The notes beneath the pieces were generated by a model. That model was given only the letters and a program-made list of their open reading frames with translations, was not told where the DNA came from and made no database searches. Shown here one piece after another: positions 1 through 64,000 of a stretch of DNA of 64,000 bases. The stretch's first letter is position 1. Every line of letters begins with the position of its first letter. This stretch comes from Bacteriovoracia bacterium. Its GTDB lineage: Bacteria > Bdellovibrionota > UBA1018 > JBFWNL01. The stretch is from contig JBFWNL010000005.1 of NCBI GenBank assembly GCA_050251055.1, positions 32,001 to 96,000 of the forward strand, read 5' to 3'. The translations under genes and the position numbers were made by a program.

Positions 1-13
1 GGCCGCCCGCGCG

Positions 14-1114
14 TTGAATCTCCAGATTCATCTCATCGACAAAAAAGAACCCACCGCGTTCGTGCGTAAATCGCTCGCGTCGTTCGAAGCGGTGGAAAAC
101 CTACGGAACGAGGCGGAAGTGCGCCGCGCGGCCGAGCGCGCGATAGGCCGAGGGGCGGCGCCAGGCGCCGTGTTGGCGCTCACGGAAAGTGCGGTGGTAT
201 CGGCCGCGCAGCTGCGTGAAAAGTGGAAGTGCCCGGGCTTGAGCGTCGCGCAAGCGCATACATTTTCCAATAAATCCGCGATGAAGGAAGCGGTGATCCG
301 CGCCGGCGTGAAATGTACGCCTTGGAAGGTGATCACCGCGGCCGACACATGCGAAAGCTTGGTCGCCGAGTTCGGTCTGCCGCTCGTGCTGAAGGAAGTG
401 GCGAATTCCGGCAGTCGCGGTACGGTTATCGCGCACGACGAGGCGAGCCTGCGCGCGGCATGGGCGGCGGGCTCGCGGGTGGGGGGGCTGGCGGAGGCGT
501 TCATCGACGGCTTGGAGATGAGTGTCGAGTCGATTGTTCACGGCGGAAATATCGTATTCACCAATTTCACCGAATATTACATTAATCAGTGGGCGAATAT
601 CGTTCCCGGTACGGTTGCCCCGGAGATCGAGCGCGCCGCGCAAGCATTGAACGTGAAAGTCATCCAAACGCTGGGGCTGCGCGACGGAATCACGCATCTT
701 GAGTTTTACTGGACGAAGGATGGCATCGTCTTCGGGGAAATCGCGGCCCGACCGCCGGGTGGATACCTGATGGAGCTCATCCACGTGGCTTACGGATTTA
801 ATCCCTGGACGGCCTGGCTGCAGGCGGAGTTGAGCGAGACGCCCGAGGTTCAGACGAAGCCCCAAGCCTACGCGGGCGTGCTGCTCTTTCACCCGGGGGA
901 AGGCGTCGTGGAGTCGATCGCGGGCCTGGAGTGGGCGATAAAGCAGCCGAAGGAAAAATTCTCGCTACGCTTAAACCCCGGGGACCGTGTCGATGCGCGT
1001 TTGGGGACCGGCCAAAACAAGGGTGAAGTGATCGTAAGCGGGAGCACGCGCGCGGAAGTCGCGGGTTGGCTCGACAATTTCGCGCGCGAGATCAGAATCA
1101 TCGTAAATCCTTAA
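14..1114 (+). CDS. ATP-grasp domain protein (L-amino acid ligase-like), probably 5'-truncated by the window edge
   Basis: NKSAMK, LPLVLKE..SGSRG, EAFIDGLEMSVES, THLEF, GEIAARPPGG are ATP-grasp motifs. Confidence 0.85.
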   Translation: MNLQIHLIDKKEPTAFVRKSLASFEAVENLRNEAEVRRAAERAIGRGAAPGAVLALTESAVVSAAQLREKWKCPGLSVAQAHTFSNKSAMKEAVIRAGVKCTPWKVITAADTCESLVAEFGLPLVLKEVANSGSRGTVIAHDEASLRAAWAAGSRVGGLAEAFIDGLEMSVESIVHGGNIVFTNFTEYYINQWANIVPGTVAPEIERAAQALNVKVIQTLGLRDGITHLEFYWTKDGIVFGEIAARPPGGYLMELIHVAYGFNPWTAWLQAELSETPEVQTKPQAYAGVLLFHPGEGVVESIAGLEWAIKQPKEKFSLRLNPGDRVDARLGTGQNKGEVIVSGSTRAEVAGWLDNFAREIRIIVNP

Positions 1115-1256
1115 TGGGCCTTCATTAAGGCTTTGAATCAACTACTGTATTTGGATCGTATTTTCGACAGGATAGGCCTCATTTCGTCAGCGGCAGGTTT
1201 GACATGGGGCATTGGGCGGGTTACCCACGTGCGGGATGAGAGTTAAATTTCAGGGG

Positions 1257-2402
1257 ATGGTATTCCCGATCATGTGGATGACAGCGATTGTAGGGCCGGC
1301 GGTGGCGCTGACTTCGAATCCGCTACAAATGTGGGATCGATCCGTCGGAGTCGATATTCAGTCCGCGGCTTGCCAAGATTTCGTGAAGTTCATGACCGCG
1401 AGCCACGGCGAGAAGAACGGGCTGCAGACGGATACGCTCATGGTTACCCGGGACGGTAAGCCCGTCTACGAGTGGTACGATGGCGTTTATGACCCGGAGA
1501 CGCCCCACTGCATGTGGTCGGCCACCAAAAGTATCGGTGCGACGCTCTTGGGCGCGGCCGTTACGGAAGGTGCGGTCGACGTTTCGGCGCGCTTATCTCA
1601 ATTCTACCCAAGCGATCAGCGAACGTTCAAATCGGCCCAGCAGCGTGAGTTCTATGAACGCATTGAGCTTAAGGACCTCATCGCCATGGCGGGCGGGTTT
1701 GAATGGACGGAGCGCGACTACTCCCAGATCAAGGGACTCGCGGTCTTGGATATGCTCTACCTCAAGGGTTACAAAGATACGACGGCCTTCGCCGCCGCGG
1801 CTGATCTCGCGCCAGAAGGCCCGGGCAATCGCTACATCTACAGCAGCGGTAGTTCCGCCCTGGTTTTAGGGGCGTTGAAGCAGGTCTACGCCAAGGAGCA
1901 GGATACCTTTCCTTGGCGGTTATTGTTTGATCCGCTGGAGATGGAAGACGTCGTTTTTGAGCGTGATCAGGCGGGAAACTTTGTCGCATCCTCATACGTG
2001 CATCTCAAGCTGCGGGATATGGCCAAGATCGGCCAACTTTTTATTAATCGCGGTGTGTGGAACGGAAAGCGGGTGTTATCCGAATCGTGGATCGACCAGG
2101 CCGCGCGGCCGTCGCACGGTATGCTATCGGAAGGCACGCCGATCGAAGACCTAAAGTTCGAAGGCGCCGTTTACGGCGAAGCGGGAATGTGGACGAATAA
2201 CGCGATTCGCGGATTGCCCCGCTTCTTCCCGGCGGCCCCCGATGACATGATCTTCGCGGCCGGCCACTACGGACAAGTGATCTTGATCCTGCCCACGCAG
2301 AACCTGGTGATTGCACGTACGGGCCACGACAAGGAATATTTCTCGAAGATCAACGCCATGGTGGGCAAGGCGCTGGCTTGTTTTGGCGGAGGTAGACCAT
2401 GA
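1257..2402 (+). CDS. exported serine hydrolase, class C beta-lactamase/6-aminohexanoate-dimer hydrolase family
   Basis: SxxK (SATK), YSSG, LFDPLEM, RDMAKIGQL, AAGHYGQ; signal peptide; start uncertain (1212-1272). Confidence 0.88.
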   Translation: MVFPIMWMTAIVGPAVALTSNPLQMWDRSVGVDIQSAACQDFVKFMTASHGEKNGLQTDTLMVTRDGKPVYEWYDGVYDPETPHCMWSATKSIGATLLGAAVTEGAVDVSARLSQFYPSDQRTFKSAQQREFYERIELKDLIAMAGGFEWTERDYSQIKGLAVLDMLYLKGYKDTTAFAAAADLAPEGPGNRYIYSSGSSALVLGALKQVYAKEQDTFPWRLLFDPLEMEDVVFERDQAGNFVASSYVHLKLRDMAKIGQLFINRGVWNGKRVLSESWIDQAARPSHGMLSEGTPIEDLKFEGAVYGEAGMWTNNAIRGLPRFFPAAPDDMIFAAGHYGQVILILPTQNLVIARTGHDKEYFSKINAMVGKALACFGGGRP

Positions 2403-2788
2403 GGTTGCGTCGTCTGATGGTGGCGATTGCTGTCGTGGCGGCCGCGCCCGCCTTCGGTAAGGAAGTGAAATCGATTTTCGAGGACATCGGGGTTCTACGT
2501 TATTCCCTGCGCAACGGCTTGCTCCCGATGATCGTGGCGAAGGAGTATTGCTCTTGCCTCTTTGTGCAGAAATTCCCTTTGAACGAGTGCAAGAAGCGCG
2601 ACGGGTTGCCGTTTCCGGCGCTGAATATGCTCGACATCGACGAAAAGCTGCTCAAACAGAAAATCGTTCGCGTGAAGCCGCGCTTGTTGGGAAAGCACCC
2701 CTGGGGCGAGGCCCGATTCGTAGGGAAGGGCGTCAGCGGTCAGAATTACGGCTGCGTAATCACGCATGGTCCGGCCGACGCGATCTAA
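2399..2788 (+). CDS. small exported Cys-containing partner of the serine hydrolase
   Basis: ATGA overlap with upstream gene, signal peptide, AKEYCSCLFV motif. Confidence 0.7.
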   Translation: MRLRRLMVAIAVVAAAPAFGKEVKSIFEDIGVLRYSLRNGLLPMIVAKEYCSCLFVQKFPLNECKKRDGLPFPALNMLDIDEKLLKQKIVRVKPRLLGKHPWGEARFVGKGVSGQNYGCVITHGPADAI

Positions 2789-2915
2789 CCCCGAGGGTTG
2801 CCCGTCCTTTGGGCTGAGTACAAGCAGAGATATTGTGCACTACGTCATTATAACTGCCCTGCCTTGACACATTGAGCTGCCGATGCGACAACCCGCGCCA
2901 GAGGTGGTGGGGTAG

Positions 2916-4058
2916 ATGGGATTCACGAAGATTTGGCACTGGGTTGGAATGGCTTCGCTATTCCTGATAGGTACGGCTTCCGCCGGTGGTACGTTCAAGG
3001 CGAAGCCGATGACGGACGCCGAGTATGGCGCGGTCATACGGGAGATCTACTCGCAGGAGTCTTCGGTCCCGGCGATGATTGAAGCTCAGGCCGGTACCCG
3101 CCCGCGCGCGCCGATTTCCGCCGAGCAGAGCGCGAAACTCAATCTGCTCACCCTCTACATCATCCCTCCCGGACGGGACTTGAACTGGGATAGCCCGAAG
3201 CGGCTCGTGAACTCCGTCATCCGAAACTATATCTTTCACCCGGACCGCCTTATTGGCCACGTTCTGGCATCGGTGCGGTGCGGGGCCACGGGCGAGCCGG
3301 ACTTTTTCTTCTCGGGCATGTCCGGTCGGGGCGATGATCGCGCGCTGGCGGACGACGAGGGTTATGGCCTAGGCCTGATGTTTCATGATTACGCCGGATA
3401 TATGGAAAATCCGAAGCTGCTTGTGAAAGAGTTACGTTATCGCGCGAAGTGGGGACGCTTGAGTTTCCTGGAGTTTGAGATTAACGCGAATACCTGCGAG
3501 CGCCTCCAGGAGTACATGCGCGGCTATCGGGCCAATGGCGACGACAAGCACTACGGACTACCCAACCGCCCGCGTTTTCACGAAGGCGGCGGTTGCACGG
3601 CTTTTTCCACGAGCTTCATCGACGTGGCGGGCTTGCTTGAGCCCGATTTCGTCGCGCACTGGACGCGCACCCTGCGCGTACCACGCGCCTTAGTGGGGGG
3701 CCATTGGACGGGTGAAAAGATTCCTACCAAGAAGCTACGCAAGGGGAAAGAAGCCGATCGTTGGGCCATCCCGGACGAGCCGGGTTTCGATCTGTTTTTC
3801 TGGGATGCCCAGCTCATGCATCGGTGGGTGCGCGAAACCTATGATCGCGAGAAAAAGCAGCGCCGCACGGATTTTGAGCCCGTACTTTACTGGGTCGAGG
3901 GCGATTCCCCTGATGATATGCCCGGCTATCGCCGCGTTTACGGATTACGGGTGAATCGTGCCGCGTGGAACACGCCCGACGAACCGATTTTCCTCAACGA
4001 GATTCGTAATACGAAGCCTTTTGAAGGCATCCCAACGGACGCGGGCCGTCGCCGGTAG
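2916..4058 (+). CDS. exported hypothetical protein, possible permuted papain-like (His before Cys) amidase
   Basis: Signal peptide ending ASA; IGHV followed later by GGGCTAF. Confidence 0.65.
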   Translation: MGFTKIWHWVGMASLFLIGTASAGGTFKAKPMTDAEYGAVIREIYSQESSVPAMIEAQAGTRPRAPISAEQSAKLNLLTLYIIPPGRDLNWDSPKRLVNSVIRNYIFHPDRLIGHVLASVRCGATGEPDFFFSGMSGRGDDRALADDEGYGLGLMFHDYAGYMENPKLLVKELRYRAKWGRLSFLEFEINANTCERLQEYMRGYRANGDDKHYGLPNRPRFHEGGGCTAFSTSFIDVAGLLEPDFVAHWTRTLRVPRALVGGHWTGEKIPTKKLRKGKEADRWAIPDEPGFDLFFWDAQLMHRWVRETYDREKKQRRTDFEPVLYWVEGDSPDDMPGYRRVYGLRVNRAAWNTPDEPIFLNEIRNTKPFEGIPTDAGRRR

Positions 4059-4066
4059 CCGCGGAC

Positions 4067-4849
4067 TCAACCCGCCTGCCTGCGAATTGCTCCGGCTACG
4101 CACGCCGCGGGTAGCCGCAGAGGAACACCGAGCTCTTTGCTGAACTCGGCGCGCATTTGCTCGCTAGCGGCTTCGATGCGACTCAATAGGGGCGGCAGCC
4201 GCGAGAAGGTGGAGAGTCCGGGTTTGCCGGGCTCGATCCGATAAACTCCGGTTGAAGTGACGCTCAAAAGCGCCCACTCCTCGCCCACGCGCTTTAACAG
4301 GGGGCCTCCGCTGTCTCCGGGGACCATAAAGACTTTCTCGCTTTGAAACACGGCTTGGTCTCCCCAGCCGACCGGCAGGAACCGGTCAATTTGGGCGCCC
4401 TGCAAGGTCGCCGGCTCCGTGTTCGGTTTTAGCTTTCCGTAACCCCAGACCTCGAAGGGGCCGCCCAGGTCGGCCTCGTCAGCGCGGACCAAGCGTATGT
4501 CCGTCGCGTAGTGATCCGGCAACCCGATCAGCGCCACGTCATTTTCCTCGAAGCGGCGGAATTTTAGGTGGGTAGTAGGGATCTCCACGCCGCCGGAGCA
4601 GACGATCTTTTGGATCACGTAACCGCTTTCGAGTACGTGGTTGGCCGTAACGATGCGGTCGCCGAGAAGGGCGCCGCTGCCGTAGAGCGTCTGGCCGGTA
4701 ATGGGATGCTTGGAAAGAATCTGGCAGATTCCTTTCGGCGACCGCGAACCGAGGGGCTGAACCGCGACCACGTCGTCCGACCAGGCAGGCGGAGTCCAGA
4801 GCAAGGCGTGGCTAAGCCCGAGGCCTAGGTAAAGAAAGGCGAATCTCAT
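4067..4849 (-). CDS. trypsin-like (S1) serine protease, exported
   Basis: TANHV, NDVALI, GDSGGP catalytic triad motifs; signal peptide. Confidence 0.92.
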   Translation of the reverse strand: MRFAFLYLGLGLSHALLWTPPAWSDDVVAVQPLGSRSPKGICQILSKHPITGQTLYGSGALLGDRIVTANHVLESGYVIQKIVCSGGVEIPTTHLKFRRFEENDVALIGLPDHYATDIRLVRADEADLGGPFEVWGYGKLKPNTEPATLQGAQIDRFLPVGWGDQAVFQSEKVFMVPGDSGGPLLKRVGEEWALLSVTSTGVYRIEPGKPGLSTFSRLPPLLSRIEAASEQMRAEFSKELGVPLRLPAACVAGAIRRQAG

Positions 4850-4857
4850 CTATATAC

Positions 4858-4884
4858 GTATCGGCGGCGCGGGTGCCGTATTTA
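4858..4884 (-). promoter_or_regulatory. sigma28/FliA-type promoter of the S1 protease
   Basis: Minus strand TAAA-N15-GCCGATAC, 8 nt before the ATG. Confidence 0.7.
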
Positions 4885-4928
4885 CCCGCCCCGAGGGGCG
4901 GGTCAGTGGATTGACGGTACGAGATGAG

Positions 4929-4965
4929 AAAAAAAGGGGCAGGACCTTTCGATCCTGCCCCTTTT
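4929..4965 (-). terminator. intrinsic terminator of hppA
   Basis: 13-bp inverted repeat aaaaggggcagga/tcctgcccctttt with T-run on the minus strand, just after the stop codon. Confidence 0.85.
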
Positions 4966-4988
4966 GTTTAACGAGTATTACCGAGCGC

Positions 4989-7385
4989 TTACTTGCTGGT
5001 GCGCATTCCGTAGAACGAGCGCCAGACGAAGAACAGAGCCACGATCATCAGCACGACGCCGATGTAGAAGGCTTGTTCCTTCGCGCTGACCGCGATTTCC
5101 ACCGCCAAGAGCCCGAACAACGTCGTGAACTTGATGATGGGGTTGAGCGCGACGGACGACGTATCCTTGAACGGATCGCCGACGGTGTCGCCCACGACGG
5201 TCGCGGCGTGGAGCTCGGTGCCTTTTTCCTTGAGGTCGACTTCGACGACTTTCTTGGCGTTATCCCAAGCGCCGCCCGCGTTCGCCATGAACATGGCTTG
5301 GAACAAGCCGAACACGGCGATCGAGATCAGGTAGCTGGCGAAGAACGTGGCGTCGAAACAGGCGAAGGCCAAGGTCAACGCGAAGATCACGCCGAAGATG
5401 TTGATCATCCCGGCCTGGGCGTATTGCGTGCAGATCTTCACGACTTCCTTCGAGCTCTCAACGGACGCGGCTTTCGCCGAGTCGAGCTTGATGTTCGCCT
5501 TGATGTATTCCACCGCGCGGTAGGCGCCCGTGGTCACGGCCTGGATGGACGCGCCCGAGAACCAGAAGATCACCGCGCCGCCCGAGATCAAGCCCAGGAG
5601 AACCTTCGGATCGAGCAGGTCGAGCTTCAGGTTCAAGAGCAAGATGATCGAGAAGATCATGGTGGTCGCGCCGATCACGGCCGTGCCAATGAGCACGGGC
5701 TTCGCGGTCGCCTTGAAGGTATTACCGGCCGAGTCGTTGGACTCGAGCAAGTGTTTGCCTTGGTGGAAATCCGGCTTGAAACCGAATTCCTTTTGCACGT
5801 CGCCGGCGATGTTCGGGAGGTTCTCGATTTGCGAGAGCTCGAACACGCTTTGCGCGTTGTCGGTCACGGGACCGTAGCTGTCGACGGCGATCGTCACCGG
5901 GCCCATGCCCAGGAAGCCGAACGCCACCAGGCCGAACGCGAACACGGCCGGGTAGACCATGAATTCGCCCAAGCCCATCGCGGAGGTCAGGTAAGCGACC
6001 AACATCAACGCGACGATAACCATGCCCTTCCAGAAGGCGGAGAAGTTACCGGCCACCAAACCCGAAAGGATGGCAAGGCTTGCGCCGCCTTGGCGGGCCG
6101 AAGCCACCACTTCCTTAACGTGCTTGGAGTGCGCCGAGGTGAACACCTTGGTGAATTCCGGGATGATCGCGGCGGCAATGGTTCCGCAGCTGATGATCGT
6201 GGAGAGTTTCCACCAGAGGCCGTTCGGCAGGTCGCTGATCAGGATATCGCTGACCACGTAGGTAACGACGATCGAGACGGCCGAGGTGATCCAGACGAGC
6301 CAAGTGAGCGGCTTTTCGAAGTCGAATTCCTTCGCGTTGCCGAACATGGCCTTCGAGATCACGTTCGTGATCATGTAGGAGCCGATGGACGTGAAGATCA
6401 TCAACACGCGCATCATGAAGATCCAGATGATCAAGCGAGCCTGGAGATCCGGAGCGTTTGCACCGGCGGTGAGGGCACCGTCGGGCCCCATGGTCATGCC
6501 GACCGCCAGCGCGATGAAGCTGATGAGCGCCACGCCGGTCACGCCGTAGGTTTCGAAACCATCGGCCGTCGGGCCCACGCTATCGCCGGCGTTGTCGCCG
6601 GTACAGTCGGCGATCACGCCGGGGTTACGGGCGTCGTCTTCTTTAATGTTGAAAACGATCTTCATGAGGTCGGAACCGATGTCCGCGATCTTCGTGAAGA
6701 TACCGCCGCAGATCCGGAGCGCCGAAGCACCCAAAGATTCGCCGATGGCGAAGCCGATGAAGCACTTACCGGCGTGTTCTTTTGGCATGTAGAGGAGGAT
6801 GAAAATCATCATCACGAGCTCGACGCAGATGAGCAGCACGCCGATGGACATGCCCGCGCGGAGCGGGGTTTCCATTACGGGGTACGGCATGCCCTTGAGC
6901 GATGCGAACGCCGTGCGGGAATTGGCGTAGGTGTTGATGCGGATGCCGAACCAGGCGACCGCCACCGAGCCCAAGATCCCCAGGATGGACCAGGCCAGGA
7001 TCATCATCACTGGACCCATCTCCATGTGAAGCAGGAAGTAGAAGTAGTAGAAGATACAGGCGCCGATGAAGATTTCGAGGACGGCGAGCAATTTCCCTTG
7101 TTGGAACAAGTAGGTTTTGCAGGTTTCGTAAATCAATGCCGAGATGTCGAGCATCGACTTATGTGCAGGCAATTTCTTAATGCGCATGAATTCGATCAAG
7201 CCGAAGCCCATACCCAAGATCGAAAGCACCATGCCCCAGAACAAGAGCGTGTTGCCGGAGACTTCGCTGCCGAAAACATTGAACATGACCCCGAGTTCGG
7301 GGATGTGCAGATCCGCTTCGCTGCCAAATGCCGCGGGCGCCATCAGAAGGGCGCACCAGGAGACGAGCTGAGTCCATTTCTTCAT
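4989..7385 (-). CDS. hppA: membrane-bound ion-translocating pyrophosphatase, probably K+-independent H+-PPase
   Basis: GGIFTKIADIGSDL, EDDARNPGVIADCTGDNAGD, DSYGPVTDNA, GGAWDNAKK, GDTVGDPFKDTS; GNTFKA has Lys at the K+-dependence position. Confidence 0.97.
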   Translation of the reverse strand: MKKWTQLVSWCALLMAPAAFGSEADLHIPELGVMFNVFGSEVSGNTLLFWGMVLSILGMGFGLIEFMRIKKLPAHKSMLDISALIYETCKTYLFQQGKLLAVLEIFIGACIFYYFYFLLHMEMGPVMMILAWSILGILGSVAVAWFGIRINTYANSRTAFASLKGMPYPVMETPLRAGMSIGVLLICVELVMMIFILLYMPKEHAGKCFIGFAIGESLGASALRICGGIFTKIADIGSDLMKIVFNIKEDDARNPGVIADCTGDNAGDSVGPTADGFETYGVTGVALISFIALAVGMTMGPDGALTAGANAPDLQARLIIWIFMMRVLMIFTSIGSYMITNVISKAMFGNAKEFDFEKPLTWLVWITSAVSIVVTYVVSDILISDLPNGLWWKLSTIISCGTIAAAIIPEFTKVFTSAHSKHVKEVVASARQGGASLAILSGLVAGNFSAFWKGMVIVALMLVAYLTSAMGLGEFMVYPAVFAFGLVAFGFLGMGPVTIAVDSYGPVTDNAQSVFELSQIENLPNIAGDVQKEFGFKPDFHQGKHLLESNDSAGNTFKATAKPVLIGTAVIGATTMIFSIILLLNLKLDLLDPKVLLGLISGGAVIFWFSGASIQAVTTGAYRAVEYIKANIKLDSAKAASVESSKEVVKICTQYAQAGMINIFGVIFALTLAFACFDATFFASYLISIAVFGLFQAMFMANAGGAWDNAKKVVEVDLKEKGTELHAATVVGDTVGDPFKDTSSVALNPIIKFTTLFGLLAVEIAVSAKEQAFYIGVVLMIVALFFVWRSFYGMRTSK

Positions 7386-7507
7386 AGTCTTTACCTTTGT
7401 CCTCTAGTTGTAGTGATGCCCTAGGCCTTAACACAGGGTTATAGAGGCCTCAATGGTTGAAATTGAGTCTCGGGTATTAACTTTAATGCGGCGCATTAGT
7501 TTTGAAT

Positions 7508-9007
7508 TTAGGGCTTGGGCGGGATGCCGACGGACTTCAGGGTTCGTTCATACAATTCGGAATCGACTAGGAACTGGCGTACCGTATTGACGACATCAGC
7601 TCCGTTTTGCGTGGTGTTCCGGGAAAGTTTGCGAAGCGCGTAGAGCTGGCGCTCTTCGATTTTTTGGGCGAGTCCCGGTACGGAGGCGACGAGGGGATCC
7701 TTCGACCAATCAAAGAGCAACATTCGCACTTCGGGATGGGTTTTCGCCATGTCGGTTCCGCCGGCCGCGAGCTTGCGTGCCCATTCGTGGGTGACGGTTT
7801 GAGCCAGGTCGCGGATTTTGGGAGGGGACGATTTCGCTAGATCGACCAAAGCGATGCCCCGGTGATTGAAGTGGCTTTCTGAAACGGCGAATTCCACCAT
7901 TTGCGGGGCGAGCAGAGGGTTGGCGTCCCAGCCGGGCTGGTTTCGCAACCACGTTTCGATCGTGGGCTCGGGCAAGCCGAAGGCCGGGTCCTTCATGCTG
8001 CCATGAATGCCGTCGAGAATTTCCGCCATTCTTTTAGGGTCGGCGTTCGTCGGCACGGCTCGGTACTCGATCCCCCAGAGCCCGGGCTCATCATAAAATC
8101 GGTTTCCCCAGCGGATTCCGACCTGCGCACGTTTTTCTGTGATCGCGCCGTTGGGTTGCCCCGCTTTTTCAAAGAAGTCGCGCACCAGTGTGGAAAGGTC
8201 GGCTCTTTCCAGGCTTTGGTAGAAGTTGGGGTCTCCCCAAACGCCGTCAAGCGACTTGCGATTCTCCACGATGCTCAGCATGTCCGTCGCGAGATTTGCG
8301 CGGCGGTAAAAATCCGTTACCTGGGCGACTTGGATGGTTTTTCTCGCGGGATCGGAACTCAGGGCGCGGGGAGCGACCATGTGCACATGCTGGGGGCGGG
8401 GTTCCAGTTCAAGCGCCTTAAGAAAGGTGTTCGCGTCTTGGCTGGCCTGACCCGGAGTCGCGGTTTCACGGAAGTGAATCTCGACGCCGGTGAAACGAAT
8501 CGCGTCGTCGGGACTTCGATAGTCGACTTGACCCAGGAAAGAGGAAGTGCCGAAGTCATAGGTTCCCGGGGGGTAGGTCTTGCCTAGGAACGAGGTGGGT
8601 TGGGTAAACGTCAGCTCGACGACTTCGCGGATGCGCATGCCGTGCACTTTTCTAAAACGCTCCGGCTTTTCCTTTCCGACGTAGATCATGATTTCTAACT
8701 TTTCGGGAAAATCCAACGAATCCCAGGGAATCTCGGCCGCGGACTTTCCGGGGTGCTTCTTGGCGAGCCAAGCCGGCAAGGCCAGGTCTTCGAGGAGGGG
8801 CGCGACCGTGCCGTCATCGGACGTCAGTAGGGCCATGATCTTGGGGTTCATCCCCAGTTCGATTTCCACCGATGCGCTTTCCCCCATTCTCCCGGAGGCG
8901 CGCATGCCGCGCTCAAAGGCGTCGATGTAGCAAGGGGTCGTAGACTGAGCCCAAGCCCCGATCGAAAGAAAGAAGTTGATCAAAATAATCAGAAAATAGG
9001 CACGCAC
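7508..9007 (-). CDS. exported hypothetical protein with COOH-NH2 ligase (amidoligase)-like motifs
   Basis: Signal peptide ending AWA; VEIELG, VEIHF, QHVHMV, GIEYRA. Confidence 0.6.
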   Translation of the reverse strand: MRAYFLIILINFFLSIGAWAQSTTPCYIDAFERGMRASGRMGESASVEIELGMNPKIMALLTSDDGTVAPLLEDLALPAWLAKKHPGKSAAEIPWDSLDFPEKLEIMIYVGKEKPERFRKVHGMRIREVVELTFTQPTSFLGKTYPPGTYDFGTSSFLGQVDYRSPDDAIRFTGVEIHFRETATPGQASQDANTFLKALELEPRPQHVHMVAPRALSSDPARKTIQVAQVTDFYRRANLATDMLSIVENRKSLDGVWGDPNFYQSLERADLSTLVRDFFEKAGQPNGAITEKRAQVGIRWGNRFYDEPGLWGIEYRAVPTNADPKRMAEILDGIHGSMKDPAFGLPEPTIETWLRNQPGWDANPLLAPQMVEFAVSESHFNHRGIALVDLAKSSPPKIRDLAQTVTHEWARKLAAGGTDMAKTHPEVRMLLFDWSKDPLVASVPGLAQKIEERQLYALRKLSRNTTQNGADVVNTVRQFLVDSELYERTLKSVGIPPKP

Positions 9008-9117
9008 TCTGTTTTCTTATCGGAGGAAAGGGGCGCTACATCAAATCGAGTACAGTTGTAAGCACTGTTTGATGGGGGTGGGTTGCCGTTGTTAGTGCTT
9101 TGCGTTATCTGCCGGGC

Positions 9118-9561
9118 ATGAAGAATAATGCGTTAGTTGGATGGGTGGTGGGTCTCATGGTCATGACTGCGGGACTCGCCCAGGCGGAAACGGTGGCGCT
9201 TCCTCGGAAGTTTCGTTGCGAAGGGATCCCTTCTTCGACGGCTCCGGATGCCCAAAATCTGAAAACCCGGCTGCAGAAGTACCGAGTCGAGCGCACGGAT
9301 CTGGCAACTGACGCGGACGCGATTTCCTCCAAAGGTCGAGGCGACGATACTTGGGGCGCGACCTTACGCGACGGAAAACTGGTGATGTCCTGGTTTAACT
9401 GCGACGAGAGCGGGCTGCTTGAGTTTGAACTGAAGGACGTCGTTCGTCCGGCCCGGCAGGCCCGATGGAAGCGCCGGGGTCCCTGGATCTCTACGAAATT
9501 CGCTTACGAACTCCGTGGCGACGAATCCACTTACGATGTCCGCTGCCGCGCACTTTACTAG
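9118..9561 (+). CDS. exported hypothetical protein
   Basis: Signal peptide ending AQA; fills the gap between genes. Confidence 0.65.
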   Translation: MKNNALVGWVVGLMVMTAGLAQAETVALPRKFRCEGIPSSTAPDAQNLKTRLQKYRVERTDLATDADAISSKGRGDDTWGATLRDGKLVMSWFNCDESGLLEFELKDVVRPARQARWKRRGPWISTKFAYELRGDESTYDVRCRALY

Positions 9562-9644
9562 CCCCTCCCGCCTTGCCGCTTGACACCTGGTATCATGCTG
9601 TGCCAGTTTTTGAGCAAATTTATAATGTTAGGGAGGATTTCGTA

Positions 9645-10829
9645 ATGCGTTCGAATCTACGTTCGGTGGCTAGCCTGGGAATGGCCGCTCTCTTCGTTTT
9701 CGCCGTAGCTTGCACAAAGAAAGAATCGGCTCCAACCGGTGGACAAGCGGGTGCGCCCGCCGATGCCGCTGGCGACACGATTAAGATCGGCGAGATCGGC
9801 TCCATGACGGGCTCTGAAGCGACGTTCGGTTCCTCCACGCACGACGGGATCCAATTCGCTATCGACGAAATCAACGCCGCGGGTGGCATCAAGGGCAAGA
9901 AGCTTGAACTCATCACGCTCGACGATCAGGGCAAGCCGGAAGAAGCCGCTACGGCGGCTACTCGGCTGATCACCCAAAACGGCATCACGGTGCTGCTGGG
10001 AGAAGTGGCGAGCTCGCGCTCGCTGGCGATGGCGCCGATCGCCCAGGCCAACGGCGTGCCGATGGTGACGCCGTCCTCGACCAACCCGAAGGTCACCGAG
10101 ATGGGCGACTACATCTTTCGCGTGTGCTTCATCGATCCATTCCAGGGCACGGTGATGGCGAACTTCGCGCTCAACACGCTCAAGGCCAAGAAGGTGGCGA
10201 TTTTGCGCGACGTGAAGAACGATTACAGCGTGGGTTTGGCGGACTTCTTCGCCGAAACCTTCAAGAAGGCGGGCGGCACGGTCGTGATGGATCAAAGCTA
10301 CAGCGCCGGCGACATCGATTTCAAATCGCAGCTCACCTCGATCAAGCCAAAGCAGCCGGACGCGATCTTCGTGCCGGGTTACTACACCGAAGTGGGTCTC
10401 ATCGCCCGCCAAGCGAAAGAGCTGGGCATCAAGGCGCCGCTCCTGGGTGGGGACGGCTGGGACTCTCCGAAGCTGACGGAGATTGGCGGAAAGGCGATTG
10501 AAGGCGCCTATTTCTCGAACCACTATTCGTCGGAAGATCAATCGCCGGCCGTGCAAGGCTTCATCACGAAATTTAAAACCGCCAAGGGAATGGTACCGGA
10601 TGGACTTTCGGCCATGGGTTACGACGCTGCGATGTTCATGGCGGACGCCATGCGCCGCGCGCCATCGCTCGATAAGAAAGCCATCCGCGATGCCATGGCG
10701 GCGACGAAAGACTTTGCCGGCGTCACGGGCAAGATCACGATGAACGCCAAGCGCGACGCCGTGAAGTCGGCGGTGGTGCTGAAGGTTGTGGACGGCGGAT
10801 ATAAATATCAAACGACCGTGAACCCCTAG
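9645..10829 (+). CDS. livK: branched-chain amino acid ABC transporter substrate-binding lipoprotein
   Basis: GGAGG RBS, lipobox AVAC, EINAAGGIKG, YIFRVCFIDPFQG, LGGDGWDS. Confidence 0.93.
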   Translation: MRSNLRSVASLGMAALFVFAVACTKKESAPTGGQAGAPADAAGDTIKIGEIGSMTGSEATFGSSTHDGIQFAIDEINAAGGIKGKKLELITLDDQGKPEEAATAATRLITQNGITVLLGEVASSRSLAMAPIAQANGVPMVTPSSTNPKVTEMGDYIFRVCFIDPFQGTVMANFALNTLKAKKVAILRDVKNDYSVGLADFFAETFKKAGGTVVMDQSYSAGDIDFKSQLTSIKPKQPDAIFVPGYYTEVGLIARQAKELGIKAPLLGGDGWDSPKLTEIGGKAIEGAYFSNHYSSEDQSPAVQGFITKFKTAKGMVPDGLSAMGYDAAMFMADAMRRAPSLDKKAIRDAMAATKDFAGVTGKITMNAKRDAVKSAVVLKVVDGGYKYQTTVNP

Positions 10830-10841
10830 TCCGGAGCGGTC

Positions 10842-11795
10842 TTGGTCGAGTTCGTCCAGCACGTCATCAACGGTTTGTCCTTGGGGAGCATCTATGCGCT
10901 CATCGCGCTGGGCTACACCATGGTCTTCGGCATCTTGCAGCTGATTAACTTCGCCCATAGCGATGTCTACATGCTGGGTGCGTTTATCGGCTTCTATATC
11001 TCGCGTTGGATGGGGCTCGGGCAGGTGTCGTCTTTTCCGGCTTTTTTGGCGGTCATCGCTTGCGCGATGGTGGGCTGCGCGATCATTGGCTTCACGATCG
11101 AGCGATTTGCTTACCGGCCGTTACGGAAGTCGCCCCGGATTAACGTGTTGATCACCGCGGTCGGAGTCTCGCTCTTTTTGGAGTTTTCCGGGCAGCTTCT
11201 CTTCGGGTCCGATCCGAAGTTTTTTCCCCAGATCTATACGCCCGAAGGCGGCAACTGGGTATTTCACTTTGGTGAAACCGTGACCCAGGCTGACGGCAGC
11301 GTGATGGCGGCGAGCGAGCTGAACATTAATCCGCTGCACGTCACGGTGCTGCTGATCTCGCTCGTGCTGATGGCGATTTTGCAATTCATCATCTTCAAGA
11401 CGCGCGTGGGACGGGCGATGCGCGCGGTGAGTTTCAACCACGATCTGGCGCGCCTGATGGGGATTCCCACGGATCGGGTGATTTCTTATACGTTTATGTT
11501 GGGCTCGTCCCTGGCGGGCGCCGCGGGCGTGCTGGTGGGGATGGTTTACCCGAAGATTGAGCCGCTCATGGGCGTGATGCCGGGCCTGAAGGCCTTCGTG
11601 GCCGCCGTATTGGGTGGCATTGGCAATGTCACCGGCGCCCTGGTTGGAGCAATCACCTTGGGACTGGCCGAGGAGTTTGTCGTCGGCTACTGGGCCCCTA
11701 CCTACCGGGACGCCTTGGCGTTCGTGATTTTGATCCTAATCTTGCTCTTTAAGCCGGCTGGCCTATTCGGCGTTTCGCGCCGGGAGAAGGTGTGA
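10842..11795 (+). CDS. livH: branched-chain amino acid ABC permease
   Basis: GSIYALIALGYTMVFG..INFAH, GLKAFVAAVLGGIG. Confidence 0.95.
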   Translation: MVEFVQHVINGLSLGSIYALIALGYTMVFGILQLINFAHSDVYMLGAFIGFYISRWMGLGQVSSFPAFLAVIACAMVGCAIIGFTIERFAYRPLRKSPRINVLITAVGVSLFLEFSGQLLFGSDPKFFPQIYTPEGGNWVFHFGETVTQADGSVMAASELNINPLHVTVLLISLVLMAILQFIIFKTRVGRAMRAVSFNHDLARLMGIPTDRVISYTFMLGSSLAGAAGVLVGMVYPKIEPLMGVMPGLKAFVAAVLGGIGNVTGALVGAITLGLAEEFVVGYWAPTYRDALAFVILILILLFKPAGLFGVSRREKV

Positions 11796-12844
11796 GCGTC
11801 ATGAAGGGGCAGACGGCGCGGACGGGCGGGATGCCTCACGGTTTACAGACGCTTTGGACTTGGCTCGCGCTGCTTGCGGCCGTGTGGGTGCTGAACTTCG
11901 CGGTCGCACCCTTCATCAATCCTTATATCTTCACCATCATTATGTACGCGGGCGTGAACATCGTGCTCGCCGTGAGCCTCAACCTGGTCAATGGTTTTAC
12001 GGGGCAGTTTTCCATGGGACACGCGGGCTTCATGGCCGTGGGGGCCTATGTTTCGGCGTACATGACGACGGAGCTACAGACCGCGCAACCCGCTCTGCTA
12101 GCGAACCCGGTCGTGGCGGCGGCGATTTTCGTCGTGGCGCTGATCGCCGGGGGGCTCGTTTCGGGGGCGGTCGGATACTTGGTGGGCTTGCCCTCGCTGC
12201 GGTTGCGTGGCGATTACCTGGCGATCGTGACTTTGGGGTTTGGCGAAATTATCCGCGTGGTCCTTTTGAACATGGACGCGGTGGGCGCGGCGCGCGGGTT
12301 ACCCGGAATTCCCGAACTCTCGACGTTCGGCTGGGTTTACACGTGGGTCGTGGTCGCGGTGTTCGCGGTTTGGCGGCTGGTGAACTCATCGCACGGGCGC
12401 GCGTTGCTTTCCGTGCGCGAGGATGAGATCGCGGCCGAAGCCATGGGGGTGGACACCACCGGCGCCAAGGTGCGCGCGTTCGTCATTGGCGCTTTCTTCG
12501 CCGGGGTGGGCGGCGGACTGTTTGCGCACTACCTGCGCTACCTTACGCCCGCGAGTTTCGATTTTAATAAGAGCTTCGAGATCATCATCATGGTCGTGCT
12601 GGGCGGCATGGGCAGCATCACCGGATCCATCGTGGCCGCGCTTTTCCTGACGGGAATTCGCGAAGCCTTGCGGCCGTTGCAGGAGCTGACGAAAGTGGAT
12701 TACCGCATGGTGATTTACTCATTGATCCTAATTATCCTCATGCTCACGCGCCCGAACGGGCTTTTCGGCACGCGCGAGTTCACGAGTTTCCTGCCTAAGT
12801 CCTGGCGTCGCCGTCTGGGCGGGGAAAGCGAGGCTCGCTCGTGA
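11792..12844 (+). CDS. livM: branched-chain amino acid ABC permease
   Basis: GFTGQFSMGHAGF, RLRGDYLAIVTLGFGEI, VREDEIAAEAMG. Confidence 0.95.
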   Translation: MSVMKGQTARTGGMPHGLQTLWTWLALLAAVWVLNFAVAPFINPYIFTIIMYAGVNIVLAVSLNLVNGFTGQFSMGHAGFMAVGAYVSAYMTTELQTAQPALLANPVVAAAIFVVALIAGGLVSGAVGYLVGLPSLRLRGDYLAIVTLGFGEIIRVVLLNMDAVGAARGLPGIPELSTFGWVYTWVVVAVFAVWRLVNSSHGRALLSVREDEIAAEAMGVDTTGAKVRAFVIGAFFAGVGGGLFAHYLRYLTPASFDFNKSFEIIIMVVLGGMGSITGSIVAALFLTGIREALRPLQELTKVDYRMVIYSLILIILMLTRPNGLFGTREFTSFLPKSWRRRLGGESEARS

Positions 12845-13656
12845 GCACGATCGCGCTGAAGACCGAGGGCCTCAGTATCCAGTTTGGGGGACTGAAGGCC
12901 GTATCGAATTTGAACTTGCAGGTTCCCCAGGGCGCGATCTTCGGCCTCATCGGACCGAACGGCGCGGGCAAAACGACCGTCTTCAATATGCTTACCGGGG
13001 TCTATGCACCAACCGAAGGTAAAGTCTCCACCTACGGCGAGGAGCTGGTTGGCTATAAGTGCCACCAAATCACGCGGAAGGGTTTGGCGCGCACGTTTCA
13101 GAATATACGTTTATTCAAAGATCTCACGGTGCTCGAGAACTTGCTCGTGGCCATGGATAATGACCCGAAGCTGCCTCGTTACGGCCTGATTTCTTCCCTT
13201 TTGCGGACCCGTAAGGTGATGCAAAGCGAAGCGGAGAAGCGTGCGCGGGCGCAGGCCCTTCTGGAAGTGATGGGCATGAGTCAGTACCAGCACGAGCAGG
13301 CGGGTAGCCTTCCGTACGGCAATCAGCGGCGACTTGAGATCGCGCGCGCGCTCGCCACCGGCGCCAAGATCCTGCTCCTAGACGAGCCGGCGGCCGGACT
13401 TAATCCGCAGGAAACGAAATCGCTCATGGACGCCATCCAGCTGATCCGCAAGAAGTGGGCGGTGACGGTTTTTCTGATCGAGCACGACATGAAGCTCGTG
13501 ATGGGAATCTGCGAACGCATTGCCGTCTTGGACTACGGCGTGAAGATTGCCGAAGGCACGCCGGCGGAAATTCAGCGCGACCCGCACGTGATCGAAGCTT
13601 ACTTGGGTACCGGCGCGAGTACGGCCGGGGCCGGAGGGGGGGCGAATGGCCGCTAA
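12841..13656 (+). CDS. livG: branched-chain amino acid ABC ATPase
   Basis: GPNGAGKTT, ARTFQNIRLF, LLLDEPAAG. Confidence 0.95.
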   Translation: MSTIALKTEGLSIQFGGLKAVSNLNLQVPQGAIFGLIGPNGAGKTTVFNMLTGVYAPTEGKVSTYGEELVGYKCHQITRKGLARTFQNIRLFKDLTVLENLLVAMDNDPKLPRYGLISSLLRTRKVMQSEAEKRARAQALLEVMGMSQYQHEQAGSLPYGNQRRLEIARALATGAKILLLDEPAAGLNPQETKSLMDAIQLIRKKWAVTVFLIEHDMKLVMGICERIAVLDYGVKIAEGTPAEIQRDPHVIEAYLGTGASTAGAGGGANGR

Positions 13657-14383
13657 ACCCGCCGTCGAGGGCGAGACCATCCTGAAGCTCGAAAACTTGA
13701 ACGTGCATTACGGGGCGGTTCACGCCATCAAGGATATTTCCTTCGAGGTGAAGCAGGGCCAGATCGTGACATTGATTGGGTGCAATGGCGCGGGCAAATC
13801 CACCGTTCTGCGCGCGATCAGTGGGCTGGTGAAGCCTTCCGCGGGTACCATCACCTATCGCGGCAAGCTAATTTCCAATATGAAGGCGCACGAGATCGTG
13901 CGCGAACGCATCTGCCAGGCCCCCGAGGGGCGCGGAATTTTCTTGAATCTCAGCGTCGAGGAGAATCTGGATTTGGGCGCTTGGACAGCGCCCGATCGCG
14001 CGACTTTCGCGAAGGACCTGGATCATGTGTTCACTTTGTTTCCGCGCCTGAAGGAGCGTCGTCGGCAGAACGCGGGCACTCTCTCGGGAGGCGAGCAGCA
14101 GATGCTCGCCATCGGACGCGCGCTCATGGGGCATCCCGATTTGCTTTTGCTGGACGAACCCAGTTTGGGGTTGGCGCCGCAGATTATCGAAAAAATCTTT
14201 TCGATTATTCGCCAGATCAACTCCGAAGGAAAAACGGTATTGCTCGTGGAGCAGAACGCGCTCCAGGCTTTGCACATAGCCCATCGAGGCATCGTGCTTG
14301 AAACGGGCAAGGCTGCGCTGCAAGGCCCGGCGTCGGAGCTGTTGGCTTCCGACGAAGTTCGTAAGGCCTACCTGGGTGAGTAG
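13646..14383 (+). CDS. livF: branched-chain amino acid ABC ATPase
   Basis: GCNGAGKST, LSGGEQQMLAIGRALM, LDEPSLGLAP. Confidence 0.95.
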   Translation: MAAKPAVEGETILKLENLNVHYGAVHAIKDISFEVKQGQIVTLIGCNGAGKSTVLRAISGLVKPSAGTITYRGKLISNMKAHEIVRERICQAPEGRGIFLNLSVEENLDLGAWTAPDRATFAKDLDHVFTLFPRLKERRRQNAGTLSGGEQQMLAIGRALMGHPDLLLLDEPSLGLAPQIIEKIFSIIRQINSEGKTVLLVEQNALQALHIAHRGIVLETGKAALQGPASELLASDEVRKAYLGE

Positions 14384-14391
14384 TGTTCACA

Positions 14392-14495
14392 GTATTTATT
14401 CTTATTTTATAAATTTAAATAGTTTATATTTAATATAATATATTGATATTAAATATATTTTTAATTATCTGTAGACTTATTTGTTTACATTACTT
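14392..14495. promoter_or_regulatory. extremely AT-rich intergenic tract upstream of the pilin-like operon
   Basis: About 100 bp of almost pure A/T in a GC-rich background, includes TATAAT. Confidence 0.5.
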
Positions 14496-14577
14496 TGAGT
14501 ATTGTATTGCAAAATGACGCAAAGCATCATACTCTAGAGAAGTCCATTTAGGGGAATCATTATTGGGGGACTTCTCG

Positions 14578-15444
14578 ATGTTTATGGGAAAGCAGGGCTC
14601 GGCTTCGGGCTTCAGCTTGGTGGAAGGCTTGCTTGCGCTAGCGGTTTTGATCATCGGGGTGACGGCCTTCACCCAGTTTATGCATCAGCAGCGAGTGGGT
14701 GAACGCGGGCTTGCCCAGGCCGCTAGCTATCGCCAGGAAGTGGATCGGTATCGCAGCTACCTCGCCATGCCCGAGCACTGTGAATCGGTTTTGCCGGATC
14801 CTACGGTGCCATTTCCGAACGATCCGGTAGCGGATGCCGCATTTATGGAGTCGCTGACGACCACGCCGAGAGTACTCCGCCGGCGTATTCCGCCGCTCGC
14901 GGCGAATATCTTTCATCCAGATCCCATCCTGCAGGAGGGGGCGACTTTAGATCGCCTGTTTCTCGTGCAGAGCTTTCGCTACACGGGCCTTCAGCCCCTG
15001 AGTAGCTCGCCAAATTTTTATGATCTGCAGCTCCAGCTCGTCGCTGATCGCAATGGACCCGGGATGGGCTCTATCCATTTACCTCAGAAAGACTTCACGA
15101 TCCGGGTCAGGCTGGGCGCCGATCGCCGGCCGGAAACCTGCTTTTGCACCAATTGCGGGGGCGGAGGAATGAACCCACTCGTCACCCAATGCCCGGTGGG
15201 CAGCGTGCTCACGGGTTACGCGGCGAATACGTTTGAACCAGTTTGCCTGCCGAATCCCGCCTGCGTGGCCGGCCAGTCGATCGTGGTGGAACGCCGGATG
15301 AATACCGACGGTGAGTTCGTGGACGCCGATGGGAACGTGGTGGCAAACGAGACCGATGCCGCGCTCGAGTGGCGGTGCTCTGATGGAGAAGAGGCCGAGA
15401 CGAGCACGGCCTTCATCAAACTTTGCAAGGGAGGTTGCGAATGA
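14578..15444 (+). CDS. type IV pilin/pseudopilin-like protein with Cys-rich C-terminus
   Basis: Prepilin site SG|FSLVE followed by hydrophobic helix. Confidence 0.85.
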   Translation: MFMGKQGSASGFSLVEGLLALAVLIIGVTAFTQFMHQQRVGERGLAQAASYRQEVDRYRSYLAMPEHCESVLPDPTVPFPNDPVADAAFMESLTTTPRVLRRRIPPLAANIFHPDPILQEGATLDRLFLVQSFRYTGLQPLSSSPNFYDLQLQLVADRNGPGMGSIHLPQKDFTIRVRLGADRRPETCFCTNCGGGGMNPLVTQCPVGSVLTGYAANTFEPVCLPNPACVAGQSIVVERRMNTDGEFVDADGNVVANETDAALEWRCSDGEEAETSTAFIKLCKGGCE

Positions 15445-16436
15445 AGTCTTTGAATCTTCGTTACTGGAGCCAATGGGCGTTGGTCGTAACCATCCTGGGC
15501 GCGCCGCTGGCGCGTGCCGATAACGTCGCCACCTGTCTGGAAAATGGGGGGGACTACAACGATTGCAGCGCAGATAGCATCGTCCAGCAATACATCCGGT
15601 ATAACATCCGCTATTGCCAAACGAGCTCGCGTGGCAATAAACGGTGCCAACATCACAATTCCCAGCAGGCCTACGCCAAGTGCGACTATAACGACCAGAA
15701 GCAGCACTGGTATTGGACGGCTAATAACGGCAAACAGCTCGCTTGCAAGTCAATTTTCGTTTCCGGTACGGAGGCCGCGGAGGGGTGTCGGGTGAGGATC
15801 AAAAAATCCAGCTGCCCATTTCTCAAGGCGGGCAAGGTGACGCCGGCTCCACTAAATGCCTCCAGTTCTACCACCAAAACCTACTATTTTAACGACCTCG
15901 CGGAATTGCCCATGGATGTCGACCAGCTGGCTGAGGACGTGAACCAGGAGGTGGCGGTGCCGGACCCCGGGACGACGGTGGACGGCACGAATTGGCGGAG
16001 TTTTGCGACCATCTTCGAGCAGACGGGAGCCACCCACGACTACTCGGACGGTAAGGGGCGCACCGAATTCTACTGGAACTTTGGTACGGGAAACCCCACG
16101 ACCGCGGGAAAGACGGATCTTATCCTCAATCGGAAGGTGAACGGCACGGTCCCGTCGAATACGATGCGAGCGGATATCATTACCCGGCATCTCCGCAGCA
16201 CCCAGAACGGAAATTTCCGCGACATGAGCTGCAACTCCCAGCCAACGCCGCAGGCGAAGCGAGATTGCTGTAAAGCCCGTGAGGACTACTGGGAGCGTTT
16301 TTGCACGCTTAAGGTCGTCAAAGTGAAGAAGAAGAAGCCCCCGACGGGCTCCGATCCGCGCGACTATATCGACGTAAAGGTGACTACCACCAAGGCTAAG
16401 GATGTAAACACGTCTTATATCGACTTGGAAATCTGA
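15441..16436 (+). CDS. exported Cys-rich hypothetical protein
   Basis: ATGA overlap with pilin gene, signal peptide ending ARA, many Cys. Confidence 0.75.
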   Translation: MKSLNLRYWSQWALVVTILGAPLARADNVATCLENGGDYNDCSADSIVQQYIRYNIRYCQTSSRGNKRCQHHNSQQAYAKCDYNDQKQHWYWTANNGKQLACKSIFVSGTEAAEGCRVRIKKSSCPFLKAGKVTPAPLNASSSTTKTYYFNDLAELPMDVDQLAEDVNQEVAVPDPGTTVDGTNWRSFATIFEQTGATHDYSDGKGRTEFYWNFGTGNPTTAGKTDLILNRKVNGTVPSNTMRADIITRHLRSTQNGNFRDMSCNSQPTPQAKRDCCKAREDYWERFCTLKVVKVKKKKPPTGSDPRDYIDVKVTTTKAKDVNTSYIDLEI

Positions 16437-16442
16437 GTCGGG

Positions 16443-18155
16443 CTAGGGAATTCGTTCGCCCACGTGGAGACGGTAGTCTCCCACCCGGGACGAGTGGATG
16501 CGTTTGAAGCGACGACCCATGACTTCGATTTCGTCATCACCATTTCCGTTCGCGGAAGGGTCTGCTTTGGCGGAGAGGAGAATTCCCACCCGTCGGGCTT
16601 GGTCCACTTGGGCGAGCGCCGTATAGGGCTGAGCTGATGTCGTTTCGTCGGAAACAAACGGAGGGGCCCAATTCGAAAGCAAGGTGCGGCGATTCGCCTC
16701 CCAAAAATTTTCGGTCAGCACTACGGGTACGCCCAGGCGGCGAAATTCGGCGGTGATGCTATCGTCTCTTGCGACCCCGCCGGAAGCCAGCAGGGAGGCA
16801 GCCCAGTCCCGGCGCGTAGATAGCTGGTCGCCCAGATGGAACAAGAGCAAGACCGCGACTAGGGCCAATCCGAAGGAACGAACGACCTTATTTTTAGTGG
16901 CGCCTTCGATCGCAGCGCCCAAGCCTAGCCAAAGGGGTGGGACGACCGCTACGAGGTAGCGTGGGGGTGCGTCCGCGTAAGGCCGTTTCAAAATAAATGC
17001 GAGCATTGCGACCGCTAGCGCCGCTACGGCCACGCGATAGCGCGAATGGCGGATGCCGAATATCGTGAGCCCAGTCAGGAGCAACCAGCTAGCGTAAAAT
17101 CCGGGAGATGATTCCGGCCCTCCGGTGAATATCGCGCGCAGCGCCCCGGGGATCTGGCCGATCCCCATCAGCATGCCGTGAAAATCAGCGTCGGGGACGG
17201 AACGGGCGCCATGCCCGCGCATCCACATGGAAATGAGTTCGGGCATGAAGCCAATCGCCAGTCCGAGCAAGAAAACTCCCCCGCGGACGAGGTTGCGTCG
17301 GCTTCTGAGGCTCGGATTATTCTTTACCCATACCCAAGCGAAGCAAAGAGCTGCGTTGTGGAGGTTTGGCGTTGCCCAGATCTTAACCGGCCGCCCGTTC
17401 CAGGTGCCCACGGTTTGGCCAAAGGTCTGCAGGTAAGCATAGAGGGCGACAAACGCCAGGCCCAATCCGAGTACGGCGCGGTCGGCCCGGGTGCGGGCGC
17501 CGAATTTCGCGCACAAGGCGTGTCCGAGGTCGCGCCAGGGAACGAATAGAGCCGCGAGGAAAATATCGGCCATGCGACTCGTGTAATGGGCGAAACCCGC
17601 GACTACGCCCGCGCCGAAAAGCGTCGGTAGGTTTAGGTTTCGCCAAGGATCACGGTAGGCGGGGTAGCGTCCGGCCACCGTCAGCACGAGGAAACCGAAG
17701 AAAATAGCGAAGACGTGGAAGTCAACGCCGTACAAGGTATAGAAAAAATTCAAACCCACCGCGCCGGCTAAGCCCAGGATGGCCGCCGTCGCAAACGAGA
17801 AGTAAGCGCTGCCCAATGCGAACGCCAGCGCCGCGAAAGTCCACGGCAGCCAAAAGTAGTTGAATGAGAAATGGGCGTCGATCGCCGAAGTGCCCAGGGC
17901 GCGCATCGAAAACACGACCCAGGCGGTACGGATCCAAGTAAGGAAGTTGCCCCCGTAAGTGTCCTCGAGTTGGAAAAACGTCCAGTGGCCTTGGCGGATC
18001 AGGTCAGAAGTGAGCGGAGCTACCGCGAGATCGGAGTTTAGGATGGCAGGGGCGGCGGCATGGATTTCCCGATGGGCGAAATAGACGGCGACTCCCAGGA
18101 CCGCGAGGGTGAGGGCGGTCCGGAGCCCGCGCCCGGACTTACTTGGCGACGGCAC
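16443..18155 (-). CDS. polytopic membrane protein, probable GT-C (ArnT/PMT-like) glycosyltransferase
   Basis: About 12 hydrophobic segments, acidic SD after TM1, YGG, PRYL; overlaps the GT2 gene; start uncertain. Confidence 0.6.
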   Translation of the reverse strand: MPSPSKSGRGLRTALTLAVLGVAVYFAHREIHAAAPAILNSDLAVAPLTSDLIRQGHWTFFQLEDTYGGNFLTWIRTAWVVFSMRALGTSAIDAHFSFNYFWLPWTFAALAFALGSAYFSFATAAILGLAGAVGLNFFYTLYGVDFHVFAIFFGFLVLTVAGRYPAYRDPWRNLNLPTLFGAGVVAGFAHYTSRMADIFLAALFVPWRDLGHALCAKFGARTRADRAVLGLGLAFVALYAYLQTFGQTVGTWNGRPVKIWATPNLHNAALCFAWVWVKNNPSLRSRRNLVRGGVFLLGLAIGFMPELISMWMRGHGARSVPDADFHGMLMGIGQIPGALRAIFTGGPESSPGFYASWLLLTGLTIFGIRHSRYRVAVAALAVAMLAFILKRPYADAPPRYLVAVVPPLWLGLGAAIEGATKNKVVRSFGLALVAVLLLFHLGDQLSTRRDWAASLLASGGVARDDSITAEFRRLGVPVVLTENFWEANRRTLLSNWAPPFVSDETTSAQPYTALAQVDQARRVGILLSAKADPSANGNGDDEIEVMGRRFKRIHSSRVGDYRLHVGERIP

Positions 18156-18900
18156 TCGGCAGCGCCCGGGGAGCCGCGGAGTGGTAGCGCTTTTTCTTCC
18201 ACGGCGGTCGTTTGAACGCGGCCCAGACCGTGCGGAGGGCATAGCCGAATAGGCCGGGCACGTTCACGGAAGAGCTTTGGTCCTCGTAGCGGACGGGCAT
18301 CGGAACTTCGCCGATGCGGAAGCCTTCCATCACGCAATCCATCATGATGTCGCTCGCGAACGCGTGGGTGTCGGGATAGGTGTCGAGCGGCAGCGTCTGC
18401 AAAACTTTGCGGCTGTACGCCCGCATGCCGCTATGCCATTCGCCGAAGTTCACGCCGAACCAGACGTTCTCGAACATAGTAAGGATGCGATTTCCGAGGT
18501 AGCGGTAAAGGGGCATGCCGCCGGCGAGCGATTCGGCGCGGGAGCGGATGCGGTTGGCTTGGATCACGTCGAAGTGTCCGCGCACGATGTATTCGGCCAG
18601 CAGGTCCGCTACGGAAGGTTCGTACTGGTAATCGGGATGGACTTCGACCACCACGTCGGCGCCCTGGCGCACGGCTTCGGCATAGAGCCGCTTGAGATTT
18701 CCGCCGTATCCGTAGTTACGGTCGTGGGTGATGACCTGGATACCGAGATTTTGAGCGATTTCCGCCGTGCGGTCCTGGCTGACGTTGTTGCCGAGGATGA
18801 CGTTTTTCTGGAGGGCCGCGGGCAGGGCCCGGTAGGTCTGCTCCAGGGTCTTCTCGACGTTGTAGGCCGGCATGACGACGGTGATTTTCATCTCTGGCAT
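18139..18900 (-). CDS. GT2 polyprenol-phosphate glycosyltransferase
   Basis: VVMPAYN, NYGYGGN, HPDYQY, GGMPLYRYLGNR, HSGMRAYSR. Confidence 0.92.
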   Translation of the reverse strand: MPEMKITVVMPAYNVEKTLEQTYRALPAALQKNVILGNNVSQDRTAEIAQNLGIQVITHDRNYGYGGNLKRLYAEAVRQGADVVVEVHPDYQYEPSVADLLAEYIVRGHFDVIQANRIRSRAESLAGGMPLYRYLGNRILTMFENVWFGVNFGEWHSGMRAYSRKVLQTLPLDTYPDTHAFASDIMMDCVMEGFRIGEVPMPVRYEDQSSSVNVPGLFGYALRTVWAAFKRPPWKKKRYHSAAPRALPSAVAK

Positions 18901-18961
18901 GGGTGCCCCGAGTGTAATCATAAATGCGGGGTTGCCGCAACCCGGGATAGAAGCCAAGCGC

Positions 18962-20392
18962 CTAAAAAGGCAGGCGAATAGAGAGAAATAGCGAGACTAA
19001 GCGCTTCACCTTAGGGCCGTAAGGGGGAAGCAGGAAATTCGAGATACTGAAGCGCCGCGCGAATAGTACGGCCCGTTCGTGGGAGAAGGCCTTGAACCCG
19101 AAAAACCCGTGGCAGCTGCCGATGCCGCTCGCACCGACGCCGCCAAATGGGAGATGGGCGTTGGAAAGGTGAACGAGCGCGCTATTGATCACGGTGCCTC
19201 CGGCCGAGGTCTGGGCCAGCACCTGTTCAATCCGAGCGCGGTCGCTTGCGTAAACGTAAAGCGACAGGGGTTTGTCTCCGGCTCGGACGCGGGCGCAGGC
19301 TTCCTCGAGCGTCCGGTAGGTGAGTACGGGCAGGACCGGCCCGAAAATTTCCTCGCGCATGATCGGATGATCCCACTGCGCCGGAAAGAGTACGGTCGGG
19401 GCGATATAGCGGGTTTCCGGCCGAAATACTCCGCCCGTAACCGCGCGAGCGCCCGCCGTGAGGCTGTCTTCGGTAAGTTTCCGCAGGCGGGAGAAGTGGG
19501 CGTCGTTTACGGGTCGGCAAAAATCGGGCGACTTCTCGCGGGCCGCTTCATCCGAGCCGTAAAATCGCGCAATCACGTTCTGGATCTCGGCCAGAAACTC
19601 CTGGGTGCGTGATTCAGGAAGCAGGACGTAGTCGGGCGCCACGCACGTTTGGCCCGCGTTGACGAACTTGCCCCAGGCGATGCGTTCGCAGGTCAGGCGG
19701 AGATCCGCCGATTCGTCGACGATGGCCGGTGACTTTCCCCCCAGCTCGAGGGTGACGGGAGTCAGGTGCTTGGCTGCGGCCTGCATGACGAGCTTGCCAA
19801 CCCGTGTGCTGCCGGTGAAAAAGATATGATCAAACGGAAGCTCAAGCAGATGCTGAGAAATGGCAGCATCCCCCTCGAAGAGCGCGACCTCGCGTTCTTC
19901 GAACACCTCTTCGATCAAGCTCGCTAAAAAGCGGCTCGTATGCGCCGTAAGCTCGGAAGGCTTAAGTATACAGCAGTTGCCGGCCGCGATCGCGGAGATG
20001 AGCGGTGTCATCATCAAATAAAACGGATAGTTCCAAGGCGAGATAATCAGGACCACGCCTTTGGGCTCGTAACGGATTTCGCTGCGCGATCCCCACAGGG
20101 CGAGCGAGTTGGGTACCCGGTGGGGCCGGGTCCACGTGCGCAGGTGGCGGAGCGTGTGGTCGATCTCGGCGAGGGTCGTATAGATCTCGGTCGAATCAAC
20201 TTCGACCGCGGGTTTTCGGAAGTCGCGGTAAATGGCTTCACGGATTTCCGGAGCCCGCCGCTGAATCGCGGCGCGCAGCTTTTCGAGCCGCTCGCGTCGG
20301 TGACCGATCGGGCTGGCCTTGACCGTGGGATGGTGCGCGCGTTGGCTCTCGAAGATGCGAGCAATGTCGGAAGCGTTCCGCTGGACGGTCAT
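18962..20392 (-). CDS. aldehyde dehydrogenase (ALDH3-like)
   Basis: ISPWNYP, KPSE, FTGS, LELGGKSP, AGQTCVAPDY, EEIFGP, PFGGVGASG. Confidence 0.96.
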   Translation of the reverse strand: MTVQRNASDIARIFESQRAHHPTVKASPIGHRRERLEKLRAAIQRRAPEIREAIYRDFRKPAVEVDSTEIYTTLAEIDHTLRHLRTWTRPHRVPNSLALWGSRSEIRYEPKGVVLIISPWNYPFYLMMTPLISAIAAGNCCILKPSELTAHTSRFLASLIEEVFEEREVALFEGDAAISQHLLELPFDHIFFTGSTRVGKLVMQAAAKHLTPVTLELGGKSPAIVDESADLRLTCERIAWGKFVNAGQTCVAPDYVLLPESRTQEFLAEIQNVIARFYGSDEAAREKSPDFCRPVNDAHFSRLRKLTEDSLTAGARAVTGGVFRPETRYIAPTVLFPAQWDHPIMREEIFGPVLPVLTYRTLEEACARVRAGDKPLSLYVYASDRARIEQVLAQTSAGGTVINSALVHLSNAHLPFGGVGASGIGSCHGFFGFKAFSHERAVLFARRFSISNFLLPPYGPKVKRLVSLFLSIRLPF

Positions 20393-20790
20393 GGCATCGT
20401 CGAGTTCAGGTAAGCGGTCAGCGCCTGAATCTCTCCCTTGAGTTGCGGCATGGCCACCATCGACTTCGTCGTACGCTTGGGCGTGTACCCTTGCGGGTAC
20501 TCGGCGCGCATCACGCGGGCTTCGATAAGTGCCTCGGAGGAGCCGGCGATCTCCGGTCCCAAAGTTCCGCCTTTGCGGGGGTCGGGATTATGGCAAGCAA
20601 TGCAGCTCGTTTGGTAAATGGCTTTGCCACGTGAAACGAGCTTGGCCTGGGTTTCCTCTGGGGTCAGCGTCGCCGCCTCTTTTCGGCAGCCCGTGAGGCC
20701 GATCCCTAAGGTCAGCGCGAAACTAGGCAGGAGCACCCATACGCCCGCCCAGACGCTCTGCTTCCGGCCGATCGAAGGCCTCTTTGTCAC
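20389..20790 (-). CDS. monoheme cytochrome c lipoprotein
   Basis: Lipobox LTGC, CIACH, distal AMP. Confidence 0.85.
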   Translation of the reverse strand: MTKRPSIGRKQSVWAGVWVLLPSFALTLGIGLTGCRKEAATLTPEETQAKLVSRGKAIYQTSCIACHNPDPRKGGTLGPEIAGSSEALIEARVMRAEYPQGYTPKRTTKSMVAMPQLKGEIQALTAYLNSTMP

Positions 20791-20805
20791 GCGTACCGCC
20801 GAAAA

Positions 20806-21504
20806 TTACAGGATCACTTCCATCGTGACGTAAAGCACGATGGCGAGCAGAAATCCCATGTGGATCACGCCCTTCACGGTGGCCATCGGCCCAAGCTTGC
20901 CCTTGATCGCGTTGAGCTGAATTAACCCCACGATGACGGCCAAGACGCCGGCAAGCAGGCCGAAGTTCGAGTCGGCGCTCACGTTCATGTTCAAGTGGCT
21001 GGCTGCGCCCATGCAGAACAGCATCGGAATCGAAAACAGGGTGTTGGTCCGCGAGGCAACCATCGCTCGGGCGCCGGCGGCGGCGGCTTCCGGCAGGGCG
21101 GCTTTGCCCGCGGCGGCCTGGGTGGCGGAGGCGATGACGATTTTCTGGTTTGGCCAGATGATGAACCAAACGTTCGCCCACATGAGGCTACCTAGGGTAG
21201 CGCCCAATAGGATGGCAACGCCCCAGGAGGTAGCGAATATTTCTGCGCCGCCGTGGCCTTTCATCCCCAGGTAAGCCCAGCCAGTGAGGAAGGTGAACAT
21301 CGCTGCCCACCGAAACCACCACAAGGCGCGCGGGACGAGTTTCTGGATCGCGTTTGATTTGGTCGCGGCGTCAGTTTCGTTAAAGAACGCGCCCTGAACA
21401 AAGTTGAAGTAGTAAAGGAGGCCGATCCAAGTAATGCCGAAGAAAAAATGCAGCCAGCGAAAGAGGAACAAGAGTCCGTCTTGCGTTAAGAGTGCGAAGT
21501 CCAT
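20806..21504 (-). CDS. urate hydroxylase PuuD-like membrane domain (Urate_ox_N)
   Basis: RWLHFFFGITWIGLLYYFNF, WWFRWAA, ANVWFIIWPNQK, SRTNTLFSIPMLF. Confidence 0.8.
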   Translation of the reverse strand: MDFALLTQDGLLFLFRWLHFFFGITWIGLLYYFNFVQGAFFNETDAATKSNAIQKLVPRALWWFRWAAMFTFLTGWAYLGMKGHGGAEIFATSWGVAILLGATLGSLMWANVWFIIWPNQKIVIASATQAAAGKAALPEAAAAGARAMVASRTNTLFSIPMLFCMGAASHLNMNVSADSNFGLLAGVLAVIVGLIQLNAIKGKLGPMATVKGVIHMGFLLAIVLYVTMEVIL

Positions 21505-21588
21505 AGGGGTTCTCCTTTACGTTATGACTCCACTTATAAGGTAAATTAGGCTTTAGGTCCAAAGATTTGTCGGGTATTAAGCTAGATC

Positions 21589-21996
21589 ATGACTAGCCGC
21601 ACATCAAATCTACGGGTGAGCTCCGCTTCGGCGGATGCCCAGCGGCCAAGCACCTGGCGGAAGTACCAAAAAGGGATGTGCGAGGGCTGTTGGGGTGGGT
21701 GTTGCACCTTACCGGTGGAGGTGAGTGCCCACGATCTGATTCGACTCGGGTTGACGGATGAGGGAGAAGTCGGGGTTTCGCCGAAGGCGCTCGCAAAACG
21801 CCTGACGAAAGAGAAGGTCCTTCAGGGCTACAATCCCCGCACGGGGATCTTTACCCTTGCGCAAGTCGCCGGCCGCGATTGTATCTACCTGGATAAAGAC
21901 CGGCTATGCACGGTATACGATCGGCGGCCGGAGGTGTGCCGGCAGTTCCCGAAGATTGGGCCACGTCCCGGTTTCTGTCCGGCGCGCAAGAAATAG
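21589..21996 (+). CDS. YkgJ family cysteine cluster protein
   Basis: CEGCWGGCC, CIYLD, CTVYDRRPEVCRQFP. Confidence 0.9.
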   Translation: MTSRTSNLRVSSASADAQRPSTWRKYQKGMCEGCWGGCCTLPVEVSAHDLIRLGLTDEGEVGVSPKALAKRLTKEKVLQGYNPRTGIFTLAQVAGRDCIYLDKDRLCTVYDRRPEVCRQFPKIGPRPGFCPARKK

Positions 21997-22000
21997 CGGT

Positions 22001-22243
22001 TTATTGCTTGGTCTTAAGCGAAGCGTCGTTCGCCTTAATAAAGGCGCGAATATCGTCGGCCATATCGAGGAGCTTATTCCACTGCTCTTTATAAAGAGTT
22101 ACGGGAAAGCGACCCATGCCATAAATCGACAAGGCCCCTTTTTCGCTCACCTTCATGCTGAGACCGCGCGAAGAGGTTTTCTTCAGAGCGGCATTTTCGG
22201 CGCGAAGTCTCTCTAACTCGTCTTTCATCTGATCGTCTGACAT
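22001..22243 (-). CDS. small conserved hypothetical protein
   Basis: N-terminal coiled coil, KVSEKGALSIYGMGRFPVTLYKEQW; own promoter. Confidence 0.8.
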   Translation of the reverse strand: MSDDQMKDELERLRAENAALKKTSSRGLSMKVSEKGALSIYGMGRFPVTLYKEQWNKLLDMADDIRAFIKANDASLKTKQ

Positions 22244-22249
22244 GGGCAG

Positions 22250-22278
22250 ATTCTATGCCTGGCCGAGGCGTGCGACAA
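22250..22278 (-). promoter_or_regulatory. sigma70 promoter, probably leaderless transcript
   Basis: TTGTCG-N17-TAGAAT, 6 nt before the ATG. Confidence 0.65.
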
Positions 22279-22280
22279 GC

Positions 22281-22829
22281 TCAATTCAAGACCAGCGAGA
22301 ACGATCCTCCACAGCTTTCCGACGCCGTCGGGTAGAGGTGGACGATGGCGGGCAAAGGAAGGATCGCGGGCAAGGAGAAGGACTCTCCGGCGACGGGTTG
22401 AGTCAAGGGGGTTACATCCCCGATTTCGACGGGATCGATTTCTTCTCCGGGGGGTATCAGCAAAGTATCCGAAATAAAGTGGCAGCCCAAAGCGAGGATG
22501 TCCGTCGTACAAGCGGAGAAGGCCGCGCGCTCGGCCACGATTCGTCCGCGCCGATTGGCGTCGATGAATCCTTGGTAGGTCCCGAAGCGGGTGCCCACTC
22601 CCAGGGCTTTTTCGATCCCTTCGGTTACCCGCACTCGCTGCTGGCATGTTTCGTAGGGGAGGCTCGTGCATTCCTCCACTCGCTGGCAGACGGTTCGGAG
22701 CAGGGATTCGGCGGGGGTGATGGGATTGCCGGTCACCGTACCCCGTCCGTCCTGGGGGGCTCCCAGACAGGCGGCAAGTAAAAGGAGTCCCGCGGGAACC
22801 ACCCGTCTCGGCAGAAGCGTGGGATTCAT
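22281..22829 (-). CDS. Cys-rich lipoprotein
   Basis: Lipobox LAAC, GTVTGNP, ATGA overlap with TIGR02147-type gene. Confidence 0.7.
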   Translation of the reverse strand: MNPTLLPRRVVPAGLLLLAACLGAPQDGRGTVTGNPITPAESLLRTVCQRVEECTSLPYETCQQRVRVTEGIEKALGVGTRFGTYQGFIDANRRGRIVAERAAFSACTTDILALGCHFISDTLLIPPGEEIDPVEIGDVTPLTQPVAGESFSLPAILPLPAIVHLYPTASESCGGSFSLVLN

Positions 22830-23668
22830 GCCGCCTCCGAGATCGGAAAGAGCTGAAAATTGATTTGCACTACCTTCTCTGTTTCGCCTGAATCGTGGGC
22901 GATGGCGTCGAGCACCTGGTCGCGAAACACCCGAATCATCTCTTTCACTTGGGCGCAGGTCTCGCGGGAGAGCCCCGTGGTGATCGCGGAGATCTCCCGT
23001 TCTTGGCGAGGGATTCGTTCGATGGCCTCACCGGCGAGGCGGATCATGTGACGGTGGTACTGGGCGATCGCGCTGGAAACCACTTCGTCGCCGGTGACAA
23101 TCGCGCCGGTGCTGCGTCTGAGCTTGCCGTTCGGCCCACGCTCGATCAAACCCAGGGTCAACAATTCCCGTAGGGCGCGGCGGGCTTGATCGGCCGTAAT
23201 GGGAGGGTTGAGGCTGCGAGCCAGCGTCTGGGGGTCCTCGCTAAAAGCCGGGCTGCCGACGAGTTCGCGAATCGGGATGAAATACCACTGGGCGTAGTAG
23301 TTGAACTGGGCCTCGCTCAAAGGATGGAGGCTGCGGAATCTCCCGCTCGTGACGAGCTGCTGGGCAAAGTGTTGCCGTTGCTCGCTCGAGCGGGTCTGGT
23401 TGAAATGCACGAGCTGGGTGAAGAAGTCGGTTTCGTGGCGAGTGAGTTTGAGCGCGCGCGCGCAGCGCGGGATGGCTTCCGTTGAGAGGTTGCGTTTGCC
23501 ATCCATGACGAGCTTGAAGTAGTTGGGCGAAGCAAAACCGGCCCGCTTGGCGAGGAAGCGATACGAAAATCCGGGTCGCACGGTTTTCATGTGGAGGTAG
23601 TGGTCGCGCATGAATTTACGGTAGTCGGCGTAGGCGTAAACTTTGGGCGGCAAACTCGGGCTTCCCAT
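22826..23668 (-). CDS. TIGR02147 family protein (HTH plus DUF4423-like)
   Basis: DYRKF, FSYRFLAKRAGFASPNY...GKRNLS, WYFIPIREL, QINFQLFPIS. Confidence 0.9.
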   Translation of the reverse strand: MGSPSLPPKVYAYADYRKFMRDHYLHMKTVRPGFSYRFLAKRAGFASPNYFKLVMDGKRNLSTEAIPRCARALKLTRHETDFFTQLVHFNQTRSSEQRQHFAQQLVTSGRFRSLHPLSEAQFNYYAQWYFIPIRELVGSPAFSEDPQTLARSLNPPITADQARRALRELLTLGLIERGPNGKLRRSTGAIVTGDEVVSSAIAQYHRHMIRLAGEAIERIPRQEREISAITTGLSRETCAQVKEMIRVFRDQVLDAIAHDSGETEKVVQINFQLFPISEAA

Positions 23669-23764
23669 AGAAATCCCTCTTTCTCGCTCCAGGATATCGG
23701 ACCGGCGGGGCCGAAGAAATGTGGCGATTCCGACACCCGCGTGTAAAGCTGGGCTGGTATACAT

Positions 23765-23784
23765 TAGAATACGGATAGAATACG
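23765..23784. repeat. direct repeat TAGAATACG x2, 11-bp period, candidate operator
   Basis: Exact 9-mer repeat about 100 bp upstream of the TIGR02147-type gene. Confidence 0.5.
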
Positions 23785-23853
23785 TTTGTTTTTCGGTGTG
23801 GCCGCGAACCTCGGAGGATAGACTTCCGAGGTTCGCGGCCGCGCACGTCGGGT

Positions 23854-26052
23854 TTAGAGGCCGAAACCCGCACGCATGTAAGTCATCACGGCGTCGATGC
23901 CGTACACCGCGTTCCAGCTGTCCCGGGATTGCGCACCCATCTTCTGTAGGATTTGCTCGACCCCGGCGTCGATTTGGCTTTGGGTTCCGCAAGCCGAAAC
24001 CAGCCCCTGGGACATCGCATAGGTGCAGAGGTCCCGCGTGGGCGCCGGGAACGTCGCGCTCAGTGCGGTACCCTGAACCGACACCCCGCCCGGGTTACGG
24101 ATATCCAGCGCGGGAGGTTGGGGAAAGGGCGGATTTTGCGCGACGACGGTGTTGTTGAGGAAGCTGATCCCCGAAAGGGGGTTTCTTCCTGGCAGCGTTT
24201 GCAATCCGTGGTGGTTGAAGAGGATGTTGTTCCTCACCGTCACGTTGCGGGCGAAGCCAGTCATGTAGCTTTGATCGAACGAGATGCCCGCGCCATCGGA
24301 GGTTCGCACCCGTCGGTTGGATATCACGTTGTTCTCGATGACCGATCCCGACGGGTTGGTGAACGCGACGCTGATGCCCACCCCCAGGTTTCCGTCGCCG
24401 AACTGGTCGACGTCCTTGGTCGCGGTGTGCGTGATGAAGTTGCCGCGAACTTGGTAGGCCCCTCCGTTCGGCCAAATCATCATTCCGCCGTTGCTATCGG
24501 CCGGCGGGGTGTCTTGTCCGCCGATATGGATGGCCATGGCAAGTCCGGAGTAGAAGTTGTCTTCCACGACTCCGGGCGAGCGTAGCGCCGTGCCGATGTG
24601 TGATTTAGTACCTCGCGAGATGCTAACGTTTTTCCGGATGATGATGGTTCCGGAGTTCGTGTCCTGGATGTAGCCGAAGTTATCCTGCTGATACGGCAGG
24701 CGTACGGTCTGGAACGCCCGCATGAGCAGATAGTTCCCTTCGACGAGTACCCCTTGGCTGAGGTCGACATAGAACGGGTGGGGAGACATCCCGGCGCCGG
24801 TGTTGTCCAGGATGTCTTCGAAGATATTGTTCCGGATCATGACGTTCGAGACACCGGAGATCGTGATGCCCTCCTTCCAGCGCCAGAATTTGTTGTCCTC
24901 GATCAGGATGTTCATGCCGCCCGTGTTGATCGGTGCGTTGGTCCAGAGGATGCAGCTGCCGCTGTAATTCGTCGACGGCCGGAACTCCAGGCCCATGATC
25001 GCGAAGTGGCTGGACATGTTGTTGGGAAGAAGTGCGGCGTTGCTTTGGAAGGCGTATTCGGCGCTGCCGGGCTTCACGATGATGGGACGGGGACCGCTCC
25101 CATAGCTCGCGATGCCCATCATGCCCGTAATTTGGATTTCGCCATTGGCCATCACGTTGCGGGTATACGAACGTCCTTTCAAGCGGGTGACGGGAAAGGC
25201 TTCGTTGAAAGTATCCCCTTTCTTAAGCCGCAACTGATCGGGATACCCGGAGCGAAGCTGGCCGAACGCCTGGGCGATCGTGCGGTAGGGGACGACGGCG
25301 ATCGCCGGATGTTCCGGATCGGATCCCACTTCTGCGGCGGTGTAGGCCCGGGCGGTTCCGCCGCCGTTGTAACTCGAGCTGACATAAATCACCCGCGAGT
25401 CGGAACTCAGCATGAGCCGGGAGTACCCGCTCGCCGCCACGGGCGGAGCCTCGGGACAAAGGCCGGGTACGGGCGATTGCAGGTAATCGTAGTAGTTATT
25501 GATGAAGAGAGACAAGTCAGCCGGTTCGACGCGACCGTTGTGATCATAGTCAATGCGGGTATCTCCGGCGTAGAGGGCGTTCGTGACTCCTGCGATGTCG
25601 GCCGCGTTCACGCTCCCATTCTGGTCGAAGTCCGGGCAGATCGTCGCCGTGCGGGGAGCGGGCGAGGATTCGGGCGAAGGGGCGGGAGCCGGTGGGGCGC
25701 TCGCGGTTACCGTCACCACCGACCACGGGGTGTACGCCGAGCAGCTGCGGGCGCAGGCTCGGACACGGAAGCGATGCACTCCCGCGCCTGCGGCGTTCTC
25801 GAGCGATACGGCGTTCGCTTCGGCGTTCAACGTGACTGACGGAACGCCATTGAAACTACCGTCGACTTGAGTTTGGCGCTGCACGCGGAAGCTGGTTTCG
25901 TTGCTGGAGTTGTCTTGCCACTGTACGCGGGCGCGGCCGTCGGCTAGATCCGAGGTCTCGACCGCGGATGGCGCCGCCGGGGCCGCCGCCGCTCCGGTAG
26001 TAGACATTCCATAAAGTAAACTAGCCGCAGATAATGTGAGCCACTTTTTCAT
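23854..26052 (-). CDS. secreted FN3 + dockerin-like + parallel beta-helix protein
   Basis: Signal peptide, WQDNSSNETSFRVQR, paired DFDQNGSVNAAD/DYDHNGRVEPAD, repeated I.NN beta-helix coils. Confidence 0.8.
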   Translation of the reverse strand: MKKWLTLSAASLLYGMSTTGAAAAPAAPSAVETSDLADGRARVQWQDNSSNETSFRVQRQTQVDGSFNGVPSVTLNAEANAVSLENAAGAGVHRFRVRACARSCSAYTPWSVVTVTASAPPAPAPSPESSPAPRTATICPDFDQNGSVNAADIAGVTNALYAGDTRIDYDHNGRVEPADLSLFINNYYDYLQSPVPGLCPEAPPVAASGYSRLMLSSDSRVIYVSSSYNGGGTARAYTAAEVGSDPEHPAIAVVPYRTIAQAFGQLRSGYPDQLRLKKGDTFNEAFPVTRLKGRSYTRNVMANGEIQITGMMGIASYGSGPRPIIVKPGSAEYAFQSNAALLPNNMSSHFAIMGLEFRPSTNYSGSCILWTNAPINTGGMNILIEDNKFWRWKEGITISGVSNVMIRNNIFEDILDNTGAGMSPHPFYVDLSQGVLVEGNYLLMRAFQTVRLPYQQDNFGYIQDTNSGTIIIRKNVSISRGTKSHIGTALRSPGVVEDNFYSGLAMAIHIGGQDTPPADSNGGMMIWPNGGAYQVRGNFITHTATKDVDQFGDGNLGVGISVAFTNPSGSVIENNVISNRRVRTSDGAGISFDQSYMTGFARNVTVRNNILFNHHGLQTLPGRNPLSGISFLNNTVVAQNPPFPQPPALDIRNPGGVSVQGTALSATFPAPTRDLCTYAMSQGLVSACGTQSQIDAGVEQILQKMGAQSRDSWNAVYGIDAVMTYMRAGFGL

Positions 26053-26196
26053 GCGCATCCCCCTTTGGATTGCTGCGAATAAACCCCTCAGTCCCAGTCT
26101 TTAGGGTGCGCCGGTATCCCTTGGGATTCAACGGGGCAAGGCGTGAGCGGGTGAAGTAGCGTATGCCGGTTGTATGCTGGCGCCGGGTGTAGGGGC

Positions 26197-27177
26197 CTAG
26201 GGAATACCGAGCTCGGCAAGGGAGATGTGGCGCCGGGCCTCGCCCCATATTTTTCCGGGTGCGAATTCCGTGGGGACCAGCGAGAATCCGCGCGCAAAAG
26301 CGCGGATGATTTTCTCCGGAGAGATCCCTCTTTGCGCGAGTTCCGGCAGCTGGATGCCCGCGGTGCGTTTTTCCAAGCGGGTGCCGTCGCCGGCCAGCAC
26401 GAGCGAGGTATGAAAGACCGCCGGGAATTCGCCCGTTCCCGCCGGTCCGCGCAGCCAAGCTTGGATCTTGCGCTGGATCGGGGTCGCCGATTCCAGATCC
26501 CACGCCCGCACGAGCAAGGACTCCTCGGTTTCCCAATCGTCGATCGCGCAAGCCCAATGGTATCCGGGCAGAAAACTTTTCTCGTCGGCTTCGCCGTCTG
26601 GGGATTTCAAGGGGGAAGTGCGTGCGACGATGAAGTCGTGGCTGCCGGTGGGATCGTCGTCGCGAAAACGCCAAGCGATCTTCGTGCCCCTCGGTTTGGG
26701 AGGATTCGTGAGACGACAGCGGCCGGAATAGCGGACGGAGGGACCGTCCCCGTCATTTAACGTGTCGGGTAACGTGTCAGGTAACGTGTCGGGTAACGCG
26801 GTTGGCGACGTCCCGGGCGTCGATTGACCAGCGGGCCGCGAGTTCTGCGGGGCCGAGGCGAGCGATGCTAGGACTTCTTTGCGTGAACAATGGCAGGGGT
26901 ATATTTTTCCCTCCCGTCGGGCGCGCAAAAACGCCGACCAGTGAGCCGAGAGCCGCTGCGTTTGAATGGATACGCGGTCGGGGACCAGTCCGAGTTCAGC
27001 CATCTCCTGGAGTTGGCGGGCCTGGGCGCCAGGAATAACGCGAGGTGTATCGATATCTTCGAATCTGACATGCCACGGCATATTGAGGGCACGGGCCCAG
27101 GCCTGCGACACCCAGGCCGTGCGAAAATTTCCGATGTGGAATGCTCCGGTAGGAGACGGGGCGAAGCGTACACTCAT
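26197..27177 (-). CDS. gluQ: glutamyl-Q tRNA(Asp) synthetase-like protein (GluRS catalytic domain only), divergent
   Basis: RFAPSPTG, HIGN, RFEDID, YPCHCSRKE..YSGRC; no anticodon-binding domain. Confidence 0.75.
   Translation of the reverse strand: MSVRFAPSPTGAFHIGNFRTAWVSQAWARALNMPWHVRFEDIDTPRVIPGAQARQLQEMAELGLVPDRVSIQTQRLSAHWSAFLRARREGKIYPCHCSRKEVLASLASAPQNSRPAGQSTPGTSPTALPDTLPDTLPDTLNDGDGPSVRYSGRCRLTNPPKPRGTKIAWRFRDDDPTGSHDFIVARTSPLKSPDGEADEKSFLPGYHWACAIDDWETEESLLVRAWDLESATPIQRKIQAWLRGPAGTGEFPAVFHTSLVLAGDGTRLEKRTAGIQLPELAQRGISPEKIIRAFARGFSLVPTEFAPGKIWGEARRHISLAELGIP
26759..26798. repeat. 12-bp tandem repeat (aacgtgtcRggt, about 3.3 copies) encoding LPDT repeats
   Basis: Directly visible, in frame within the gluQ-like gene. 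Confidence 0.9.
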
Positions 27178-27353
27178 AAGGCTCGTTGAACTTAGCTTGG
27201 ATTGTGCTCGATCACGCAAAAAAATTGGAAAATCTCATAAATACGGCTCCATTACGCGACGAGTCGCCCCTGTGGGTTCACCCTTGACCCCTCTTGGAGG
27301 GGTGAGTACAACGCACTCACCAATCATTAGCTATGTCAGGGGAGATGGGGATT

Positions 27354-28385
27354 ATGAAAAAGTATTTTCAGGTAACGGGCTTGGGCGTCGCATTGTATTT
27401 GGTGATCCTGCTCGTGGTGGGATCACTCGTGCCCATGTACGCGAACGCCGCGAAGGTAAAAATCGGTTTTGTTCTCTCCACCTTGCAGGAAGAGCGTTAC
27501 CAAAAGGACCAAAAGTTTTTCAAAGAGCAGGCGGATAAACTGGGCTTTGAACCCGTGATGGTTTCCGCCGAGAATAATGAACAGACGCAGACCGCCAAGA
27601 TCGAGAATCTTCTATCGATGGGCGTGAAGGCGATCGTAGTGCAGCCCGTGAACTCGGAAGCCGCCGCGAACCTCGTGAAGCTCGCGCACGAGGACAAGGT
27701 GCCGGTCGTGGCTTACGACCGCATGATCGCCAATGCCCCCGTGGATTTCTACGTCACGATGGATTCGTTCAAAGTGGGCGTGCTCCAGGCGGAAGCCGCC
27801 GTGAAGGCGACGGGAGGGAAGGGGAATTACGTGATCCTCCAGGGCCAGGCTGGTCACTCGGTGGCCAACGAAATCACCCGGGGCGTGATGTCCGTGTTGA
27901 GCAAACAGAAGAACATCAAGATCGTCATGCAGAAAAGCCACGACGGCTGGAGCCCTCAGCTCGCCATGCAGACCGTGGAGAATGCCCTCACCCAGACGGG
28001 CAACAAAATCGATGCCGTATTGGCGAACAACTCAGGCATGGCCAACGGCGCCGTGCAGGCGTTGGGCGAGCAGGGCCTGGCCGGTAAAGTGTTCGTGGCC
28101 GGAGCGGACGCCGATTTGGCCAATATCAAGAACATCGTGGCCGGTCGTCAGCAGCTCGAGGTGCTGAAGGATATCGCCCCGCTTGCGCAGACCGCGGCGA
28201 AGGTGGCGTATGATCTGGCTACGGCGAAGAAGCCGAAGCCGACGCGTACGATTCAGAACGGGACCTTCAGCGTGCCCGTGATGGAAACTCCCGTGTACGC
28301 GATCACCAAGGATAACCTTGAGCAGCGCGTGATCTCGACGGGCTTCCATGCGCGCGAAGCCGTCTACGGTGCCGCTAAAAAGTAG
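27354..28385 (+). CDS. xylF: D-xylose-type sugar ABC substrate-binding protein
   Basis: LQEERYQKD, VVAYDRMI, VAGADADLANIKNI. Confidence 0.82.
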   Translation: MKKYFQVTGLGVALYLVILLVVGSLVPMYANAAKVKIGFVLSTLQEERYQKDQKFFKEQADKLGFEPVMVSAENNEQTQTAKIENLLSMGVKAIVVQPVNSEAAANLVKLAHEDKVPVVAYDRMIANAPVDFYVTMDSFKVGVLQAEAAVKATGGKGNYVILQGQAGHSVANEITRGVMSVLSKQKNIKIVMQKSHDGWSPQLAMQTVENALTQTGNKIDAVLANNSGMANGAVQALGEQGLAGKVFVAGADADLANIKNIVAGRQQLEVLKDIAPLAQTAAKVAYDLATAKKPKPTRTIQNGTFSVPVMETPVYAITKDNLEQRVISTGFHAREAVYGAAKK

Positions 28386-28414
28386 TCTCCCGAGAAACCA
28401 GACCTAGGAGCGAC

Positions 28415-30007
28415 GTGGGAATTCCAGCGGGAACAACGGAGTTAGTCCGCTTGGGCGGCGTGACGAAAGTTTTCCCGGGGGTGCGTGCGCTCGATGGCGT
28501 GGATCTCTCCATTCGCGCCGGCGAAGTGCTCGCGCTCGTAGGCGAAAATGGAGCCGGCAAATCCACGCTCATGAAGGTCCTCAGCGGGGTTTACCCTGCC
28601 GGCAGTTTCGAGGGGGTGATCGAGATCGACGGCGTGCCCGTTCGGTTCCGTTCCCCGCGCGAGGCCGAGCGCGCTGGCATAGCGATCATTCACCAGGAAC
28701 TCTCCGCATTTCCGCACCTGACGGTGGCCGAGAATCTTTTCGTCGGTCACTGGCCCCGGAAGCGTTTTGGCGGCCGCGTGGATTGGGCGCGCCTTCAGGG
28801 GGAGGCTCAGAAGTACCTAGACGAAATCGGCGCCAAGTGCCGGGCCAGCGATCGGATGGGGGACCTGAGCGTGGGTGCCCAGCAGATGGTCGAGATCGCC
28901 AAGGCGCTCACGCGCCGAAGCCGGGTACTCATCCTGGATGAGCCCACCTCCGCGCTCACGCCTTCGGAGGTCGAGGCCCTTTTCGTGGTTATTCGTAAGC
29001 TCAAAGCGCAGGGTAAGGGGCTCGTGTATATCAGCCATAAAATGGAAGAGATCTATGCGATCGCCGATCGCATCACGGTGCTTCGGGATGGGAAGAGCGT
29101 TACGACCGCGCCGACGGCCGGGCTGCCGGAGCGGCAACTCATCGCGCACATGGTGGGTCGCTCGCTGGACCGCGCTTTTCCCGACCGACCGCCGTTCGTG
29201 ACGGGCGTGGCCGATACGCTTCTGAGCGTGCATGAGTTTTCGGGCTTTGGAAAAAGTACGTTAGGAAGTGCGGGCGCGGGGCCAGTGAGCGGGATGCGCC
29301 GCCTGTTTGGTCCGCTCTCGTTCGAGCTCAAGCGGGGCGAGATCCTGGGTTTCGCGGGACTCCTGGGAGCCGGCCGCACCGATCTCATGGAGGCGCTCTT
29401 TGGCAATGCCCAGCGTATTCAGACCGAAGGGGAAGTAAAGATCGGAGGCACCTCGGTGCGCGTGCGTACGCCGGGCGAAGGTTTGCGCAACCGGCTTGCT
29501 TTCGTAAGCGAGGACCGTAAACACCAGAGTATCCTGCCCAAACGCTCGCTCACGGAGAACGTGACGCTTTCTCGCCTGACCCTAGGCGGGCTGTTTCGCG
29601 TACTCGATGGCGCGCGCGAGGCGAAGCTCGCCGACGTTAGCCTTCGACGCTTTCGGACCCGTTGCACGGGGCCGGCTCAGGAGATTCAGACGCTCAGCGG
29701 GGGCAACCAGCAGAAAGCGGTCATCGGCCGTGCGCTGCAGACCAACCCGGACATCATCATTTTGGATGAGCCGACCCGGGGGATTGACGTGGCGGCGAAG
29801 TATGAAATTTATGAAATTCTTTTCGATCTGGCGGCCCAGGGTAAGGGTCTCCTGGTCGTCAGCTCCGATCTGCCGGAGGCGATGGGCCTTTGCGATCGAA
29901 TTATCGTCTTGAACCAAGGGGAGTACATGGGATGCTTGAGTCGTCACGAGTTCTCACAGCCGGCGATCATGGAGCTGGCCATCGGGCGGACGCACGGAAG
30001 GCGATGA
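28415..30007 (+). CDS. xylG: sugar ABC ATPase (two NBDs)
   Basis: GENGAGKSTLMKVLSGVYP, LSGGNQQK, DEPTRGIDV. Confidence 0.85.
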   Translation: MGIPAGTTELVRLGGVTKVFPGVRALDGVDLSIRAGEVLALVGENGAGKSTLMKVLSGVYPAGSFEGVIEIDGVPVRFRSPREAERAGIAIIHQELSAFPHLTVAENLFVGHWPRKRFGGRVDWARLQGEAQKYLDEIGAKCRASDRMGDLSVGAQQMVEIAKALTRRSRVLILDEPTSALTPSEVEALFVVIRKLKAQGKGLVYISHKMEEIYAIADRITVLRDGKSVTTAPTAGLPERQLIAHMVGRSLDRAFPDRPPFVTGVADTLLSVHEFSGFGKSTLGSAGAGPVSGMRRLFGPLSFELKRGEILGFAGLLGAGRTDLMEALFGNAQRIQTEGEVKIGGTSVRVRTPGEGLRNRLAFVSEDRKHQSILPKRSLTENVTLSRLTLGGLFRVLDGAREAKLADVSLRRFRTRCTGPAQEIQTLSGGNQQKAVIGRALQTNPDIIILDEPTRGIDVAAKYEIYEILFDLAAQGKGLLVVSSDLPEAMGLCDRIIVLNQGEYMGCLSRHEFSQPAIMELAIGRTHGRR

Positions 30008-31104
30008 TGCCGAGCCGGCCGACACTGAAAGTCTTCTTGCGCCAGAACGGCGCCTGGATTGGGTTTTTGTTGCTCGCCGTGGCGCTCACCGTGCTCACGG
30101 ACGGCGGTTTTATTTCGCCGCGCAATCTCACGAACCTCTTGCGCCAGGCTTCGATCAACGGCGTGCTGGCCGCTGGCATGACCCTGGTCATTCTAACCGG
30201 CGGCATCGATCTTTCGATCGGTAGCACCGTAGCGCTCGCGGGCGTGGTGGCCGGCATGTCCCAGGTCTTTTGGCATTGGTCCGAACTCGGCGTGGTGGGC
30301 GCGGTGGCTACCGTGCTTCTTTCCGTCGGCGTCGGTACGGTCGTAGGCTTCGCCAACGGCGCGCTCGTTTCGGGTCTGGGGATTCCGCCTTTCGTCATCA
30401 CGCTGGGAATGATGGTAGTCGCGCGCGGCGTAGCCCTGATCTTTTCGGACGGTAGCGGCATTTCCCCGATGGGCGAAGCGTTGCGTCCGGTGGGAGAAGG
30501 GTATTTGCCGACGCTGTGGACGGTCGTCATCATGGCGGCGGTGCTGGGAACGCTGGTGTGGCAGCAGCGGCGGGCGCTCGCGAATCTGATCTTTCCCGTC
30601 CTCACGTTCGGGATCGTGACCTATGCCTTCGTCGATTACAAAGGCTTGCCCGTGCCCGTGCTCTTTCTGCTGGGCACGCTCGCGGTGACCGCGTTCGTTC
30701 TCTATCAGACGACGCTTGGACGTTGCGTCTATGCGATCGGCTCCAACGAGCAAGCGGCGTATTGGGCCGGCGTACCGGTAAAGACGGTAAAGTGGATCGT
30801 CTATACACTACTCGGTACGTTTTCGGGGTTAGCGGGCGTGTTGCTCTCCGCCCGTTTGAATTCGGCGGTGCCCACGGCGGGAAACCTATTTGAGCTGGAT
30901 GCGATCGCGGCCGTAGTCATTGGCGGGACCAGCCTCAAGGGGGGCGCCGGCACGATTATGGGCTGTTTGGTCGGGGCATTGACCATCGCGGCGCTGAACA
31001 ACGGGATGGACCTGCTGCAGGTCTCGAGCTTTTACCAAATGATCTTCAAGGGCGCGATTATCGTCGCGGCCGTCGCGATGGATCAAACTCAGCGCAACTC
31101 GTAA
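30004..31104 (+). CDS. xylH: sugar ABC permease
   Basis: GGIDLSIGS, IPPFVITLG, FELDAIAAVVIGGTSLKGG. Confidence 0.82.
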   Translation: MMPSRPTLKVFLRQNGAWIGFLLLAVALTVLTDGGFISPRNLTNLLRQASINGVLAAGMTLVILTGGIDLSIGSTVALAGVVAGMSQVFWHWSELGVVGAVATVLLSVGVGTVVGFANGALVSGLGIPPFVITLGMMVVARGVALIFSDGSGISPMGEALRPVGEGYLPTLWTVVIMAAVLGTLVWQQRRALANLIFPVLTFGIVTYAFVDYKGLPVPVLFLLGTLAVTAFVLYQTTLGRCVYAIGSNEQAAYWAGVPVKTVKWIVYTLLGTFSGLAGVLLSARLNSAVPTAGNLFELDAIAAVVIGGTSLKGGAGTIMGCLVGALTIAALNNGMDLLQVSSFYQMIFKGAIIVAAVAMDQTQRNS

Positions 31105-31164
31105 TGCAACGAGTCATGTGTTTCCGGTTTTACGCGAATATCGGCGAACACGCGCTTGGATCCA

Positions 31165-31193
31165 TTGAGGATCTTCGCTAACTCGCGTATTCT
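31165..31193 (+). promoter_or_regulatory. sigma70 promoter of the pro operon
   Basis: TTGAGG-N17-TATTCT, 9 nt before proB ATG. Confidence 0.5.
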
Positions 31194-31202
31194 TTCGCCT
31201 GC

Positions 31203-31988
31203 ATGAAGAAGCGTCGCCGCTGGGTGATCAAAGTGGGCAGTCAGCTCGTCTGCACGGGGGGGCCGCTCCTGGTCCGCGAGTGGATGCAGCAAGTGCTGAC
31301 TTTGCAAAAGCGCCACCGCATCGACGTAGTTTGGGTTTCTTCGGGCGCGATTCATTCCGCGATCGGCCGTACGGGCCGCTCTCACGGTGCCAAGCGCACC
31401 CTTTCCGAAAAACAGGCTTTGAGCGCCATCGGTCAACCGATGGTGATGGATCTCTACAATCTTGCGCTGCAAGCGAGCGGTATGCTCGGAGCCCAGGTTT
31501 TACTGACGTACGACGACCTAGATAGTACCCAACGTCGACAAAATTTCCTGAACACGCTGGGCGAGCTTTTGAAGTGGGGCGCGGTACCGATTTTAAACGA
31601 AAACGACGCCGTGGCGACGGAAGAAATCAAGTTTGGCGACAACGACTCGCTCTCGGCTAAGGTTGCGATCGCCTTGCGCGCGGAGCGGCTGATCATCCTG
31701 TCGGACGTAGAGGGCCTGTATACCGAGAATCCGGCCGAAAATCCGCGCGCCCGGCTCGTCCGCGACGTCGAGCAAGTGAATGAAAAGGTGCTGAAGATGG
31801 CGCCACCGAACACGAAATCCAGCCGTGGCACGGGAGGGATGTACTCCAAGCTCCTCGCCGGACGCGAGGCCGCGCGCGCGGGGGTGGAAACCTACCTTGT
31901 GAAGGGTGACCGGATGAAGGTTTTGCTGGATCTAGCCGACGGCCTTCCCATCGGTACGCGCATTCACCGGCGAGCCAGCCGTGGCTAA
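31203..31988 (+). CDS. proB: glutamate 5-kinase (no PUA domain)
   Basis: VIKVGS, VSSGA, NENDAV, FGDNDSLSA, GTGGMYSK. Confidence 0.96.
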   Translation: MKKRRRWVIKVGSQLVCTGGPLLVREWMQQVLTLQKRHRIDVVWVSSGAIHSAIGRTGRSHGAKRTLSEKQALSAIGQPMVMDLYNLALQASGMLGAQVLLTYDDLDSTQRRQNFLNTLGELLKWGAVPILNENDAVATEEIKFGDNDSLSAKVAIALRAERLIILSDVEGLYTENPAENPRARLVRDVEQVNEKVLKMAPPNTKSSRGTGGMYSKLLAGREAARAGVETYLVKGDRMKVLLDLADGLPIGTRIHRRASRG

Positions 31989-33270
31989 GGCATCTCGGCT
32001 GCCCCCCGCGTATCGCAAGTCGCTCGCGCAAATGCGCGAAGTCGCGCGTATCTTGCGAAAACTGGGAGCTTCGGAAAAAAACCGCGTATTGGAGAAGATC
32101 GCGCGCGGCTTGGTCGCCCATTCGGCGGTCATTCTGAAAGAAAATGCGAAGGATCTGAAGGCGCTAGACAAGAAAGCGACCCCGGCTTTCCGGGACCGGC
32201 TTACGTTGGATGAAAAACGGTTGGCCGCGATGGCGGAAAGTTTGCGGCAAGTCGCCGCGCTGCCCGATCCGGTCGGCGAGCTCGTGGATCGATCCACGCT
32301 TCCGAACGGCTTGAAGCTTCGGCGGGTGCGCGCACCGCTCGGGGTGATCTTCATGATTTACGAATCGCGCCCCAACGTCGCGACGGAAGCATTTTCGCTG
32401 GCGTTCAAGGCGGGGAACGCGGCGATTTTGCGCGGCGGCCGCGAGTCGGCCCGAACGGTGGCGGCGCTTTACCAGCTGATCGCGGATGCCTTGGCCGAAG
32501 AGGGCCTGCCGCGACTGGCCGCTTGGGGCGTGACGGATCCCGATCGCGCGCTCGTGAAGGCGTTGCTGAGGGAACGCGCCGCGATCGATGTCGTGGTCCC
32601 GCGCGGGGGGGACCGCCTGATCGAGTTTGTCGTGAACGAATCGCTGATCCCCGTGATAAAAAACGATCGTGGCTTGTGCCACGTCTACCTACACGAGGAT
32701 TTGGCCGGCGAGGCGAAGCTTTCCGAGATGGGGTTGCGGATCGCGGTGAACGCAAAAACCCAGCGCCCGGGAGTTTGTAATTCAATGGAGACCCTGCTTG
32801 TGCACGAGAAGTGCGCGGTGGAGCTGTTGCCGCGCATCTATGACGCGATGGCGGCGGTTTCGGTCGAATGGCGAGCTTGCCCCCGTACGAAAGCGATTTT
32901 GAAGGGGCGCTCCCGGGTGATCGCGGCCAAGTCCGCAGATTGGGATACCGAGCACCTGGACTTCATCATGAATTGCCGCGTGGTGAATTCGCTGGCGGAG
33001 GCGATTGGGCACATTGAGAAGCACGGCTCGCGGCATTCGGAGTGCATCGTGACGGGCAGTCATCCGGCGGCGGCGCTCTTTCAGGAAGAAATCGATGCGG
33101 CGGCAGTGTATTGGAATGCTTCCACGCGTTTTACCGACGGCTTCGAGTTTGGCTTGGGTGGAGAGCTGGGGATCAGCACTCAAAAACTGCACGTGCGAGG
33201 CCCGGTGGGGTTGCGCGAGTTGACTTGTCCACGCTGGGTGATCGAAGGCGAAGGCCAAATCCGAAGTTAG
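31981..33270 (+). CDS. proA: glutamate-5-semialdehyde dehydrogenase
   Basis: YESRPNV, VCNSMETLL, NASTRFTDG, GISTQKLHVRGP. Confidence 0.96.
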   Translation: MAKASRLPPAYRKSLAQMREVARILRKLGASEKNRVLEKIARGLVAHSAVILKENAKDLKALDKKATPAFRDRLTLDEKRLAAMAESLRQVAALPDPVGELVDRSTLPNGLKLRRVRAPLGVIFMIYESRPNVATEAFSLAFKAGNAAILRGGRESARTVAALYQLIADALAEEGLPRLAAWGVTDPDRALVKALLRERAAIDVVVPRGGDRLIEFVVNESLIPVIKNDRGLCHVYLHEDLAGEAKLSEMGLRIAVNAKTQRPGVCNSMETLLVHEKCAVELLPRIYDAMAAVSVEWRACPRTKAILKGRSRVIAAKSADWDTEHLDFIMNCRVVNSLAEAIGHIEKHGSRHSECIVTGSHPAAALFQEEIDAAAVYWNASTRFTDGFEFGLGGELGISTQKLHVRGPVGLRELTCPRWVIEGEGQIRS

Positions 33271-33288
33271 CGGGGCAGAGGAAAGGTT

Positions 33289-34113
33289 ATGGGTACGAGT
33301 ATCACTACGAATTTGGGTATTTTGGGCATTGGAAAAATGGGCGAGGCGTTGGTGGGTGGGCTTCAGCAAACCCCGGGATTCGAGAAGACCTGGAAGATGA
33401 TGGCGAGCCGCCGCTCGGAAGAGGCCGCCCGAGCCGTGAGCCAGAAGCTTGGGATCCCGGTCGTGACGGACAACCGGGAGCTCGTGAAGAAAAACCGTAT
33501 CGTGATCTTAAGCGTGAAGCCGCATCACGCTCAGGCGGTGCTTGAATCGGTGGCGAAGGATTTTACCAGCGACCATGTACTGGTTTCCATCTGCGCTTCG
33601 GTGCGAATATCGCAGATGAAGAAATGGAGCGGCGGCAAACCCCATCTAATTCGTTGTATGCCTAACACTCCCTGCTTAATCGGCGAGGGGATGACGGCGA
33701 TCTCGACGGCGGGCGGGAAGGACTCCGTGAGCGACGTGAAACGCGTGGAGCAGATTTTCCGCACGGTCGGAAAGACCGTCCTGGTTGAGGAGTCGCTGAT
33801 GGACGGCGTGACGGGGCTCAGTGGCTGTGGCCCGGCCTATGTTTATTTGGTGGTCGAAGCGCTTAGCGAAGCGGGCGTTAAGGTTGGCCTGCCTCGGCAA
33901 ACGGCGACCTTACTCGCGGCCCAGACGCTGGCGGGCGCGGCGAAGATGGTGCTGGAGCGGGGCGAACATCCGGCGGCGCTGAAAGATGAGGTGACGACTC
34001 CGGCCGGCTGTACGATCGACGGATTGATGGCGCTGGAAGAGGGAAAACTGCGGGTGACTTTGATTAAAGCGGTACTCGCGGCCGCCAAGCGTAGCGCGAG
34101 TTTGAGCGAATAA
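33289..34113 (+). CDS. proC: pyrroline-5-carboxylate reductase
   Basis: GIGKMG, RCMPNTP, SGCGPAY, VTTPAGCT. Confidence 0.96.
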   Translation: MGTSITTNLGILGIGKMGEALVGGLQQTPGFEKTWKMMASRRSEEAARAVSQKLGIPVVTDNRELVKKNRIVILSVKPHHAQAVLESVAKDFTSDHVLVSICASVRISQMKKWSGGKPHLIRCMPNTPCLIGEGMTAISTAGGKDSVSDVKRVEQIFRTVGKTVLVEESLMDGVTGLSGCGPAYVYLVVEALSEAGVKVGLPRQTATLLAAQTLAGAAKMVLERGEHPAALKDEVTTPAGCTIDGLMALEEGKLRVTLIKAVLAAAKRSASLSE

Positions 34114-34123
34114 GGCGAGGTGC

Positions 34124-34879
34124 GTGATGGATTGGCTAGACATCGGAGTTAGCTTGCTCACCCTGACGGCGCTGGAAATCGTCCTCGGGATCGACAATAT
34201 TATTTTCATCACGATCTTGGCCGGCCGGCTTCCCGTCGCCGAGCAGGCGAAAGCGCGTCGTTTGGGGCTACTGATGGCGCTCGTTTCCCGCATCATCCTG
34301 TTGATGGGGATTAGCTGGGTGGTCAAGCTGACCCAGCCGCTCTTTGCGGTCTTCGGACGCGATATCTCGATGCGGGATTTAATCTTGATTCTCGGTGGCT
34401 TGTTCCTGATGTGGAAGGCCATGACCGAGATTTACCACAAGGTGGAGGCCAAGGATGCCCACGGGGCGCACGCTCCCGCCAAGGGCACGGGGACTCCGCC
34501 CGTCACGTCCGGAAAACCGAAACTGGGCGGAATCATCACCCAGATCATGATCGTTGACGTCGTCTTCTCGCTCGATTCAGTCATCACCGCCGTGGGCACC
34601 GCTAAGCACCTGGGCGTAATGGTGGCGGCCGTGATCATCTCGGTGCTGGGCATGATGATCTTCGCCCGTGCCATCGGCGATTTCGTCGAGCGCCGGCCGA
34701 GCATCAAGATCCTCGCGCTTTCATTCCTGGTCATGATCGGAACCCTGCTCGTGGCCGAAGGCTTCGGTGAGCATCTCAACAAGGGTTACGTCTACTTCGG
34801 CATGGCTTTCGCGCTCGTGATCGAGATGCTGAATATGCGATTCGAAAAGAAAACGGCCATCGCGGCCAAAGGGAGATAA
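34124..34879 (+). CDS. TerC family membrane protein
   Basis: [23 protein letters not shown]. Confidence 0.93.
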
Positions 34880-34880
34880 C

Positions 34881-36284
34881 ATGAGTCAGCAGAAGTTTCG
34901 CACCGAGAAAGACACTTTCGGCCCCATCGAGGTACCGGCCGACCGGCTCTGGGGCGCGCAGACCCAGCGGTCACTGAAGTACTTTTCTATTTCCACGGAA
35001 AAGATGCCACTTGCGCTCGTGTATGCGCTGGCCACGGTGAAGAAAGCGGCCGCGATCGTGAACCGTGAAAACGGTTCGCTCGACGCGAAGAAGTCGGAGG
35101 CGATCGTGAAGGCCGCCGACGAGGCGATCGCCGGAAAGCTCGATGCCGAGTTTCCCTTGTTCGTCTGGCAGACCGGGAGCGGCACCCAGTCGAACATGAA
35201 TCTCAACGAGGTCCTGGCCAATCGCGCGAGCGAGCTGATGGGCGGCGAGCGTGGGGAGGCCCGCAAGGTGCACCCCAACGACGACGTGAATAAAGGCCAA
35301 AGCTCCAACGACGTGTTTCCTACTTCCATGCACGTGGCTGCCGCGGCCGCCGTGGTAGGTTCGGTCATTCCGTCGGTGAAGGCTCTGCGCGATACGTTGC
35401 AGGGCAAGGCGAAAAGTTTTCGCGATATCGTGAAGATCGGTCGCACGCACCTGCAGGACGCGACGCCGCTGACGCTTGGCCAGGAGTTCTCGGGCTACGC
35501 CTCGCAGCTGGAACACGGGCTCGCGCACCTGGAGCGCTCGCTTCCGCATCTTTACGAGCTCGCGCTCGGCGGAACCGCGGTCGGCACGGGCCTGAACGCC
35601 CCGAAAGGTTACGCCGAGCGCGTGGCTAAGGAGATCGCTCATTTGACGGGATTGCCGTTCGTGACCGCTCCCAATAAGTTCGAGGCCCTGGCCGCGAACG
35701 ACGCCCTCGTGAGCGCGCACGGGTCGTTGAAGGTGGTGGCGACCGCCCTGTTTAAAATCGCCAACGACATCCGGTGGCTTTCGTCGGGTCCCCGCTCGGG
35801 GTTGGGTGAAATCACGATTCCGGAGAACGAGCCGGGTAGCTCGATCATGCCGGGAAAGGTGAATCCCACCCAGTGTGAGGCCATGACCATGCTCTGCGCC
35901 CAGATCATGGGTAACGACGTGGCGGTGACGATGGGGGGGGCCTCCGGGAATTTCGAACTCAACGTCTATAAACCACTCATGATTCAAAACTTCCTACAGT
36001 CCTGCCGATTGTTGGCGGATGGCTGCCGCAGCTTCCGGGAGCATTGCGCGGAAGGGATCGAAGCAAATCGCGCGCGGATCGATGAAAACCTCAAGCGTTC
36101 GTTAATGCTGGTGACCGCGCTCAATCCCCACATCGGGTACGACAATGCGGCTAAGATCGCTAAAAAGGCGCACAAAGACGGGACGACGCTGAAAGAGGCG
36201 GCGATGGCGTTGGGTTTGGTGACGGCCGAGCAATTTGATCAGTGGATCAAGCCCGAACAAATGGTCGGCGAGATCAAGCTCTAA
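34881..36284 (+). CDS. fumC: class II fumarate hydratase
   Basis: [35 protein letters not shown]. Confidence 0.98.
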
Positions 36285-36298
36285 CGACTGGCTTCGGG

Positions 36299-39211
36299 TT
36301 ATTTTTCTTTTTCCGGTTCGGGCAAAGTAAACTGGCGGCCGGCGAGCGGGAACTTCACGTCTTTGGGCTGTAGGGCATCCGGCTTTTCGAGGCGCTTGAG
36401 TTCGGCCACATTGGCCGCGATCTTGTTGCCGATGAACGGCCGAATCTGCAGGAGCACGACTTTGTCCTCGACCATCGCCCACTCCATGTCCCACTTGCGG
36501 CTCTCGAGCTTGGGGTAGGCTTGCATCAGGTGCTTCTGGATCCCGTCGCCCTTGCCGGCGAGCGCCTTGGCGTGGGCTTCGGGAATAATCGGATCCAGGC
36601 CTTGCACCGGTACGTCGGCAAATCCTCCGTCCGGCAGCAGCACTTTGCGCGTAGGAGCATAGGCCCGGCGTACCCGGTTCACCGTGCCCGCGTGGCGGGA
36701 AACCAGGACTTCCTCGGGATTGTACTCTCCGTTGACGACCGTGATCCCCACGCCTTCGTTGGCGGCGATCATGACCTCGTCCTGGTATTCCTCATTCTGC
36801 GTACTGCCCACGACCATGACGCCGGCCTTAGTTCCGTTGATCCCGATCTGGACGACCACCGAGGGATACACGTCCCACGGGTTTTCGATCAGGTCTTGTC
36901 GCCAGGTCATCGCCTTGCGCGTGAACGGGGACGCCCAGACGTCCTTGATGGCTTGTACCACCTTGGCCAATCCCACGACGTTAGGGATGGTTTCATTGAG
37001 GCCTGCGCCCACGAACTGGGGCAAATCTTCGGCATTCGTATCGCTGCGGACGAATACGCCGCGGCCCAAGAATGGCTCCTTGCTGAGGGTCTGGGCGATG
37101 AAAGCGATCAATTCGGGTTTGAGCTCGATCGTGCGGATACGCTGACGGATCTTCTCTAGCGCGGCCACCTTCTTGGCCATCCCTTCGTCGCTGGTGTCGC
37201 TGAGGTCAAACTCTTCGAATATCTTACGGGCATCTTCGAGGATTCCCGTCTCCTTCATATGTGCGTAGTAGACGCCGAAGGGGAGGACAAAGGCTTGCGG
37301 GACATGATCCGGGAAGACGGAAGCCAGTTCGCCTTGGCCGCAGGCTTTGCCGCCCGCCACGATGCCACTGTCGGTCATGCGCAGTTGCTCCAGAAACAGC
37401 GGGCGATTGTATTTCATCATATCGGCTGGAATCTGGATGCGGGTACGTTTCTGTTCCCGTACCTTGTTATAGACTTTCCAGGTATCGATCTCCGCGGGCG
37501 TTGCTTGGTCGAAGCGTTTTATGCTGACCTCGCCGTTGGGCAGCGAGATATAGAGCACATCTTGGTTTTCGAGGCCGCGCAGCTTGTCTACCAGGGACTG
37601 GGGAATGACCGCGTTGGGGAGTCCGTGGTTGCTGGCCAGCAGCTGCACGTGCGAAATGGTACTGCCCGAATCGGTCGTCAGTACGCCAGCCACTTTGCTG
37701 AGAGAAGGGGGGGTCTTGGTCAGCACGTAAATGTAGTCGGGCCGCCAGTTATAGTTCTCGTCGTTAGCTTCCGCCTCCGCGGTGACCTTGAGGATGCCGC
37801 GCGCGATGCCTGGGTTTAGCATTCGATGGGGAGCGGAGATTTCTTCCGTCCCGATAGTGATTTTACGGCCCGAATAGGTTTGAACCAGCGTGTGGATCTG
37901 GGCGAGGAAGTTTGTGAGCTGTAACAGCACGGTGGATCGCAGCGAGTCGTCGATGAACTTGTCCGCTTGGGGCACGTACTCTTTGTATTTGGCGAGTACG
38001 GGGTTGAACATCGCGCGGAAATTACGTACGCCTTCCTGGACGCTACCCTCCACCTTTTCGATGAGCATGAGGACTTCGGCCGGATCCACGAGCTGCCCAC
38101 CCCCACCCAGACTCGTGTTTTTTAGGGTGTCTCGGCGGATCAGCCCGATGGACTCCGCGCTTTTCGTCAAGGCGTCAACCATCGCTTGAATGTCGGCAAG
38201 CGAGAGTACCGTGCGGGTGTCTTGTAGACGTCCGATGAGGGCGCCACCTAGGGAAAAAGTCGCGGTTTGTAGCTGATGCAGCAGATCGATTTGCTCGATC
38301 GCGCAATCGATATCGCGGTCGATGCGGCAATTCGTCGTAGCGGCCCGGGCGGCGTTCCCGGCTTTGACGGAGGCATCGGCGAGGGCCGTCAGGTTGTCGC
38401 GTATGGCGTCCAGCTTGCCCGTGAGCGCTTTCGCGCTGGGCTTATCCATGAGGAACTTGGCGTGAGTCTGATAGTTATCGAGCGCCGAGCGCGCCGCTCC
38501 CGTCACATTATAGTGGATATAGAACGTGGCTACGTCTCCGCCCCCGAAGAGCGATTCGAGTTGGTTTTGGATCGTAGCCGCCATCTGGGTCACGCTGTCG
38601 TTGAGGCCCTGCGCTTTGCGCTGGGCGATGAATTTCTTCACGCGCTCGATCGTGAGAAGAGATGGCTGCTGGTGGATTTCCAGGCGAATATCCATGAATC
38701 CAGGCGCCCCTTGAATAACCACCGCGTTGGCCCGCATAGTGTTGATCATGCGGTTATCGTGGTTATGATAGATCGATCCCCCCAATAGGTAGCCCGTCAA
38801 GAGCGCATCGTCGGCGAGGGGTTGCCCGTTCTTTGTGGAGATCGTTTGATTCAATGTTTGGGCGAGCGTGATAAAGTCGCTTTCTGCGTTCGAATAAGTG
38901 AATTTGATCGGAAGCCACGGCATGCCCCACTCTTCCTGCATGCGTAGGTATTCCTGCAGGATCATTTCGCGGGGCTCCGGGTGGGCAGCCATCTGGGTGA
39001 GCAGCGTGTAGGCGGGGAACCCTTTGGCCTGGAATTCGGCGTAACCGCGTTGCAGGTCGGAGCTCGGCTGTCCGCTTGTCTTGGCGGCCTCGTACGCCCG
39101 GATCATTCGTTTGTTCCACTCTTGCTCGGCGGGGCCGGCTGCAGCCACCCCGGAAACGAAAAAGGCGACGGCGGTGATGATTAGGCCTGGAATCGCTTTC
39201 GACTTTGACAT
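36299..39211 (-). CDS. exported PEP/pyruvate-binding-domain dikinase-like protein, paralog B (phospho-His domain then C-terminal ATP-grasp)
   Basis: Signal peptide; LTTDSGSTISHVQLLA; GGK, LPFG, VRSDTNAEDL..GAGLNET, WAS, WDMEWA, LQIRP. Confidence 0.88.
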   Translation of the reverse strand: MSKSKAIPGLIITAVAFFVSGVAAAGPAEQEWNKRMIRAYEAAKTSGQPSSDLQRGYAEFQAKGFPAYTLLTQMAAHPEPREMILQEYLRMQEEWGMPWLPIKFTYSNAESDFITLAQTLNQTISTKNGQPLADDALLTGYLLGGSIYHNHDNRMINTMRANAVVIQGAPGFMDIRLEIHQQPSLLTIERVKKFIAQRKAQGLNDSVTQMAATIQNQLESLFGGGDVATFYIHYNVTGAARSALDNYQTHAKFLMDKPSAKALTGKLDAIRDNLTALADASVKAGNAARAATTNCRIDRDIDCAIEQIDLLHQLQTATFSLGGALIGRLQDTRTVLSLADIQAMVDALTKSAESIGLIRRDTLKNTSLGGGGQLVDPAEVLMLIEKVEGSVQEGVRNFRAMFNPVLAKYKEYVPQADKFIDDSLRSTVLLQLTNFLAQIHTLVQTYSGRKITIGTEEISAPHRMLNPGIARGILKVTAEAEANDENYNWRPDYIYVLTKTPPSLSKVAGVLTTDSGSTISHVQLLASNHGLPNAVIPQSLVDKLRGLENQDVLYISLPNGEVSIKRFDQATPAEIDTWKVYNKVREQKRTRIQIPADMMKYNRPLFLEQLRMTDSGIVAGGKACGQGELASVFPDHVPQAFVLPFGVYYAHMKETGILEDARKIFEEFDLSDTSDEGMAKKVAALEKIRQRIRTIELKPELIAFIAQTLSKEPFLGRGVFVRSDTNAEDLPQFVGAGLNETIPNVVGLAKVVQAIKDVWASPFTRKAMTWRQDLIENPWDVYPSVVVQIGINGTKAGVMVVGSTQNEEYQDEVMIAANEGVGITVVNGEYNPEEVLVSRHAGTVNRVRRAYAPTRKVLLPDGGFADVPVQGLDPIIPEAHAKALAGKGDGIQKHLMQAYPKLESRKWDMEWAMVEDKVVLLQIRPFIGNKIAANVAELKRLEKPDALQPKDVKFPLAGRQFTLPEPEKEK

Positions 39212-39212
39212 T

Positions 39213-39854
39213 CTATCCTCGTAGTCCGATCACGCAAAGGACCGCTATTTTCAAAAGAGTCGTCAGGAAGTCTTGGCCGACCCGGGCGGCGCTCAGTAAA
39301 ATAAATTCGTCTTTCCACTGAACAATTAGAGGGCGCACCACCTCGAACATAAAGAAGCGGACGGTTCCATTATAGACGAGGTCAAAAGCCAGCCGGGTAA
39401 AGGTAATCACGGCCGCTCCGCTCGAGATCATCGCGAGCAGGCCCTGGCTCATCAGCGAGTTCACTACCCCGAACGCCATGAAGTATTGGAAGCGGTGCCG
39501 GCGCTTCAAGATGAAGTAGATCGGCCCCCCCAGTACGGAAGCGAAGAGGGTCATGAAGATGTTGATCATGGACTGCCGGTGGATGCGATAGTGCCCGTCG
39601 GGAGAGGTAAGAATGAAGGTGTTGTTTTCTGGCTCGGACGTCATGGGCGCGGCGATAGAGCGGGAGATGAATTCGGACGCGGTGGTGATGGTCACGTTCA
39701 CGCCCGTGAGGAGCAAGATGCTGGAGCGATTCGTCCACCAGCTTTGCATCCAGTCGCCGGCGGGACCGGTGATCACGGCAGGCAGCATGCCTTGAAAGGC
39801 GAGCCAAGCCGCCACCCAGGCGTGCCGACGCGAATTTTTTCTCACACCACCCAT
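39213..39854 (-). CDS. hypothetical membrane protein
   Basis: Several hydrophobic segments; 1-nt gap to the downstream dikinase. Confidence 0.65.
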   Translation of the reverse strand: MGGVRKNSRRHAWVAAWLAFQGMLPAVITGPAGDWMQSWWTNRSSILLLTGVNVTITTASEFISRSIAAPMTSEPENNTFILTSPDGHYRIHRQSMINIFMTLFASVLGGPIYFILKRRHRFQYFMAFGVVNSLMSQGLLAMISSGAAVITFTRLAFDLVYNGTVRFFMFEVVRPLIVQWKDEFILLSAARVGQDFLTTLLKIAVLCVIGLRG

Positions 39855-39929
39855 TTCCGCTCCTCAGACCCTATGCTTCACTCTCGACCCCGCGAGTAAC
39901 ACGCAGCGTCAAAAACTCAAAACTTTTTT

Positions 39930-40802
39930 TTATTTTCCTTCCCGTCGTCGGCGGTCTTCCTCTTCTTGTTTTTCCACTTCCTGTTCGATCTTGCGCTTGA
40001 GCTCTTCGTCGTAGTTCGGCTCCATCGGCTTCAACCGGTCGCGCGAATCCGTGGGCTGCGTCGAGGCGCTGTTTTCCGGGATGTAGATAATGTCGACCGG
40101 CGGGATGGGGCGAAAACGGGGACCGCGATCGACGAACTCCTTCAGCTCACCGACGACGCTTTCCGAGTAGGTAATCTTTATGTCCCGGGCGAAATCCACT
40201 ACGCAACGGGACGTGCCGGTCTCGCTGCGGCCGTCATGGTTACAAATCCGATCTAGCCGTACGCCATCGACGTCGGTGCTCTCGTAAGATTGTCCGCACA
40301 TCGTGCCGGTTCCGTCGGCCTTGATCACCCACTCGGGGCGGTTGCCGGTCATGGCGACCGTGCCGATCTCGTCGATGCCGAGCTTGGCAAAGTCGTAGAT
40401 GTACGTGCTCCCGTCGGCCACGTTGACCTGGGCCTTGAGGCTTCCGTCCGGGTTCCGCAAGGTGTCGCCGCGCAGGGTGTACTGTTTGTTTTTGCCCAGC
40501 GCCGAAGCAGCGAGTTTCCATTCCGCTTCCGTCGGCAGGCGCTTGCCAACGGCGGTACAGTAAGCCTTGGCCTGTTCGAAGTTCATGCGCATGGCTTTTT
40601 CCGGTCGTCGCGCGCTCGCATTGGTTTGCGCGACGTTCGTACGTCCCGTTTCCCAGATGTCGATATAGAAAGGTTTCGGCGCCCGCACGAGCACCATGTC
40701 GACGAACTCCGCGGCCGAAGCCGACAGCGGCAAACACGCACTCAGGACAAAGGCCATGGCGAAGCGGCCGGTCAAGTGATTCGCGAGCTGGATTTGTTTC
40801 AT
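39930..40802 (-). CDS. exported FGE-sulfatase/SUMF1-fold (C-type-lectin-like) protein
   Basis: FYIDIWE, AKAYC..GKRLPTEAEW, MTGNRPEWV, RCV; GAGGAG RBS. Confidence 0.82.
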   Translation of the reverse strand: MKQIQLANHLTGRFAMAFVLSACLPLSASAAEFVDMVLVRAPKPFYIDIWETGRTNVAQTNASARRPEKAMRMNFEQAKAYCTAVGKRLPTEAEWKLAASALGKNKQYTLRGDTLRNPDGSLKAQVNVADGSTYIYDFAKLGIDEIGTVAMTGNRPEWVIKADGTGTMCGQSYESTDVDGVRLDRICNHDGRSETGTSRCVVDFARDIKITYSESVVGELKEFVDRGPRFRPIPPVDIIYIPENSASTQPTDSRDRLKPMEPNYDEELKRKIEQEVEKQEEEDRRRREGK

Positions 40803-40839
40803 AAGTACACTCTCCTCGAAAAAAAATTGCATCGTTCGC

Positions 40840-43785
40840 TCAGGGCTGGGCGGCCCGCTCCAAGTTAAACTCTCGGCTGTTCAGGGGAAATTTCACGACC
40901 TTGGCCTTTACGATTGGTTTTTCCAATACCCGCAGGCCGGCGACGTTGGCAGCAATTTTATTGCCGATGAATGGTCGGATCTGCAGGAGCGCGAGCTTAT
41001 CCTCCACCATCGCCCACTCCATATCCCACTTCAGGTTCTTGGCGTTCGGGTAGCTGCGGGTCAGGTGGCGCTGGATTTGGTCGCCGACGGAAGCAAGTTG
41101 CTTGGCGTGCTCGTCCGGGATGATGGGATCGAGCCCCTGGACGGGCTGTTCGGCGAACCCGCCTTCGGGCAACAGCACCTTGCGGGTTGGGGCATATGCC
41201 TTGCGGACACGGTTTACCGTGCCCGCTTTGCGGGAAACGATGACTTCCTCGGGATTGTACTCGCCGTTCACGACGGTGATGCCCACGCCTTCATTGGCGG
41301 CGATGATTACCTCGTCGTCGAAGTCCTCAGTGGTCGTGCTACCGACGACCATAACCCCGGCCTTGGTTCCGTTGATTCCGATCTGGATCACCACGGAGGG
41401 ATACACGTCCCACGGGTTCTCGATGAGGTCTTGACGCCACGTGAGCGCTTTTTTTGTGAACGGCGAAGCCCAGACTTGCAGGATCGCCTTGATGACATTC
41501 TCCAGACCCACGACGTTCGGAATGGTTTCATTGAGACCCGCGCCTACGAATTGCGGCAGGTCCTCCGCGTTCGTGTCGCTACGCACGAAGACACCGTGCC
41601 CGGAATAAGGCGCCTTCAGCAGGAAGTTGGCGAGGGTTTTGATGATCTCCGGTTTGAGTTGGACTTTGGTCTTGATGAGTTCGCGGATGCGGTCGAGAGC
41701 GGCGGACTTCTTCGCCATGGCATCATCACTCCGGTCGTTGGCATCGAAACTCTTGAACATTGCCTCGATCTGGGCTTGTACGCCGGATTCGCGCATGTGC
41801 TCGTAGTAGACACCGAAGGGAAGCACGATCCCGTAAGGAACGTGGTTCGGGAAAACATGGGCCAATTCCCCTTGTCCGCAGGCCTTGCCGCCGGCGACGA
41901 TTCCGCGATCGGCCATGCGCAGCTGCTCGATTCGAAGCGGCGCCCGATACTCGTAAAGACCGGCGGGAACGGGCAAGCGCATGCGCTTTTCTTCGCGAAC
42001 CTGGTTGTAGCTTTTCCACACCTTGATTTCATCGGCCGTCGCGTTTGCGAACGCTTTAATCTCCACCTGGCCGTTGGGCAGGGAGATCAGCAGCACGTCC
42101 TGACCTGCCATTGGCTCCAAGCGGGCGACCAATGAGGGAGTGATGACGACATTTGGGATGCCGTGATTGCTGGCCAGGAGTTGCACGTGCGAGATAGTGC
42201 TGCCGGAATCGGTGGTGAGCAGACCCGCTACTTTGCTTAAGGAAGCCGGAGTCTTCGTCAGTACGTAAATGCGATCGGGGTGCCAGTTGTAGTTTTCATC
42301 TTGGGTTTGCTCGGCGGTCGGGATTACCAAGGTTCCGCGGGCGATGCCGGGATTCAACATGCGGTAGGCCGCGCCGATTTCCACGCCGTTTAGGATAATG
42401 CGGCTGCCGCTGTGATTCTGGAGGACGGTGTGCATTTGCGCCAAAAGATTGGTCAAGGGGATCAGGATCGTCCCTCGCACCGTGTCGTCGATAAAGCGAT
42501 CCGCCTGCGGTACGTACTCTTTGTAGCGCGCGAGGATCGGATTGTACATTTGGCGAAGGTTCTTCACGCCGTCTTGGGTGGCGGCTTCGAGTTTTTCGAT
42601 CAGAGCCAAGGCTTCTTCCACGCCGACGAGGTCTCCGGACTTGGGTTTTTCCCCCCAAGTGAACACCCGAAGGGTTTCCGGCTTGAGGAAACCAATCGAA
42701 ATTGCGGCCTTGGTCAGCGACTCGGTGATTACCCGCAAATCACCTAGCGACAGGGTGCCCTGGCTCTCCTGTAAGCGGCCGAGGTAGGAATTGGCGAGGG
42801 AGAAGATCGCCGTTTGCAGTTGGCGCAGCAGGTCCATCTGCTCGATGGAGCAATCGACCACGTAATCGATCACGCAGCCCTGGGCCCGCACCGTGCGCGC
42901 CTGGCTCGAAGCCTTCATGGCCGCATCCGCTAGGGCAGTGAGCGCGGAATTGATCTCGTCCGCGCGGGAGTTCAAGTCGGAGGCCTTGACTTTGCCGGCA
43001 AGAAATCCTGCCTGTACTTTGTATGCGGCGAATGCGGCCTTGGTAGCTGCGTCGAGCTGGAAGCGCGCGACGTACCGATCCGCGCTGCCGCCGCCGAAGA
43101 GCGCCTCAAGCTGCTCCAGGATCTCTTGGGCCGCCTGGATCACTTCCGCTCGCGCACCCTTCGCCTTTTGTTCGCTGATAAAACGCTTGGTCTGCTCGAT
43201 GGTGAGCAGTGATGGCTGCTGGTGAATCTCGTAACGGGTGCTGAGGAATGCGGGCTCGACCTTCGCGAGCGCGTGCGCAAGTATACGCACGGTGTTCACC
43301 GGCCCGGAATCCGCGTTGTGGAAGATGGTTCCGGCGAACAAGTACGCCGTGAGCAGGCGGTCGTCCGGCAGCGGGCTGCCGTCATGGCTCGATATGCTCT
43401 GATTCATGACAGAGCCTGTCGTGATGGCGTCGTATTCAGAATGCTGGTACGCCCACCGGCCGGCGAGCCAAGGCAGACCCCAGTCTTCTTGTTTGCGCAG
43501 GTACTCCTGGACGATCATTTCTCGGGGTTCCTTATGCCCGGCCATCTCGATGAGCGTGTCGTACGCGGGAAAACCCTGGGCCCGAAACTCGTCGATACCT
43601 TTTTGGATCTCCGGCGGCGTTCCCCACTTCGGATCCGACGGGTTGCGTTTGAGGGGTTCACGCTTGTAAGCGGCGATGAGCTTTTTATTCCACTCGATTT
43701 CCTTCGGTCCCGCCCAAGACGCGGTCGGTCCGAAGGCCGTGGCCATCATCAAACTCGCGGCGATGAAGCGTTCCCGAAAAAGCAT
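40840..43785 (-). CDS. exported PEP/pyruvate-binding-domain dikinase-like protein, paralog A
   Basis: Signal peptide ending SWA; same motifs as paralog B with long identical stretches. Confidence 0.88.
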   Translation of the reverse strand: MLFRERFIAASLMMATAFGPTASWAGPKEIEWNKKLIAAYKREPLKRNPSDPKWGTPPEIQKGIDEFRAQGFPAYDTLIEMAGHKEPREMIVQEYLRKQEDWGLPWLAGRWAYQHSEYDAITTGSVMNQSISSHDGSPLPDDRLLTAYLFAGTIFHNADSGPVNTVRILAHALAKVEPAFLSTRYEIHQQPSLLTIEQTKRFISEQKAKGARAEVIQAAQEILEQLEALFGGGSADRYVARFQLDAATKAAFAAYKVQAGFLAGKVKASDLNSRADEINSALTALADAAMKASSQARTVRAQGCVIDYVVDCSIEQMDLLRQLQTAIFSLANSYLGRLQESQGTLSLGDLRVITESLTKAAISIGFLKPETLRVFTWGEKPKSGDLVGVEEALALIEKLEAATQDGVKNLRQMYNPILARYKEYVPQADRFIDDTVRGTILIPLTNLLAQMHTVLQNHSGSRIILNGVEIGAAYRMLNPGIARGTLVIPTAEQTQDENYNWHPDRIYVLTKTPASLSKVAGLLTTDSGSTISHVQLLASNHGIPNVVITPSLVARLEPMAGQDVLLISLPNGQVEIKAFANATADEIKVWKSYNQVREEKRMRLPVPAGLYEYRAPLRIEQLRMADRGIVAGGKACGQGELAHVFPNHVPYGIVLPFGVYYEHMRESGVQAQIEAMFKSFDANDRSDDAMAKKSAALDRIRELIKTKVQLKPEIIKTLANFLLKAPYSGHGVFVRSDTNAEDLPQFVGAGLNETIPNVVGLENVIKAILQVWASPFTKKALTWRQDLIENPWDVYPSVVIQIGINGTKAGVMVVGSTTTEDFDDEVIIAANEGVGITVVNGEYNPEEVIVSRKAGTVNRVRKAYAPTRKVLLPEGGFAEQPVQGLDPIIPDEHAKQLASVGDQIQRHLTRSYPNAKNLKWDMEWAMVEDKLALLQIRPFIGNKIAANVAGLRVLEKPIVKAKVVKFPLNSREFNLERAAQP

Positions 43786-43787
43786 GA

Positions 43788-45983
43788 TTACTTTACGTCC
43801 TCCGCTTCGTGGGCGCCGGCGGGTGCCTCACGCCGTTTCAACTTGAATTGCGTGGTCATTTGATCCACCAGGCTGCACCAGTTCTCGGAATAGAGGCTAC
43901 CCGGCGGGTAATCCTTCACGCTGAAAGCGGGCGAGGGGTCCCCGTAGATCGGCTCGTAGGAGGTTTCTCGCGTCGGCGAGTATCCCTTCGGACACTCTTC
44001 CTTCTCATCGGCGCGATCGAGGACGCCTTCGGTGCTCGTCACGCACACGGTTCGCTGAGTATCCGACTTCACGCGCAGATGCTTGAAAAGGACCCGCATG
44101 TTTGGGTACTGGGATTTTTCTTTTTTCAGTTCGGCTTCGCGGCGCTGGTAGGCGCCTTCGCATAGGGCTTCGTCCGTTGCCTTGGATCCCGGCGATGCCC
44201 AAGCTTTCACGATCACTTGCTGGTCTTGCCCGTATGTCGACGTGCTCGTAAGCCAGGTGCGCGTGTCGGCCACGCATTCCAGCTCTCGCCACAATTGTTC
44301 CTCGAAAAGCTCGGCGCACTTGCCGCCTTCGTTCAGGAAGTAGGCCTTGTTGTCCTTCATGTAGCGCTCGCACTTGTACTTGTGCGCGGGCTTTTGGCCG
44401 ATGATGCGGGTTACGTTCGTTTGGTGCACTCCCAGGTACGGGACATCCAAGAGCTTCGCAGCCGTGCCTTCCTTCTCGGGCGTTTCGCCCACGAAGCCTA
44501 AGATGCAGGCGCCCGTAGGATCGAGGCTATTGCGCACGCGCGCGGCTTTTTCCTCGCCACCGTAGCCGTTGCCCATCACCTCGAGCGGGATAAAGTTTTT
44601 CTCGCACGCCAGGTTCTGGCGCTGGAGATCGGCGTACGCGCTCGTGCCGGTCGTCGAGACGAGGAAAATAGTCACGTCGTTGGCGATCACGAAGTCTTCA
44701 AAGCACTGCTTGTTTTCCGGCGTCCGCCAAGCATCTAGCGTGCCATGCATGTCCGCCAGCAGCACCGGATGCTGGCATTTGTAATCGTACGAGGTCCCGC
44801 CGATGAAGACGGGGGGTTGCCCGACGCGCTCGTCCTTTATTAGTTCGCCATTTTTCAAAAACCCGATCCGCGCGCGCTCCAAAGGATGTGTTTTGTCAAG
44901 GCTCTGAAATTGAGCGAGGGTGAGTTTTTTCTTGCTGACGTAACCCGTCCCGACGGCCCCGAGGTCCAGGTGGGTGCCGTCTTCGAAGACTAGGGCTAAG
45001 GAGACTTCGCTGGCCCGTGCGCCCGCGGGGAGCGAGAATTCTAGCTCCAGCTGGCGGGGAGAAATGATCTGGCCAGCTGGACCGACCGGAGAACTCACGC
45101 CCGAGGTGCCGCTGCTGGAATAGCCAGAACCCGTGACGACCCGAGGGGCGGACGAGCCACCGCCGTAGGTGCCGCTGCCCGAACCGGAAGGAATTACGAT
45201 CGCGGTGGAGCTGCGGTCCGTGGAACTCGAGGAGTTCGAGTAATAGTAAGTTCGATGGCTACGTTCGTAGGTCGTGGTCGTCTGCTTGCCGCCTTTGGCG
45301 AGGACCAGGGCGCGCACGGGGCCCTGTACATCGCTCGTGAGTTGGATCCGGATATCTTCGGCGTAATCGACGACACAGCGGACGGTAGCGCCACTATCCC
45401 AAGTGCTTTTACAGATCTTGTCCAGGGTCACATCGGCGAGCGCGAACTGGTAATGTCCCCCGCACTGCGCGGGTTTTCCGTCGGGTCCTAAGACCCACTC
45501 GTTGCGGTTTCCGGTCATCCCGACCGCGCCGATCGCGTCGACTCCGGCGTGATTATAGTCCGTTACGTCAACGCTTGAGCCACCACCGGTGTGTCCGACG
45601 TTCGCCTGCGGCTGACCTGGCTTGAACTCGAGTTTGTCGCCTTCCAGGGTATAGGACTTGTTTTGCCCGAGGTTGGACCCCGCCGTCAGCCACTCCGCCT
45701 GGGTAGGGATGCGCTTGCCCTGAGCCGCGCAGTATTGCACGGCAGTTTCATATTCCAGCCGCGGGGGATTGATCCCAGAACGTCCGGTCGGTACGTTGGC
45801 TTCTGGAAGCACGTACGCTAGCTCGCTGATGCTGGCCTCGAAGATATCCATATAGAAGGAGGCTTCGGGAGCGTTCACGAAAGTCATGTCTTGGAAGGAT
45901 TTGGGGGGTGACTGGGGAGTCACTTGACCGACCAAAGTTACGGGTAACAAGGTCCCAAAAAATTTAGCGATGACACTATGCAT
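43788..45983 (-). CDS. FGE/SUMF1-fold domain + Ser/Gly linker + HAD-like domain protein
   Basis: FYMDIFE, YC..GKRIPTQAEW, MTGNRNEWV; LLADMHGTL, FLVST, K, FVGET. Confidence 0.75.
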   Translation of the reverse strand: MHSVIAKFFGTLLPVTLVGQVTPQSPPKSFQDMTFVNAPEASFYMDIFEASISELAYVLPEANVPTGRSGINPPRLEYETAVQYCAAQGKRIPTQAEWLTAGSNLGQNKSYTLEGDKLEFKPGQPQANVGHTGGGSSVDVTDYNHAGVDAIGAVGMTGNRNEWVLGPDGKPAQCGGHYQFALADVTLDKICKSTWDSGATVRCVVDYAEDIRIQLTSDVQGPVRALVLAKGGKQTTTTYERSHRTYYYSNSSSSTDRSSTAIVIPSGSGSGTYGGGSSAPRVVTGSGYSSSGTSGVSSPVGPAGQIISPRQLELEFSLPAGARASEVSLALVFEDGTHLDLGAVGTGYVSKKKLTLAQFQSLDKTHPLERARIGFLKNGELIKDERVGQPPVFIGGTSYDYKCQHPVLLADMHGTLDAWRTPENKQCFEDFVIANDVTIFLVSTTGTSAYADLQRQNLACEKNFIPLEVMGNGYGGEEKAARVRNSLDPTGACILGFVGETPEKEGTAAKLLDVPYLGVHQTNVTRIIGQKPAHKYKCERYMKDNKAYFLNEGGKCAELFEEQLWRELECVADTRTWLTSTSTYGQDQQVIVKAWASPGSKATDEALCEGAYQRREAELKKEKSQYPNMRVLFKHLRVKSDTQRTVCVTSTEGVLDRADEKEECPKGYSPTRETSYEPIYGDPSPAFSVKDYPPGSLYSENWCSLVDQMTTQFKLKRREAPAGAHEAEDVK

Positions 45984-46219
45984 CCGCTCCCTCAATCGTA
46001 TTTAAATTTGATTAAACTCTCTCTAACTCGCTGCGTTGTACCCATGGATAACGCATGCAGTCAAGATGGAAACTCCTTTTCATTTGAGTGGTCTGGTTGA
46101 TTTTTTTGACACACTGCGTGAACTATGATTTAAGGGCGCCGGACTCAATTTTACTCAGTTATTTGGCAGCTTTTGCCACCAGTTTGCCGCTGGCTTGAGA
46201 GACGGATTGGAGAGAAAAG

Positions 46220-49078
46220 GTGACCTCAAATATCGCACGTCTATTGGTGTTTGGTTTGGCCTTACAGGGACTCGGTTGCGCGTTCAAGTCGGCTCCGGAG
46301 AGCGCCACGCCGGCGGTTTCGCCTCCTGCCGTGAGCGAAAATTCAACGTTGTTTGATACTTTTTATGCCCAGGCCCTGCGGGACGCCCAGGCGAAACGCC
46401 CGATCCTTGAAAATCCGTATTCCCTGATTCCGCAGGCGGCTCCGTCATACTTCGATGCTCAATTCGCCGAGATTGCCAACGACACGCCTGGCGATCCGTT
46501 GGAACAAAAGGCGCTGATGGATAAGGCGATGGCGTTGGGCGCCCGCTTTGGGGAAATCGACGGTACGAGCGAAGGGGTGCGCATCGGCGTTCTGCACGCC
46601 CAGAAAAAGGCGGAGATCGCGGCGGCCAAAGGAATCTATGATCGCTTCTTCGCCGATCAAGACGGTCGCGCGCTTTTCGAGAAGATCAGTTCCACGGTCG
46701 CTACTTCTCCAAATCTCAAGACGCTCGTCACTAGCACCACGGGCGAACAGAAAGACTCCGCTGCCTATAAAGTGGGGTACTTGTTCGGCAAGCAGCATGG
46801 GGACGCCACTGGTCGCAACATGCAGGGCAAAGAAAAAGGGGCGGCTGACGCGCAGTCGGGCAAGGACGACGCCGTTCGTCGTCAAGCACGCAGCGTAGGT
46901 GAGCCGGCCGGCAAGGCCCGCGCCCTCAAGTCGTATCAAGACGACCGTGATTTCAAAAACGTGAGGCAGACGGCCGATGGGCGTAGGCCTCAGGCGAGCC
47001 CGCCGGTCCTTCCGCCGGATGCCGAGGTGACCAAGCCGGATTGGACGACCGTGAAGGGTTTCAACCCCAATCCCCGCCGTCCTTTCGGTAGCATCGAACT
47101 TGATAAGGCGTACTTCGACGCCTACGCAGCGGCTTTTCAAAGTTCTGCGGAGAAGTCCTACGTTAAGGCGTTGGCGGACGCGGTGCCAGCCTTAACCAAG
47201 AGCGTGGAGTTCTGGACCGCGAAGCACTACCAAAACGCCGGCTTGGCCGATCTCATCGGCAAAGATACCCTTGTTTTTGCGGGCTATTTGGACGCATACC
47301 TCGTGGCGAAAGATGCGGCATACCTCGAGGAAGTCAAAAAAGGATTCGAAAGCGCGATGGATGCGGCGATGACGGAGTCGCTGAATCGCATGACCGAGGA
47401 AGAAGAAAAGCGGGCCCACGATGCGGAGCTTCGGCGCCTCATGCGCGAGCCAGATGTCCGCTTCGAGAATATCGTGATGGAAGACGTCGATAGCGACGGT
47501 TTGCACGCTCCGGGAGGCAGCTTCGGAGTAGCGGTTCAACTGGCCAACTACGGCGAAGCCTTCGCGGCGGGCGATTACCAGCTCTCGATGAAGGATGTTG
47601 ATGGCGCTGAATTCACTTCCGATGGGCAGCTGGTGCGCGCGCTGCCGGCCGGGGAAAAACGAAGCCGAAACACCATCACGGGTATCTTTAAATTCAAGAT
47701 TTCTCCGAACGCGACGGTGTCCAAGCGTCATGCCTTTAGTTTCGAGTTGAAGGATAGAAAAGGGGTAGTGATCGCGAGCCGCAACGGTGAGCTCGCGGTG
47801 ACGTTCCCGTTCGAAATCGCGGAAACCGCGTTGCCCAAGAACCTGGTGGCGGGCAATGCCACCACCTTGGACTTTCGCGTGACGCGAACGGCGCGGACCG
47901 AAGCGAAGGGATTGCAGGTTACCTTGACCGAAACTACGGGGGATACCGTGATCGCGGTTCCGAGCGCGACCTTCGATTCCGCGGGCGGCGCGGTAACTTC
48001 CTTGCGGTTTGACGTGAAGGCCGGTCTTACCCGGCATTCCGACGAGCGGCAGTTTAAGTTGGAAATCCGCCAGGGCGCGCAGCTGGTGGGTCTAAAGGAA
48101 GTGAAGCTCGCCACCGTGCTTGATTACTTCCCCGATCCCAATGCGCGCATTTTAGTGCTCGCTTCATCGGCCGACGAGATCAAGCGGTATTACGGACTGG
48201 CTCAGCAAATGGGAATCTCCCTGTCGGTTTGGAATCTGACGCAAAACTCGACCTTGAGCGCCGAAGCTTGGCGCGCGTTCGTGGATCGCGGTATTTTCTA
48301 CCCTTCGCCACCGGATGTGACGGCTAAGGACATTTCTCGGCCTCAGCGCGACGCCGCCGTGAGCGTGTTCCAGCAGCTGGTGCGTGGATACCTGGGCGCC
48401 GGGGGTTGGCTCGTGTATGGCGATCAGGCGGGCTCTCCGCTGAAGACCTGGCTGGATCACGCGACGGGGCCTGAATTGAAGGAAACGAACGAAAAGGCCA
48501 AGGCCGCTCGCGGCCGTGCCTTTGCGCCTTCGGTGTTCGCGCCGTTTCCGTACGGCAACTTGCCCGAGATTTTCGAGGGCAACTATTTCGACGTCAACCG
48601 TCCGGAACTCGCCCAGTATCACATCGGCCGGGTTAAAGGGATGAGCGGTCTCACCGACGCGCAGCTGCAGAATATCATCAAGGACTTCCTAGTTGTTTCA
48701 GCTCCGATCGAGAAAAAAGTGCAACAGCTGGCCGCCGCCGCGAAGGCGCGTGACCAGGCGGGCGTCGATCGCTGGAAGACGGTTATCTTGCGTGAACTAA
48801 CGAAAGAGATGAACGACGACAAGCAAATGAACGGGCAGTGGAGCGTGTTCAACACCGAAAAACAGGAAGTTCAGTTTGACACTTCCAAGTTGCTGCTGGT
48901 TCGCTTCATGAACGCCTTTTCGCAAGTGAAAGACGTGGCGGAGCTTCGCGCCGTTTGCGATCTCTACAAGCCGCTGTACGACGCCGCGGGTAAGCTCGGC
49001 GGCACGGCCAGCCGCAAGCAGAAGGTACGCGCGCTGATCAAGCCTTTGGAAGACGCCCAAAAGAAGTTGTCCAAGTAA
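46220..49078 (+). CDS. large lipoprotein (helical N-terminus, probable Ig-like central domains)
   Basis: Lipobox GLGC, 952-aa ORF, GxxxG/AY-rich helices then beta-rich region. Confidence 0.78.
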   Translation: MTSNIARLLVFGLALQGLGCAFKSAPESATPAVSPPAVSENSTLFDTFYAQALRDAQAKRPILENPYSLIPQAAPSYFDAQFAEIANDTPGDPLEQKALMDKAMALGARFGEIDGTSEGVRIGVLHAQKKAEIAAAKGIYDRFFADQDGRALFEKISSTVATSPNLKTLVTSTTGEQKDSAAYKVGYLFGKQHGDATGRNMQGKEKGAADAQSGKDDAVRRQARSVGEPAGKARALKSYQDDRDFKNVRQTADGRRPQASPPVLPPDAEVTKPDWTTVKGFNPNPRRPFGSIELDKAYFDAYAAAFQSSAEKSYVKALADAVPALTKSVEFWTAKHYQNAGLADLIGKDTLVFAGYLDAYLVAKDAAYLEEVKKGFESAMDAAMTESLNRMTEEEEKRAHDAELRRLMREPDVRFENIVMEDVDSDGLHAPGGSFGVAVQLANYGEAFAAGDYQLSMKDVDGAEFTSDGQLVRALPAGEKRSRNTITGIFKFKISPNATVSKRHAFSFELKDRKGVVIASRNGELAVTFPFEIAETALPKNLVAGNATTLDFRVTRTARTEAKGLQVTLTETTGDTVIAVPSATFDSAGGAVTSLRFDVKAGLTRHSDERQFKLEIRQGAQLVGLKEVKLATVLDYFPDPNARILVLASSADEIKRYYGLAQQMGISLSVWNLTQNSTLSAEAWRAFVDRGIFYPSPPDVTAKDISRPQRDAAVSVFQQLVRGYLGAGGWLVYGDQAGSPLKTWLDHATGPELKETNEKAKAARGRAFAPSVFAPFPYGNLPEIFEGNYFDVNRPELAQYHIGRVKGMSGLTDAQLQNIIKDFLVVSAPIEKKVQQLAAAAKARDQAGVDRWKTVILRELTKEMNDDKQMNGQWSVFNTEKQEVQFDTSKLLLVRFMNAFSQVKDVAELRAVCDLYKPLYDAAGKLGGTASRKQKVRALIKPLEDAQKKLSK

Positions 49079-49180
49079 CGGTGCTGTCTAGGGCTTAGAC
49101 AGCTGCCACAACCCTGTCCGACCCGGGCACTCGTGCGCGTGGCGAGCGAGGTCTGGCGCGAGTTTGGCGACGCCTTATCC

Positions 49181-49196
49181 TGGCATTCGCTTTGCT
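49181..49196 (+). promoter_or_regulatory. sigma54 promoter
   Basis: TGGCAT-TCGCT-TTGCT, exact GG-N10-GC spacing. Confidence 0.7.
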
Positions 49197-49248
49197 TAGT
49201 TCGACCCCGGTTGAACAACTGGAAATGGAAATGGAAGGCAAGAGTTGT

Positions 49249-50085
49249 ATGAAGCGTAATTGGGATGCATGGGCAATATTGGCGGGCATGGCCGTCATTG
49301 CGGGGTTGTTGATTCATTCGCTGTCGACGACTTCCAACCGCACCGCGGCTTTGCCGCAGAAAGAGTTTTCCGGAAGTTCCGCCGCGGGCGCGGAAGGCAA
49401 CGCCGTGGATTCTGCGCCTAACTCTTTTCAAGTTTCCTTTCGAGACCAGTGTCGCACGAAGGAGTGCGAAGCCATCATGGCGCGCGAGTTTGAAAAGTTC
49501 CAGGCCGCCAAGCAGGTCGATTCGCCTCGGCAGCTGGGCCCGGTTACGGGTAGCGGCCGCCCGGTTTCCTTCCCGGTGGTCCCGGCGATTCGTGAGTCCC
49601 AGCCCGGAGCGGTGGCGATTGCGCCATCCGCCCCTCATCACCAGATTCCCTTGGTCTTGCCGGCAGGCACGGACGAAGTCGCCAAGACCGAAGCGCGGGG
49701 AATCCTATCCATGGCTAAGGACCTCTACGTCTGGACTAAGAAAAAGATGGCCGGCACCCTTAAGGAAAGTTTGAAGGACGACGTCGACGAGATGGAAAAG
49801 TACGTCAAGAAGGGCGATAAATCCGGCGTAAAAGTCGAAATCAAGGGCGATGACCTTGAGGCCTTCATCGCTCGGCAAAGAGGCGCTGGCGGCGAAGCCA
49901 TCGATTCTGGCGACGACGCTACGGGCCTGCCCACGGCACGTTTACCTCTAGTGAAGCCCACCCGGGCCCCGGTCCGCCCAGTGGCTGAAAATGCCTATCA
50001 TAACGATGACATGGATCTCGATATGGCGGAAGACTTCTTCAAGGTTTCGGACCAACCCAAGGAAGCGCAAGAAGGCGGGAGCTGA
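49249..50085 (+). CDS. membrane-anchored hypothetical protein
   Basis: N-terminal TM helix, downstream of sigma54 site. Confidence 0.65.
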   Translation: MKRNWDAWAILAGMAVIAGLLIHSLSTTSNRTAALPQKEFSGSSAAGAEGNAVDSAPNSFQVSFRDQCRTKECEAIMAREFEKFQAAKQVDSPRQLGPVTGSGRPVSFPVVPAIRESQPGAVAIAPSAPHHQIPLVLPAGTDEVAKTEARGILSMAKDLYVWTKKKMAGTLKESLKDDVDEMEKYVKKGDKSGVKVEIKGDDLEAFIARQRGAGGEAIDSGDDATGLPTARLPLVKPTRAPVRPVAENAYHNDDMDLDMAEDFFKVSDQPKEAQEGGS

Positions 50086-50113
50086 GTCGTTCTCCTCAAT
50101 TAGGTAGATTGAC

Positions 50114-51112
50114 CTAGGGGAACTCGAGTCCCCACCAGGTGGCGATGTTCGGGCAGAGGCCCGCGACGCTGCCGCAGAAGTTGCCGCCGCTGTGCCCGTT
50201 GCCGCCATTCGCTTTGATATACAGATTGTTGTTCGTGGAAGTCCCCCCCGCCGCCTTCGAAGGGATGGCCAGGTACGAGTACGCGCTCGCGTAGTTCTGC
50301 ATCGTACTGTGACAGCTTAAGCACCCCGCCAGTCGTCCGCGCACGTTGTTCGTAAAGTAGGTCTGACCGGCCGCCGTGGGCGTGTAGAGCGTGAAATTAA
50401 ACGGCGACGTGTTGATGGGAAAAAGCTGTCCCGAGGCCGTGTCGGCCGCATAGGCATATAGGGGGTGCTGGACGCCGTCGCGATAGGGCGCCGGGATTGT
50501 GAACTGGAACTCGTGGTTTCCCGGGATCGGGACGCCGAAGATACGGGGGAGGTTGGCGATCGCTTCTCCGGCCAGCGTGCCCACGCCGATAGGCCCGTTG
50601 ATATAGAATTTCACCGTCACGGCCTGGCTCGGGGTATCGGCGTCTGCGGCCCAGCCACTGAGCACGTTCCCCGAGATCGTCGGATCGAGCGCGCCGCTAG
50701 GCGCACCACCCGCCGAAGCGGGAGAGAATTCTAGATCCCACCATTGTTGAAAGAGCGAGCAAGGCGGGGAGTCCGCCGTGGGCGTGCACTGATTCCCGCC
50801 GCCGTGGGTGATCACGTTCCGGGTCTTCTCCACGAGCTCGTTTTGCGTGCGGGATGCTCCGTTGGCGAGCATGGCCCGCATCGGATCGTAATCGTAGATA
50901 TCGTCGGTGGCGATGCCGTTGGGGCTGTGGCAGGCGATGCAGCGGGTGCGGAGCGACGGAGCGACGGAATTCGCGAAAAAATCCGGGCCGGCCTGCGCCT
51001 GACGAAGACTATCTTGATTGTTGGCTTTCATGCAGCCGTTGGCGCCGACGAGCAAAGAGCTCACGGCGAAGAAGGTTCCCCATGACCGGATCTGCGTAAA
51101 CGTCGCCTTCAA
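50114..51112 (-). CDS. diheme c-type cytochrome lipoprotein with internal duplication
   Basis: Lipobox ANGC; CIACH and CLSCH each followed by H(G/S)GG..C and WWxLEF. Confidence 0.75.
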   Translation of the reverse strand: MKATFTQIRSWGTFFAVSSLLVGANGCMKANNQDSLRQAQAGPDFFANSVAPSLRTRCIACHSPNGIATDDIYDYDPMRAMLANGASRTQNELVEKTRNVITHGGGNQCTPTADSPPCSLFQQWWDLEFSPASAGGAPSGALDPTISGNVLSGWAADADTPSQAVTVKFYINGPIGVGTLAGEAIANLPRIFGVPIPGNHEFQFTIPAPYRDGVQHPLYAYAADTASGQLFPINTSPFNFTLYTPTAAGQTYFTNNVRGRLAGCLSCHSTMQNYASAYSYLAIPSKAAGGTSTNNNLYIKANGGNGHSGGNFCGSVAGLCPNIATWWGLEFP

Positions 51113-51236
51113 CTCTTCCCCCTAAAAGGCCCCAAAATTACCCTAAGACAATAGTTTACTATTTCAATCAACTTATGACAATGACTATGGGATGGGTGGG
51201 CGAGTGTTAAAAAAAACAATAAATATATATAGTTAT

Positions 51237-51659
51237 CTATTCGCCGCGGTAAATGGAGATGTTGTTCTCCGTTTCCCGTAGCCGGACCTCATGAAGCAGT
51301 CCGCGCGGGATCCGGTTCGATAAAATCTTCCAGAACACCACGACCAAGTTTTCGGCCGTGGGGTTGATTCCGCGCAGGAAATCGACGTCCTCGTTCAGAT
51401 GCTTGTGATCGACGTGACGAATGATTTCGTCGAGCATGATCTGCTTGAGCTCGACGAGGTTCATGATCATGCCCGTCTCGCGATCGACTTCGCCCGCGAT
51501 CACGACTTCAAGCTCGTAGTTATGGCCGTGGCCTTTGAGGTTGTTGCAGATGCCGTAGACGCGCACGTTCTCAGCGTCGGAAAAGGCGGGATTATGGAGT
51601 CGGTGGGCGGCGCTGAAGGTTTCGCGGCGGGTGATGTAGACTTTGGGCATTTTCGTCAC
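51237..51659 (-). CDS. 6-pyruvoyl-tetrahydropterin/6-carboxytetrahydropterin synthase family
   Basis: FSAAHRL, CNNLKGHGHNY, DHKHLN, PTAEN, LRET. Confidence 0.93.
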   Translation of the reverse strand: MTKMPKVYITRRETFSAAHRLHNPAFSDAENVRVYGICNNLKGHGHNYELEVVIAGEVDRETGMIMNLVELKQIMLDEIIRHVDHKHLNEDVDFLRGINPTAENLVVVFWKILSNRIPRGLLHEVRLRETENNISIYRGE

Positions 51660-52384
51660 TCCACGTTGCTATGGATTTCCACGACGGTGCCCGTCACCGT
51701 ACGTGCCCGGTTTTCATCGCAGAGAAATAAAATCGATTGGGCCACGTCCAGGGGCAGGGTGTGGGTTTTCAAGAATGGCGCCGCTTCCTTGAGCATGCGG
51801 GTTTCCACCGCGCCCGGCGCCACGCAGTTTACGCGGATGCCTTTTTCGCGGCCTTCCACGGCGAGCGATTCGGTCAGGCCCACCATGCCGAACTTGCTAA
51901 CCCCGTAAGCGGTGAGGCCCTTGAACTTGGTCGTGCCGCGCAGCCCGCCGAGCGAGCTCAAGTTCACGATCGCGCCCCCTTTTTTGAAGGTGCGAAATGC
52001 TTCGCGCGCGAATAGGAAGGGACCGCGCAAGTTGATCGCCATGACGTGATCCCACTGCGCGGCGGTGAATTCGGTGAACTCTCCCGTGGGCGCGATGGCC
52101 GCGTTGTTGACCAAGATGTCGGCGCCTCCCCAATGCGCTTCCGCAGTTTGAAATACTTTTTGCGCGAGCGATTCGCTACTAACATCGCCCGCGACGCAAA
52201 GGGCTCTTTCGCCACCATGGCGACGATTGATCGCGTCGGCGACCACGCGAAGTTCCGCTTCGGTTCGGCTTACGAGCAGGACCTTGGCGCCTTCATCGGC
52301 GAAGAGCTCCGCGCAGGCGGCGCCGATGCCGCGGCCCGCACCCGTGATGATGGCGTGTCTTCCCGCCAGGCTACCTGAATTCAT
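51656..52384 (-). CDS. short-chain dehydrogenase/reductase
   Basis: TGAGRGIG, NNAA, YGVSK, PGAVET. Confidence 0.93.
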   Translation of the reverse strand: MNSGSLAGRHAIITGAGRGIGAACAELFADEGAKVLLVSRTEAELRVVADAINRRHGGERALCVAGDVSSESLAQKVFQTAEAHWGGADILVNNAAIAPTGEFTEFTAAQWDHVMAINLRGPFLFAREAFRTFKKGGAIVNLSSLGGLRGTTKFKGLTAYGVSKFGMVGLTESLAVEGREKGIRVNCVAPGAVETRMLKEAAPFLKTHTLPLDVAQSILFLCDENRARTVTGTVVEIHSNVE

Positions 52385-52482
52385 ACGAGGCATTTTATAG
52401 CCGCGGAAAGCGGGGCGTCCAAGCGGTATTTCGAGTGAGGCGCGGGTGCGAATAACGCAGTAATTTCAAAAGCCTGTCGATT

Positions 52483-52884
52483 TTATTTAGGGCAGTGAGC
52501 CCGGATGGGGAAGGTCTTTTCGTAAGGCTTTTCGCATTTGCCGGTATCTGGGTTGTAGGCTTTGAACTTAAGTGAGATTTTTCCGCCCCCATCATCCACT
52601 GCCGCAGCGACGAATTCACAGGTGCCATGATCTGTCAGCAGCGGACGGAATTTTAGGTTTTTACCGCAAGACAACTGCACGGTCACCCGACTCGGCTCGG
52701 ACATTGGCTCGCCGTAACGATCCTGACGAACCTGCAGCTCGCCGAAGCCTTTGAAGCTCAATACCTTCAGAGATGAGGGAATCTCCTGGACGGTCGGCTC
52801 TGCGCTAAAAGACGCAAGCGGGAGCGCCCAGCTGAATGACGTCATCAGGAGAGCAAGCGGGATTAATCGGGGCATGAATGGCAT
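52483..52884 (-). CDS. exported hypothetical protein (4 Cys)
   Basis: Signal peptide; overlaps end of upstream ORF. Confidence 0.6.
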   Translation of the reverse strand: MPFMPRLIPLALLMTSFSWALPLASFSAEPTVQEIPSSLKVLSFKGFGELQVRQDRYGEPMSEPSRVTVQLSCGKNLKFRPLLTDHGTCEFVAAAVDDGGGKISLKFKAYNPDTGKCEKPYEKTFPIRAHCPK

Positions 52885-54022
52885 AGAGAACCTCGTGCCA
52901 GGTTTCTAACTGGCTGGAGTTGAATTGGTAGCCGTTGACCCGGTTCGGACAGAACGGCAACGAAAGATGCAAATGATGTTGGTGCGCGTGGTCTTCACAG
53001 CCGACAGTACCGGACTGCTCAGAGCAAGCGGGGTTGGCGAAGTGCGCTTGCACGGCGTCGGTCCAACAGCTGCGGAATCCCTGCCAGAAAGCGCGGTTTT
53101 TCTTTTGGACGGCGGTGAGTTGGCGCTCGAAGCCGCGCTTCACGAGCGCCTCCGCCTCGGCCGCGATTTCGTATTTCATCTCCATCACGCCGTTCCGGGG
53201 TTTGAGAGTGATGCTCAGCGATTTCACGTCGATCGCACGGTTCAAGGAGTGGTAGCTGCGCGGAAGATGGTTTTGATCCGCGGCGAGCCCGTTATGTACG
53301 AGCTTGATCGCGGAGACCTCGTTCGCGATCTGTAGTTTCGTCAATCCTTCACTCACGCAGCGGGAAAAGTTTTCGTCGATGAAATCCGCCAGGGCTTTGG
53401 ACATTTCACGGCGTTCGGAGCAGTCGTAGCCGGAGAAATTCCCATAGAGTCCCTTCCGGTTTTCGCACTCATTCCAAAACACCATTTGTTCTTCGACTTT
53501 GCTGGGGCCGTGGGACAGCACGTTCCCCGGCTTGAACGTGATATTGAGTGGCTTCGGCACGCTGGGAAAGACGTGGTGAGTGGTAGCGGCAGGCGGCGTG
53601 CTCGTTTGTTCGCATTCCGGTGGGGGGGGGGAGTTGACGGCCTCAAGTACCGTGTTTTGGCCGGCAATGAGTTGCACCGCGGCTGTTTCTTCCGTTTCGG
53701 CGGTGTAAAGATCGAAGTATTTCTTGGAAATGGCCAGCACGCGGTCTGTGCCCACGACTTGGGCGAATACAAATCCCCCGCGTTCAGTTTGGCCGTCCGT
53801 CAGGGCGATTCGCCGCAAGTAAATGTTAGACGAAGAGGTTGGCGCGATATTTTCATCAGGGCCGGTCCATTTGAAGCGTCCATCAGGAAGCATTTCGACG
53901 GGACGCCCCGCGATCTGGGCAGAGACGAGACGATTTGGCGGTGGGTCTTCGGCCCGTATGAGCGTAGTCCCGCAAAGGATCGCGATCACGCCGAGCCGAA
54001 TCAAGGTTGTAAAATTTGGCAT
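52805..54022 (-). CDS. exported protein with extensin-like C-terminal/LAS (M15-like) metallopeptidase motifs
   Basis: SYHSLNRAIDV (HxxxxxxD-like) and HQHHLHLS (HxH). Confidence 0.68.
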   Translation of the reverse strand: MPNFTTLIRLGVIAILCGTTLIRAEDPPPNRLVSAQIAGRPVEMLPDGRFKWTGPDENIAPTSSSNIYLRRIALTDGQTERGGFVFAQVVGTDRVLAISKKYFDLYTAETEETAAVQLIAGQNTVLEAVNSPPPPECEQTSTPPAATTHHVFPSVPKPLNITFKPGNVLSHGPSKVEEQMVFWNECENRKGLYGNFSGYDCSERREMSKALADFIDENFSRCVSEGLTKLQIANEVSAIKLVHNGLAADQNHLPRSYHSLNRAIDVKSLSITLKPRNGVMEMKYEIAAEAEALVKRGFERQLTAVQKKNRAFWQGFRSCWTDAVQAHFANPACSEQSGTVGCEDHAHQHHLHLSLPFCPNRVNGYQFNSSQLETWHEVLYAIHAPINPACSPDDVIQLGAPACVF

Positions 54023-54044
54023 CCGCCTCCCCAGCTTAAATATT

Positions 54045-54476
54045 TTACGGGGTTGGCGTCGGCTTGTCGAGCGGTGGCCGCTGTGACACAGCTCCGGCGA
54101 AGCCGGCTATAAAGAAGGGCAGGATCTGGGAAAAGTCCTTCTGGACGACGCTGATACAGAGCCCGATCAAGGTCACAAACTCGAACATCGCCAAGGGAAT
54201 GACTAACGCATCCGGCTGATGGCGGCCCGCCCGCTTAAAAACGCGACCCAGTCGAACCGCCGCGAGAAAGGTAGAGCCCCCGAGCACGTAACAGACGACG
54301 GTCAGCATGTCGTTAAAGTCGGGCCAGCTCAACCAAGCTTGTTCGGGCCGGTAGGCGAGCAGGAAAGAAATGCCCACGAAGACGAGTTGCGAACCCACGA
54401 GGGCCATCCATAGAAGGCGCGGGGACACGGGCAACGGTTGGTCGAGAGACCGTTTTTGGCTTGAGCTACGTGGCAT
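54045..54476 (-). CDS. small 4-TM membrane protein
   Basis: Hydrophobic segments; overlaps MFS stop. Confidence 0.65.
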   Translation of the reverse strand: MPRSSSQKRSLDQPLPVSPRLLWMALVGSQLVFVGISFLLAYRPEQAWLSWPDFNDMLTVVCYVLGGSTFLAAVRLGRVFKRAGRHQPDALVIPLAMFEFVTLIGLCISVVQKDFSQILPFFIAGFAGAVSQRPPLDKPTPTP

Positions 54477-55659
54477 GGGGAACCGCCTTTCGCAGGGATA
54501 GCGTGCTGATGGTCGCGCCGATGGCGGCGCAGAGCGCGGGCATCAGCGCCCAGGCTTCCAGCCACTGGTGATGAATCAGGTAACCACTGAATAGCGGCGC
54601 GATGACGAGTGAGATGGAGTTAAGCGATTGCGTCAGTCCCAGCACGGTGCCCTGCTCGGTCGGGCCGACGGCACGGGACACGAGACTCGTGATGGCCGGC
54701 CGGAGCACGCCGTGCCCAAGCGAGGAAAGGGTGGTGGCGACGATCAGGCCCGGGAGTTCCCGGCTTTGGGAAAGCAGAAAGTATCCGGCCGTGGCCGTTG
54801 TGAATCCAACGAGGGCGAGCTTGCGCTCGCCTAACCACTTCACCAGTCGCCCCAACAGTCCACCTTGGACGATTAGACCCAAGAATCCTGCATAGGCGAA
54901 TAAGTAACCGACTTGCTTAGGGCCCCAGGGCGTACCGTGATGAAGAAAGCGTCGCTCCGCAAAGAGGGCAAATCCGGAAATAAAGAGCGCAAAAGAAAGC
55001 GTGAAGCAAAAGAAAAGCAGGAGGTAGGAGGCGATTTGCGGATCACGGAAGTACTTGGTGTAGATGCGCCAGTCCAGCGTGCGCCGCGCGCCCTCCTTGG
55101 CGGGAGTTGGGGATGTTGCTAGCGCCTTTCCCGGTAATAGAAAGTAGGTGGCGACGATGCTGAGCGCCGAAAGCGTGGCGGCGGCGATGAATGGCATGTG
55201 AATGCCGAATCCGGAGAGCGCCGCCGATATGGCAGGCCCTACCAGAAATCCCAAGCCGAAGGCGATGCCGATCACACCAAATGCCTTGGCCCGATTCTCG
55301 GGCGCGGTTACGTCCGAGATATAGGCCTGGGCAATGGAGAGGTTTCCGGCGGTGATCCCATCCATCAGTCGGCCGCAGAAGACCCAAGCGAGCGACTGCG
55401 CGGTGGCTTGAATGAGGAAGCCGGCGAAGGTGCCTACCTGGCTGATCAGCAGCATTGGCTTTCGACCGAAGCGATCGGAAAGCTGGCCTAAGATCGGGCC
55501 CGAGATCAACTGGCAGAGCGCGAACGAGGCGCCCAGGTAGCCCACGACCGCAGGGCTAGCGCCGAAGTGCTCAGCGTAAAATGGCATCAGGGGGATGACG
55601 ATGGTCAGCGCCAATACGTCCACGGCGACGATCAGGAAAATCGGCAGTAGGGGACCCAT
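54466..55659 (-). CDS. MFS transporter, TetA/DHA1-like
   Basis: GQLSDRFGRKP motif A, AQAYISD, GLGFLVGP. Confidence 0.93.
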   Translation of the reverse strand: MGPLLPIFLIVAVDVLALTIVIPLMPFYAEHFGASPAVVGYLGASFALCQLISGPILGQLSDRFGRKPMLLISQVGTFAGFLIQATAQSLAWVFCGRLMDGITAGNLSIAQAYISDVTAPENRAKAFGVIGIAFGLGFLVGPAISAALSGFGIHMPFIAAATLSALSIVATYFLLPGKALATSPTPAKEGARRTLDWRIYTKYFRDPQIASYLLLFFCFTLSFALFISGFALFAERRFLHHGTPWGPKQVGYLFAYAGFLGLIVQGGLLGRLVKWLGERKLALVGFTTATAGYFLLSQSRELPGLIVATTLSSLGHGVLRPAITSLVSRAVGPTEQGTVLGLTQSLNSISLVIAPLFSGYLIHHQWLEAWALMPALCAAIGATISTLSLRKAVPHAT

Positions 55660-55707
55660 CCGCGGATTCTAATGCAAATGGCTAGGAAAATCAGTTATTT
55701 TAGAGGC

Positions 55708-57645
55708 ATGCGCACGTTGTTGCTCATCCCCCCCATGGTGCAGGTGAATACGCCTTATCCGGCCACCGCCTACTTAACGGGTTTTTTGAAGTCGCGCGGT
55801 CACGATGTGGTGCAGGCGGACCCTTCGGTTGAATTGATCTGCCGCCTCTTTTCGGCGAACGGGTTGCAGCGCGTTCGGGAGGCGCTCCCTTCGCGCGCGG
55901 CCAAGGGTTGGAAGCATTTTGATCGCGAATTCGCGCGTTATGAGGCGACGGTCGAGCCCGTCTTGGACTTCCTGCGCGGACGTAATCCATCGCTCGCCAA
56001 CCGAATTGTCACCCGCAACTTCCTGCCCGAAGGACCGCGGTTTCACGCGCTTTCTCCGACCGGTACGGAAGGCGAAGATAGCGAGACGCTAGGGTGGGCG
56101 TTCGGCGCCCTGGGGGTAACCGATCAGGCGAAGCATTTAGCCAGTCTTTACCTAGACGATCTAGCGGACGTAATCCGGCTCGGCATTGATCCTTATTTCG
56201 AGTTTTCCCGTTACGGGGAAAAGCTCGCCGCCTCCCAGGCTTCCTTCGATCCCCTGCGCGAGGCCTTGTTGGCGCCCGCGACCCTGGTGTCACTAGTCTT
56301 AGAGGAAATCACCGTGGAGCTTTTGCGTGAGCATCGCCCCAGCTTGGTGGGGCTCACGGTGCCGTTTCCTGGAAACGTCTACGGAGCGTTCCGTATGGCC
56401 GCGGCGATTCGTCGGGAGGCACCCACGGTAAAAATCGCCTTGGGTGGAGGTTACGTGAACACGGAGCTGCGTGAACTCTCCGATCCGCGGGTCTTCGATT
56501 GGGTGGACTTCATCACCTACGATGACGGGGAGCGGCCGCTCGAGTGTCTGATTGAGCATCTCGCAGGGAAACGTCCTCGCGAAGAGTTACTGCGTACGGC
56601 TTTCCGCGAGCTACCGCCCGACGGCAAGCGGGCCGCAGAATCCGACGGGGGAGTCATCCGCCTCGTTTCTTCGCCCCGGGAGCACGATGTGCCGCTCAAG
56701 CAAGCGGGGTTTCCAACCTATGCGGGGTTGCCGCTCGACCGTTACATACCGGTTTTTGAGATGCTCAACCCGATGAATCGCCTGTGGACGGACTTTCGTT
56801 GGAATAAGCTCACGCTCGCGCACGGATGTTACTGGAAAAAGTGCACGTTTTGCGACACTTCGCTCGATTACATCGGTCGCTATGATCCTCTGCAGGCGGA
56901 CGCGATTATCGATCGCATGGAGGCCTTGATCCGGGAAACCGGGCAAAGCGGTTTTCACTTCGTCGACGAGGCGGCTCCCCCCGCGATTCTGCGAGGGCTT
57001 TCCGAGCGTCTGCTCGCGCGCAAGGTGGTCGCGAGTTGGTGGGGCAATATCCGATTCGAGAAAACCTTCACGCCCGAGCTCGCCCGTCTGATGGCCGAGG
57101 CTGGTTGCATCGCCGTGACCGGTGGCTTAGAGGTCGCCTCGGATCGCGTGCTGAAGCTCATTAATAAAGGGGTGAGCATCGAGCAGGTCGTGCGGGTAAC
57201 CCGCGCATTTCGGGATGCCGGTATCTTCGTGCATGCATACTTGATGTATGGCTTCCCTACGCAGACGGTGCAAGAAACCGTCGATAGCCTCGAGGTCGTA
57301 CGCCAGCTTTTTTCTGAGGGTTGCTTACACTCTGGCTTCTGGCATCGCTTTTCGGCGACCGTGCACAGCCCCGTAGGCCGCGACCCCAAGGCGTTTGGGA
57401 TTCGTTTGCGCGAGGGCAAAACCCCGAAGCCAGGGCGTTTCGCGCGGAACGATTTACCCTTCGAGGATCCCACACTAGGTGCCGGTAAGTCCAAGCTGGA
57501 TCATGCCCAACTGGGCGAGGGCTTGCGCCGGGCTATTTATAATTACATGCATGGGGTAGGATTGGATCAGGACGTGCACCGGTGGTTTGACGTGAAGGTG
57601 CCGGCCACGAAAGTTTCTAAAACCCTGGTACAGAGGTGCCGGTGA
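55708..57645 (+). CDS. B12-binding domain radical SAM protein
   Basis: NTPYPATAYL, HGCYWKKCTFCD, FVDEA, GGLE. Confidence 0.92.
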   Translation: MRTLLLIPPMVQVNTPYPATAYLTGFLKSRGHDVVQADPSVELICRLFSANGLQRVREALPSRAAKGWKHFDREFARYEATVEPVLDFLRGRNPSLANRIVTRNFLPEGPRFHALSPTGTEGEDSETLGWAFGALGVTDQAKHLASLYLDDLADVIRLGIDPYFEFSRYGEKLAASQASFDPLREALLAPATLVSLVLEEITVELLREHRPSLVGLTVPFPGNVYGAFRMAAAIRREAPTVKIALGGGYVNTELRELSDPRVFDWVDFITYDDGERPLECLIEHLAGKRPREELLRTAFRELPPDGKRAAESDGGVIRLVSSPREHDVPLKQAGFPTYAGLPLDRYIPVFEMLNPMNRLWTDFRWNKLTLAHGCYWKKCTFCDTSLDYIGRYDPLQADAIIDRMEALIRETGQSGFHFVDEAAPPAILRGLSERLLARKVVASWWGNIRFEKTFTPELARLMAEAGCIAVTGGLEVASDRVLKLINKGVSIEQVVRVTRAFRDAGIFVHAYLMYGFPTQTVQETVDSLEVVRQLFSEGCLHSGFWHRFSATVHSPVGRDPKAFGIRLREGKTPKPGRFARNDLPFEDPTLGAGKSKLDHAQLGEGLRRAIYNYMHGVGLDQDVHRWFDVKVPATKVSKTLVQRCR

Positions 57646-57881
57646 GCGAAGATAAAAAGTTGATCGACCGTCTCTGGGTGCTGATCGTGGCCGTGGCCAC
57701 GGTGGGGCCGTTCGCCCTTCCGCTTTTGTGGCGCAATCCGCATTACAAGCTATCGACGAAGATCGGCGCTTCCGTATTGGTGGTCGCGTTGACCGTCTAC
57801 TTGCTTTATTTCTCGGCCGGGCTCATGCAACAGCTAGCCGAGCAGCTTCAGGCCCTGCAGCAGATGCAGAACCAGAATTAA
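57642..57881 (+). CDS. small 2-TM membrane protein
   Basis: GTGA overlap; VGPFALPLLW. Confidence 0.7.
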   Translation: MSEDKKLIDRLWVLIVAVATVGPFALPLLWRNPHYKLSTKIGASVLVVALTVYLLYFSAGLMQQLAEQLQALQQMQNQN

Positions 57882-58585
57882 AACCCGTAAGTATAGAAGT
57901 AGTAGGTATAGCGCTGGTACGTGAACGAGTAATACGGCGAGTGATTCAGGTAGGAGCCGCCTGAATAATACGACGGGTAGTAGTAGTAGTTCGGGTCGTA
58001 GTATTGGCCGTAGTTGCGCGGGTTAAAGAAATAGCCGGGATTTCCGTAGTAGCTGGGCGGTTGGCCCCACGAGTAAGGGTACTCTACTCCGTAGCGGACG
58101 TTGAAGCGGCCGCACCAGCCGTCTTGGCCATGGCCATAACCGCGTCCATAACCATAACCAGGTCCGTAACCATATCCAGGCCCGTAGCCGTATCCATACC
58201 CACGCCCATACCCGCGTCCGTAAGCGGGCATTTCTGGGCGAAAGAAGTACCAGGACCCATCCACCGGTCCGCCTTGATAGTGACCCTGCGGGGTGACGAC
58301 TTGGTTGGGAGCGACGTTGGTGTACTCGCGCGATTCGCCGGCGAAGGTCGCTTCGTTTTGCGGGCTCATTGCGATGTAGGTCGCGGATTGGTGATATTGA
58401 GTTTCACCGGTTTCGTTGTCCATGCGAACGACGATCACGCCCTGGTTATAGCCGCCACCGTAACCGGGTTGGCCGGGTTGCGCGGGGATGACCAACGGAG
58501 TGGCGGGGCGAGAGTCCGTCCCGCAGGCCGAGAGCAGTAAAGAAGTTCCGAGTACTAAAGCATGGGCGAAATTCATTTTTTTCAT
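57878..58585 (-). CDS. Tyr/Gly-rich lipoprotein (precursor-like)
   Basis: Lipobox LSAC, GYG repeats, Tyr-rich C-terminus. Confidence 0.8.
   Translation of the reverse strand: MKKMNFAHALVLGTSLLLSACGTDSRPATPLVIPAQPGQPGYGGGYNQGVIVVRMDNETGETQYHQSATYIAMSPQNEATFAGESREYTNVAPNQVVTPQGHYQGGPVDGSWYFFRPEMPAYGRGYGRGYGYGYGPGYGYGPGYGYGRGYGHGQDGWCGRFNVRYGVEYPYSWGQPPSYYGNPGYFFNPRNYGQYYDPNYYYYPSYYSGGSYLNHSPYYSFTYQRYTYYFYTYGF
58130..58225 (-). repeat. degenerate GYG(R/P/Y) coding repeats
   Basis: YGRGYGRGYGYGYGPGYGYGPGYGYGRGYGHG with synonymous codon divergence. Confidence 0.8.
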
Positions 58586-58707
58586 ACGGCCCTGCTTTTA
58601 TAACGCTAGGCATTAGATGACAAGAGAAAAACCGTCAACAATTTGCCGTGAATTCATTTAATTTCAATGAGTTATAAAATACTTTAAGTGGAGTCTTTAG
58701 CCCGGCC

Positions 58708-59181
58708 CTAGCCCCAACGGTGGTAGGCGGGGTGGCCTGGCTTTACGGCGACGAAGGTGCCCCGACAAGTCGCGCAGATTTTTCCGCCGGCCGTGAGGGT
58801 GGCGGTGATAACGGCGCGATCGTCGGTGGAACTTTCGACTTTGGCTTCGAGGTGAATCTTCGTATTCGCGGGCGTGGGTCGCAGTAGTTTTACGGCGTAG
58901 TCCGCGGTGACGGTGCACTGGGGTTGGGAAGCGCCCGCGCGGTTCATCAGATGCCATGCCGCCGTCCAGTTGGAATGGCAATCGAGCAGCGCTCCGATGA
59001 TTCCACCGTTGAGCACGCCCGGAAATGCTTCGTGATGAGATTCGGGCTGCCAATCGGCGACGACGAGCTCGCCTTCGGGGAAGCTGCGGATGCGAAGCCC
59101 CTTTTGGTTAGCAGGCCCGCAGCCAAAACAAGCGCTCGTGGGAGCGTACTTTTCCTGCAAGGATGGATCGTTTGGCGTCAT
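58708..59181 (-). CDS. PaaI family thioesterase
   Basis: CFGCGPAN..GL, LNGGIIGALLDCH. Confidence 0.9.
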   Translation of the reverse strand: MTPNDPSLQEKYAPTSACFGCGPANQKGLRIRSFPEGELVVADWQPESHHEAFPGVLNGGIIGALLDCHSNWTAAWHLMNRAGASQPQCTVTADYAVKLLRPTPANTKIHLEAKVESSTDDRAVITATLTAGGKICATCRGTFVAVKPGHPAYHRWG

Positions 59182-59252
59182 GGTTGCCGGTATAGCCTGC
59201 CTGCCCGCGAATGCCCATTGTTTTAAAGGGGGGTGGCGGGTAAACCGGGGAG

Positions 59253-60182
59253 ATGGCTTGCGTAACGATTGATTGCGATTACGTCTATCCCCAGTTCGCC
59301 GGCGCTTACCTGGTGCACGCGGACGGACGCGGCTATTTCGTGGAAAACAACACGGCCCATGCGGTCCCCCGGTTGTTACAGGCCTGCCAGACCTCCGGGG
59401 TTTCTCCGGACGCTGTGGACTTTCTGATCATCACGCATGTGCATCTGGATCACGCGGGGGGAACCTCCACCTTGCTTGCGCACTGTCCAAACGCGACGGT
59501 GCTTGCTCATCCGCGCGCGGCCCGTCACCTCGTCGATCCATCGCGCTTGGTGGGAAGCGCCCGCCAAGTATACGGAGACGCGGTGTTTGAAAAGCTCTAC
59601 GGAAGGGTGGACCCCATTCCCGCCCCGCGCGTGCGGGAAATGACGGATGGGGAACGGCTGACGTGGCAAGGACGCGAGCTTTGTTTTTGGCACACGCGCG
59701 GGCACGCCAATCACCACTTCGTAGTTCACGACGAAAAAGAAGATGCAGTTTTTACGGGCGACGCATTTGGAATCATGTACCCCGCGCTGCAAAAGCACGG
59801 GCTCTTCATCTTTCCTTCGACGAGCCCGACGGACTTCGACGCGGAAGCCGCGCGCGAAGCTGTGCGCAAGATCGTGGGCCTGGGCGCTCGTACGGCCTTG
59901 CTTACGCACTTTGGCGGCCTGACCGCCCAGCGGGAAGCCGCCGACCAGCTGATCGGGCACCTGGACTTCAGCGAGGGGCTCATGCTCGAGGCCGAAAAGT
60001 CAGGGCGATCGGACGAGGAGCTCACGGCTTTTTGCCGCGAGAAGCTGCAGACCCATTTCGTGACGACTTGGGAAGCCACGCGCCCGGCGATGAGTGGGGC
60101 GGAAAGCACGCTATTGAAGTTGGATCTGGATTTGAATGCGGCGGGCCTCGCCTACGCGGCCGTCAAGCGGCGCCAACGCTAA
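59253..60182 (+). CDS. MBL-fold metallo-hydrolase
   Basis: THVHLDHAGG, GHANHH, TGDAFG, THFG. Confidence 0.93.
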   Translation: MACVTIDCDYVYPQFAGAYLVHADGRGYFVENNTAHAVPRLLQACQTSGVSPDAVDFLIITHVHLDHAGGTSTLLAHCPNATVLAHPRAARHLVDPSRLVGSARQVYGDAVFEKLYGRVDPIPAPRVREMTDGERLTWQGRELCFWHTRGHANHHFVVHDEKEDAVFTGDAFGIMYPALQKHGLFIFPSTSPTDFDAEAAREAVRKIVGLGARTALLTHFGGLTAQREAADQLIGHLDFSEGLMLEAEKSGRSDEELTAFCREKLQTHFVTTWEATRPAMSGAESTLLKLDLDLNAAGLAYAAVKRRQR

Positions 60183-60215
60183 CGTCGGTCCACAGACTCA
60201 CGAGACTCACGCTGG

Positions 60216-60956
60216 TTACTCACGAAACGGTTTTTCGCCCGTCTTTTGTTCAAAGCGCTTGGCCCATTCGGTAAGTAAGTCCGGATGTGCCGGTCCAAAA
60301 CCGCAGGGGCCGGCATCGTCGGAAGAACGGTAGGTGGCCTTCGAAGGCGAAGCGCCGTAGTGGCACATGAGGCAATTGTGGAGCGGTACGCGGTTCATCT
60401 GGATGCGCAGATCCCGTCCGCTCGCCGCGCTTTGAAATGCGACCTCGAAAGCAGGGGTGCCGGTGTACCGGTTTAGTTTCAACTTTCTCGGCGTGGCTTC
60501 GCCCAAAAATTCCTCGGGCGAATAGACTCCGAGCGCCCAGCGCCCCTCGGGGAGCAGTCGGGCGGTACGCAATTCATAGACCTGTGGGATCGCGGTTTGG
60601 AATTCCAGAAGGTGAAAAAGCTGGGTGCCGACGGGGTACTCCCAGCGCTCTCCCGTTTCGGTTTGAATGCGCCGGATGGCATGGCCCTTGGGCACGTGGG
60701 CATAGAAACGCTCGCGAAAGGCTTCCATCAGGTTGGCGTGGATGGAAGTCGGCTTATCGTTGATGAGGATGCGTAGGCCGAGCGGGGAAAATAGGAAGCG
60801 TGCAGGTTGGGAGAATTCCACGGTATGCGCGCCTTCTAGAACGCTGAGGGAGATTTCCTCGGGTAGGCCTTCGTAAAGCGGACCGGCCAGAACGAGAGAA
60901 AGGGGGGCGAGAAGCAGGCAACCGGTGACTAACAGGATCTTGAGAATCATTCTCAT
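60216..60956 (-). CDS. exported protein with C-terminal CxxCH, cytochrome P460-like layout
   Basis: Signal peptide, YPVGT, CLMCH near C-terminus. Confidence 0.62.
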   Translation of the reverse strand: MRMILKILLVTGCLLLAPLSLVLAGPLYEGLPEEISLSVLEGAHTVEFSQPARFLFSPLGLRILINDKPTSIHANLMEAFRERFYAHVPKGHAIRRIQTETGERWEYPVGTQLFHLLEFQTAIPQVYELRTARLLPEGRWALGVYSPEEFLGEATPRKLKLNRYTGTPAFEVAFQSAASGRDLRIQMNRVPLHNCLMCHYGASPSKATYRSSDDAGPCGFGPAHPDLLTEWAKRFEQKTGEKPFRE

Positions 60957-61061
60957 TTTTGTTCGCACAGAAGCCTTTGCCCGGCAAGCGGATACCCGGC
61001 AATGACAAGAGGCGTTGACGCTTTTTCAAGAACAGGTCCGCGTCTGGGCTCGTGATCCCGA

Positions 61062-62672
61062 CTATTTTGGCGTCTCGGCGAGTTTTCGCAGCTCCGCGGG
61101 AAACGGCGTCCGCCATTCACGGGATAGGGCGCGCCGCTTTTTGAATGCGAGTTGGGGCGAAACGATGGTCCCTTGCTTTTCCTGGGCGACGGCGATGACC
61201 TTTTTATCTTTGGAAGAAGCCACGATGATGTCGGTAGGCAGCGTGCGTTTGGCGCCAACGGCTTTTAGTTCCGGGATCTCGGTCGGATCCTGCGTCGTTA
61301 GGGCGGTGAGATAGCCGCGGGCGTCGAACACGAGCTGAGCGTCTTTCGGCACGAGTTTTTTGGTCCACTCATCCAGTAAGTCGAGCGTCCCCGTGCGTAG
61401 CATCGGGGGAGCCAGCGGTGTTTTTAGCGTGTTCATGAAACGACGGACCTGGCCCGTGGTGAGGCCAGGCTCTTCGGATTTCATCACCGCCACGGCCGCG
61501 GCCAAAAATGCGGCCGCGGTGGACGAGCCGTCGAAGCTTTCTCCGTTCGTGAAGCGCACGCGGGCGCCGTCGATAGAGACTTCGGGCTTTACGCGTCCGT
61601 CGGCAGTGGGGCCGATGGAGGAAACCCCGGTAAAATCACCGACGGTAATCACCGTGGGGTTGTCCGCCGGAGCCATGATCTCGCTCGTTTCGGAACGATC
61701 GTGGAAAATAACGGCGTCCTGCTTGTCGGATTTCAAGAGCACGCGCAAGCGGTCCATGGATTCGAAATGGTTGGATTTTGCGCGCACTTGGATTCGATAG
61801 TTACCGCGATTGAGATTCACGAGCTGGACGGTTTCGCGGGCGTGACTCGAAAGCTTGGCGTTATCCGGCGAGGCGTTGGGATCGTCCTTGGCTTTCGGAG
61901 CCTCTCCCCGCTGGATCAGTTCGCCGGATCCGACGAGTTGGTCCTTTTCGTCGTAAACGAATACATCGAGATCCTTGGCGGTATTATAAGCCTCGTCATC
62001 TTTGAAGTCGCTCCAGCTCAGGCTGATATTCACGGTGTTCTCGTCGAGCAGATTCTGGAAGCGCAGGTGATCCCGCACCCCGAACTGCACGACGTCGCCC
62101 TTGAGCTGGCGTTTGATTGCGGCGTTGTGCACCATCGCGCCGTGGTTGCCGGAGGCATTGATCCAAATCACGCCCGCCGCGGTGGCGCGGCTCACCTGGG
62201 CATTAATAAAACCCTTGCCGTCGAAGTTACTACCGAACGGCCAGACCTGGCTGTAGAGCACGACGTCGATTTTGTGTTCGATCACGTAATCGATTGCGGC
62301 TTTAAGATTCGAGAATCCGTTGGTGTTGATGAGATAGAATTCGGGGCCGGTCTCGCGCTTGCCGGTGAGCCCCCAAATGACTTGGGCCATCCCGGTACCG
62401 TGCGTGGTTTGGCCGGCGGGGAACTGGGTGAGGTTCAATAGCTGGGCGTTGTCGGGCAGCAAACCCTTGCCGGTTTCGAAGCCGCCGAAGCCGTTGTCGA
62501 GCACGGCGACTTTCACGTGCTTCAGCTTCTCGGCGTTCGCATAGGCGCGCAGGCCCAGGTTGTTACGCAGACGCTCGCGGTCCATGATCTCGTTTGCCGC
62601 CAGCGCCTTTACCGCGAAGGCCAGAGCCATTGAAACCGCCAAGATGCTGAGGATCCACTTTTTCATAAACAT
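61062..62672 (-). CDS. exported S8 subtilase-family peptidase
   Basis: VAVLDNG, THGTGMA, NASGN, KPEV, GSSTAAA. Confidence 0.85.
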   Translation of the reverse strand: MFMKKWILSILAVSMALAFAVKALAANEIMDRERLRNNLGLRAYANAEKLKHVKVAVLDNGFGGFETGKGLLPDNAQLLNLTQFPAGQTTHGTGMAQVIWGLTGKRETGPEFYLINTNGFSNLKAAIDYVIEHKIDVVLYSQVWPFGSNFDGKGFINAQVSRATAAGVIWINASGNHGAMVHNAAIKRQLKGDVVQFGVRDHLRFQNLLDENTVNISLSWSDFKDDEAYNTAKDLDVFVYDEKDQLVGSGELIQRGEAPKAKDDPNASPDNAKLSSHARETVQLVNLNRGNYRIQVRAKSNHFESMDRLRVLLKSDKQDAVIFHDRSETSEIMAPADNPTVITVGDFTGVSSIGPTADGRVKPEVSIDGARVRFTNGESFDGSSTAAAFLAAAVAVMKSEEPGLTTGQVRRFMNTLKTPLAPPMLRTGTLDLLDEWTKKLVPKDAQLVFDARGYLTALTTQDPTEIPELKAVGAKRTLPTDIIVASSKDKKVIAVAQEKQGTIVSPQLAFKKRRALSREWRTPFPAELRKLAETPK

Positions 62673-62698
62673 AGCCAACTTCCTTCGTGAGCGAGAAC

Positions 62699-62747
62699 GA
62701 GGCTCCCCTTGACGGAGAAGATTAGGCCCCCGACGTCGGGGAGCCTC
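62699..62747 (-). other. intergenic stem-loop between precursor and protease genes
   Basis: Perfect 10-bp inverted repeat gaggctcccc/ggggagcctc, no clear U-tract. Confidence 0.65.
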
Positions 62748-62763
62748 TCTCACTCAGACCTGA

Positions 62764-63246
62764 TTACCACCAACCGCGATAGCAGTTACTGTAACGGGGA
62801 TAATAGTACGTGTAGCTATATCCCGAGTAACGGTAGCTGTAGCTCGGATAGTAGTAGTAGGTGTAGCCATAGCTGCCACGGTAGTAATTGTACGAGTAAT
62901 AGTTTCCGCAACTATTACGATAGTAGTTACCGTAGTTGTAGCCGCCGGAGTAACTCCAGCGGTGCCACGACTCATCTGACGTGACCTTGTCCAGCTCCGT
63001 GCCGTCGGTCACGTTCATCAGGTTCTCTTTCTTCACGTGAGACATGGCGTTCATGGCGGCCTTTTCGTCCGTCACGACCTTCATGTCCTTAGCGAGATAG
63101 ATTTCCTGATGACCCGAGACGTCCTCGCGGACCACGAGACCTTGAGGGGCGTCTTTGCCATCAGCAGGAGCGGTGGGATCAAGCTCACCCGCGGATGCGC
63201 TGAGCGCGCCCACGGCAAACATCATCAATGCGATGTGCTTAATCAC
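62764..63246 (-). CDS. secreted precursor with acidic pro-region and Tyr-rich C-terminus
   Basis: GGAGG RBS, signal peptide ending ASA, 26 Tyr in the last 67 residues by manual count. Confidence 0.85.
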   Translation of the reverse strand: MIKHIALMMFAVGALSASAGELDPTAPADGKDAPQGLVVREDVSGHQEIYLAKDMKVVTDEKAAMNAMSHVKKENLMNVTDGTELDKVTSDESWHRWSYSGGYNYGNYYRNSCGNYYSYNYYRGSYGYTYYYYPSYSYRYSGYSYTYYYPRYSNCYRGWW

Positions 63247-63466
63247 GATGTGCCTCCTAGTTACTCACCCATAAAACCCCCGCCGCTTGCGCAGTGGGGT
63301 GAAGGGCACTGGGTGAGGTTCAGTGCTCTCAGACTAGGTTCTGAAGATCGCTTGGAGCGTGAGCGTGTGCCCCGTTCGTTTAGGCGCACGGGGTAGCGCC
63401 TGGGCGGACTGAAGGATGATTCAAGTCCGTCCGACTCCAAAAAAAATCCAGAACGGAGGGCTGTTC

Positions 63467-63482
63467 AGCAAGGGGTGTACCA
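63467..63482 (-). promoter_or_regulatory. sigma54 promoter upstream of the Tyr-rich precursor
   Basis: Minus strand TGGTAC-ACCCC-TTGCT, GG-N10-GC. Confidence 0.65.
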
Positions 63483-63643
63483 GGGAGGTGGGCTAGGTGA
63501 GCGGCGCGTTGTGTTTTTTGACTTTGAAATAACTGAGATTTTTTAGGCAGTCTGCACGCAAGCGGGATGCATTGGAGCCAAAAAAGAATAGCCGATTTTT
63601 TTTATCGGAGACAAAATGGGCAATGCTGCGAATACAAAGTGGC

Positions 63644-64000
63644 TTAGCTTGCGCGGATCACGATTCCAGTGATCGAGTAGCTACCGCAAGTCGGTGAACC
63701 CGTCACCGTCACCGTGAGGTTGTTGCCGTCCAACGTGCCCGATAGTGTCAGCGCGCCCGTGCAGGTACTGGGGGCGGTGAGGGTGATCGTGCCGGTAACG
63801 GAGTTGCCGGATTTAGTGGCGGTGATCGTGCCCTGATAGGTGATGTTCCCCGTTGTCGTGACGGCGGTGTAAGTTCCGGTGGTGGTGCTACCTGATTCCG
63901 TCATCGCAAACTGCGCAGTCGCGCTTTGGCCGGTGGCGCCGCCGATGGTTCCGGTCAAGGTACCCGTGAAGGTTCCGGTCAGCCCCTTTCCACAAGAGGT
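63644..64000 (-). CDS. Thr/Gly-rich beta-strand lipoprotein, 5'-truncated by window edge
   Basis: Frame open to the edge, begins ...TSCGKG. Confidence 0.6.
   Translation of the reverse strand, partial: TSCGKGLTGTFTGTLTGTIGGATGQSATAQFAMTESGSTTTGTYTAVTTTGNITYQGTITATKSGNSVTGTITLTAPSTCTGALTLSGTLDGNNLTVTVTGSPTCGSYSITGIVIRAS

What the first reader, a model, noticed from the sequence alone, without database searches (positions are those of the whole stretch)
36299..45983. Candidate new system: operon of exported glucan,water-dikinase-like enzymes with lectin-fold partners
Seen: five co-oriented genes with gaps of 2, 37, 75 and 1 nt. Two 970-981 aa paralogs have Sec-type signal peptides, an unknown helical N-terminal half, an intact phospho-His motif (LTTDSGSTISHVQLLA, about H521/H533) and a C-terminal ATP-grasp. 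Knowledge: PPS, PPDK and rifampin phosphotransferase place the ATP-grasp first, whereas His domain then C-terminal nucleotide domain is the arrangement of plant GWD/PWD, whose motifs (SHV, LPFG, RS..N.EDL...AGL...IPNV) look alike from memory. No pyruvate-binding barrel is present. Inference: an extracytoplasmic phosphotransfer system acting on a glycan, envelope polymer or prey molecule, needing ATP outside the producer cytoplasm.
Basis: partly seen in the sequence, partly recalled or inferred. Interest (0 to 1): 0.9.

Follow-up and report, generated by a model that had tools for sequence, protein, structure and literature searches.

The report
Exported dikinase-like enzymes with lectin-fold partners
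Two large enzymes that look built to use ATP through a swinging phospho-histidine carry export signals and sit beside exported lectin-fold proteins, and they belong to a large unstudied bacterial family that seems to do ATP chemistry outside the cytoplasm.

Summary

The locus is not an orphan. It belongs to an unnamed family: 263 cluster representatives at E<=1e-30, and relatives at 574 of 600 matched stretches of species-representative genomes across many phyla. Nearly all members have signal-peptide-like starts, and the phospho-His and ATP/Mg residues are invariant in 116 of 116 aligned members.

In the wider family the usual neighbours are an exported serine beta-lactamase-fold enzyme (71 of 80 loci) and a TLC-type ATP/ADP exchanger (38 of 80). 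That suggests an answer to where ATP comes from. In the window's own clade (probably Bdellovibrionota) the conserved neighbours are instead the FGE-like protein or the small membrane protein. In "split" forms the helical domain is fused to LRR proteins.

The domain order equals the C-terminal three domains of plant GWD, but homology to GWD and a glycan substrate could not be tested. The acceptor is unknown. Verdict: a real, uncharacterised, exported branch of the dikinases.

The parts
43788..45995 (-). p735: exported FGE-sulfatase-domain protein (N-terminal ~240 aa), then a Ser/Gly/Thr-rich linker and a Cys-rich C-terminal region of unknown family. The ATG alternative start is at 45983.
   Evidence: ORF. 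Pfam PF03781, E 1.4e-8, residues 81-169. Residues 34-231 are 42% identical to p300. 15 Cys.
40840..43785 (-). dikA, 981 aa: signal-peptide-like residues 1-25 (43711-43785); 20-helix N-domain 27-462 (42400-43707); swivel His domain 464-600 (41986-42396), with the His533 codon at 42187-42189; ATP-grasp 612-947 (40945-41952).
39930..40832 (-). p300: exported (possibly lipidated, LSAC motif) FGE-sulfatase-domain protein with a charged C-terminal tail. The likely start is at 40802.
   Evidence: Pfam PF03781, E 4.1e-12, residues 80-174. Aligns with canonical FGE-family proteins over the core. Homologs lie directly downstream of the dikinase-like gene in G291 (39% identity) and G251.
39213..39854 (-). 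p213: small integral membrane protein of unknown family, with 3 to 5 hydrophobic segments.
   Evidence: No Pfam, NCBIfam or PADLOC match. Hydropathy. Homologs (36% and 33% identity) lie beside the short SP-His-ATP-grasp proteins of G027 and G222.
36299..39211 (-). dikB, 970 aa, paralog of dikA (60% identity): signal peptide; N-domain 27-450 (37862-39133); His domain 452-588 (37448-37858), with the His521 codon at 37649-37651; ATP-grasp 600-934 (36410-37414).
   Evidence: Domain limits were transferred from dikA by pairwise alignment.

Best explanation
dikA and dikB are Sec-exported phosphotransferases of the swivelling-histidine dikinase kind.

Inferred chemistry, by homology with PPS, PPDK, RPH and GWD. 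The C-terminal ATP-grasp binds Mg-ATP. The beta-phosphate is passed to His533 (His521 in dikB) on the mobile domain. That domain then swings to the N-terminal 20-helix domain. The helical domain carries its own invariant polar cluster (W106, R167, R184, His188 in the motif R-x-x-I-H-x-x-P, R437), and an acceptor is phosphorylated there.

Location and partners. The reaction takes place outside the producer's cytoplasm. The FGE-like (C-type-lectin-like) proteins, or LRR modules in split relatives, serve as target-recognition or presenting partners. The 213-aa membrane protein ties the system to the inner membrane.

Acceptor. It is not known. I lean towards a protein or an envelope- or prey-surface-bound macromolecule rather than free starch-like glucan.

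ATP source. It is open for this clade. In the wider family a TLC ATP/ADP exchanger encoded next door is the likely supplier.

Shown: architecture, conservation, export signals, gene linkage. Inferred: every chemical step, the location of the mature protein, the role of the partners and the acceptor.
For: Architecture.
- PPDK_N E 1e-39 and 5.6e-37.
- phmmer aligns the TDSGSTISH stretch to the TDEGGRTSH stretch of PEP synthase.

Catalytic residues. H533, K634, R735, D737, E741, D742, E923, Q935 and R937 are each kept in 116 of 116 rows. In the N-domain, W106 and H188 are kept in 116 of 116, R167 in 114 and R184 in 108.

Export.
- 102 of 128 listed full-length homologs pass a crude signal-peptide test. 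11 of the 26 failures still have a strongly hydrophobic start.
- The neighbours p300 and p735 also start with signal-like segments.
- A Cys304/Cys312 pair flanking a hairpin is kept in 8 of the first 11 rows, the close clade.

Family size. 263 representatives at E<=1e-30. 574 of 600 matched stretches in species-representative genomes are confirmed relatives.

Partner linkage.
- An FGE-domain gene lies directly downstream of the dikinase-like gene in G291 and G251, as well as twice in the window.
- p213 homologs lie beside the short forms in G027 and G222.
- The N-domain occurs as a separate module fused to LRR repeats beside those short forms: hhalign probability 95.6%, E 1.3e-8, 277 columns; probability 74%.

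ATP supply in the wider family. TLC-family genes are found in 38 of 80 loci, and in 21 of the 35 loci with at least 5 kb on both sides. Pfam TLC scores 26 to 84 bits against a cut-off of 21 for 4 of 6 members tested. The window's genome has one unlinked TLC-like ORF, 40.3 bits.
Against: - No experiment and no SignalP run. dikA's own hydrophobic core scores just under my threshold, and 1 of 5 cytoplasmic controls passed the crude test.
- No TLC gene lies near any of the close-clade loci examined. Two of the six dikinase-positive genomes of the phylum (G222, G251) show no TLC match even at E<=0.01.
- The enrichment (4 of 6 against 85 of 395, one-sided Fisher p 0.024) rests on tiny numbers of related genomes.
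- The third paralog in the same genome has neither an FGE nor a p213 neighbour.
- The FGE match covers only part of the profile, so the partner's activity is unknown.
- The N-domain has no structural relative that could point to an acceptor.
- The PEP-utilizers match is below Pfam's cut-off in dikA and absent in dikB. The His domain rests on fold and motif.
Confidence: 0.55

Rival explanations
1. Secreted effectors. The proteins cross the inner membrane by Sec and are then delivered into prey or host cells. There they use the victim's ATP to phosphorylate a victim molecule. The FGE-like and LRR modules would recognise that target.
For: Close-clade homologs carry source names from Bdellovibrionales MAGs, a group known for predation (established knowledge). 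Split forms sit beside one to five LRR proteins. No linked ATP transporter was found in this clade.
Against: The same architecture with signal peptides is found in many phyla not known as predators, next to TLC exchangers. That points to use in the producer's own periplasm. No secretion-system genes were seen beside the operon. A membrane protein partner (p213) fits an envelope-resident system better.
Confidence: 0.2
2. A bacterial counterpart of glucan, water dikinase. The acceptor would be a glycan (periplasmic glucan, capsule, peptidoglycan sugar or prey polysaccharide), and the lectin-fold partners would bind that carbohydrate.
For: The domain order is the same as GWD1's central helical domain, His domain and ATP-binding domain. 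GWD1's central domain is reported to have 20 helices and no clear PDB equivalent (PMC13553574, section 8), and the N-domain model here also has 20 helices. The paper says GWD1's ATP domain aligns best with RPH (section 13), which is the top structural match here too.
Against: No CBM45, CBM20 or any other carbohydrate-binding family was found in any of the five proteins. The FGE-family members I know of bind peptides or small thiols (recalled). LRR fusions in split forms suggest protein targets. No GWD sequence or structure appeared in my searches, so homology beyond shared order is untested.
Confidence: 0.12
3. A periplasmic small-molecule phosphotransferase in the manner of rifampin phosphotransferase. 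The helical domain would bind an antibiotic, toxin or signal molecule, and phosphorylation would inactivate or activate it before it reaches the cytoplasm.
For: The best structural and sequence matches of the catalytic domain are RPH and PEP-synthase-like enzymes. RPH also uses a helical substrate domain (recalled). The domain order here is a circular permutation of ATP-grasp, helical, His. In the wider family the constant neighbour is a serine beta-lactamase-fold enzyme with SxxK, SxN and KSG intact.
Against: The N-domain did not match RPH's substrate domain in either fold search (inconclusive). Protein-recognition-type partners (FGE-like, LRR) are not expected for a small-molecule kinase.
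Confidence: 0.1
4. Cytoplasmic or inward-facing enzymes. The hydrophobic N-termini would be uncleaved anchors or artefacts of start-codon choice, and the proteins would use cytoplasmic ATP as ordinary PEP-synthase-like enzymes do.
For: ATP-grasp enzymes are cytoplasmic as a rule (established knowledge). dikA's hydrophobic core is modest, 1.88. P0001, a database version of dikA, is called from a later start without the n-region.
Against: Signal-like starts with K/R n-regions recur in 102 of 128 diverged homologs. With positive charges first, an uncleaved anchor would still put the body outside (positive-inside rule, established knowledge). The partners are exported. There is a clade-specific Cys pair. 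TLC exchangers are linked in the wider family.
Confidence: 0.06

Closest known systems
Glucan, water dikinase (plant GWD1/PWD)
   Same: The order helical domain, His domain, C-terminal PPDK_N-type ATP-binding domain. There is no PEP/pyruvate barrel. The helical domain has about 20 helices and no clear PDB relative (PMC13553574, sections 8 and 13 read).
   Different: No CBM45 or CBM20. A signal peptide replaces plastid targeting. Bacterial origin. The partners are FGE-like or LRR proteins. Homology of the helical domains and of the permutation event is untested.
Rifampin phosphotransferase (RPH) and PEP-synthase-like enzymes (PigC, RedH, HpeI)
   Different: The domain order is permuted (here helical, His, ATP-grasp). 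All NCBIfam scores lie far below the cut-offs (96 against 999 bits). Those enzymes are cytoplasmic and have no signal peptide (recalled). The substrate domain was not matched.
PEP synthase / pyruvate phosphate dikinase
   Same: The PPDK_N nucleotide domain (TIGR01418 E 2.4e-36 on residues 620-939), the TSH-type phospho-His motif and the Mg-binding E/Q.
   Different: No PEP/pyruvate-binding TIM barrel. Scores are 125-131 bits against cut-offs of 598-740. An extra 430-aa helical domain. Exported.
FGE-sulfatase (SUMF1/EgtB/PvdO/GldJ-GldK) domain family, for the partners
   Same: PF03781 matches above the cut-off (46.7 and 35.2 bits against 23.3). The core motifs align with canonical members.
   Different: Only about 100 of 255 profile positions are matched in p300. 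The family is small: 3 close homologs among 10 hits. Adjacency to a dikinase is not a known context for this domain, as far as my searches show.
TLC/NTT nucleotide transporters of free-living bacteria
   Same: Genes of this family lie beside distant members of the dikinase-like family. Their function in free-living bacteria is described as unknown (PMC5381601, abstract and passages read).
   Different: Not in this operon. The genome's one TLC-like ORF is on another contig. The direction of transport is unknown.

Membership tests
Swivelling-His dikinase superfamily (PPS/PPDK/RPH/GWD) | PPDK_N-type ATP-grasp nucleotide domain | tested here: met
Swivelling-His dikinase superfamily (PPS/PPDK/RPH/GWD) | Mobile domain carrying a conserved catalytic His (T/S-S-H) | tested here: met
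Swivelling-His dikinase superfamily (PPS/PPDK/RPH/GWD) | His autophosphorylation from the beta-phosphate of ATP with AMP release | not testable with these tools
   Needs a labelled-ATP assay with a His533Ala control.
PEP synthase / PPDK proper | C-terminal PEP/pyruvate-binding TIM barrel | tested here: not met
   No such Pfam family is listed at E<=0.1. NCBIfam PPS models match only residues ~618-939, at 125-131 bits against cut-offs of 598-740.
Glucan, water dikinase | Order: central helical domain, His domain, C-terminal ATP-binding domain | tested here: met
   Model domains 27-462, 464-600 and 612-947, compared with the description in PMC13553574 (abstract, section 8).
Glucan, water dikinase | N-terminal starch-binding modules (CBM45 or CBM20) | tested here: not met
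   No carbohydrate-binding family in Pfam or NCBIfam for any of the five proteins.
Glucan, water dikinase | Helical domain homologous to the GWD1 central domain (PDB 9HA9/9QVI) | tested here: inconclusive
   Neither entry appears among the rows. I do not know whether they are in the libraries (entries up to April 2026). The profile search of PDB sequences gave no GWD chain.
Rifampin phosphotransferase | Order: ATP-grasp, rifampin-binding domain, C-terminal His domain | tested here: not met
   The order here is helical, His, ATP-grasp. The NF041857 score is 96 bits against a cut-off of 999.
Rifampin phosphotransferase | Substrate domain of the RPH type | tested here: inconclusive
FGE-sulfatase domain family (partners p300, p735) | PF03781 domain | tested here: met
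   46.7 and 35.2 bits against a cut-off of 23.3, over profile positions 93-194 and 97-190 of 255. The homologs in G291 and G251 also match.
FGE-sulfatase domain family (partners p300, p735) | Catalytic residues of formylglycine-generating enzymes | not tested
   The matched part ends before the C-terminal third of the profile. I made no residue mapping to a characterised FGE.
Sec-exported proteins | Cleavable N-terminal signal peptide | tested here: inconclusive
   A crude hydropathy rule only. dikB passes and dikA scores 1.88 against 2.0. 102 of 128 homologs pass, and 1 of 5 cytoplasmic controls passes falsely. SignalP was not available.
TLC/NTT nucleotide exchangers (neighbours in the wider family; unlinked ORF in this genome) | PF03219 match above the gathering score | tested here: met
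   83.6, 58, 49.1 and 26.1 bits for 4 of 6 neighbour proteins tested. 40.3 bits for the window genome's ORF on contig C7. 0 of 14 control genomes match.

The most novel reading that the evidence does not exclude
Many Gram-negative bacteria run an ATP-driven phosphotransfer pathway in the periplasm. TLC-type exchangers, whose role in free-living bacteria is unexplained, export ATP. An exported dikinase uses that ATP to phosphorylate an envelope or incoming molecule, together with a serine beta-lactamase-fold enzyme. The window shows a predatory-lineage offshoot in which lectin-like FGE or LRR modules re-aim the same machine at a different, possibly prey-derived, target.
Probability: 0.3. Interest if true: 0.9.

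Novelty: new variant of a known kind. Interest (0 to 1): 0.78.

Why it matters
Textbooks treat the bacterial periplasm as free of ATP. A large, conserved family of signal-peptide-bearing enzymes keeps every ATP/Mg-binding and phospho-His residue, and its genes often lie next to ATP/ADP exchangers. That would mean ATP-dependent covalent chemistry outside the cytoplasm is common.

It would also give a testable function to the NTT/TLC transporters of free-living bacteria. A 2017 survey reported these as widespread but of unknown role (PMC5381601).

For this locus, the duplicated pairing with lectin-fold proteins, and the LRR-fused split forms in relatives, suggest a modular targeting system in a probably predatory lineage.

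The family has cultured, non-pathogenic carriers (named), so it can be tested directly.

Tried and rejected
1. p213 as a half-MFS or TLC-like transporter that could supply ATP. The ESM Atlas gave MFS-like feature hits at 0.94 (the tool warns that a third of shuffled proteins behave likewise). hhalign of the p213 family (A2, 3 sequences) against TLC-like proteins (A3, 6 sequences) gave probability 0.2%. Idea dropped.

2. The 952-aa divergent neighbour (46220-49078) as an NTT-HEAT protein. It has a lipoprotein-like start, no membrane domain and no Pfam match. Dropped.

3. Binding of p300 to dikA (residues 27-620). Complex prediction returned 'no answer', score 0.00. This is no evidence either way.

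4. Expression. The look-up of sequencing runs listed two DNA holders (X1, X2, possible sources of the assembly) and no RNA holder.

5. Promoter and terminator scan of 35800-46400. There were fewer matches than in shuffles and none was informative.

6. Known defence systems. No PADLOC match for the five proteins or the 952-aa neighbour.

8. GWD kinship. Neither the PDB sequence searches nor the region search of the protein collection (best 120 of 1280 listed) showed a GWD. It could not be tested.

9. The window's partners in the 80 distant loci. tblastn at 1e-3 found p300, p735 and p952 in none of them. They may be too diverged to detect.

10. The first word-based protein search found only 3 proteins. 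The exhaustive search showed this was a limit of the tool, not rarity.

11. Literature. Searches found no paper describing an exported or periplasmic dikinase or PPDK_N family, or its link to TLC transporters. These cover only the held open-access library. Supplements were closed, and those of PMC5381601 (its lists and trees of NTT sequences) could bear on the TLC link.
Full report
WHAT IS THERE

Searches show five co-oriented ORFs on the minus strand between 36299 and 45995:
- dikA (40840-43785, 981 aa)
- p300 (39930-40832; a likelier start at 40802)
- p213 (39213-39854)
- dikB (36299-39211, 970 aa)

The gaps are 2, 7 or 37, 75 and 1 nt. GC content is even across the region. On the + strand next to dikB's end of the operon lie proB, proA, proC, a TerC protein and fumarase C. 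Divergent from the operon lies a 952-aa lipoprotein-like ORF with no family. The consensus promoter and terminator scan was uninformative.

THE TWO LARGE PROTEINS

They are 60% identical. Pfam sees only the C-terminal PPDK_N ATP-grasp (E 1e-39 and 5.6e-37) and, in dikA, a sub-threshold PEP-utilizers mobile domain. NCBIfam models for PEP synthase, rifampin phosphotransferase, PigC and RedH all match the same C-terminal third, far below their cut-offs. PDB sequences give the same picture.

An AlphaFold2 model built on 116 family members is confident (pLDDT 89.7, pTM 0.86).

In alignment A1 the phospho-His (H533) and the ATP/Mg residues K634, R735, D737, E741, D742, E923, Q935 and R937 are kept in 116 of 116 rows. 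These are working enzymes, not relics.

EXPORT

Both proteins start with a K/R-containing n-region, a hydrophobic core and a small-residue site. No SignalP was available. My crude rule was a 10-residue Kyte-Doolittle window of at least 2.0 with at least one K/R before it.
- It passes 102 of 128 full-length homologs.
- 11 of the 26 failures have a strong hydrophobic start but no K/R.
- Several others begin exactly at a conserved motif, which suggests miscalled starts.

The rule is weak for single proteins. dikA scores 1.88, and 1 of 5 cytoplasmic controls passes. The strength of the argument lies in recurrence across sequences that are only 25-40% identical.

A Cys pair (304/312) flanking a hairpin is kept in 8 of the first 11 rows. 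The neighbours are also exported-looking and Cys-rich.

THE FAMILY

The exhaustive search found 6037 representatives at E<=1e-3 and 263 at E<=1e-30. Most of the best 150 are 940-1050 aa, and many align from about residue 80 to the end. These lie in Acidobacteriota, Desulfobacterota, Gamma- and Betaproteobacteria, Bacteroidota, Myxococcota, Gemmatimonadota and Spirochaetales, and include cultured strains.

Where sources give names, they are 'hypothetical protein', 'PEP/pyruvate-binding domain-containing protein' or 'phosphoenolpyruvate synthase, partial'. I found no paper on this family.

NEIGHBOURS IN THE WIDER FAMILY

I clustered ORFs from the 80 fetched loci.
- A dikinase-like ORF was recovered in 76 of 80 loci.
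- A signal-peptide-bearing Beta-lactamase2 protein occurs in 71 of 80, directly downstream on the same strand in 58.
- A membrane protein cluster occurs in 38 of 80. Four of its six tested members match the TLC ATP/ADP transporter family above the cut-off (83.6, 58, 49.1 and 26.1 bits). The other two show only weak MFS matches, one of them with HEAT repeats.
- Among the 35 loci with at least 5 kb on both sides, 31 have the beta-lactamase-fold gene and 21 have the TLC gene.
- The 58 immediate-downstream proteins keep SxxK (100% and 100%), SxN (97% and 97%) and KSG (97%, 95% and 97%).

A 2017 survey reports NTT/TLC genes as unexpectedly common in free-living bacteria with unknown roles. In the passages I read it does not mention periplasm or export (PMC5381601). 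It is linkage, not proof.

NEIGHBOURS IN THE WINDOW'S OWN CLADE

In 401 genomes of the phylum, 6 (the window's included) have a match at E<=1e-40. Close homologs carry source names from Bdellovibrionales MAGs, so the phylum is probably Bdellovibrionota.

- In G291 and G251 the full-length gene is directly followed by an FGE-sulfatase-domain gene (39% and about 30% identical to p300; Pfam E 4.1e-10 and 2.6e-6). The pairing in the window therefore recurs in two other families. It is also duplicated within the window: p735 with dikA and p300 with dikB, with p735's N-terminus 42% identical to p300.
- A third paralog in the same genome (contig C1, 40% identity) has no such neighbour.
- In G027 and G222 the enzyme is short (523 and 493 aa: signal peptide, His domain, ATP-grasp). 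It sits beside a p213 homolog and one to five LRR proteins.
- The C-terminal half of those LRR proteins is homologous to the helical N-domain of dikA: hhalign probability 95.6%, E 1.3e-8, 277 columns, dikA 112-441; probability 74%, 108 columns.

This split-and-fused arrangement shows that the helical domain is a separable working partner of the catalytic module. It also shows that recognition modules (LRR there, FGE-like here) travel with it.

No TLC gene lies near these loci. The window's genome has one TLC-like ORF on another contig, at 40.3 bits. It aligns over about 398 residues at 24% identity with a dikinase-linked TLC protein. At E<=0.01, TLC matches occur in 4 of the 6 dikinase-positive genomes against 85 of the other 395. 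The one-sided Fisher p is 0.024, but the numbers are tiny and the genomes are related, so this is suggestive at most.

MECHANISM

Shown:
- the architecture;
- invariant catalytic residues;
- recurrent export signals;
- conserved partners;
- the Rosetta-stone split.

Inferred by homology with PPS, PPDK, RPH and GWD: ATP binds the grasp domain, His533 takes the beta-phosphate, swings to the helical domain and passes the phosphate to an acceptor bound there.

Inferred from context: this happens outside the cytoplasm, the FGE-like or LRR modules select or present the target, and p213 anchors or couples the system at the membrane.

The acceptor is unknown. I favour a protein or a surface-bound macromolecule over free glucan, because no carbohydrate module is present and the accompanying modules are of protein-recognition type. 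This preference is weak.

COMPARISON WITH KNOWN FAMILIES

- The catalytic core is a member of the swivelling-His dikinase superfamily.
- It is not PPS or PPDK, because it has no PEP/pyruvate barrel.
- It is not RPH, because the order is permuted and scores are far below the cut-off.
- Its domain order equals that of GWD1 after the CBM45 modules. GWD1's central domain is likewise a 20-helix domain without a clear PDB relative, and GWD1's ATP domain is said to align best with RPH (PMC13553574, abstract and sections 8 and 13). No GWD sequence or structure appeared in my searches, so 'works like GWD' is plausible and 'is a GWD relative' is untested.

VERDICT

This is a new, exported branch of a known enzyme kind, set in a modular system with lectin-fold or LRR partners. 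It belongs to a widespread family whose linkage to ATP/ADP exchangers and beta-lactamase-fold enzymes seems not to have been described. If biochemistry bears it out, ATP-driven phosphotransfer in the periplasm would be a notable addition to bacterial cell biology.

Noticed in passing
L007-L086 (distant family members in named genome records): A recurrent three-gene module. It consists of an exported ~980-aa dikinase-like protein, an exported serine beta-lactamase-fold protein with SxxK/SxN/KSG intact (71 of 80 loci) and a TLC-type ATP/ADP exchanger (38 of 80 loci), some of these fused to HEAT repeats. Most distant members also carry an extra N-terminal Cys-containing motif (RGPF..IRWFC.DG) that the window's clade lacks.
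   Followed up: partly
L099 (G222:C28) 1-8713 and L088 (G027:C27) 6248-8455: Five tandem paralogous LRR proteins (533-561 aa) in G222, and one 735-aa LRR protein in G027. Their C-terminal halves are homologous to the helical N-domain of dikA. They lie next to a short SP-His-ATP-grasp protein and a p213 homolog.
   Followed up: partly
G000:C1:557631-560426 (L087 9500-12490): A third paralog (996 aa, 40% identity) in the same genome. It stands alone between thiolase/CoA-transferase genes and an unknown 204-aa ORF plus an HtrA-like protease. It has no FGE-like or p213 neighbour.
   Followed up: partly
G000:C7 about 151131-152390 (L092 1477-2736, minus strand): The genome's only TLC-family ORF (419 aa, Pfam 40.3 bits). 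It is flanked by an exported protein I did not scan against any family library, and by a gene that looks like signal peptidase I (by eye, not tested). It is unlinked to the operon.
   Followed up: partly
window 46220-49078 (+): A 952-aa ORF divergent from the operon, with a lipoprotein-like start and no Pfam or PADLOC match. The next two ORFs (49192-50085 and 50114-51112) also have no Pfam family.
   Followed up: no
window 44900-45290 (p735 residues ~232-300): A long Ser/Thr/Gly/Tyr-rich low-complexity linker between the FGE-like domain and a Cys-rich C-terminal region. A homolog (P0262, 420 aa) has the same layout.
   Followed up: no
window 31203-36284 (+): The proline biosynthesis genes proB, proA and proC, then a TerC-family membrane protein and class II fumarase. 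These are ordinary housekeeping genes that converge on the 3' end of dikB.
   Followed up: no
L097 (G291:C46) 7164-8225 and 12012-12863: In G291 the dikinase-FGE pair is flanked by a strictosidine-synthase-like/SGL beta-propeller protein and a subtilase, both with signal-like starts.
   Followed up: no

Follow-up and report, generated by a model that had tools for sequence, protein, structure and literature searches.

The clostridial Csp germination proteases, the nearest structural relatives of the protease considered here, are subtilases in which the N-terminal prodomain stays bound after autoprocessing. One of them, CspB, is a dedicated processing enzyme for a single substrate, pro-SleC. 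Other S8-family proteases serve as leader peptidases in peptide operons (LanP type, PatA/PatG); there, as with QhpE, a subtilase is encoded beside a small precursor. A further comparison is with the oocyst wall of Eimeria. There the tyrosine-rich precursors GAM56 and GAM82 are cut into tyrosine-rich peptides, an inhibitor profile points to subtilisins, and the peptides are believed to be dityrosine cross-linked into a resistant wall (PMC3770453).

The gene pair described here was located in a window of 64,000 nucleotides from a Bacteriovoracia bacterium and comprises a gene for a small tyrosine-rich exported precursor (ORF A), followed by a gene for an S8 subtilase. Judging from sequence comparison, the two genes form a pair that is conserved in predatory bacteria of the Bdellovibrio type and has not been described before; annotations of its members go no further than 'hypothetical protein' and 'S8 family serine peptidase', Pfam and NCBIfam contain no model for the family, and no paper on it was found in the literature searched. 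Modelling places the S8 protease closest to the Csp proteases, with which it would share a beta-sandwich inserted in the catalytic domain; it differs from them in low identity (10-15%), in having a signal peptide and no prodomain, in its substrate family, and in the lack of a spore context. Unlike the S8 leader peptidases (LanP, PatA/PatG, QhpE), the pair has no modification enzymes, and its product would be far longer and of low complexity; unlike in a RiPP cluster, only the S8 and the precursor recur from locus to locus. The curli and Fap amyloid systems differ in that the pair has no third conserved gene (outer-membrane secretion channel or nucleator), and the precursor has no Pfam or NCBIfam match. 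The likeness to the Eimeria pathway is an analogy of on-paper logic alone (a Tyr-rich precursor plus a subtilisin-like protease); that pathway is eukaryotic and non-homologous, and no peroxidase is conserved beside the bacterial pair.

ORF A (62764-63246, minus strand), identified from its sequence and from family profiles, encodes 160 aa from a GTG start, with AGGAGG standing 7 nt before it. A Sec signal peptide, read from the sequence, covers residues 1-19 (63190-63246, minus strand) and ends in ASA, with G-ELD as the mature start. Family alignments delimit an acidic pro-region of ~74 residues (residues 20-93; 62968-63189, minus strand) containing an N-terminal ELD (21-23), P34, a VVR strand (38-40), and a junction ELD (84-86) followed by KVTSDES; the full junction reads ELDKVTSDESW. 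By composition, the tail extends from the invariant W94 to a GWW end (residues 94-160; 62767-62967, minus strand). Its 67 aa are 39% Tyr and 45% aromatic, with 2 Cys, 0 Asp/Glu and 6 Lys+Arg, in agreement with the tail originally described (about 39% Tyr, no acidic residues, two Cys); the strings quoted for this protein, QGLVVREDVSGHQEIY, DESW and YYYYPSY, were likewise all present. The AlphaFold model of the precursor was poor overall (mean pLDDT 50); for the pro-region it gave strand, strand, helix, at pLDDT 52-69 in ten-residue blocks from 31 to 90, and a fold search against the PDB yielded no usable match (best Z 2.7). No Pfam match was common to 18 family members. In the ESM Atlas, the top feature matches of ORF A (0.89 and 0.86) fell below the bar of 0.9 and were used as a lead only; they belong to unnamed clusters, commonest in Planctomycetota.

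Members of the precursor family share a layout of signal peptide, x-ELD, acidic pro-region (60-80 residues), second ELD with xxSSxSS, invariant Trp, and tail. The family, here called the ELD-junction Tyr-rich precursors, was defined by a signal peptide, ELD at the signal site, ELD xxSSxSS W, an aromatic tail and an adjacent S8; ORF A has all of these features. An ELD-type motif stood directly behind an A-x-A site in 44 of 55 members; the N-terminal ELD was present in 44/55, the junction ELD in 48/55, and both in 41/55, spaced 59-80 residues apart. In this genome, the combination of signal peptide and ELD was not enriched (5 matches vs 1-6 for control motifs). Tails ranged widely, from 34 to 117 residues, and were of low complexity, rich in Tyr, Trp, Gly, Asn and Ser. 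Most (46/55) had W, Y or F as their last residue, YRWW and YRWY being frequent endings; a YYPSY core was observed in the alignment consensus, and this core and the tail composition are kept across the phylum. Median net charge was -5 for the pro-region and +2 for the tail; an acidic pro-region joined to a weakly basic tail would fit a solubilising pro-piece.

The exported S8 protease noted next to ORF A was confirmed (61062-62672, minus strand; start at ATG 62672 or 62666). It belongs to peptidase S8 by its match to PF00082 (51.1 bits, cut-off 21.8), by a match to subtilisin BPN' (E 7.8e-11) in two stretches, 46-175 and 318-407, and by alignment of the catalytic triad. In the numbering of the 534-aa protein, the triad consists of D57 (62496-62498), H89 (62400-62402) and S382 (61521-61523), each invariant in 61 of 61 aligned sequences; the oxyanion residue (N174) was Asn in 55 and Asp in 6. 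Judged by this intact triad, in the order Asp, His, Ser, the S8 of the pair is an active-type enzyme. Both it and the precursor carry a Sec signal peptide, read from the sequence. The catalytic Asp lies ~30 residues past the signal peptide, and among 77 tabulated S8 ORFs it was within ~90 residues of an in-frame Met in 69 (mostly 50-60), the remaining 8 having no upstream Met; little or no room is therefore left for a prodomain. The beta-sandwich insert of ~140 residues (61716-62141, minus strand), between the oxyanion Asn and Ser regions, is indicated by the split BPN' match, by predicted strands covering residues 179-321 (model pLDDT 66), and by PDB matches, the top Foldseek matches of the model being CspB, CspA and CspC (E 2.3e-12 to 4.9e-9; TM 0.39-0.45). 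The NCBIfam model for QhpE gave a weak partial match to the S8 (23.7 bits; cut-off 165), and one S8 homologue bears PF04151.

The linkage between ORF A and the S8 was far beyond chance. The precursor family turned up in 17 of the 116 genomes in the order and 67 of the 401 in the phylum, and a library of representatives contained 382 clusters of it at E <= 0.001. In 14 of the order's 17 loci, the gene immediately downstream, on the same strand, was an S8 orthologue; among the remaining three, one had the S8 2 kb further on, one was cut by a contig end, and one had no S8. Fifteen of the 116 genomes carried the S8, all among the 17 with the precursor, and it was absent from all 99 genomes without one; the two precursor-only genomes are 83-84% complete assemblies. 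When a single S8 protein was used as the query for related loci, no relative was found; with the S8 alignment, 69 loci were fetched. An HMM-positive precursor lay upstream of the S8 in 50 of these, and a divergent aromatic or Gly-rich ORF in 6 more; in 56 of 61 assessable loci, an aromatic-tailed gene was directly upstream on the same strand. Five side-branch S8 loci (L063, L064, L077, L082, L100) had unrelated upstream genes. The S8 linkage proposed in the original prediction was borne out. No third gene was conserved, the next most frequent neighbour occurring in 14 loci, and an exported CxxCH protein downstream of the S8, considered as a cross-linking peroxidase, was dropped because it is not conserved in related loci. 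Adjacency, shared strand and co-occurrence across the phylum support the conclusion that ORF A belongs to an exported-precursor family genetically tied to one particular subtilase; since the pair is patchily distributed, in 67/401 genomes of the phylum, it is not a core predation function.

A relative of the pair exists in the model predator Bdellovibrio bacteriovorus. One genome of the set (G233) has a pair whose proteins match, exactly or almost exactly, CAE78431.1 ('putative protease') and CAE78432.1 / Q6MQL5 of that species; these correspond to Bd0449 and Bd0450, respectively, and two papers list Bd0449 as Q6MQL6. Family and gene order are those of the window pair: Bd0450 (131-132 aa, with ELD, VVIR, ELDQDGGASSW and a Tyr tail) is followed by Bd0449, a 525-aa S8 that differs from the window S8, with about 30-35% identity (taken from the identities of Bdellovibrionaceae loci). 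In published expression data (PMC3627812, Supplement 2), Bd0449 rose from 0.77 RPKM in attack phase to 66 at 3 h and Bd0450 from 0.76 to 198, and both were flagged as growth-phase specific; the precursor transcript was thus three times the protease transcript in RPKM at 3 h. The Bd0449 protein falls in a cluster peaking at 3 h (log2 FC 0.86 vs attack phase, FDR 2.6e-7; PMC12546842 supplements), a time point described in the main text of that paper as late growth and septation. The readable part of the same proteome supplements held no match for the Bd0450 protein, and neither gene was present in the Tn-seq supplements of PMC6561027. No functional study of Bd0450/Bd0449 was found in the literature, where the two are annotated only as a hypothetical protein and a putative protease. 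The argument from timing is soft, because about two thirds of Bdellovibrio genes are reportedly growth-phase specific.

Any case built on gene order must consider that the two genes are mere neighbours, namely a general secreted feeding protease and an unrelated low-complexity surface protein. Bd0449 was indeed listed in a table of supernatant proteins of a host-independent strain, among many secreted proteases (PMC3898049), and terminator-like hairpins between the genes permit separate transcription. In the window, folding revealed a long GC-rich hairpin in the gap that separates the stop of the precursor gene from the start of the S8 gene (62685-62758, minus strand; -45.3 kcal/mol, z=-4.6). 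Of 30 related loci in which this gap is at least 35 nt, 15 likewise fold there at z<=-3, several with a T run; as a matter of stoichiometry, these strong hairpins or terminators behind the precursor gene also count for a substrate-enzyme module. A scan of 57500-63700 for promoters gave 0 sites of sigma-70 type, and no terminator was listed in the gap between the two genes; no RNA run covering the window was listed, the two runs that cover the stretch, from one study, being recorded as DNA, and one of them may be the source of this DNA. Mere proximity nevertheless appears very unlikely given the same-strand order in 56/61 loci, the precursor in 15/15 S8-bearing genomes of the order against an S8 in 0/99 precursor-free genomes, and the recurrence of the pairing in four metagenome loci fetched with a Planctomycetia-labelled S8. 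We put the chances a little better than even that the two genes work as a module, ORF A supplying the substrate and the S8 behind it the processing protease, with a pro-region that keeps the tail soluble, cleavage near the ELD junction, and assembly of the tail. The S8 would probably cut a sticky tail free from the precursor. Among the considerations against such a module are the five side-branch S8 loci with other upstream genes, the poor precursor model, and the usual preference of subtilisins for aromatic P1 residues, by which an unspecific enzyme would shred such a tail rather than release it.

Alternatively, the small protein could be a separate prodomain surrogate (a folding chaperone or inhibitor), its Tyr tail a mere anchor and the true substrates elsewhere. 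The short distance from Met to Asp in 69/77 S8 ORFs is consistent with this idea, as is the bound prodomain of the Csp proteases. Binding also receives weak support from a predicted complex of the S8 with the pro-region, which scored 0.56 (best control 0.00). In calibration, 116 of 157 solved complexes passed the mark, as did 2 of 215 mismatched pairs; just 18 of those 157 solved complexes passed with a score of 0.60 or less, and so did both of the mismatches. Runs of the predicted complex shared at least 56% of contacts, with partner pLDDT of at least 42. Other observations argue against a surrogate. When aligned with I9 prodomains (PF05922) of the same order by hhalign, the pro-region reached a probability of 0.4%; a shared fold may exist all the same, since the precursor model is poor. 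The tail composition and YYPSY core are preserved across the phylum, and the precursor transcript is three times that of the protease. In 4 of 4 metagenome loci fetched with an S8 labelled Planctomycetia by NCBI, an aromatic or Gly-rich ORF lay upstream of the related subtilase, in a shorter version reduced to the ELD-type motifs and a Gly/Tyr tail. Where the N-terminus was on the contig (three loci), the signal peptide was followed by ELD, then by 17-22 spacer residues, then by a motif of ELD or EMD type, the Pro/Ala spacer standing in place of the folded pro-region. What accompanies the protease is therefore the motifs and the tail rather than the folded pro-region. We regard a surrogate as distinctly unlikely.

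A released tail could also be a bioactive peptide directed against other bacteria (RiPP-like, antimicrobial, or imitating the C-terminal signal that outer-membrane proteins carry), freed by a leader peptidase. The leader-plus-core-like layout, the dedicated S8 and the hairpin behind the precursor gene recall many peptide operons, and the W/Y/F tail ends in 46/55 members also count in favour. Our evidence makes such a role hardly probable: related loci share no modifying enzyme, exporter or immunity gene, the tails vary widely in length and are of low complexity, and the genes are off in attack phase of B. bacteriovorus. Also against it, the second set of loci was fetched with a Planctomycetia-labelled S8, and planctomycetes are not known to be predators. 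The amyloid, adhesive, coat or antimicrobial nature first proposed for the tail is conjecture in each case. The cross-linked RiPP-like product first envisaged likewise found no modifying enzyme, transporter or third gene conserved beside the pair.

The window encodes a second tyrosine-rich protein, ORF B (57878-58585, minus strand), a 235-aa lipoprotein by sequence and profiles, with an LSAC lipobox, a VIVVR strand, DGSW, GYG repeats and a Tyr-rich end. The original prediction treated it as kin to ORF A; all the quoted motifs were present (QGVIVVRMDNETGETQY, DGSW, YYYYPSY, YTYYFY), but the similarity was weaker than assumed. With BLASTP, the whole proteins aligned at E=42, and the pro-regions by themselves did not align at E<=100; with a pro-region-only profile, ORF B scored 9.0 bits (E=4 genome-wide), rank 2 of 31,503 ORFs, with the third at 8.8 bits. 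With whole-length family profiles, ORF B was the sole other match in the genome (E=0.064, 0.013 and 0.036); 0 of 2000 shuffles of its pro-region attained its 12.5 bits; hhalign of a 40-sequence pro-region profile against residues 44-129 gave a probability of 88.4% over 61 columns; and among 5,077 ORFs, a phmmer search with ORF B picked out L097, which is an S8-linked member of the family, at E=4.7e-7. Across the 116 genomes of the order, ORF B had no real homologue, only Gly-Tyr repeat matches, several with internal stops, and its exact sequence was absent from the protein collection searched. ORF B has the VVR strand, SW junction and tail, and is probably a divergent paralogue of ORF A. A role as second substrate of the same protease is not supported, given the absence of both ELD motifs, the lipoprotein signal, and the lack of an adjacent S8. 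A B12 radical SAM gene beside ORF B was considered as a maturase belonging to the system, a reading that was dropped: the gene runs convergently to ORF B, is absent from related loci, and scored 84.5 bits against TIGR03975 (cut-off 281.85).

In the processing module that we favour, the order of events would be as follows: the pro-region would hold the tail soluble through export; the subtilase would read the ELD-bearing junction and cut at or near it; and the freed tail would self-assemble, or be cross-linked, to form material of the envelope or matrix. For B. bacteriovorus, the expected time is late growth and septation, while progeny envelopes are built. ORF B would be a diverged, lipid-anchored relative and probably no substrate of the S8. 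A bolder proposal, and a rather unlikely one, would make the pair a bacterial equivalent of the oocyst-wall pathway of coccidia, in Bdellovibrionota and probably Planctomycetota, in which a prodomain-less Csp-like subtilase would recognize ELD and release tyrosine-rich peptides that self-assemble or are dityrosine cross-linked into a protective layer of the new envelope (in Bdellovibrio, that of progeny inside the prey).

If the module is real, it would add a new substrate family, a new subtilase recognition motif (ELD), and a natural subtilase that works without a prodomain. Tyrosine-rich peptides that self-assemble or cross-link are also of interest as biomaterials. The pair would further point to an unrecognised cell-envelope building material, a piece of protein composed of up to about 60% tyrosine, in the model predator B. 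bacteriovorus, in which the genes can be deleted and the product searched for.

ORF A (160 aa; 62764-63246, − strand, from sequence reading) begins with a GTG start codon 7 nt after an AGGAGG. Its signal peptide (residues 1-19, last residues ASA) is followed by G-ELD, by an acidic region containing PQGLVVR, and then by TELDKVTSDESW; the tail comprises 67 residues, of which 39% are Tyr, two are Cys, six are Lys or Arg, and none are acidic. The original prediction placed ORF A and a second tyrosine-rich protein, ORF B, in a family of exported precursors with a dedicated subtilase (S8), and all of the sequence strings quoted in it were found. ORF A belongs to a real protein family. No match other than itself was found in its own genome, and a word-index search of 5.8 billion proteins returned only ORF A and protein P0002 (40% identity). 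By whole-genome searching, 17 of the order's 116 genomes proved to contain a relative, always as a single copy; across the phylum, 67 of 401 sampled genomes did (one copy in 63, two in three, and three in genome G264). A HMMER scan of 1.84 billion representatives yielded 382 clusters at E ≤ 0.001, 200 of them at E ≤ 1e-10; related loci carry labels such as Bacteriovoracaceae, Oligoflexia, Bdellovibrionales, and Pseudobdellovibrionaceae.

Alignments revealed a common plan: a signal peptide, x-ELD, P-x-G/T-(L/V)(I/V)VR, a short hairpin and helix, a junction of the form (S/G)ELD-xx-(S/T)S-xx-(S/A)-W, and then the tail. Tails range from 34 to 117 residues in length; Tyr accounts for 18-62% of a tail and aromatic residues as a whole for 27-65%. 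A YYPSY core recurs, and the last residue is W, Y, or F in 46 of 55 members. Median net charge in the Bdellovibrionota set was −5 for the pro-region and +2 for the tail. No Pfam or NCBIfam model matched any family member tested.

The precursor and S8 (61062-62672, − strand; PF00082) were examined for linkage from both directions. In 14 of the 17 loci of the order, the gene immediately after the precursor, in the same orientation, was the S8 orthologue. In genome G009 the cognate S8 was 2 kb further downstream, beyond a second S8; here (locus L010, contig C3) a different S8 of 455 aa (6343-7710, + strand) and a reverse-strand ORF lie between precursor and cognate S8. The remaining two were a locus that ends at the contig end (G096) and one without S8 (G080). 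S8 was detected at E ≤ 1e-40 in 15 of the 116 genomes, all among the 17 that bear a precursor; the two precursor-bearing genomes without a detected S8 are assemblies 83-84% complete. In the reverse approach, an alignment of five S8 orthologues retrieved 69 loci, from which we left out five that belong to other phyla and matched only in part (L111, L112, L114-L116) and three whose contig begins with S8 (L087, L109, L110). An HMM-positive precursor stood directly upstream of S8 in 50 of the 61 remaining loci; in six the upstream ORF was longer and divergent, with a Gly/Tyr/Trp-rich end (L073, L079, L084, L103, L105, L108), and in five an IHF-like gene and a zinc-ribbon gene were found there instead (L063, L064, L077, L082, L100).

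Clustering of flanking ORFs identified no third conserved gene beside the pair: the S8 cluster spanned 63 loci, that of the precursor 36 (by BLAST), and the next one 14. In the window, an exported 250-aa protein directly downstream of S8 (60216-60968, − strand) carries one heme-binding CxxCH motif near its C-terminus and matched no Pfam or NCBIfam family; its Atlas structure neighbors are domains fused to cytochrome c, and it is not kept beside the pair at other loci. A metallo-beta-lactamase-fold gene (59253-60182, + strand) and a thioesterase-fold gene (58708-59181) follow, before ORF B. Upstream of ORF A is an open-ended Thr/Gly-rich ORF with TGT-type repeats and no Pfam family (63644-64000, − strand). 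An exported 405-aa protein (52805-54022, − strand) has a C-terminal region with many Cys and His and no NCBIfam match.

The 94 nt after ORF A, leading to S8, form a long hairpin (−45.3 kcal/mol, z = −4.6). Folds with z ≤ −3 were obtained for 15 of 30 related loci with gaps of at least 35 nt, several of them classic terminators with a T run; the gap was 25 nt or less in a further 18 loci. These hairpins fit strong expression of a structural gene and weaker expression of the enzyme gene behind it, and equally allow separate transcription of the two.

Subtilisin BPN' aligned with the window S8 in two stretches, 46-175 and 318-407, separated by an insert of about 140 residues that is modeled by AlphaFold as beta strands (pLDDT 66); the best PDB matches were the clostridial CspB, CspA, and CspC, above plain subtilisins. 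All 61 sequences compared retain D57, H89, and S382, and the oxyanion position holds Asn in 55 of them and Asp in six; the family therefore consists of active enzymes rather than pseudoproteases. The catalytic Asp is residue 57 in the 534-aa form of the window S8, and 69 of 77 tabulated S8 ORFs have an in-frame Met no more than about 90 residues, mostly 50-60, away from it. With the catalytic Asp so near the start, this stretch fits a signal peptide followed by an ordinary mature N-terminus, with no prodomain left.

The small protein could be read as the detached prodomain, or chaperone, of S8. A predicted complex between S8 and precursor residues 26-112 gave weak support, scoring 0.56 against 0.00 for the best control, with runs agreeing in at least 56% of contacts and a partner pLDDT of at least 42. 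In calibration, 116 of 157 solved complexes cleared the mark, as did 2 of 215 mismatches; passing scores of 0.60 or less came from only 18 of the 157 solved complexes and from both mismatches that passed. Against this reading, an alignment of eight I9 prodomains from seven genomes of the same order matched the 40-sequence pro-region profile with a probability of 0.4%, a comparison of sequence profiles, the precursor model being poor (pLDDT 50).

A second set of loci bears on the same question. S8 homologues at 36-39% identity carry the NCBI labels Gemmataceae, Urbifossiella, and Planctomycetia, and one of them, P0243, used as a query, fetched four metagenome loci that are probably planctomycete. 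All four have an upstream ORF with a Gly/Tyr/Phe-rich tail end. In the three whose precursor N-terminus is on the contig, a signal peptide and (G/D)ELD are followed by a Pro- and Ala-rich spacer of 17-22 residues, then by (S/T)E(L/M)D-(S/Q)ESP and the tail. At one locus (L129; 3-458 and 462-638, + strand) the precursor appears to be split over two frames, the tail running on in the other frame, which could reflect a frameshift, a sequencing error, or two genes. Since the short spacer stands in place of the folded pro-region, the latter can be dispensed with, yet the ELD-type motifs and aromatic tail remain with the protease; the chaperone reading is therefore less favored. For the same reason, ELD is the best candidate for the element recognized by S8. 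Of the 55 members in the Bdellovibrionota set, 48 have the junction ELD and 44 the N-terminal one; 41 have the two together, 59-80 residues apart. A signal peptide followed by ELD is no general feature of the window's genome (five matches, versus one to six for control motifs). One family member (L026, contig C302) has neither motif, its junction reading FQLNSLLNTDYNPW; in its genome, G080 (assembly 83% complete), no such S8 was found at E ≤ 1e-40.

ORF B (235 aa; 57878-58585, − strand) has a lipoprotein signal (LLLSAC), a Gly-rich linker, the segment QGVIVVRMDNETGETQY, DGSW some 65 residues later, GYG repeats, and a Tyr-rich end with YYYYPSY. Its proposed kinship with ORF A held in some comparisons and failed in others. 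Direct BLASTP between the two was not significant, and the profile of the pro-region alone, the check put forward originally, placed ORF B at E = 4 genome-wide. Also against kinship, the 116 genomes of the order yielded no homologue of ORF B, only repeat matches. On the positive side, three whole-length family profiles run against 31,503 ORFs had ORF B as their sole other match (E = 0.064, 0.013, and 0.036), the ORF B pro-region score was reached by none of 2000 shuffles, and hhalign against the family pro-region gave 88.4%. Using phmmer, ORF B matched an S8-linked member (L097) at E = 4.7e-7, the alignment running collinearly between the VVR strand and the SW junction. Long GYG-rich variants are linked to S8 elsewhere (e.g. 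L105, L103), and orphan extra copies of the family occur, as in G264, where an adjacent S8 was seen for one of three copies. Of these copies, L126-L128 in the A2 family-alignment search, L127 has the adjacent S8, the precursor of L126 has no S8 in the roughly 4 kb around it, and a re-check of L128 found nothing at E ≤ 1e-3. We regard ORF B as quite likely a distant paralogue of ORF A. Because it lacks both ELD motifs and has a lipid anchor, it would not be expected to be processed in the same way. Convergent with ORF B is a 657-aa B12-binding radical SAM gene (55672-57645, + strand), the top NCBIfam matches of which, PhpK-type and RiPP C-methyltransferase subfamilies, are both far under cut-offs.

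A cultured relative also carries the pair. A complete genome of the phylum (G233) encodes a 131-aa precursor (...AGELDNESS...TVVIRVDN...NELDQDGGASSWYFYSGYNYYSY...) and then a 525-aa S8. By exact-sequence look-up, the latter is Bdellovibrio bacteriovorus CAE78431.1 (Bd0449), a 'putative protease', and the former falls in the cluster of CAE78432.1 / Q6MQL5 (Bd0450), 'hypothetical protein ... HD100'; copies are also found in strains 109J and Tiberius. A table of PMC3898049 reports LC-MS/MS detection of Bd0449 (Q6MQL6, 57.2 kDa) in the supernatant of a host-independent strain. According to supplement 2 of PMC3627812, expression rises from 0.77 RPKM in attack phase to 66 at 3 h for Bd0449 and from 0.76 to 198 for Bd0450, and both are flagged there as growth-phase specific. 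The supplements of PMC12546842 place Bd0449 in a cluster with a 3 h peak, a time point described in that paper as late growth and septation; Bd0450 is absent from the searched text of seven of its supplementary files. Our literature search found no paper studying Bd0449 or Bd0450, and none combining tyrosine-rich with Bdellovibrio.

The best explanation for ORF A and S8 is a substrate-protease pair. Its nearest functional parallel in print is the oocyst wall of Eimeria, for which PMC3770453 describes tyrosine-rich precursors that are cut, apparently by subtilisins, into peptides believed to be cross-linked through dityrosine. For ORF A, we infer every step after export: the tail would be set free late in cell growth, and the freed tail would then assemble or be cross-linked outside the cytoplasm.
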